A DNA stretch of 64,000 nt from Macrostomum lignano (taxonomy: Eukaryota). The translations under genes and the position numbers were made by a program. Each line of letters begins with the position of its first letter. Position 1 is the stretch's first letter. Below are positions 1 through 64,000 of this stretch, one piece after another. The notes below the pieces were generated by a model. That model did no database searches, had not been told where the DNA came from, and was given only the letters and a program-made list of their open reading frames with translations. Location of the stretch: assembly GCA_002269645.1 (NCBI GenBank), contig NIVC01002133.1:137598-201597 (forward strand), written 5' to 3'.

Positions 1-1117
1 GGTGGGGCAGTTTGATTGGCACACACTGGGCACAGGTGAGGCAGTTTGATTGGCACACACTGGCACATGTGGGGCAGTTTGATTGGCACACACTGGCACA
101 GGTGAGGCAGTTTGATTGGCACACACTGGCACAGGTGGGGCAGTTTGATTGGCACACACTGGACACAGGTGAGGCAGTTTGATTGGCACACACTGGCACA
201 GGTGGGGCAGTTTGATTGGCACACACTGGGCACAGGTGAGGCAGTTTGATTGGCACACACTGGCACAGGTGGGGCAGTTTGATTGGCACACACTGGCACA
301 GGTGGGGCAGTTTGATTGGCACACACTGGCACAGGTGGGGCAGTTTGATTGGCACACACTGGCACAGGTGGGGCAGTTTGATTGGCACACACTGGCACAG
401 GTGGGGCAGTTTGATTGGCACACACTGGGTACAGGTGGGGCAGTTTGATTGGCACACACTGGCACATGTGGGGCAGTTTGATTGGCACACACTGGGTATA
501 GGTGGGGCAGTTTAATTGGCACACACTGGCACAGGTGGGGCAGTTTGATTGGCACACACTGGCACAGGTGGGGCAGTTTGATTGGCACACACTGGGTACA
601 GGTGGGGCAGTTTAATTGGCACACACTGGCACAGGTGGGGCAGTTTGATTGGCACACACTGGCACAGGTGAGGCAGTTTGATTGGCACACACTGGCACAG
701 GTGGGGCAGTTTGATTGGCACACACTGGCACAGGTGGGGCAGTTTGATTGGCACACACTGGGTACAGATGGGGCAGTTTGATTGGCACACACTGGGCACA
801 GGTGGGGCAGTTTGATTGGCACACACTGGGTACAGATGGGGCAGTTTGATTGGCACACACTGGCACAGGTGAGGCAGTTTGATTGGCACACACTGGCACA
901 GGTGGGGCAGTTTGATTGGCACACACTGGGCACAGGTGGGGCAGTTTGATTGGCACACACTGGCACAGGTGGGGCAGTTTGATTGGCACACACTGGGTAC
1001 AGATGGGGCAGTTTGATTGGCACACACTGGGTACAGGTGGGGCAGTTTGATTAGCACACACTGGCACAGATGGGGCAGTTTGAATGGCGCACACTGGGTA
1101 CAGGTGGGGCAGTTTGA
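1..1117. repeat. 33-bp minisatellite (GGTGGGGCAGTTTGATTGGCACACACTGGCACA), about 33 copies, truncated by the window start
   Basis: The unit is directly visible, with 34-bp variants. It explains the HWHRWGSLIGT / AQVGQFDWHTL ORFs. Confidence 0.95.
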
Positions 1118-1151
1118 ACCTCTGGCCGTCAAGATATTCAACGATTCAGCC

Positions 1152-1393
1152 AGAAGGTCGGATTTTTCCTATAAGCGTCAGTGTATTCAGTACACCCCTG
1201 AGCGCCAATCAGCACTGCACTTCATTGCAGCCTTGCCAAACTTCTGAATTTCATCAGCACGTCGACCATATGAGTCTGCATCAGATCTGACTTCGTTGGT
1301 CACTGGTCTTCCCCGAGGCGTTGCGAAGTTCTCAAGTTTCGCTGATCAAGCCTCGACATTGGGCAAGACTCAACTGCTGGACATTCTCAGCTA
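1152..1393. mobile_element. Interspersed repeat fragment of unknown class; inverted homolog at 43916-44174
   Basis: Shares AGAAGGTCGGATTTTTCC, GCGCCAATCAGCACTGC, TTTCATCAGCACGTCGACCA and TCTGACTTCGTTGGTCACTGGTCTT with the reverse complement of 43916-44174. Confidence 0.6.
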
Positions 1394-2928
1394 GTTGTTC
1401 AAGACTTCTCGCTTTTCGGCTTCAAGCATCCTTCGGAAACCCCTTCTTCTGGTTTTTCATCTTCATCGCGACGTTCCCGAAGGAATGCCCCGAAATGGAA
1501 GCAGCTGACACTCCAACATGCCTAAAAGCCAGCCAGCATCTCCCCCCCTTTCCCAAAGCGTTAATCCATTCGGATTGGCCATGAAAGCGTGTCTCTCCCT
1601 CGTCCTGAGCCAAGCGAGTGTGCAATGGCCCGCACAGCCACCCCATCGCCAGACCCTCGGCTCAGCGCCCCCGCTGTGCCCGCAGCTGTACACTGCGCGC
1701 CAAGGAGGTCCAGAGCCAGAACCTGGTGAGTGCCCCGGCTCTTCCCTATTTTCAGACAACTATAGGCTGACTGCAGTTTTTGGTTTGCGCACTCAATTTA
1801 TAGAGCTTCGGTTGCGGTTAAACTGATTGAAGTTTATGACCGATTTAAAAAGCATTTGTCTTATCGCAGCACTTTTATGTCTAGCTTGATAATATAAAAT
1901 AGCGGTTTTCTAAACTTTTATTGATACTAGTCAGACGCCCATTCACCCTATCGCCTAGCAGCCCACAGTTGTCCGAAAAATGGAGTTCCCAAATCCAGGT
2001 CCTGGCTCTGGCGAGTCCTTGGCTGCGCACAGGACAGTGGAGCGGGCTGGCCTTACACACACCAGGAAGAGAGCGGATCTGCCCCTCTCCTCCGACTGTC
2101 TGTCTCACATTTCCCCAAAGAAAATCCCCGCTCCCGTACAGTGAGTGCACCGAGGGCCGCTTCAGAACTGGCAGAGGCAGCCATTCTTGCAAACTCCGCC
2201 ATCAAGGAAAGTTTAATTGACAGACTCAGCAGCCGCCTTAGCTCAAAGCCCAGCTGAGGAGTCCGGGTGAGTGCCCTCCATCTCCCTCTCCCTTCGAGGC
2301 GGATCAATGATATACTTGAATTAATAAAGCAAGGCACTGCCTTAGCTGTACAGCAACTGGCACGCACGGAGACATGCCTCTCCATTCAATAATGAAACTG
2401 TATTGTGCTCTTGTCAGCGGAGGCTGAGCAGATAAACTCATCAAGGCATCCCATTGTTTCCCGTTTTGGCAGCCTCCTCTTGTTCCTCGCTGCATCCCCA
2501 GCAGCCCTGATCACGGCCGGAGTAGCAGAAGCAGCCTCACAGCCAAAAGACGTATCCAATTTCCCTTTTAAAAAATTCCTCAGAAAATCTATCGCAAATT
2601 TTCCTATCCCAATCGCCGCCTCAAGCCGGGCAGCGGCGGCGAGCCGCACTCGGCTGAAACAACATCCCACAGGGGGGGGGATTGCAGACCTGAATAGGAG
2701 CCAAAGCCCTCAGCAGGCTGCTTATAGCACCGAGGAATAGGGAGGGAGACAAGGACATTCTGAGCGACTGTCGCCAGAGCTGCTCAGCTGCCGTCGAATC
2801 AACATCGACTTGGGCGGCCAAAAAAGCAGACATTCGCGGCCGGCTGCTGGGACCGACTTTAAATCTGCTGCCCTGCTCTGCTTTGTCATCTTTTTGCTTT
2901 TCTGCCGCTCTCAAAACTCAGAGCGAGC

Positions 2929-30549
<27,621 letters not shown>

Positions 30550-31394
30550 AACATTACTTATACAATTTAAATATTGCCGCTGAACCGCATCATTGTGTGC
30601 TTGGAACGTAGAGTGGAGCTCCGTTCTCCCAATCTTTAATTTGTTTTTTTTAAATTATTTATTTTGCCCAAAACGTTTTCCGCCCTCGCTTTTACGCGGT
30701 CTGAATATTTGATTCTCTCTCAAATTTCGCCTTCGCCTGCCTACCGTTTGCTGTGGTTTCACATTAATATCTCGTTGCCAGGATATGCCACGCTAACGTA
30801 CGCACACCGCTTACTCTTAGGCTAGCTATTCAGCATTCTTCAAGAAATTACTAAGTATATTGCTTGCTTGCGAACCTTCAAGTAGATGATCTTGAATTCT
30901 CGCCTTGCCCAGTCCGACCTGCTTTAGCGGTAATCCAAATATACAGCAAGCAGAGAGTTTGGCTGCTTCTGTTTTTGACTGACCAAGTGACTTTCCAGAT
31001 CTGACCAATCCACTGCCGTATGCTGCTGTGAAGGCGATGGAAAGATTAGTCACCGCCCTCGGGCCGTATTTGGCTTCCCCAAATCTGTGCAAAGCTTTGG
31101 AAGCCGACCGCAAACACCATTGGCAAATGGAGCGGCACTTCAGAGACTTAAAGACTTAATTACCATTAAAGAGTTTTGGCTTTAAGGGATTTAGGACATT
31201 AAGAGCTTCAATGGAACTTCGCAAAAACTGCCTAGAACACTTAAACTGGCGCTTCAATAATTTCATAAATTCTCCCTTGCATTGGGATTTGCTCTTGTTA
31301 GACTTTCATACCGTTGTTTTCAAATTGAAGAGAAGCTGAAGAGCTCAAAAGTACGGACTTAGTCAGTCTCGTTTCATTTCATTTCATTCATTTG

Positions 31395-31808
31395 GACCGT
31401 GTGAACCATGTGGACCGTGTTGGTCATGTGGACCGTGTGGTTCATGTGGACCGTGTAGGTCATGTGAACCATGTGGACCGTGTAGGTTATGTGAACCATG
31501 TGGACCGTGTAGGTCATGTGAACCATGTGGACCGTGTAGGTCATGTGAACCGTGTGGGTCACGTGGACAATGTGGGTCATGTGGACCGTTTAGGTCATGT
31601 GGACTGTGTGAACCATGTGGACCGGGTGGATCATGTGGACCGTGTGGATCATGCAGACCGTGTGGATCATGCAGACCGTGTGGGTCATGTGGACCATGTA
31701 GGTTATGTGGACCGTGTAGGTTATGTGAACCGTGTAGGTCATGTGGACTGTGTGAACCATGTGGACCGTGTGGGTCATGTGGACCGTGCGGGTCATGTGG
31801 ACCGTGCT
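31395..31808. repeat. 9/18-bp minisatellite (CATGTGGACCGTGTGGGT)
   Basis: Directly visible. Explains the DRVGHV ORF. Confidence 0.92.
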
Positions 31809-32590
31809 GACCAAGTGTTTCAACTTGGCCGCGAGGTCCATACGGAGCAATGGCCTCGTAGAAAGCGCAAAGTCACTCGAGCCCCTCGTGAACCATACGG
31901 AAGCTCACGGAGCCCACGGTCAGTAGAGCGTCTATATCGAACGGCGTGGTGCCCGTTTTATACCCAGCTCTACGAGTTACAGTTTGTCGCGTTGCAGGTT
32001 TCGGAATGCGTACCCGCTTCCATCCTGGTAGAATGCTGGTCTGATCACGGCCGAATTCGGGTGGACCGAGGTCACGGCTGTCTCTTCCATTCCAGTTTCT
32101 TGTCCGGACGATTTCGAGCACCGCTCAGGTTACCGTCCGGTTCAATTTCAGATGCAAAGATACGGACCGGATTATTTCGAATGTGTCGTCGGTTAGAAAA
32201 TCCTGAGCATCGTTGCCGTCTCTGAGAGCCCGGCCCTCTTCGCCCTCTTGGCCCACATTTATACGTGTATTCATCATTATAAGTGTGCTCCAGAAGTGTG
32301 CCAGCCATTGAGATACTGTTGCTGAAAAGTTTTTTTTAAAAATAACAAAAAATAGTTTTCTAAAGCTGCTTTAACTAAGGTATATTGGATCGAAGATTGA
32401 CATTGTGGCGGTTAAACCATTGCGGGTTAATGCATCGCGGACAAGCATTTTTGACAGTTCTGTAAAAACCATATACACGCGTACGGAGCAGCTGGAAAAT
32501 GATGTTTGTGAGTTTTTGATGCATGCAGCACTCAGCGTACGGTACAATGAAAATGCACGTTTCTGTCGCCTGCTTGACGGCGACCCCCAG

Positions 32591-34147
32591 CTAGACATGA
32601 CCGCCGCCGCGGAAGCCGCGACTTCTTTGAACCAGCGGCGACGCAACAGCTCTGCGCAGCGGCAGTGGGGGCGGGGGAGGCGACGGCGGAGGCGGCGGGA
32701 GCGGCGGCAGCAGAGACGGTAGCAGCGGCGCGTCGCTTACTCGAGGCTGCGGCTCCTGCGGCATCTGGCCAGTGCGCACGTAGCAATAGATGTCCTCCAC
32801 CTCGTCCAGCAGCTCGTGGATGTTTGCCCCGGGCGGCGAGACTGGAGTCAGCGGCATTGGCGGCGGTGACACCGGAGTGAGCGGAAGCTGCGGCAGCGGT
32901 ACGGGCGGCGGTGGTGGCTGCGGGGGCGACTGCAGCTTGTCGGTGGATTCGGCCAGCCGCTCTGTGAGGTGCCGCAGGGAGCCCGCCGGGTGGCACGCGC
33001 GAAGGAACTGCTCGGAGCGTGTCCAGTGACGCTGCAGCTGTCGCCGGTGCCGCCGCAGGCTCGGTGGGCCCGCACAGAACGCGTGACCTCCATCCAGCAT
33101 CTCTGGCGTCACAACCAGCAGCCGGTCGGGGTCGGACAGGCTGGCGAAGAACAGCAGGCGGCCCTGGGCGAGCCCGCTAAGACGTAAGCCGCGCCTTCCT
33201 CCGGTTGGCAGCCAGGGCAGCGGTGGCCGGCCCGGCGGCACCGGACGAACGCTCAGTGGCAGCCGAAGGCGGTCCAGCAGGGAGCGCAGTTGCTGAACTC
33301 CAGAGATTCCGTCCGGCCCGGCCACCGGGCTGGCGCTGCAGCGGTCCGCGAGGCTCAGATAAACCGGCCGCCCGCCGCTGCGAATGTCGAGGCACTTCAG
33401 CATTGCCAGCTGGCGGCAGCCTCCCCGCTTCCTGACCGAATAGCGGCCGCTCTCCACGCAGGTCAGCACCGTGCCAGCCCGCAGCAGGCCGCCTGGCTCA
33501 ACCCACTCGGTGCCACTTCCGCCACCACCGCCGCTGCTGCTGCCGCCACCGCTGCCGCTGGCTCCGCTATCAGCATCTCCTCCGCCACCGCCGCCGCTGC
33601 AACCGAGCCAGCACTTCTGATCGCGACGGAGGAACAGCGACTTTGGCGCCGCTTTCGCCGCCTCCTTGACGCTTGTCCAGGACGGAGCGGCGTCCCCGCT
33701 CTCGTTGAGCAGCTCCAGCCAGGCCTGGTGCCGGTCGGTCATGGCCAGCTGCACGCCGCCCTCCTGCTCGCGGGCCGCGCCCCGGCCCAGCTTGATCCAG
33801 GAGCCCGTCACCAGTCGGACGTCGGACACGGCTCTCAGCATGAGCGGTTCCTGGTTGCTGAGACCGCATGGGCAGCGGTCCCGCTGGCAGCGGATGCTCA
33901 CAAGGAGGCCGCCGCCGACAACGCCGCTACCGCTTTGAGATTCCGAGGCCGGCTCTGCGGAAGCCGCTTCTGCCTCTGGCCCGGCCTCCAGCTCCGCTTC
34001 GAGCTCCGCCGCAGCAGCCGACGCAATTTCAATCAGCTGCGAGGCACTGTCCGCCTCTCGTTGCCAAGACATCGGAGGATGCTCAGGCACCTGCGCTTTG
34101 GAGCCCCTGGCGCCGCCGGCCACCGGAGTCCCCTTTGTCGACGGCAT
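32591..34147 (-). CDS. CABIT-domain adaptor-like protein (GAREM/THEMIS/Serrano-like), single 518-aa ORF
   Basis: Motif series resembles CABIT: AWLELL, SVKEAAKAAP..LFLR, LRAGTVLT, LKCLD...VYLSL...SPVA, LRSLL..LRLPLSVR.V.GRPP. It is followed by a Pro-rich tail and an EVEDIYCYVR tyrosine motif. GC-rich open frame. Assignment is from recalled motifs. Confidence 0.65.
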   Translation of the reverse strand: MPSTKGTPVAGGARGSKAQVPEHPPMSWQREADSASQLIEIASAAAAELEAELEAGPEAEAASAEPASESQSGSGVVGGGLLVSIRCQRDRCPCGLSNQEPLMLRAVSDVRLVTGSWIKLGRGAAREQEGGVQLAMTDRHQAWLELLNESGDAAPSWTSVKEAAKAAPKSLFLRRDQKCWLGCSGGGGGGDADSGASGSGGGSSSGGGGGSGTEWVEPGGLLRAGTVLTCVESGRYSVRKRGGCRQLAMLKCLDIRSGGRPVYLSLADRCSASPVAGPDGISGVQQLRSLLDRLRLPLSVRPVPPGRPPLPWLPTGGRRGLRLSGLAQGRLLFFASLSDPDRLLVVTPEMLDGGHAFCAGPPSLRRHRRQLQRHWTRSEQFLRACHPAGSLRHLTERLAESTDKLQSPPQPPPPPVPLPQLPLTPVSPPPMPLTPVSPPGANIHELLDEVEDIYCYVRTGQMPQEPQPRVSDAPLLPSLLPPLPPPPPSPPPPPLPLRRAVASPLVQRSRGFRGGGHV

Positions 34148-35794
34148 TCAGGGCCGTCCAGCTGATTGCAGAATTCAATCGGGCTTTGCAGTTCGATCAG
34201 CTTCAGACAGCGGCAGAGAATTGAAAGATCTGAACAGTTGCTGCGCGCAACCGCTTTTTATTTGGGACTGGGCGATAGGGGAAAGCGTTTCTGCCAGCTT
34301 GGAGGCAAGAGCCGAGGTATGGGCGGGACAAGTGGCGGGGGGCGGGTGGTAAAAAAATTTGCCCCCCCCCATGTGTGCAGGACGGAATGAAGGCTGGGGT
34401 CGATGTGAAGCCTCCAGTTTCTGTTCGCAGGCGCCAGGGGTGATTGGAGGTCAGGGACGCCTGCTGTCACAGGGAGGTTTTCACGGTAGAGTAAAAAAAA
34501 CAGCCGCCCCTGATTGGCTGCTCAGTCCTGCTGGAACTTTTTTCTCGACTTTGGTGACTCATCGCTGGGCAGCGCAGGCAGCTGCAATGTCCTTGTGGTG
34601 TCTGCCAGACAGAAATTCGCCGGAGACATTAAAGTGGCTGCGCAAGAAGAATACGAGCGTAATAAAAACCTCGAGCGCAGGGGAAAAACGCTCGGGCGAG
34701 CGTTCGAAGCGATCAAGCATTTCCATGTGCGCTGTTCCGGCCTGCCTCCCCCCCCCGTGTTTGATCCGGTGCTTCTCTTGGCACGCTGGAACCCGCGGTG
34801 CGGCCTTGGGCTGGCGGGTGTGCCGGCCGGGTGGGCGGCCATGGGAGGCGGATACAAAACTGCATGCACCAAATGGCATGGACGTGCAAGTGCAGGAGAG
34901 GCTGCAGAGGAGAGAGGAAGGGAGGGAGGGAGGGGGCCTGTGTCCGGATCCCGGCTACAGAAGCCAAACTGTTCGATGTTGAAGCAGGCTGCTGGTGTTC
35001 TCCTAAAAACTAACCGGAGAATTTTCCCAAGCTTAACAGAGAGCGAGAGGCTCTCGGTCCAGCGGGCAAGCCAGAGAAAGAGAGGGGAAGCAGAATGCCA
35101 GTCAGCTTGGACTGCTTTACCTCATTGCTTTACCCTTCTGGATACTGTAAGCAAAGTGTGCCGAAGGCAGATGAAGTTGTCAGGGACAAACTTCAAACTT
35201 TCTTGCTCTGTTTGGAGAGATAAATCAAAAATCGACAACCGCGGAGTGCTGGCGGCCCAGCAGCAGCATTTGGCATGTGGGCGTGTAATTTTTGTGACTA
35301 AAATGCTAGTAGAGTCATAATAACGGCAAAAGCGGTTTTCATAGATTCGGAAGCCGCTGGTTATGATATCTAAAGACGGAATTTTCCTTCTTGTCCAACT
35401 GAACTTTTCCGCAGTCACCTCACGGCCGGCCGGAGAAGAATCGCGTCATTATCGCCTTTTTTCGACTTTCCTCCTTTAATTGCTTCGCACTCTGGCGGGC
35501 GCCTCTGTCGTGTTTGTCTACTGTCTGGCCAACTAAACATTCTGTTCTATCTTTCCTCTGTGCAGTAGTCCGGTAGGCAGCGAGTGCCGATGTCTTTATT
35601 TACTTCGTTCATGGGTGGCCGAGAAAGGAGAGCTGGAGGCCCCTGACAAATTAATGCAGCCTCTTCTTGGATTCTATCCCGATTTCTCATCTTTCGCTTC
35701 ATTTACCCTCTCCACAGTTGCTTCTGCTGTCTCCCTTGCGTCTTGCTCTCGCGAGAAAACACCCATATTTCCACATTAGCTTTGTGGACGGCCT

Positions 35795-36745
<951 letters not shown>

Positions 36746-37014
36746 TGACTACCTTATTAATTAACAAACTCAGAAAATATATTGTTATTATATATTTCGT
36801 GGCGGCTTCCTATCTATCTTAATCCCAAATCACGCTTCGATGTGCATCTTTTCTTGATTTTGACTCTCGAGTCCGTTTTTAGCATGAATAAAATAAAATT
36901 TGAAGCCTCCTACTCAAAGTAGGTGGTCTGTAGGAGAAGCTAGCTTTGCCTCCCTCCGGACCGCCGGTGAGGAAAAAACTCGTTCGATAGATGGCACCAA
37001 TATATTAACAATTA

Positions 37015-37321
37015 ATTAATAATAATTCATTTCACCTGCCCCACTTGGGCCAGATGCGCAACCGACAGCTCAGCCGCAGGTATTGCGCGGCGCATCTGAA
37101 GGCTGCGTACGGCTGTTCAGTTCAAGGACTGGGGGGGGGTCGCCACACACACCCTCAATTACCCCAGCTAATGCTGCCATCCATTTTATAGCTGGGTGGA
37201 CTGAAGCAACACGGAGTTAAGTGTCTTGCTCAAGGACAAAAATTTTCCAGTGAAATCGCGAATCGAACCCCCGACCTTCAAGTCGTGAGACCGATGCTCT
37301 CACCACAAGGCTACAAACCCC
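37015..37321 (-). mobile_element. tRNA-headed CORE-domain SINE, copy 2
   Basis: The reverse complement has GTAGCCTTGTGG, GGTTCGATTC and GTCCTTGAGCAAGACACTTAACTC...CACCCAGCTATAAAATGG, and shares the 3' body CAGCCTTCAGATGCGCCGCGCAATA with copy 1. Confidence 0.82.
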
Positions 37322-38522
37322 TTTTATCAGTGATTTATTGATATCTGAGTTTGAGCTCCGTCTCTCAAATCCCGGCTTCTTTGACTGCTTTGAGGTATTC
37401 GGATTTACTGGTCGATAGAATTGCCGACCGAGGGACAGCGCCAGAGATCAAAGTCGACCAAAGCTTGGCTCTTTTTTCACTGAACGTGTCTTCATTGCTG
37501 TGGGTGTCCTCTGCATGCGTTTTGGGCGTGGTCGGCCTTGCTGACAAGCCTAAAGAGCAGCAGATGCCGCAGCTCTCAGCTATCTCTCTCCTCTCTCTCT
37601 CCCTCTGTCTCTCCCCCCTCTCTCTACTACTATCTAGTACTACCAAGTCAAGCCTCACGCCTCATATTAGCCCTGAGGAAGAAACTAAATTACTCGTATT
37701 CGAAATATCACTGACGCGTCGTTTGTCAAATGAGAGAAGCGATTTTCACGATTTCAACGCTAGAGAAAACAGACACGATATATTGCGACCGCGATAGTGA
37801 CAATATTGGGGCGTCGGCTTGCGCGCACAGAGAGTATAAAATAAATAACGTGCATAAAGCGAATGCGTACAGTTCTGGTATAAGATACAATTGGCTCATG
37901 AGTAAATAAATGCTTGTAAATCAATAACTCAAGAGTCTAAATTCATAGATTGACATGCCGCCTCAATCACTTTGCTTTAACATCTGCGTTATCGCATCAG
38001 TGCTTTGGGATTTGAGAACTCTTCCCTCTACCCTCTCGCTCTCTTGAGGATCCACCTCAGTAAGCCAGAGGGCAGAGGACCCAAAGAGCGTCCTCGTTTC
38101 AAGAATGTGTGCCTACGTACGCATCCGTGTGCTCAGTGGTGAGAATCTTGTCTCCTCACTGGCTGCCGGTCGACTATCGCCTTGAATTGAGGTCGTACGC
38201 AAAGGCCTTTGAAAATGATTAGCTCCTGTGCTCAGGGTGCTGATTCACTGCATAAGAAATAAGAAATAATTGAAATAGCGTCGTTATTAAAATGACAGAT
38301 GAAGTTGCACGAGGTACCCACTGGACACCAACTGAAGCGAGAATCGTGAATCGTTCTCAAGCTGCAGCAGTGCATGCGCCCCTGACCCAGTGAGCATTCT
38401 CATTGGCTACAACGGACTGCCAATCCACTCCATCCTGCTGCTAAAAATTGCACTCAGTGCAGGGCGAATTCGCACTGATTGCCAAGTCCCATTTCAAATC
38501 TCAGACATCCGCAATTCGAGCA

Positions 38523-39288
38523 ATGGCGTCAGACGAAGAGCTGCTGATGGCCTTCAGGGCCATTGACAAGGGTAACACGGGTGTCATCAGTGCAGATGAG
38601 CTGAGAGCCTTCCTATACAAGAAGCGTTACAACGAACTGTTTGTTCAGGTGAGAAAGAAGCTTCAATTTACTTGCTACCCTTACCTGTAGACATGTTGGT
38701 AAATTTGACTTGCATGATTTGACAGAAATATTTGCGACTATTCGACCGCAACCACGACGGCAAGATCACTCTGGAGGAATATCAGAACACACTGAACGAG
38801 ATACCCAGAGCGCAGAGGCAGTAAGTGTCATGGGGTTCGTAGCTTGCTTTCAGACTATGGCCATTAAGGGGATTCTTCTGCAAAGCAACCGGGCAGAAGG
38901 TGGACTTCTACGGATCTATTTACTGATAAAGGGCAGTGTACCTTGAAAAAACTAAACTACAAGGCTAGGATTGATATTATTCTATCTGTTCAACATTTAC
39001 CGAGGTTCACAAGCCAGTTGCAACACTAAATCCCCTTTCCCTGCCACCTACGGAGCAATAGTATTCAGGTACAGCCAGTGGCGCCAACTGTTCGAGAGCA
39101 TCGACAAGGATGGCAACGGCTTCATCACTAAGAACGAGCTGCAGGCAGCCGTGCATGAGATGGGTGCCGGCTCTCTGTTTCATATGCGCGACTTCGACCG
39201 CTTCTTTGAGCAGGGCGACTCGGATCGCGACGGTCGGATGAACTATCGCGAGTTCCTGGAGTGGATGAACAAGTCGCAGACGGCCTGA
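38523..39288 (+). CDS. Four-EF-hand calcium-binding protein, 146 aa (calmodulin-like; resembles flatworm 16-kDa SME16), paralog 1
   Basis: Exons 38523-38648, 38726-38820, 39069-39288. EF loops DKGNTGVISADE, DRNHDGKITLEE, DKDGNGFITKNE, DSDRDGRMNYRE. Confidence 0.9.
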
Positions 39289-41320
39289 CAGCGGCAGCCG
39301 AGGAGTAGCAATTCGCGCGTGATGCGACGCCCGACCACGAGCGTAGTTGATTAGAATCTGCACCTGCACAGAGTCACAGTCTTATTAGTCGTGTCTTGCT
39401 ATGAATACTCTTAAAAATGCACCCAGGACAACTAAACTAGAAGGACGAAGTACACAGACAATCGTATGACTTCGTGTGAAAAGCTTCCGCTTCACAACTC
39501 GAGGTGTAGCCAAAAAGTAACGAGAATTGATCGGGGGGCCTCATACATCACGAGTTTGTGACACAAGGGGCAAACTGTGAATCAGCACTTTCATCGTGAA
39601 GTCCCAGCAAAATTTATGATGACGATGCGGCGGGTTCGACAGCAACAGGGGGAGAAAGTTTGGAAAATATTATTTAAGACCGGCCAAAACAGACTGCTGT
39701 TGAATTCTTTAAACGGATTTAGCAAAAATTTGCTAGATTGGCTTGGTTTCCGGTCTCCGGTAGCACTCGTAGTTTAACAAAACACCAACTTGCTTCATAG
39801 GAAATTCTTAAGTCCTGGTGGTAAGATATTGTCAATTTGTCAAATCAAACGATTTCCTTCTACTTTAGCTGTCCATGAAGTGCATCTTATCAGCAATAAA
39901 TTTTTGCAAATCGTCCATACTACACGCGTACTGCACTGCACTGAAAGTCAACTTCGAGAGTAAAGTACGAGCGAGTGCCACAGAATTAATTTTGTTTAAA
40001 TAAACCAAGTATTGAGCAAAACGCAGCAGAAACGAGTTTTTGATTAACAGAAAAGTTTACTACTGAAGTCTCTGGCTTCAATTGTCTGTCACTGTACTCG
40101 ACGCAAAGCAGCATGCAATTACAGTTGTCCTTGTTCTGAGCTGGACTGATGAAACTAAGAGAATTTTCATGAGAATTTTCATGACATTTAAATTAATAAG
40201 TTTACAAAACCAACATTGCATCAAGCTCGTGCTGGCGAAGTCCCAGAGGACTTTGCACGCAAAAATATTTTCGGAAACTATTCTAAGAAATCTCATTTTG
40301 AATTGAACTTGTGCTTATCGAATTCCGTTACAATTTGGTTCCGAATAGGAAATGTTTGATCTGGACTTCCGAGTTGCTACTTGATCAAGTAGGCGCTTTG
40401 TCCGAGGTTCGCTCACCTTATTGTCGAGCTGTGACTCGCACTTTTTACTACCGGAAATGTCACTGGAGATTGGAAAGCAAGCAATGCTCCGGCTAAATCT
40501 CAGTTCTCCTACCTGCTTAGTTGTGTTGCTATAGCCCAATTCTACTCGCGACCGAGTTTTGTCTATGGTAAAAATACGTCGTAATATGACAATCAATGTC
40601 AAATCTTTGCAAAATCCATTCCGAGAGCGTTTTTCCGGTCTTCAATAATTGTTTTGCTGCGCAACCTGTGACCCACTCTTGGACTAGACCGCGTACTTCC
40701 TCTTCGATTTTGCGATTTAGTGCTAACGAATGGGAAACTTGAGAATTACCGGCCTACTAACTTAGTGTGATTGAGACTCCATGAGACTTCCTTGTCGAGC
40801 AAAACAAAATATGACCAGGTTGCTTGATTTAGTGAGGCATGAAAATGGTCTCAAATTATTTTCCAGCTTGCTACTCGTAGACATCTAGACAAGCGAGTGT
40901 TTGATGCTACACCACAAAGCCTTTTTGCTTGGACGAACAGCAACGCAAGCTTGAGGTCGATGCGTCGCTTCACCTCACTGCGTTTTAAGAAAAAAATTCT
41001 GCCATATTGATTGACTCCTGGATTCACAACGGCTTTGAGCAACTCGATGGGATATTTTAACAGAAATTGACATCAAAAGGTTGCTGCCAGCTGTCCGTTC
41101 GATCCGAATCGAATCCAAACCGAATCGCCCTGCCGCCTTTGAGCCGCCGCGTCAGTCGAGTTTCCCGTTCTGACTGATAATTGATTGTTTTGGGAGGAGC
41201 CGGCGCCGCTCCGTCGGCCTTAAATCCCAATCACCCTGCGTGTTGCGCTTCCCAAACCGCTATCCTTAGCCGAGAGCCGAGTCTGTGAATCCCCAGACTG
41301 GAGTTCCTTATCGCAGTGAC

Positions 41321-42693
41321 ATGGCCTCAGACCAGGACCTGCTGATGGCATTCAAGACCATAGACAAGTCTAACTCCGGGGAGATCACGGCGGACGAGCT
41401 GAGGACTTACCTGTACAAGAAGCGCTATAATGAGCTGTTTGTTCAGGTGCGCTAACTGAATTGAGCTCGCATCGCTTTTACACCAAAATGGTACCAGCGC
41501 CGCGATTTTTAACATTTCAGAGATACTTGCGCCTCTTCGATCGAAACCGGGACGGCAAGATCACTCTGGAGGAGTACCAGAACACGCTCAAGGAGATTCC
41601 CAAGGCTCAGAGAGAGTAAGAATTATGCAGCTTCATTTCACCTCTAGTCAATGGGAGATTAATTAGAAGTGAGAATTTCGACTCTTTTATGGTTCTTTAA
41701 AGATATAATTTTCTAACGATGACTCATCATTGTCTGAATGGCATTGCTTCGATAGCAAGTGGTCCGGTTAGCGTTTTTAAGTACAGAACATTACTTAATT
41801 CTGTAGTTTACTTACATTAAGTAGTTTACACGGGCAGATGATGGTCTCTGAGGAGGCCGGACCTTGGTCTGCTAAAGTGGGTTGGCGGTGCCAAGCCTTG
41901 CAAATAATAATGAGCTTTGCAGTTAGGACCTCATTTGGCTCCAGGCTACCCCAGCCGTAGGTCTGCTATCTTTGGGATGCAGCCCCCATAGGGGATTCAA
42001 TAACAGGTGGCCCGAGCTTATGCTCCTGGTGGACCCACGCTTATTCTCAGCGGTAGTGAGAATAACAGGGCTGATCCGCACCTCACGGCAGCCTCGTTTA
42101 ACAACAAAACACATGAGCTGCATGTCTCACCGCCTTTTGCACTAGGGATTTAACCTGATGATGGTTAATTGAATTGGTGCTAATGAGTTCTCTCGGTTTC
42201 AGTAATAAATATAGCCGAACAGGTAGTCTGAATGGAAAATTTATAAACTGACACTAAAGGTGCAGTATTGATGCAAACGTTTTTTCACACCTGGAATACA
42301 GAAAAGCTGTCGTTGTTTCATCACGTGCTAAGATCGCGTTTGCCTGATTATTAATTAATTACCTGATTCCACTAACAGTCATGGATAATATATGTGCTAA
42401 ATTGGCGAATTTCTACTCTTAGTAGCTACGGCTAAAAGTGCCGCTTATTTCTCTCACACAATCGAATCGAAAGGTACAGCCAGTGGCGCGAGTTGTTCGA
42501 GACCATCGACAAGGACGGCAACGGGCACATTACGAAGAAGGAGCTGAAATCCGTGGTTCGCCAGATGGGCTCGAACTCGCTGCTGAAGCTGGTCGACTTT
42601 GATCGCTTCTTCGAGGAGGGGGACTCGGACTACAGCGGCAAGCTGAACTATCGAGAGTTCCTGGACTGGCTGGACAGGTCCCAGAATGCCTGA
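41321..42693 (+). CDS. Four-EF-hand calcium-binding protein, 146 aa, paralog 2
   Basis: Exons 41321-41446, 41521-41615, 42474-42693, the same sizes as paralog 1 (126/95/220). Loops DKSNSGEITADE, DRNRDGKITLEE, DKDGNGHITKKE, DSDYSGKLNYRE. Confidence 0.9.
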
Positions 42694-43556
42694 CTGCCCA
42701 ATGCAGACTTGATTCATTTCAGTAACAAACTTTAAACGACTTGTCTGCCTATTAAAGCACTTTTTGAATGCATTGCTCAGTGGAATATAGTGGAGCGAGA
42801 GTTTGAAAATAATTGAAAATATCATTGGAGCCATAGGCAAATTCCGTCAAGGTCAATGTCAAGATTCGATAGAAATGCATGAAATTGATGACAAGAAAAA
42901 GCCGGAATTTAGTAGAATTTCACGAAATAATTGCTTGATAAACTTGTCAGTTGCACTTCAGACAAAAAAACCGAACTTGTCATTCGTAGTTCAAAGGCCC
43001 AGAAGGTGAGAAATTGAAGTTTTTGCAAAAAAACTAAAGATTCCTGTCTTGCTAATGATTTATGAGTATTGCGTCTTTCTGCTTGAGTGTTTACACAGCT
43101 TATCAACTTTGCCAAAATGCCAACTCATCACTCGAATTTTCTGGGGGGGGGGGCTCCAGCGGCTGCCGCGGTGTCCGACATGTGTCAGGCGAAAGACCCC
43201 AGCTTACCGCATATCGGTCTGGGAGGCAAGTGGGCATGGGGCTGGGAGCTACAGAACATGCTTGAAGTGCTGTCGCTTCCTCCCTTAAAAATAAAACTGG
43301 AGGCAAGGAAGTGTATTTGAGAGCAGCTGGGGAGCTCATTCTTGTCGAATTTCTTTCCCGCTGAGTGGCCCGAAAATTTCTCTCAAAATCGAATCGAGAA
43401 AACTATTTTGGGAAATTGAGTTGACATATTTGCTTAAAAATTGGACTTCTATGCGAGTCTATAGTGAGAGACATAAACAGATACAGCATAAGGACGCTCG
43501 CTATACCCGAAAATCGTACAAATTTTGCTGGATACCGGGATTCGCTCCAGAACGCA

Positions 43557-43789
43557 TTGGCGAGATAGGCGTATTGCTACTGTGGTAAATCACATTGGCG
43601 AGATAGGCGTATTGCTACTGTGGTAAATCACATTGGCGAGATAGGCGTATTGCTACTGTGGTAAATCACATTGGCGAGATAGGCGTATTGCTACTGTGGT
43701 AAATCACATTGGCGAGATAGGCGTATTGCTACTGTGGTAAATCACATTGGCGAGATAGGCGTATTGCTACTGTGGTAAATCATATTGGC
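43557..43789. repeat. 38-bp minisatellite x6 (TTGGCGAGATAGGCGTATTGCTACTGTGGTAAATCACA)
   Basis: Units at 43557, 43595, 43633, 43671, 43709, 43747; essentially identical. Confidence 0.96.
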
Positions 43790-43915
43790 AAGTGCCGCCA
43801 GCAAGGGAGCCAATAGCGGGGGGAATTACCTTTCAACGGATGGCATCTGTTGATGGTGTCGACGGCGTCGGAGCTTTGGAGTCCGAGTTCTTAAGACGGA
43901 ATGCTTGAGATTCTA

Positions 43916-44174
43916 TAGCTGAGAATATCCATCAGTTGAGGCTTCCCTTGAAAAGCCTTGTGTCGCAGCAGGATATCCATAGTCCCCTGAGGCCAGCCGT
44001 TGAAGGTCCAGAAGCTCCGTCTGGGTAAAGACCAGTGACCAACGAAGTCAGAGCTGATGCAGACACATGTGGTCGACGTGCTGATGAAAGTTGGAGGCTT
44101 GGAAAGGCTGCACTGAGGCGCAGTGCTGATTGGCGCACAGAGGTGTATTGGATATGGGAAAAATCCGACCTTCT
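43916..44174. mobile_element. Interspersed repeat fragment, inverted homolog of 1152-1393
   Basis: Shares the sequence blocks listed for 1152-1393. Confidence 0.6.
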
Positions 44175-45939
44175 CGTAGCCTGCGTTGCTCCGTTCCGGC
44201 ACTTTGCCAAAGCAATCATCGAGCATTGATGTTCTTCATCTTCAATGGGCGCATCTCAACAGAGTAATTTGTGCGATTTGTCGTCCTGCGGTCATACAGA
44301 AGACTTGGCTAAAACTAAATTTACTCGTAAACATATTGTCTGTCCGGAGCATTCAGTCTAACATAGAGATGCTCTTGATAATTTACTTCCTTCCTTGGCT
44401 TAAAATTTGCTGACTAAACAAGGATGAGTAAGGCAAGACGTAATTAAAGTCTGCCCGAGAAGCTTATCTATACATAGTGTTGCAGTCCATAGCATTAGCG
44501 TCAACTAAAGATTCACCACAGACATTCTTATTTGATCCAGCGTGCAAGAATGCTTTGGAAGTCACCATATGCGTGCAGAAATGCAAGTGTCAATGGTAAA
44601 AGCACCTTGGATTTACATGTGCACTCCGTGCAGGAATTTCAATCGTGCAAGAATGTAATGGGCAATGTTTCTATATTTAGCAGAACAGCCATAGACTACA
44701 AGCATAATCTTCTTTCCATCGTGCAAGAATGTTCAGACTAGCTCGCGCATATTTTGTCTATGGTTCAAGTCTAACTCCATACCCCCAGGTCCACCCTTTT
44801 CTACTTTAGCCACACATGTTGGATCAAATAAGAATGGGAATCAAGCACTTTGACTTGTGCGTCTATGGAAAAAACCCTCGTGCGCTACGCGCACTCGTGT
44901 TTCAGCCATTGACGCATTCCTCAGCGTGCTAGATTCCTCCAGTCTCGGTGGGCGTGAAACCCGTTTCATGCTCACCCGCCCACTGTCTTTGCACTGAATC
45001 AGTGGGGTTTGGGCCACAGACATTCTCACTGAGGGGCCTGCCATGCGTTTCAACCTCGATCATTGTTTGTGTTGTGCATTAGAGCTCAGCCTATAGCGTT
45101 AGTACATTATTGTTTTCCTGTTTATGTGACTTAAGCTTCGCTCAACTTTCGTTCTGTTGCTGTTTAGTTAGTCTATGGCATTATACTCTTTCTTTCGCAG
45201 AGCTCCCCTCTCGGTTTCAGTCCTTCTTCCCCTCAAGACCCCGTCTGGAGCTACGCGCTCAAGATTCCTGATTCAGCCGTCAAATACAAACGATAGCTTT
45301 GCACCGCTTATCATCTTAATCTCGACACACATCAGTTTGAGTACCCGTTTCCTCACATTTCTTTGTTAGAGTTTTTGGTCAAAAACATTTTTTACTGCTC
45401 TTTTCTATACTTAATAGTTATGTTTACGCGTATGCACGGATGCGGCTACCTTTGCCTCTCCAACGCAAATTGCGCACTCAACTTGCTGGTCTAGGAGAGA
45501 TCGGAACCGAAGCCGATGCACATGAAACAATCAAAATCACATTTGACAATTTAAGCTGTCATCAGAAGAGCTGTGTATTAATTTTGGACGAAATATATGT
45601 CTAACCATCCGTCCGCTATCGATCCAAGCATCTGCTCGATCAGGCGTTCGAAAATCCTTAAGAAAGCTGCTCGAACAGTGCTCGAAATTACGTGGAAACC
45701 GATATTTGGCAGCAAGCCAGTCGTTGTGCGACTAATTGTCTGCATTTCTTCTTAGCTTAGAGTTCTTGCATCTGCAGCTGCGAACGCGAAGGTGTAGTCA
45801 TCTTCCCAATCACAGCGGAGGTCGGGTCGTAGCATTTGTCTGTGACAAGCATTCCACAATCAGGAAGTGTTTCTCTCTATGAATGAATGAACTGAATAAA
45901 AACTGAATGAATGAAATTGATGAAGTTCAGTCACAGGAA

Positions 45940-46932
45940 AGTAGGCATATGTTATTCCTACGATCAAACTTTCTGAAGATCCGTAGTCAATCTTCACTTT
46001 GGCTCTTGCGCCTGCTGAGTCCTTCGATTCAGTCACAGCGACAGTGTTGATTTCTTCGCCATTCGCTTCGTTGCCACTTTTCTCTTCCGGTTGCTCACAC
46101 ATCCGGATATTTCTGGTGTTCATTCTGCTCCCTGCCTTTAGACTTAGTCTGCATTCTTGCTTGATGTGCCCGTTCTTTTGGCAAAATTTGCATTCCATGT
46201 TTCGAGCAAAGCAATCCCAGGGACGGTGGCCTGTCCTTTTGCATCTGTAGCAGACTCGATCGCACTTTTTGGTGCTTGGAGCGATGTCCGCTTGTCAGTC
46301 TGTTTGAACTGTAGCTTGGCAGTTGGTCTGCAGTCTGTTTTGCTGACTCATTGGATGGTTTTTCAATGTCTTTAGCCTGGGTTGCTTCGAAATTCTTGCT
46401 GGTTTTCACTCCTGGTGAGGTCAGAGCCTTCCTTTAGCAGCAGAGTCCTTAGCGGCTTTGAAAAGCTCTGTAGGACTATCAGATTGCGTAGCAGACGATC
46501 CTCGAAGCTGAGCTTCACTGTGCTCTTTTCCTTCAGGCTTGAACTCGACGTTCAATTTTTAGCTTTTCGGTCTCATGGACACTGTTAGATGCACCTTGAA
46601 ATAGAGAGCTAAGCACTTCCTTCGTTGCTTCGTAGCCTTGTTCATAGCTTACAGTTTGCAGCAAATTCGGATTTTTGGCTCTGCTAGAAGCAATAATATC
46701 GCTTGCTACTTTCGTCAGCTATTCCTTGCAATTCCATGAACACCTCGACTTCTTGCACATAGTCGTTCCACTTATCTGCATTGTTGAGCGGATCTTCGTC
46801 TGGATCAATGTGCCCAATGCTGTAGAAATGTGCTGAGGCCATTTTCTTAATAGTAACATCCTCTTGGGTTACGGACGTAGCTTTTCTCTTTTCACCGCTG
46901 CTACCAATCTTTTCTCTCATCCCATCTCTCAT
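45940..46932 (-). mobile_element. Decayed Ty3/Gypsy-type LTR retrotransposon gag (plus start of protease)
   Basis: Tandem CCHC knuckles CYRCKRTGHRPWDC and CKFCQKNGHIKQEC (~46155-46252). Gag-like WNDYVQEVEVFMELQGI and LRTLLLKEGSDLT. Protease-like KVKIDYGSSESLI. Multiple stops and frameshifts. Confidence 0.8.
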
Positions 46933-47512
46933 CTCTCATCTTCTTTTACCTCTCCTTTCCACTCTCATCAGACCCGCAGCCATAAGCTGTATTCTTATCC
47001 GGCTCTTTAGGTAAAAAAGTTTGCTAATCCCTGGTTTAGAGCCGCTGGGAATACCTCCAGTTAAAAGTGGGAGCACCAATAATGCTACAAGCAATTTAAT
47101 GGTACCAGGCTAATCGTCAAGCAACCCTTTCCGAGTGTGATTGAGGAAATCGTGACAGGATCTGGCAAAAGGCAATCTGTGTTTATTCAGAGAATTTCAA
47201 AGATTCCATCAAACTTGTCTTTTTGTTCAAGCAAGTACAAATCCCAGTGAAGGCTTTCTTTTCCCTGACCAAAACAAAGACCAGGGACAGTCGCTAAGAA
47301 TTTTCGCAATCAACTTTGAGTCGCCCTGCTTCTCATATGGCCAACTTTATGTTGAATGCTCATGCGTTGGAACTGCAGCTGGCCTCCTCATCTTTGCTCC
47401 CCTGAGAAACAATGAATTTGGCTTTGCTGATGCCTTGCATACTTACTCTGCTTAGTTTCTTTAGAAAGTTTAAACAGTATAATTACTTGTCTCCTCTCAC
47501 TTAGTCTTAGAC

Positions 47513-47545
47513 CAGGGGCGTAGCCAGGAATTCTTTATGGGGGGG
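47513..47545 (+). mobile_element. Solo terminus of the same MITE family as 26498-26694
   Basis: CAGGGGCGTAGCCAGGAATT matches the reverse complement of the MITE right end over 20 bp. No partner end found. Confidence 0.6.
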
Positions 47546-48420
47546 GGGGCAAGACTACTTTAAAAGAGGGGCCCAGCCTCTGGAAAGATGGGCCCAAAGC
47601 CTGCTGGAAAAGGGCGCCACATGCTTTGCCAGTTGATTGGGAGGGGGCAGCAATCGCCATCGCTTCTTCATTTTACTTAAAAGCTACCAATTAATCTCAA
47701 CTCCTTACTTAAAAATATATGCAATTAGATTATTGTCCTGATGCTGTAAGTGTTTGTATAGTCTTAGATTCTATTCTTTGTATTCTATCCAAAAATATAC
47801 TTTGTAACACAAATTTACTCCAAGTTTTTATTACCTCTATACTTAAACAAGTTTTTGTTTGAGTTTGACTTCAGACAAAGGATTGCATACAAAAAATCCT
47901 AAGGTAGTTCCCGGGATTTTAATTCAGCGGGTTCAACATCCGCGGGTTTCAACACACATATACCGACAGACCATTTTTAGTATATAGGATAATAATAATA
48001 AGAGAGGCGGATCTTAACATTTTACTCGATAAAACGGAAAAAAGTTGTCCAAAGTCGCACAGGTGTCAAGCAGGAACTGGAGCGGGGTGGGCCAACTCAG
48101 TGTTTCTCGCGGAACTGCTGATCTTCCCCTGGGGTGGGATGCGACTCAAGACTCGCCGCTCGATCTTGGCAGCAGCTGCCAGGCGCCGGGCTCATGCACG
48201 CGCGTTCCGGAGAGCGGCCGACGGCCTGCGCCAGCAGAGGTAGAGAAGCCGCCTCGACTGTCCGCATTTTTGCTGACTCAAATTGCTGAGGCTCCACGAC
48301 AAAAGTGGGGGGGGTAATTCAGGAAATCGATAGCCCGTCAAGGAAGATAAAATTGGCCAAGCCGCGCTGCGCTCGAAACTGCGCTCTCTTCTTCGAGGAG
48401 AAACTTTACAAGCTCGCGAC

Positions 48421-51400
48421 ATGTTACCAACCATGGCTCAAGCCGGTTGGTGCCTGCTCTTTGCAATTTGCCTGGGCGGCATAACTGCCTGTAAGTTTCT
48501 TTCAGGGTCGGTTGCATTGCGGGTAGTGTTGTCAGGAGTCAAATTACCTTCATAGCTCGTAGATGATTAGTCTCTACTCGCAGACTAAGAACTTACTCTA
48601 AAGAACTGCTTGGAGTGTTTTGGTGGTGAGGATATCTTTAAAATTCTGTGGGATGTTTCCATATCTTGGCGCATATTTACATGTATAGTTAATTGAAAGT
48701 AATGTGCCGCTGCAAGCAGATTATCCTGCAAGCACGTGATTGGCACAAGTTGTCATCCAGCAGTGACTGAATAGAGCAATTGTATAGCTCCTAATGCTGA
48801 CGAAGAATGCCTTAGTGGTGCTACTCGTAGTATGAGACTATTGTATCATAATTACTGTTGCATCCTTTCAATCGATGTTGTCAGATTTTATAGCATCTGC
48901 GCCTATTTAGTATTTGCCTTTAGGAATGAAACCAAAATTGTAGAAGGATTTTTATGCGTTTTTATTTTTATCACTTTTGCGGTGGTGATTAAAACTTTCA
49001 AACTTTGTACATCGAAGCTCAAAGAAAGAGCAAAACGTCCTAAACAACACGCATTGTAGCCCATGGCTTCGAATACAAAGGATGCTACAAAGATAGTAGA
49101 AATCGTGACCTGCCAAAACTGGCACAGTCATCGACCAGCATGAGCGTGGAGAGGTGTGGCCGTCTGTGCAGCTCGTACCGCTACTTCGGTGTGCAGTTCT
49201 CCAAGGAGTGCTGGTGCGGCAACTCGTACGGCAAGCACGGAAAGCGACCAGGACGCGAGTGCAACATGGCCTGCAGAGGCAACTCCAGAGAGAAGTGCGG
49301 CTCTCACTGGAGAAATAATGTCTATGCAACTCGGTCGACTGGCTCCCGTGAGTACATTCTCCGCATCAACACCTGAAAACGCTTGACATGACGCTGGCCA
49401 GAAAAGAGAGTACAGTATCGATATATACGCGCCGCTTGCCCTTGTAGACAGCACATGAACTGCAGGGTCCACCAATGAAAGGGTTAGCTTTAAAATCGCT
49501 GTCTCTCTAGGCTCAGTGGATCTAAAATACACATTACTAGCTCGTACGTTTAGTTCTCCTTGACAGTGGTCGGCAAAAATTTATGGTCTATTTCAACTTG
49601 CAAGTAGCCTATTTAATGATGACATGAGCGGTGGCCGATAGAATTACAAAATACAGTCACGTACTACGTACATGAAAGCTTAGAGAGGTGGCCAGACAAA
49701 GCGAAGAAAACGGGAGAGAATGATGTGCATTTACAATGCGTGCGGATAATATAGGTTACTTAGTTAGTGCCCAGAGTTTAGCATTCTGGCACTACCCCAA
49801 ACACTATACGAGCGTATATCCAAGTTTCCTTGATGCATCTGTAATATAGCCCATTTTGATGAATCCTGACGGTGTCCACACGGATCAGAGTCCCTGATCT
49901 AAAAATATCCCGATGCCTTTGTCATCAGTTTAACTCCTTATGCATTTTGTGCTCACCAAATTCAATTGTGTTTTACAAATGCTCACTTGGCTTACTTTAT
50001 TAAATTCGATTTGGATTTAAAGTTTTTAATATGCAGTTGCCGTTTCTAATATGCAACACTAGCTCGTAAAACTTACACTCAAATTTTGAATAATATTATG
50101 AAACGTTAAATGCCCACGAGCGCTAGGCTGCAAACGGGTGAGATCTACACCGTCAAGCCTGTCGAGCTACAAGTCCAAGGTCGGTCAGTGCTTCGAGTTC
50201 CGAGTGACTGGTCGATTGAGAGGAAACGTGTGGGGGAGCGGGATCTACACTGCCGACTCGTCGCTTAGCAAGGCCGCCGTACATGCAGGAATTGTGAGGA
50301 ACGGCCAGACAAAGTACATCCGTGTTCGAGTGTTGAGGGGTCGCAGCTCGTACCGATCCACTAGACGCAACGGCGTCAAGACGAGACGCTACGGCAGATA
50401 CAGGCTTAGCTACAAGTTCATCGGCTCGCGATCGGTTCCTAGCAAGAAGCCTAGGTGTAAGTTTCGCTAGTCGTATGTCATGGTATTCTGAAGCTGTTTA
50501 TAATGAAAATCACTTTGATTTCGATAAAATATACATTTCCTATCGCCGACTGAGTTTTACGTTGCATGTGTAATCACAATGAAGAAAAAGTATAATATTT
50601 TTGCAGCATGCCCATCAGGATCAAGGTTGTCTGTGACCTCGCGTCGCACCTGCCGCTGTGCCCCGATATCTCCTGGACGGAAGTTGGGCTCGCTGATCTT
50701 TGTTATTGACATTACCGGAAGCATGGGAAGCGTGATTAACTCGGTAAAGAGCAACATCCGGCGAATTCTCTCTGCTAACACTCGATTTAGCAACTATGTT
50801 GTTGCAACCTTTGGCGATCCGTATGTGAGGCGAGTAATCAAGACGAGGAGTATCACTGCTGTGAGAAACTTCCTGAAAAGATTGTCTGCCAGAGGAGGCG
50901 GTGACTGTCCCGAGTACGCTATGTCAGGAGCTCTGGATGCTGCAAAGAGCGCGGACTCGAACTCCGTCATGCTCCTGTTTACTGACGCTTCAGCCAAGGA
51001 CAAGAGACGAGTGGGCCAGGTGTCTTCACTGGCGAAGAGGAAGCGAATTCGAGTGTTTACCGTCGAGAGCGGAAACATGTGTGGAAAAGCGCCAGAGTTT
51101 AAGCAGTTGGCCCGGAAGTCTTTTGGAGAGGTCTCCCGACTACGATCTGGCACTTTCAACAAGGTAGGGCGTTTTATTAGAGATTCAGCTATGGCATGGC
51201 TTGCTCACGGACAACAAGAACAACGACAAACGTATAAGTATTTTCTACTCGTATTTCTATCCACAGTTGATGGAGTTCCTCAGACGCGCCGTAAAAGGAA
51301 GAATCAGCTTCAGCGCATTCCCAAGAAGCCCGTCGGCGCTCAAAAAGGCTCTCAGAGGCAGTGAGTATTTCTTTTTAACATACCTTACATACGAGCAACA

Positions 51401-54400
51401 GTTGCAGCCAAGAGGATTATCCGTGGCATTGAAACCTACTCGTAATTTACTACTTATGGTATGAAACAGGCGCGGAGCCTGTTAAATTGGATAATAATTT
51501 ACTATAAAAGGGACTCCACAAACATCAGTTACCTGACAGTAACGATTTCAATAATATAATTGCAGAATGCCGTTGTCGAACTGTCAGGCACCGTCGATGC
51601 AAACGATTTTCATCGCGTGAGTGCCAGATTATTTTTTATGGTGCAATACCACTATCTAAATTCGGCTTTTAAATAATATTATGAAACGTTAAATGCCCAC
51701 GAGCGCTAGGCTGCAAACGGGTGAGATCTACACCGTCAAGCCTGTCGAGCTACAAGTCCAAGGTCGGTCAGTGCTTCGAGTTCCGAGTGACTGGTCGATT
51801 GAGAGGAAACGTGTGGGGGAGCGGGATCTACACTGCCGACTCGTCGCTTAGCAAGGCCGCCGTACATGCAGGAATTGTGAGGAACGGCCAGACAAAGTAC
51901 ATCCGTGTTCGAGTGTTGAGGGGTCGCAGCTCGTACCGATCCACTAGACGCAACGGCGTCAAGACGAGACGCTACGGCAGATACAGGCTTAGCTACAAGT
52001 TCATCGGCTCGCGATCGGTTCCTAGCAAGAAGCCTAGGTGTAAGTTTCGCTAGTCGTATGTCATGGTATTCTGAAGCTGTTTATAATGAAAATCACTTTG
52101 ATTTCGATAAAATATACATTTCCTATCGCCGACTGAGTTTTACGTTGCATGTGTAATCACAATGAAGAAAAAGTATAATATTTTTTGCAGCATGCCCATC
52201 AGGATCAAGGTTGTCTGTGACCTCGCGTCGCACCTGCCGCTGTGCCCCGATATCTCCTGGACGGAAGTTGGGCTCGCTGATCTTTGTTATTGACATTACC
52301 GGAAGCATGGGAAGCGTGATTATCTCGGTAAAGAGCAACATCCGGCGAATTCTCTCTGCTAACACTCGATTTAGCAACTATGTTGTTGCAACCTTTGGCG
52401 ATCCGTATGTGAGGCGAGTAATCAAGACGAGGAGTATCACTGCTGTGAGAAACTTCCTGAAAAGATTGTCTGCCAGAGGAGGCGGTGACTGTCCCGAGTA
52501 CGCTATGTCAGGAGCTCTGGATGCTGCAAAGAGCGCGGACTCGAACTCCGTCATGCTCCTGTTTACTGACGCTTCAGCCAAGGACAAGAGACGAGTGGGC
52601 CAGGTGTCTTCACTGGCGAAGAGGAAGCGAATTCGAGTGTTTACCGTCGAGAGCGGAAACATGTGTGGAAAAGCGCCAGAGTTTAAGCAGTTGGCCCGGA
52701 AGTCTTTTGGAGAGGTCTCCCGACTACGATCTGGCACTTTCAACAAGGTAGGGCGTTTTATTAGAGATTCAGCTATGGCATGGCTTGCTCACGGACAACA
52801 AGAACAACGACAAACGTATAAGTATTTTCTACTCGTATTTCTATCCACAGTTGATGGAGTTCCTCAGACGCGCCGTAAAAGGAAGAATCAGCTTCAGCGC
52901 ATTCCCAAGAAGCCCGTCGGCGCTCAAAAAGGCTCTCAGAGGCAGTGAGTATTTCTTTTTAACATACCTTACATACGAGCAACAGTTGCAGCCAAGAGGA
53001 TTATCCGTGGCATTGAAACCTACTCGTAATTTACTACTTATGGTATGAAACAGGCGCGGAGCCTGTTAAATTGGATAATAATTTACTATAAAAGGGACTC
53101 CACAAACATCAGTTACCTGACAGTAACGATTTCAATAATATAATTGCAGAATGCCGTTGTCGAACTGTCAGGCACCGTCGATGCAAACGAGTTTCATCGC
53201 GTGAGTGCCAGATTATTTTTTATGGTGCAATACCACTATCTAAATTTGGCTTTTAAATAATATTAAACTAATCTATTAATTAAACTATAATTAAACTATA
53301 ATAATATTACACTATATCTACTAATAGATGTCTCAATGAACAATGGTTTATAGACTAGACTAATCCAAGAGAGGTGCGCGGTGCCAGCCGATTGAATCTA
53401 GTTGGAGCCTTTAATATTCGTAGTCGTAACTAAAATGATGCCCTTCTGACCTTCCAGCGGCCGGAGTGAAGTACGTCGGCTGCTTCAAGGACAATCGCAA
53501 CAGGGATTTGCCGGTAGTTTACACTGCCAACTACAAGACGACAAAGGCTTACTGCTTCCGCTATTGTCGAGCCAAGGGCTACAGGTACTTTGGTCTGCAA
53601 AACGGCAATGCGTGCACCTGCGGAAACACCGTCGGTCGGTATGGAAGAGCGTCGAGCAAGGATTGCGCCAGGTCCACCTGTAAGGGCGACAAGAGGTCCA
53701 AATGTGGTGGACCATGGAGGAACAGCGTCTTCACAACCGGACTGAAGCCCAAGAGCTTCAAGAGTAAGTGTGCAGTCAAGCAGAAAATTCGCTTTCCACG
53801 CTCGCTCGTAGGCTCGTAGGGTACATAAGCCTTTTTGAAAAGTAAAACGGTGAAGTGAGACATTTTGGCCCTGAAAGTTTCAATCCAGTTTGAATGTATT
53901 TCCAACCAATGAACGCGCTCCAGCAAGCAAAAGCTGAGCACATGATCCCAGTCTTAGCTAATGAAAAGTAGACATCCTTTCCCTACAACAGACTGAACCT
54001 TCGGTTCCCCCGAACAATTAGAACCTACCATAGACTTGAGTTAATCTCGAGATTGCGAACACCAAATACAATACAACGGTCAGTAAGTTAACATCAATTG
54101 ATTGCATCATCAGGAAAAGTTAGTCGAATCCGCCGCCTTAGTTATTTGGCTCTCACATTGGTAATTGAAGTTATTATTGAGCTTAGTAGTGAGAGATCAG
54201 AAGACCAAAGACACCCAAGTTATAGACATATATAAAAAAATTTCAACGGGCTGGCTCTGTCCGTGTCTTGGATTAGGAGCCAACCAGCTGGGGTTTTACT
54301 GACCTGCGTGTGCCCACTATTTCTTTTTTAAGCACCTGGAATGTCTCACATTGGCTGCTTTGTTGACGGCCGGAGGCGCGATCTTCCAACTGTGGGAGGA

Positions 54401-57400
54401 AAAGGCAGCATAACTGTTGGAAGGTGCTACGGACTGTGCAAGAAAAAGGGATTCCGATTCTTTGGCGTTCAGATAGGAAAACAGTGCTGGTGCGGCAACC
54501 ACTACGGTCGCTACGGCCGACGCGACAAACGCGAGTGCCGCTACCAGTGCAGAGGAGACAAGACGACCTACTGTGGCGGCTCCTGGAGAAACGACGTGTA
54601 CGCTACCGGACTCGAAGAGCACGCCTCCGGAGTTACCCTACTTGGCTGCTTCCGCGACAATTCGAAGCGCGACTTGCCCCTTGTACACGGCGCCGGTCAC
54701 CGGACCACAAAGGCGTACTGTCTGAAGTACTGCAAGTCTCGCGGCTACAGGTACTTTGGCCTCCAGGCTGGATCTGCGTGCACCTGCGGCAACAAATATG
54801 GCAGCTTTGGCCGAGTCAATGCAAAGCAGTGCAGAACGCGCTGTAGAGGCGACAAAAGACGAACCTGCGGCGGCTCTTGGAGAAACTCTGTCTACTCGAC
54901 TGGAATCGGCAGCAAGCCTGTTCGTCGTGAGTACAACAGTACAGATTCGCAATTGATTGCTTTTTTGTCCACCTAGCTCGTGTTTATATTAGTTTGCAGC
55001 TCTCAGTTGAGAACTATGCGATGCCTCACTAATTGCGCGCGCCGTTTCTCTTCCTTCCATAAATACGAGTAGTTTCAAGCAATATAAGGTGGCTAATTTG
55101 AAATTGTGCGCAAATTAGTCTGACATCTTGAAACTTTAAATGCATTAAATATCATCAGCGAAAGCGTGGGCGTCCAAGAGTTGAGCCTTTCTCATAAGTT
55201 GTTTACATAAACGACAGCAAATAATGTGTACAGTAGTAGTCTGTCGCTACCGCTTTCAGTGCCCGGATTGAAGCATCTCGGCTGCTATCTGGACAAGAGC
55301 TCCAGAGATCTTAGAAAGCTGGTTCTCTCCGGATCAGTTACTGTGCCAAAGTGCTACAAGGCGTGCAAAGCCAGGAAATATCGCTTCTTCGGTGTGCAAA
55401 ATGGCTACCAGTGCTGGTGCGGCAACCACTATGGCAGGTACAGAATCCGATCAAACTTGGAGTGCAGAGTACAGTGCAGAGGAGACAAGTCGACCTACTG
55501 CGGAGGCGCGTGGAGAAACAATGTCTACGCGACGGGTGTTGTCGTCGCCAGCAAAGGTAACCGAGTCTGTCAACAGGTTTACGCTTGTAGCTTTCTGGAG
55601 ATCCAAGCAATCCTAGTGTACTGCTGTTTTTCGTTGCGCCATCTAGCCATTTAGCCAGCAGCACTACTAATAGATGTCTCAATGAACAATGGTTTATAGA
55701 CTAGAATAATCCAAGAGAGGTGGGCGATGCCAGCCGATTGAATCTAGTTGGAGCGTTTAATATTCGTAGTCGTAACTAAAATGATGCCCTTCTGATCTTC
55801 CAGCGGCCGGAGTGAAGTACGTCGGCTGCTTAAGGACAATCGCTACAGGGATTTGCCGGTAGTTTACACTGCCAACTACAAGACGACAAAGGCTTACTGC
55901 TTCCGCTATTGTCGAGCCAAGGGCTACAGGTACTTTGGTCTGCAAAACGGCAATGCGTGCACCTGCGGAAACACCGTCGGTCGGTATGGAAGAGCGTCGA
56001 GCAAGGATTGCGCCAGGTCCACCTGTAAGGGCGACAAGAGGTCCAAATGTGGTGGACCATGGAGGAACAGCGTCTTCACAACCGGACTGAAGCCCAAGAG
56101 CTTCAAGAGTAAGTGTGCAGTCAAGCAGAAAATTCGCTTTCCACGCTCGCTCGTAGGCTCGTACGGTATATTAGATATTTTTGAATGTAAAACGAGATTG
56201 CTCTGTACGGTTTGGATGGGGTTTTGCTGACCTGCATGTGCCCACTATTTCTCTTTTAAGCACCTGGAATGTCTCACATTGGCTGCTTTGTTGACGGCCG
56301 GAGGCGCGATCTTCCAACTGTGGGAGGAAAAGGCAGCATAACTGTTGGAAGGTGCTACGGACTGTGCAAGAAAAAGGGATTCCGATTCTTTGGCGTTCAG
56401 ATAGGAAAACAGTGCTGGTGCGGCAACCACTACGGTCGCTACGGCCGACGCGACAAACGCGAGTGCCGCTACCAGTGCAGAGGAGACAAGACGACCTACT
56501 GTGGCGGCTCCTGGAGAAACGACGTGTACGCTACCGGACTCGAAGAGCACGCCTCCGGAGTTACCCTACTTGGCTGCTTCCGCGACAATTCGAAGCGCGA
56601 CTTGCCCCTTGTACACGGCGCCGGTCACCGGACCACAAAGGCGTACTGTCTGAAGTACTGCAAGTCTCGCGGCTACAGGTACTTTGGCCTCCAGGCTGGA
56701 TCTGCGTGCACCTGCGGCAACAAATATGGCAGCTTTGGCCGAGTCAATGCAAAGCAGTGCAGAACGCGCTGTAGAGGCGACAAAAGACGAACCTGCGGCG
56801 GCTCTTGGAGAAACTCTGTCTACTCGACTGGAATCGGCAGCAAGCCTGTTCGTCGTGAGTACAACAGTACAGATTCGCAATTGATTGCTTTTTTGTCCAC
56901 CTAGCTCGTGTTTATATTAGTTTGCAGCTCTCAGTTGAGAACTATGCGATGCCTCACTAATTGCGCGCGCCGTTTCTCTTCCTTCCATAAATACGAGTAG
57001 TTTCAAGCAATATAAGGTGGCTAATTTGAAATTGTGCGCAAATTAGTCTGACATCTTGAAACTTTAAATGCATTAAATATCATCAGCGAAAGCGTGGGCG
57101 TCCAAGAGTTGAGCCTTTCTCATAAGTTGTTTACATAAACGACAGCAAATAATGTGTACAGTAGTAGTCTGTCGCTACCGCTTTCAGTGCCCGGATTGAA
57201 GCATCTCGGCTGCTATCTGGACAAGAGCTCCAGAGATCTTAGAAAGCTGGTTCTCTCCGGATCAGTTACTGTGCCAAAGTGCTACAAGGCGTGCAAAGCC
57301 AGGAAATATCGCTTCTTCGGTGTGCAAAATGGCTACCAGTGCTGGTGCGGCAACCACTATGGCAGGTACAGAATCCGATCAAACTTGGAGTGCAGAGTAC

Positions 57401-60400
57401 AGTGCAGAGGAGACAAGTCGACCTACTGCGGAGGCGCGTGGAGAAACAATGTCTACGCGACGGGTGTTGTCGTCGCCAGCAAAGGTAACCGAGTCTGTCA
57501 ACAGGTTTACGCTTGTAGCTTTCTGGAGATCCAAGCAATCCTAGTGTACTGCTGTTTTTCGTTGCGCCATCTAGCCATTTAGCCAGCAGCACTACTAATA
57601 GATGTCTCAATGAACAATGGTTTATAGACTAGAATAATCCAAGAGAGGTGGGCGATGCCAGCCGATTGAATCTAGTTGGAGCGTTTAATATTCGTAGTCG
57701 TAACTAAAATGATGCCCTTCTGATCTTCCAGCGGCCGGAGTGAAGTACGTCGGCTGCTTTAAGGACAATCGCTACAGGGATTTGCCGGTAGTTTACACTG
57801 CCAACTACAAGACGACAAAGGCTTACTGCTTCCGCTATTGTCGAGCCAAGGGCTACAGGTACTTTGGTCTGCAAAACGGCAATGCGTGCACCTGCGGAAA
57901 CACCGTCGGTCGGTATGGAAGAGCGTCGAGCAAGGATTGCGCCAGGTCCACCTGTAAGGGCGACAAGAGGTCCAAATGTGGTGGACCATGGAGGAACAGC
58001 GTCTTCACAACCGGACTGAAGCCCAAGAGCTTCAAGAGTAAGTGTGCAGTCAAGCAGAAAATTCGCTTTCCACGCTCGCTCGTAGGCTCGTACGGTATAT
58101 TAGATATTTTTGAATGTAAAACGAGATTGCTCTGTACGGTTTGGATGGGGTTTTGCTGACCTGCATGTGCCCACTATTTCTCTTTTAAGCACCTGGAATG
58201 TCTCACATTGGCTGCTTTGTTGACGGCCGGAGGCGCGATCTTCCAACTGTGGGAGGAAAAGGCAGCATAACTGTTGGAAGGTGCTACGGACTGTGCAAGA
58301 AAAAGGGATTCCGATTCTTTGGCGTTCAGATAGGAAAACAGTGCTGGTGCGGCAACCACTACGGTCGCTACGGCCGACGCGACAAACGCGAGTGCCGCTA
58401 CCAGTGCAGAGGAGACAAGACGACCTACTGTGGCGGCTCCTGGAGAAACGACGTGTACGCTACCGGACTCGAAGAGCACGCCTCCGGAGTTACCCTACTT
58501 GGCTGCTTCCGCGACAATTCGAAGCGCGACTTGCCCCTTGTACACGGCGCCGGTCACCGGACCACAAAGGCGTACTGTCTGAAGTACTGCAAGTCTCGCG
58601 GCTACAGGTACTTTGGCCTCCAGGCTGGATCTGCGTGCACCTGCGGCAACAAATATGGCAGCTTTGGCCGAGTCAATGCAAAGCAGTGCAGAACGCGCTG
58701 TAGAGGCGACAAAAGACGAACCTGCGGCGGCTCTTGGAGAAACTCTGTCTACTCGACTGGAATCGGCAGCAAGCCTGTTCGTCGTGAGTACAACAGTACA
58801 GATTCGCAATTGATTGCTTTTTTGTCCACCTAGCTCGTGTTTATATTAGTTTGCAGCTCTCAGTTGAGAACTATGCGATGCCTCACTAATTGCGCGCGCC
58901 GTTTCTCTTCCTTCCATAAATACGAGTAGTTTCAAGCAATATAAGGTGGCTAATTTGAAATTGTGCGCAAATTAGTCTGACATCTTGAAACTTTAAATGC
59001 ATTAAATATCATCAGCGAAAGCGTGGGCGTCCAAGAGTTGAGCCTTTCTCATAAGTTGTTTACATAAACGACAGCAAATAATGTGTACAGTAGTAGTCTG
59101 TCGCTACCGCTTTCAGTGCCCGGATTGAAGCATCTCGGCTGCTATCTGGACAAGAGCTCCAGAGATCTTAGAAAGCTGGTTCTCTCCGGATCAGTTACTG
59201 TGCCAAAGTGCTACAAGGCGTGCAAAGCCAGGAAATATCGCTTCTTCGGTGTGCAAAATGGCTACCAGTGCTGGTGCGGCAACCACTATGGCAGGTACAG
59301 AATCCGATCAAACTTGGAGTGCAGAGTACAGTGCAGAGGAGACAAGTCGACCTACTGCGGAGGCGCGTGGAGAAACAATGTCTACGCGACGGGTGTTGTC
59401 GTCGCCAGCAAAGGTAACCGAGTCTGTCAACAGGTTTACGCTTGTAGCTTTCTGGAGATCCAAGCAATCCTAGTGTACTGCTGTTTTTCGTTGCGCCATC
59501 TAGCCATTTAGCCAGCAGCACTACTAATAGATGTCTCAATGAACAATGGTTTATAGACTAGAATAATCCAAGAGAGGTGGGCGATGCCAGCCGATTGAAT
59601 CTAGTTGGAGCGTTTAATATTCGTAGTCGTAACTAAAATGATGCCCTTCTGATCTTCCAGCGGCCGGAGTGAAGTACGTCGGCTGCTTTAAGGACAATCG
59701 CTACAGGGATTTGCCGGTAGTTTACACTGCCAACTACAAGACGACAAAGGCTTACTGCTTCCGCTATTGTCGAGCCAAGGGCTACAGGTACTTTGGTCTG
59801 CAAAACGGCAATGCGTGCACCTGCGGAAACACCGTCGGTCGGTATGGAAGAGCGTCGAGCAAGGATTGCGCCAGGTCCACCTGTAAGGGCGACAAGAGGT
59901 CCAAATGTGGTGGACCATGGAGGAACAGCGTCTTCACAACCGGACTGAAGCCCAAGAGCTTCAAGAGTAAGTGTGCAGTCAAGCAGAAAATTCGCTTTCC
60001 ACGCTCGCTCGTAGGCTCGTACGGTATATTAGATATTTTTGAATGTAAAACGAGATTGCTCTGTACGGTTTGGATGGGGTTTTGCTGACCTGCATGTGCC
60101 CACTATTTCTCTTTTAAGCACCTGGAATGTCTCACATTGGCTGCTTTGTTGACGGCCGGAGGCGCGATCTTCCAACTGTGGGAGGAAAAGGCAGCATAAC
60201 TGTTGGAAGGTGCTACGGACTGTGCAAGAAAAAGGGATTCCGATTCTTTGGCGTTCAGATAGGAAAACAGTGCTGGTGCGGCAACCACTACGGTCGCTAC
60301 GGCCGACGCGACAAACGCGAGTGCCGCTACCAGTGCAGAGGAGACAAGACGACCTACTGTGGCGGCTCCTGGAGAAACGACGTGTACGCTACCGGACTCG

Positions 60401-63400
60401 AAGAGCACGCCTCCGGAGTTACCCTACTTGGCTGCTTCCGCGACAATTCGAAGCGCGACTTGCCCCTTGTACACGGCGCCGGTCACCGGACCACAAAGGC
60501 GTACTGTCTGAAGTACTGCAAGTCTCGCGGCTACAGGTACTTTGGCCTCCAGGCTGGATCTGCGTGCACCTGCGGCAACAAATATGGCAGCTTTGGCCGA
60601 GTCAATGCAAAGCAGTGCAGAACGCGCTGTAGAGGCGACAAAAGACGAACCTGCGGCGGCTCTTGGAGAAACTCTGTCTACTCGACTGGAATCGGCAGCA
60701 AGCCTGTTCGTCGTGAGTACAACAGTACAGATTCGCAATTGATTGCTTTTTTGTCCACCTAGCTCGTGTTTATATTAGTTTGCAGCTCTCAGTTGAGAAC
60801 TATGCGATGCCTCACTAATTGCGCGCGCCGTTTCTCTTCCTTCCATAAATACGAGTAGTTTCAAGCAATATAAGGTGGCTAATTTGAAATTGTGCGCAAA
60901 TTAGTCTGACATCTTGAAACTTTAAATGCATTAAATATCATCAGCGAAAGCGTGGGCGTCCAAGAGTTGAGCCTTTCTCATAAGTTGTTTACATAAACGA
61001 CAGCAAATAATGTGTACAGTAGTAGTCTGTCGCTACCGCTTTCAGTGCCCGGATTGAAGCATCTCGGCTGCTATCTGGACAAGAGCTCCAGAGATCTTAG
61101 AAAGCTGGTTCTCTCCGGATCAGTTACTGTGCCAAAGTGCTACAAGGCGTGCAAAGCCAGGAAATATCGCTTCTTCGGTGTGCAAAATGGCTACCAGTGC
61201 TGGTGCGGCAACCACTATGGCAGGTACAGAATCCGATCAAACTTGGAGTGCAGAGTACAGTGCAGAGGAGACAAGTCGACCTACTGCGGAGGCGCGTGGA
61301 GAAACAATGTCTACGCGACGGGTGTTGTCGTCGCCAGCAAAGGTAACCGAGTCTGTCAACAGGTTTACGCTTGTAGCTTTCTGGAGATCCAAGCAATCCT
61401 AGTGTACTGCTGTTTTTCGTTGCGCCATCTAGCCATTTAGCCAGCAGCACTACTAATAGATGTCTCAATGAACAATGGTTTATAGACTAGAATAATCCAA
61501 GAGAGGTGGGCGATGCCAGCCGATTGAATCTAGTTGGAGCGTTTAATATTCGTAGTCGTAACTAAAATGATGCCCTTCTGATCTTCCAGCGGCCGGAGTG
61601 AAGTACGTCGGCTGCTTTAAGGACAATCGCTACAGGGATTTGCCGGTAGTTTACACTGCCAACTACAAGACGACAAAGGCTTACTGCTTCCGCTATTGTC
61701 GAGCCAAGGGCTACAGGTACTTTGGTCTGCAAAACGGCAATGCGTGCACCTGCGGAAACACCGTCGGTCGGTATGGAAGAGCGTCGAGCAAGGATTGCGC
61801 CAGGTCCACCTGTAAGGGCGACAAGAGGTCCAAATGTGGTGGACCATGGAGGAACAGCGTCTTCACAACCGGACTGAAGCCCAAGAGCTTCAAGAGTAAG
61901 TGTGCAGTCAAGCAGAAAATTCGCTTTCCACGCTCGCTCGTAGGCTCGTACGGTATATTAGATATTTTTGAATGTAAAACGAGATTGCTCTGTACGGTTT
62001 GGATGGGGTTTTGCTGACCTGCATGTGCCCACTATTTCTCTTTAAGCACCTGGAATGTCTCACATTGGCTGCTTTGTTGACGGCCGGAGACGCGATCTTC
62101 CAACTGTGGGAGGAAAAGGCAGCATAACTGTTGGAAGGTGCTACGGACTGTGCAAGAAAAAGGGATTCCGATTCTTTGGCGTTCAGATAGGAAAACAGTG
62201 CTGGTGCGGCAACCACTACGGTCGCTACGGCCGACGCGACAAACGCGAGTGCCGCTACCAGTGCAGAGGAGACAAGACGACCTACTGTGGCGGTTCCTGG
62301 AGAAACGACGTGTACGCAACGGGTGTTGTCGTCGCCAGCAAAGGTAACCGAGTCTGTCAACAGGTTTACGCTTGTAGCTTTCTGGAGATCCAAGCAATCC
62401 TAGTGTACTGCTGTTTTTCGTTGCGCCATCTAGCCATTTAGCCAGCAGCACTACTAATAGATGTCTCAATGAACAATGGTTTATAGACTAGACTAATCCA
62501 AGAGAGGTGGGCGATGCCAGCCGATTAAATCTAGTTGGAGCCTTTAATATTCGTAGTCGTAACTAAAATGATGCCCTTCTGATCTTCCAGCGGCCGGAGT
62601 GAAGTACGTCGGCTGCTTCAAGGACAATCGCAACAGGGATTTGCCGGTAGTTTACACTGCCAACTACAAGACGACAAAGGCTTACTGCTTCCGCTATTGT
62701 CGAGCCAAGGGCTACAGGTACTTTGGTCTGCAAAACGGCAATGCGTGCACCTGCGGAAACACCGTCGGTCGGTATGGAAGAGCGTCGAGCAAGGATTGCG
62801 CCAGGTCCACCTGTAAGGGCGACAAGAGGTCCAAATGTGGTGGACCATGGAGGAACAGTCTTCACAACCGGACTGAAGCCCAAGAGCTTCAAGAGTAAGT
62901 GTGCAGTCAAGCAGAAAATTCGCTTTCCACGCTCGCTCGTAGGCTCGTAGGGTACATAAGACATTTTGTAAAGTAAAACGGTGAAGTGAGACATTTTGGC
63001 CCTGAAAGTTTCAATCCAGTTTGAATGTATTTCCAACCAATGAACGCGCTCCAGCAAGCAAAAGCTGAGCACATGATCCCAGTCTTAGCTAATGAAAAGT
63101 AGACATCCTTTCCCTACAACAGACTGAACCTTCGGTTCCCCCGAACAATTAGAACCTACCATAGACTTGAGTTAATCTCGAGATTGCGAACACCAAATAC
63201 AATACAACGGTCAGTAAGTTAACATCAATTGATTGCATCATCAGGAAAAGTTAGTCGAATCCGCCGCCTTAGTTATTTGGCTCTCACATTGGTAATTGAA
63301 GTTATTATTGAGCTTAGTAGTGAGAGATCAGAAGACCAAAGACACCCAAGTTATAGACATATATAAAAAATTTCAACGGGCTGGCTCTGTCCGTGTCTTG

Positions 63401-64000
63401 GATTAGGAGCCAACCAGCTGGGGTTTTACTGACCTGCGTGTGCCCACTATTTCTTTTTTAAGCACCTGGAATGTCTCACATTGGCTGCTTTGTTGACGGC
63501 CGGAGGCGCGATCTTCCAACTGTGGGAGGAAAAGGCAGCATAACTGTTGGAAGGTGCTACGGACTGTGCAAGAAAAAGGGATTCCGATTCTTTGGCGTTC
63601 AGATAGGAAAACAGTGCTGGTGCGGCAACCACTACGGTCGCTACGGCCGACGCGACAAACGCGAGTGCCGCTACCAGTGCAGAGGAGACAAGACGACCTA
63701 CTGTGGCGGCTCCTGGAGAAACGACGTGTACGCTACCGGACTCGAAGAGCACGCCTCCGGAGTTACCCTACTTGGCTGCTTCCGCGACAATTCGAAGCGC
63801 GACTTGCCCCTTGTACACGGCGCCGGTCACCGGACCACAAAGGCGTACTGTCTGAAGTACTGCAAGTCTCGCGGCTACAGGTACTTTGGCCTCCAGGCTG
63901 GATCTGCGTGCACCTGCGGCAACAAATATGGCAGCTTTGGCCGAGTCAATGCAAAGCAGTGCAGAACGCGCTGTAGAGGCGACAAAAGACGAACCTGCGG
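48421..64000 (+). CDS. Giant secreted Lys/Arg-rich modular protein: signal peptide - WSC - 2x(LCCL-VWA) - at least 21 WSC domains; 3' end beyond the window
   Basis: Exons: 48421-48490 (signal peptide), 49060-49347 (WSC); 50127-50456, 50607-51163, 51267-51360, 51566-51616 and their duplicate 51710-52039, 52191-52747, 52851-52944, 53150-53200. Then A/B/C WSC exons: 53458-53763, 54333-54926, 55260-55556; 55804-56108 (1-bp del), 56261-56854, 57188-57484; 57732-58037, 58190-58783, 59117-59413; 59661-59966, 60119-60712, 61046-61342; 61590-61895, 62047-62343; 62591-62894 (2-bp del), 63463-end. Module junctions are phase 1. Confidence 0.88.
50127..50456 (+). CDS. LCCL-domain exon, copy 1 (copy 2 at 51710-52039)
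   Basis: VWGSGIYTADSSLSKAAVHAG and TRRNGVKT..YG..RLSYKF motifs. Confidence 0.85.
50607..51360 (+). CDS. Hemicentin/VWA7-type VWA domain exons, copy 1 (copy 2 at 52191-52944)
   Basis: LIFVIDITGSM (MIDAS-like), FGDP, GGGDCPEYAMSG, MLLFTDASAKD, FKQLA..SFGEV. Intron 51164-51266. Confidence 0.85.
53318..64000 (+). repeat. Tandem array of a ~1.93-kb unit carrying 3 exons and 4 WSC domains
   Basis: Period 1928-1929 (B exons at 54333, 56261, 58190, 60119). Each domain has the 8-Cys WSC pattern GC(F/Y).D...RDL...C...C...(R/K)YFG.Q....C.CG.....G......C...C.GD....CGG.WRN.VY.TG. Confidence 0.95.

Follow-up and report, generated by a model that had tools for sequence, protein, structure and literature searches.

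A candidate giant polycationic WSC-LCCL-VWA gene of Macrostomum lignano with a tandem array of WSC exons

The DNA analysed here, a stretch of 64,000 nt which we call the window, is from Macrostomum lignano, and the genus had been guessed correctly from its letters. From position 48433 to the window end, its + strand carries a series of exons coding for WSC, LCCL and VWA domains. The question raised by this locus is whether these exons form one genuine gene and, if so, what kind of protein that gene makes.

As modelled, the spliced gene starts at 48433 (+ strand) and comprises 26 GT-AG exons; the acceptors are AG in 26/26 exons and the donors are GTAAGT, GTGAGT, GTAACC or GTAGGG. The exons up to the window end sum to 8642 nt, i.e. 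exactly 2880 codons, in agreement with the ~2,880 aa of the original prediction. They code, in this order, for a signal peptide, one WSC domain, two cassettes each made of LCCL, VWA and a Cys motif, and a tandem WSC array. The predicted tally of domains was reproduced, with a WSC count of 1 + 21, the 21st WSC of the array being cut by the window end at 64000. The proposed construction from phase-1 exon modules holds as well: phase 1 is found at every module or cassette boundary, and a further intron, of phase 0, interrupts the VWA. Exon 1 (48433..48490, +) contains the start ATG at 48433 and the signal peptide MAQAGWCLLFAICLGGITA, and ends in phase 1; another ATG, in frame with it, lies upstream at 48421. 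The N-terminus encoded by exon 1 and its junction are identical in the transcript-derived GenBank protein PAA76877.1 (P0003), which shares the SP|A|LCCL|VWA junctions. The signal peptide is also the sole basis for calling the protein secreted, as had been done; the C-terminus lies beyond the window and a membrane anchor is possible.

The first WSC domain, with 8 Cys, is on exon A (49060..49347, +, phase 1-1), which matched Pfam WSC (E=1.9e-19) and the Kremen-1 WSC (E=2.6e-8). Cassette 1 follows on four exons of the + strand. The LCCL exon (50127..50456, phase 1-1; 29 K/R versus 2 D/E) matched Pfam LCCL (E=2.2e-15) and the cochlin LCCL 1jbi (E=2.4e-5). VWA exon a (50607..51163, phase 1 to 0) contains a CPSG..C.C motif and most of VWA_4 (Pfam E=6e-34). 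VWA exon b (51267..51360, phase 0 to 1), with the C-terminal helix and a SFSAFP tail, is present in P0002 and lies within the alignment of paralog PAA86075.1, which is ungapped across VWAa|VWAb|Cys. The Cys-motif exon (51566..51616, phase 1-1; 17 codons, KCRCRTVRHRRCKRFSS) carries a CxCR...C motif that is kept in paralogs P0211, P0210 and P0216 and also in P0021. Cassette 2 (51710..53200, +) is a near-identical duplicate of cassette 1, at a period of 1583-1584 bp, with its LCCL exon at 51710-52039, VWAa at 52191-52747, VWAb at 52851-52944 and Cys exon at 53150-53200. A related copy in Mlig_3_7, L001, has a single LCCL-VWA cassette versus two in the window.

The array that follows is made of units of four WSC domains on three exons (C, B and D), nested in a 9133-bp higher-order repeat. 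Its periods were obtained from k-mer spacing and BLAST; Tandem Repeats Finder, with a longest period of 500 bp, misses it. All units are on the + strand. Unit U1, of a long-intron type (53458..55803, 2346 bp), has C1 at 53458-53763 (one WSC), B1 at 54333-54926 (two WSC) and D1 at 55260-55556 (one WSC). In U2 (55804..57731), C2 (55804-56108) shows a 1-bp deletion and is followed by B2 (56261-56854) and D2 (57188-57484). U3 and U4 (57732..61589, 1929 bp each) are 100% identical to each other, their exons being C3 57732-58037, B3 58190-58783 and D3 59117-59413 for the former, and C4 59661-59966, B4 60119-60712 and D4 61046-61342 for the latter. U5 (61590..62590) is truncated to 1001 bp and consists of C5 (61590-61895) and a hybrid exon, BD (62047-62343, one WSC), in which the 5' half of B is joined to the 3' end of D; this unit looks like the product of an unequal crossover. 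The 9133-bp repeat begins anew at U6 (62591..64000), which is 99.6% identical to U1 and contains C6 (62591-62894, with a 2-bp deletion after 62857) and B5 (63463-64000), cut by the window end. In L001 the array period is 2345 bp.

The predicted domain identities hold in Pfam (WSC PF01822, E=2e-85; VWA_4 PF25106, E=5e-67; LCCL PF03815, E=2e-26), and PDB sequence matches for WSC and LCCL, together with AF2 and Foldseek, agree with them. For WSC, the N-terminal 1202 aa gave 281.5 bits versus a cutoff of 27.8, and each exon type gave 63-70 bits. All five WSC domain types possess 8 Cys, which are invariant columns of the WSC alignment. Exon B was modelled by AF2 with a pLDDT of 90.5; the model has the PAN/apple-like WSC fold, and its top Foldseek matches were the Kremen WSC (1.0-1.5 A rmsd), then Wsc1 and the glyoxal-oxidase WSC. 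The LCCL domain scored 57 bits versus a cutoff of 22.6, and in the alignment IYTADSSLSKAAVHAG fits the LCCL consensus core YTxDSxxxxAAVHAG. The cochlin LCCL has four cysteines engaged in two disulfides; the LCCL exon here has only two cysteines, and the domain is thus a variant LCCL. VWA_4 reached 117 bits per cassette versus a cutoff of 27. The 1381 library matches of VWA exon a had M. lignano paralogs as the closest, and a sequence search of the PDB with the VWA exon gave no match. In the AF2 model of P0001 (LCCL+VWA), the LCCL was confident (pLDDT ~90), and the VWA and the model as a whole were poor (mean pLDDT 53.8). The VWA carries D-I-T-G-S, GGGDCPE and LFTDA, all kept in paralogs, which may correspond to the MIDAS elements DxSxS...T...D, the domain model being of low confidence. 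The RGD and KGD triplets, considered as integrin sites, are probably incidental: within WSC, GD is a conserved position, and relatives differ in the R/K that comes before it.

The most striking property of the protein is its charge, with 21% K+R, 4.7% D+E and a net value of ~ +470. Every domain type is unusually basic: the LCCL has a net charge of +24.5 per 100 aa versus ~0 for 12 relatives, the WSC unit reaches +15.5 when distant WSC proteins are neutral or acidic, and the metagenome VWA homolog P0021 is neutral. The counts that had been put forward were mostly recovered. The 22 K/R versus 4 D/E were found again, but for the single-WSC exon C, as were the two acidic residues of the LCCL; the first WSC of the double exon does have 19 K/R, but its acidic residues number 8, not 6, if the LEEHAS linker is included. 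Judged from these comparisons, the high positive charge, to which all three unrelated domain types have been driven, appears to be a selected trait.

In databases, the gene is present merely as uncharacterised fragments. The 99-100% matches are M. lignano A0A1I8JEL7, A0A1I8JEG0 and PAA76877.1, and both the D|C and the B|D junction are present in P0121. Transcripts are the source of the GenBank Mlig_3_7 annotation (PMC5730564). When the exons were compared with L001, a copy ~98% identical, 4 substitutions were counted in 1376 exon positions against 27 in 2200 non-exon positions (Fisher p=0.0026); this deficit counts as constraint and supports the gene model. Our conclusion is that the gene is probably genuine and transcribed, and that it encodes a giant modular extracellular protein of M. 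lignano. The literature searches found no mention of Mlig023956 or of the UniProt ids, and nothing for Macrostomum with LCCL, cochlin or hemicentin; Mlig023956 had no match in the supplements of PMC5816591 and PMC7336406. Outside M. lignano, WSC+LCCL+VWA was found neither among the matches that two word-indexed searches gave in 5.8 billion proteins nor among the top matches of a full HMMER scan of 1.84 billion representatives. The statement that the architecture is unrecognised therefore stands for the full combination in the sets searched, which we regard as new; it does not for the parts, since LCCL followed by VWA is the arrangement of cochlin, vitrin and akhirin, and WSC proteins were already prominent among prostate transcripts.

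Comparison with known systems helps to define what is particular to this protein. Cochlin and vitrin (akhirin) have a signal peptide, an LCCL domain and two VWA domains; they are extracellular and, as here, their LCCL is directly followed by VWA. The functions described for these proteins are matrix binding, cell adhesion and bacterial sequestration (PMC8395899). Here, in contrast, the LCCL is associated with one VWA and a Cys motif, the whole being duplicated as a cassette; the VWA is of the hemicentin/VWA7 type (PF25106) and not collagen-like; the LCCL has two cysteines instead of four and is extremely basic; and 22+ WSC domains are attached. Membership of the cochlin/vitrin family was rejected because only the LCCL matches cochlin and the VWA type and order differ, so that the protein is cochlin-like in theme. 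Hemicentin and VWA7 share the Pfam VWA family, but the domains which accompany it in the nearest non-Macrostomum relatives, P0217 and P0219 (VWA7_N, Ig_VWA7 and hemicentin GBD; 34-38% identity), are all absent here. M. lignano itself has a paralog family of basic VWA_4-cassette proteins (PAA86075.1/Mlig022224, A0A1I8I2M0, A0A1I8GUE1 and A0A1I8I8N4) which share the cassette (CPxG..CxC motif, VWA_4, SFxxFP tail and CxCR..C motif) at 43-52% identity. Their cassettes are in tandem, most of them are strongly basic and all are uncharacterised, but they are without WSC or LCCL; PAA86075.1, which has 4,112 aa and 26% K/R overall, carries a VWD domain as well as a tail of K/R/C-rich repeats. As to the WSC part, the fold, the 8-Cys pattern and tandem WSC modules are shared with yeast Wsc1, glyoxal/copper-radical oxidases and Kremen. 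These fungal and other WSC carriers act, however, as cell-wall sensors, as enzymes equipped with targeting modules or as a Wnt co-receptor; all are either neutral or acidic, and none has LCCL or VWA.

What could be the function of such a protein? On balance, the best reading is that of a multivalent, polycationic glycan- or polyanion-binding scaffold belonging to a secretion or a matrix. The many WSC modules, with the LCCL domains, would bind glycans; the ~ +470 net charge would bind polyanions, such as sulfated or acidic glycoconjugates and microbial or cell surfaces; and the VWA modules would mediate protein-protein assembly. Acting as a polycation-plus-lectin scaffold, the combined modules could then condense the material of a gland secretion or of the extracellular matrix, or cross-link it. 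The WSC of Kremen is a protein-interaction module, and glycan binding is not general for animal WSC domains. Concerning the producing tissue, our leading guess places the prostate (seminal fluid) ahead of mucus or innate defence and of adhesive or cement glands.

A structural or a sperm- or antrum-binding component of the ejaculate is a tentative possibility, in which case some of the short WSC 'Mlig-pro' transcripts may derive, as fragments, from giant genes of this kind. The prostate-limited WSC proteins of M. lignano (Mlig-pro set, RNA815_80.4, Mlig-pro46) have the same domain class and a signal peptide, and this set marks WSC proteins as a major secreted class in the species. WSC-type matches ('WSC domain-containing', 'fungistatic metabolite', 'transmembrane receptor') make up the dominant group among the prostate-limited transcripts with an annotation (PMC5977470 Table S1), for which the authors of PMC5977470 caution that fragments may derive from one protein; Mlig-pro46 and other SFP candidates resemble WSCD2 (PMC6953679), and transcript RNA815_80.4 has two WSC domains (PMC4490696). 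The link is through the domain class alone, however. The transcripts of the prostate set measure ~1 kb and code for about two WSC domains, an annotation as LCCL, VWA, cochlin or hemicentin occurs in 0 of those listed, and RNA815_80.4, which was considered as the same gene and rejected by sequence, is a different, A+T-rich gene.

It is rather doubtful that the protein serves in defence, as a scaffold of the epidermal, mucus or rhabdite type that traps microbes by means of its WSC and LCCL domains and its polycationic charge. By analogy, the WSC domains might bind ligands of the beta-glucan or chitin type, the WSC fold being common to fungal cell-wall-binding modules, and the LCCL might sequester bacteria as in cochlin. 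The LCCL of cochlin and factor C is tied to LPS binding and bacterial sequestration (PMC8395899), and antimicrobial binders typically have an extreme positive charge; but analogy is all that this reading has, and the LCCL here is without two of the four canonical cysteines.

We consider it unlikely that the protein is a cohesive component of a temporary adhesive or egg-cementing secretion, acting in the manner of the polycationic Mlig-ap1/ap3 class but with its charge on folded domains. Flatworm adhesion does rely on giant polycationic cohesive proteins, which are inhibited by heparin (PMC6410801, PMC9229212), an LCCL domain occurs in an adhesive-organ protein of Minona (PMC6745481), and in paralog PAA86075.1 the VWA_4 cassettes are found together with a VWD domain and with 2,700 aa that are 30% K/R. 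Mlig-ap1, Mile-ap3 and Tmed-ap3 are likewise giant, secreted, repetitive and polycationic, with lectin or protein-interaction domains and a charge-dependent function. In those proteins, however, the charge is carried by G/R/K repeats of low complexity, and the domains present are CTL, vWD, C8, TIL and EGF, whereas here the charge is on folded, disulfide-rich domains. Proteome and RNAi work on M. lignano adhesion yielded Mlig-ap1/ap2, with other domains (CTL, vWD, TIL, EGF, TSP1), and WSC and VWA are unmentioned in the flatworm adhesion papers, including PMC6410801 and PMC9229212. Identity with Mlig-ap1/ap2 was rejected, the domain sets being different (PMC6410801), and the domain composition does not match the ap1/ap2/ap3 adhesion class (CTL/vWD/TIL/EGF/TSP1 or GRK repeats).

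Two further alternatives concern the gene itself. One, which is improbable, is that the 5' cochlin-like part and the WSC array are two separate genes, for example trans-spliced ones, or that the full protein ends in a TM anchor and serves at the cell surface as a receptor or sensor, in the way of Wsc1, Kremen or polycystin-1. Membrane proteins are indeed the most familiar WSC proteins, polycistronic precursors are frequent among the transcripts of M. lignano (PMC5730564), and at the sister locus GenBank has two models, a partial 5' gene and, downstream of it, a separate WSC gene of 931 aa. But the 5' model stops exactly at the 1-bp deletions of L001, the downstream model begins within exon B without a start codon or signal peptide of its own, and the annotation purposely discarded repeat-overlapping transcripts (PMC5730564); from the Cys exon to C1, moreover, the exon phases are continuous across an intron of 257 bp. 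The gene models at the locus are currently fragmented, apparently through assembly indels and repeat filtering.

The other concerns the reading frame, which had been described as still open at 64000. As assembled, it is broken: in exon C2 one T of a TTT run is missing after 55831, the literal spliced frame meets a TAG stop at 55860-55862 (codon 1222), and there are 27 stops in total before the 2-bp deletion in C6 restores the frame. When both indels were filled as in the sister copies, 2881 codons with 0 stops were obtained; with C2 and C6 both skipped, 2677 codons with 0 stops. That the frameshifts are real, giving a decaying or truncated gene with a ~1,221-aa product (signal peptide, WSC, two LCCL-VWA cassettes and four WSC) or an array that is a pseudogenised tail, agrees with the literal translation but has little chance of being right, as the missing homopolymer base is the sole difference between U2 and the intact U3 and U4 (100% identical otherwise across 1.9 kb), the downstream exons are all intact in their own frame, L001, an independent assembly copy, has different 1-bp deletions, private to it, in the VWA exon and in the fourth of its C exons, and phase-1 symmetric exons can be skipped without loss of frame. 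Both frameshifts are most likely assembly errors of the long-read type.

The cassettes undergo duplication, deletion and homogenisation through unequal crossing-over or gene conversion, and copy number therefore varies between genome copies. If the model holds, the locus would be a clean case of exon-cassette amplification and concerted evolution within one gene, and few folded-domain lectin-type proteins of a model flatworm would equal its product in size and charge. It is a speculative idea, for which we claim little confidence, that this gene and the basic VWA_4-cassette giants such as PAA86075.1 form, in macrostomid flatworms, an undescribed class of secretion scaffolds that are polycationic and built of folded domains. 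Such proteins would be lectin polymers condensing or gluing polyanionic glycans, e.g. in ejaculate, egg cement or adhesive, by a mechanism distinct from that of low-complexity K/R cohesive proteins, and with a copy number tuned fast via unequal crossing-over of phase-1 exon cassettes. Should the gene model be right, several short 'WSC' transcripts of expression screens may be pieces of giant genes, the finding would bear on the bioadhesion and the seminal-fluid biology of M. lignano, and the design principle, a testable one, would be to join the multivalent binding of glycans with a polycationic charge carried by stable, disulfide-rich modules.

The exon model, derived from the raw sequence and its stop-to-stop frames, gives a plus-strand gene of 26 exons. 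Exon 1 (48433-48490, +) encodes MAQAGWCLLFAICLGGITA and ends in phase 1. It is followed by exon A (49060-49347, +), which encodes a WSC domain, and by two near-identical LCCL-VWA cassettes with a period of 1583-1584 bp, each made of an LCCL exon, a VWA exon a, a 94-nt VWA exon b and a 51-nt exon encoding KCRCRTVRHRRCKRFSS. A unit of three exons is then repeated, starting at 53458 (+): exon C carries one WSC domain, B two and D one. The introns are all GT-AG, with strong donors and pyrimidine-rich acceptors; phase 1 is found at all cassette boundaries, and a phase-0 intron only inside VWA. The exons total 8642 nt, the 2880 codons of the original prediction being exact, as was its count of 1 + 21 WSC domains (the last truncated by the window end at 64000).

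The predicted domains were recovered by Pfam far above the curated cutoffs (WSC, 2e-85; VWA_4, PF25106, 5e-67; LCCL, 2e-26). Sequence matches in the PDB were the Kremen-1 WSC domain, the yeast Wsc1 sensor domain, Fusarium glyoxal oxidase and the cochlin LCCL domain; VWA gave no match there by sequence. The AlphaFold model of exon B (14 aligned sequences) has a mean pLDDT of 90.5 and, in Foldseek, superposes on the Kremen WSC at 1.0-1.5 Å. In the model of the UniProt entry A0A1I8JEL7, LCCL has a pLDDT of about 90 and the VWA part is poor because too few sequences were aligned. All WSC domains have the eight family cysteines; LCCL has only two cysteines.

The window is M. lignano DNA, and the feature is a real gene, represented in databases by uncharacterised fragments only. 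Its cassette matches the M. lignano entries A0A1I8JEL7, A0A1I8JEG0 (UniProt) and PAA76877.1 (GenBank; BOX15_Mlig023956g1, partial) at 99-100%, and the signal peptide|A, A|LCCL and LCCL|VWA junctions of PAA76877.1 are those of our model. The Mlig_3_7 annotation in GenBank was made solely from RNA-seq and transcriptome assemblies (PMC5730564). PAA76877.1 ends where deletions occur in L001, a ~98% identical copy on contig NIVC01000784.1 of the Mlig_3_7 assembly. The transcript-derived paralog PAA86075.1 aligns with the gene (48% identity) without gaps across VWAa|VWAb|Cys, and the B|D and D|C junctions are present in another protein, P0121. Between the window and L001, substitutions affect 4 of 1376 aligned bases in exons versus 27 of 2200 outside them (Fisher p=0.0026). 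In the A0A1I8JEL7 model, VWA exon b is skipped and the small exon (51566-51616, 53150-53200) is read in another frame, as acidic NAVVELSGTVDANEFSS; since that frame needs a 52-nt exon and both window copies have 51 nt, this alternative looks like an indel product of another assembly.

The reading frame had been predicted to stay open up to 64000, which was not borne out: in C2, the C exon of the second unit (U2), TT stands where the sister copies read TTT, which creates a TAG at 55860-55862 (codon 1222), and the literal translation contains 27 stops. In exon C6, two missing bases restore the frame. Skipping both C2 and C6 would also preserve it. U2 is otherwise identical to U3/U4 over 1929 bp, and L001 has private 1-bp deletions that differ from those of the window, two in the VWA exon and one in the fourth C exon. 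Together, this identity and these differing deletions read as a signature of long-read consensus error, and the window frameshifts are probably artefacts.

Within the array, U3 and U4 show 100% identity. The long-intron type is represented by U1 and U6 (99.6% mutual identity), and U5 is truncated, with a hybrid B/D exon. Together, U1 to U5 (2346+1928+1929+1929+1001 bp) make up a higher-order unit of 9133 bp, which restarts at 62591; k-mer spacing across 53458-64000 peaks at 9131-9133. L001 has one LCCL-VWA cassette versus two in the window, and its array units are all of the long type (period 2345 bp). The U3-U4 identity, the hybrid U5 and the differences between copies point to unequal crossing-over as the process that reshapes the array, with homogenisation proceeding independently in each genome copy; assembly uncertainty could also account for part of this pattern. 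The C-to-B intron exists as a long form of 569 bp (53764-54332) and a short one of 152 bp (56109-56260), 417 bp apart in length; L001 has only the long form and the window mostly the short.

Elsewhere in the window, exons of a Slo-type (BK/Slack-like) potassium channel are found at 17593-18129, 24733-25233 and 26968-27492 (+), with a TVGYGD pore region and pieces of a Slo-like RCK domain. An exon at 38956-39285 (+) encodes an EF-hand pair (Pfam EF-hand_7, E=1e-13); the open stretch 42457-42846 (-) is EF-hand-like by eye, without a Pfam match. Just upstream of the gene, an open frame with gag-like CCHC zinc knuckles (45863-46294, -) is probably a retroelement remnant. A long run of micro-/minisatellite-like low-complexity repeats (500-15200) displays extreme strand asymmetry, the GC skew reaching +0.56 between 6 and 8 kb and about -0.5 between 8 and 16 kb. 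The most G+C-rich part (63.5%) holds a 518-codon ATG-initiated open frame (32594-34147, -) with no Pfam match, and a 38-bp tandem repeat lies at 43555-43789 (6.2 copies, 99% matches).

Once both indels are filled, K+R make up 20.9%, D+E 4.7% and Cys 6.9% of the 2881 codons; this window part of the protein has a calculated pI of 10.3 and a net charge of about +470. The original charge counts were reproduced on recount. LCCL has a net charge of +24.5 per 100 aa versus about 0 in 12 relatives; VWA has 43 K+R versus 12 D+E over 217 aa (about 20% versus 5.5%), the figures for a metagenome homolog (P0021) being 9.5% versus 10%. For the WSC unit the net value is +15.5 per 100 aa; among other WSC proteins, distant ones are neutral or acidic and the closest are basic as well. 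Such a charge in three unrelated folds of one protein argues for a selected trait of the whole protein. At the conserved C-x-G-D loop of WSC (e.g. 58400-58420, 58700-58715), three of the four array domains have RGD and one has KGD, which makes 15 RGD and 6 KGD over the part of the protein inside the window. Relatives carry SGD or NGD at this position, so these motifs are probably a by-product of R/K enrichment. The repaired CDS (48433-64000, 2,881 codons) contains no N-x-S/T sequon despite many N, S and T, and N-glycosylation seems to be avoided.

As to the architecture, put forward as unlike that of any characterised protein, the claim was over-enthusiastic. LCCL followed by VWA is a theme shared with cochlin, vitrin and akhirin (PMC8395899), from which the gene differs by its VWA type and repeat logic. 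What stands is the association of WSC with LCCL or VWA_4 in one protein, found nowhere outside M. lignano among the protein-database matches (word-indexed searches, 5.8 billion proteins). The architecture is a new variant assembled from domains that are themselves known. When 1.84 billion representatives were scanned in full with HMMER, the VWA exon retrieved 1381 relatives; the closest are mostly basic and, among those named, mostly M. lignano proteins with the same cassette in tandem. The next-nearest, at 34-38% identity, are VWA7/hemicentin-like. One of the closest, PAA86075.1 (4,112 aa), combines a signal peptide and two cassettes with a VWD domain; its tail, of about 2,700 aa, is 30% K/R and 9.5% Cys. 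The gene is one of a family of basic VWA_4-cassette proteins that had gone unnoticed until now. The M. lignano members of this family (P0210-P0214; locus L003, 10001-26244, from Mlig_3_7 contig NIVC01000294.1) are uncharacterised and mostly strongly basic, and a literature search on them returned nothing.

Among M. lignano prostate-limited, putative seminal-fluid transcripts, WSC-type annotations dominate (PMC5977470; also PMC6953679, PMC4490696), and the authors caution that fragments could come from a single protein (PMC5977470). The sole such sequence compared, RNA815_80.4, proved to be a different gene. In the characterised adhesives Mlig-ap1/ap2, the domains differ from those of the present protein (PMC6410801); these adhesives do show that M. 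lignano makes use of giant heparin-inhibited polycations (PMC6410801, PMC9229212). The candidate tissues are ranked with the prostate first, mucus/defence second and an adhesive or cement gland third. We consider it rather probable that the protein is a multivalent lectin-type polycation, which would cross-link or condense polyanionic glycoconjugates in a secretion or matrix.
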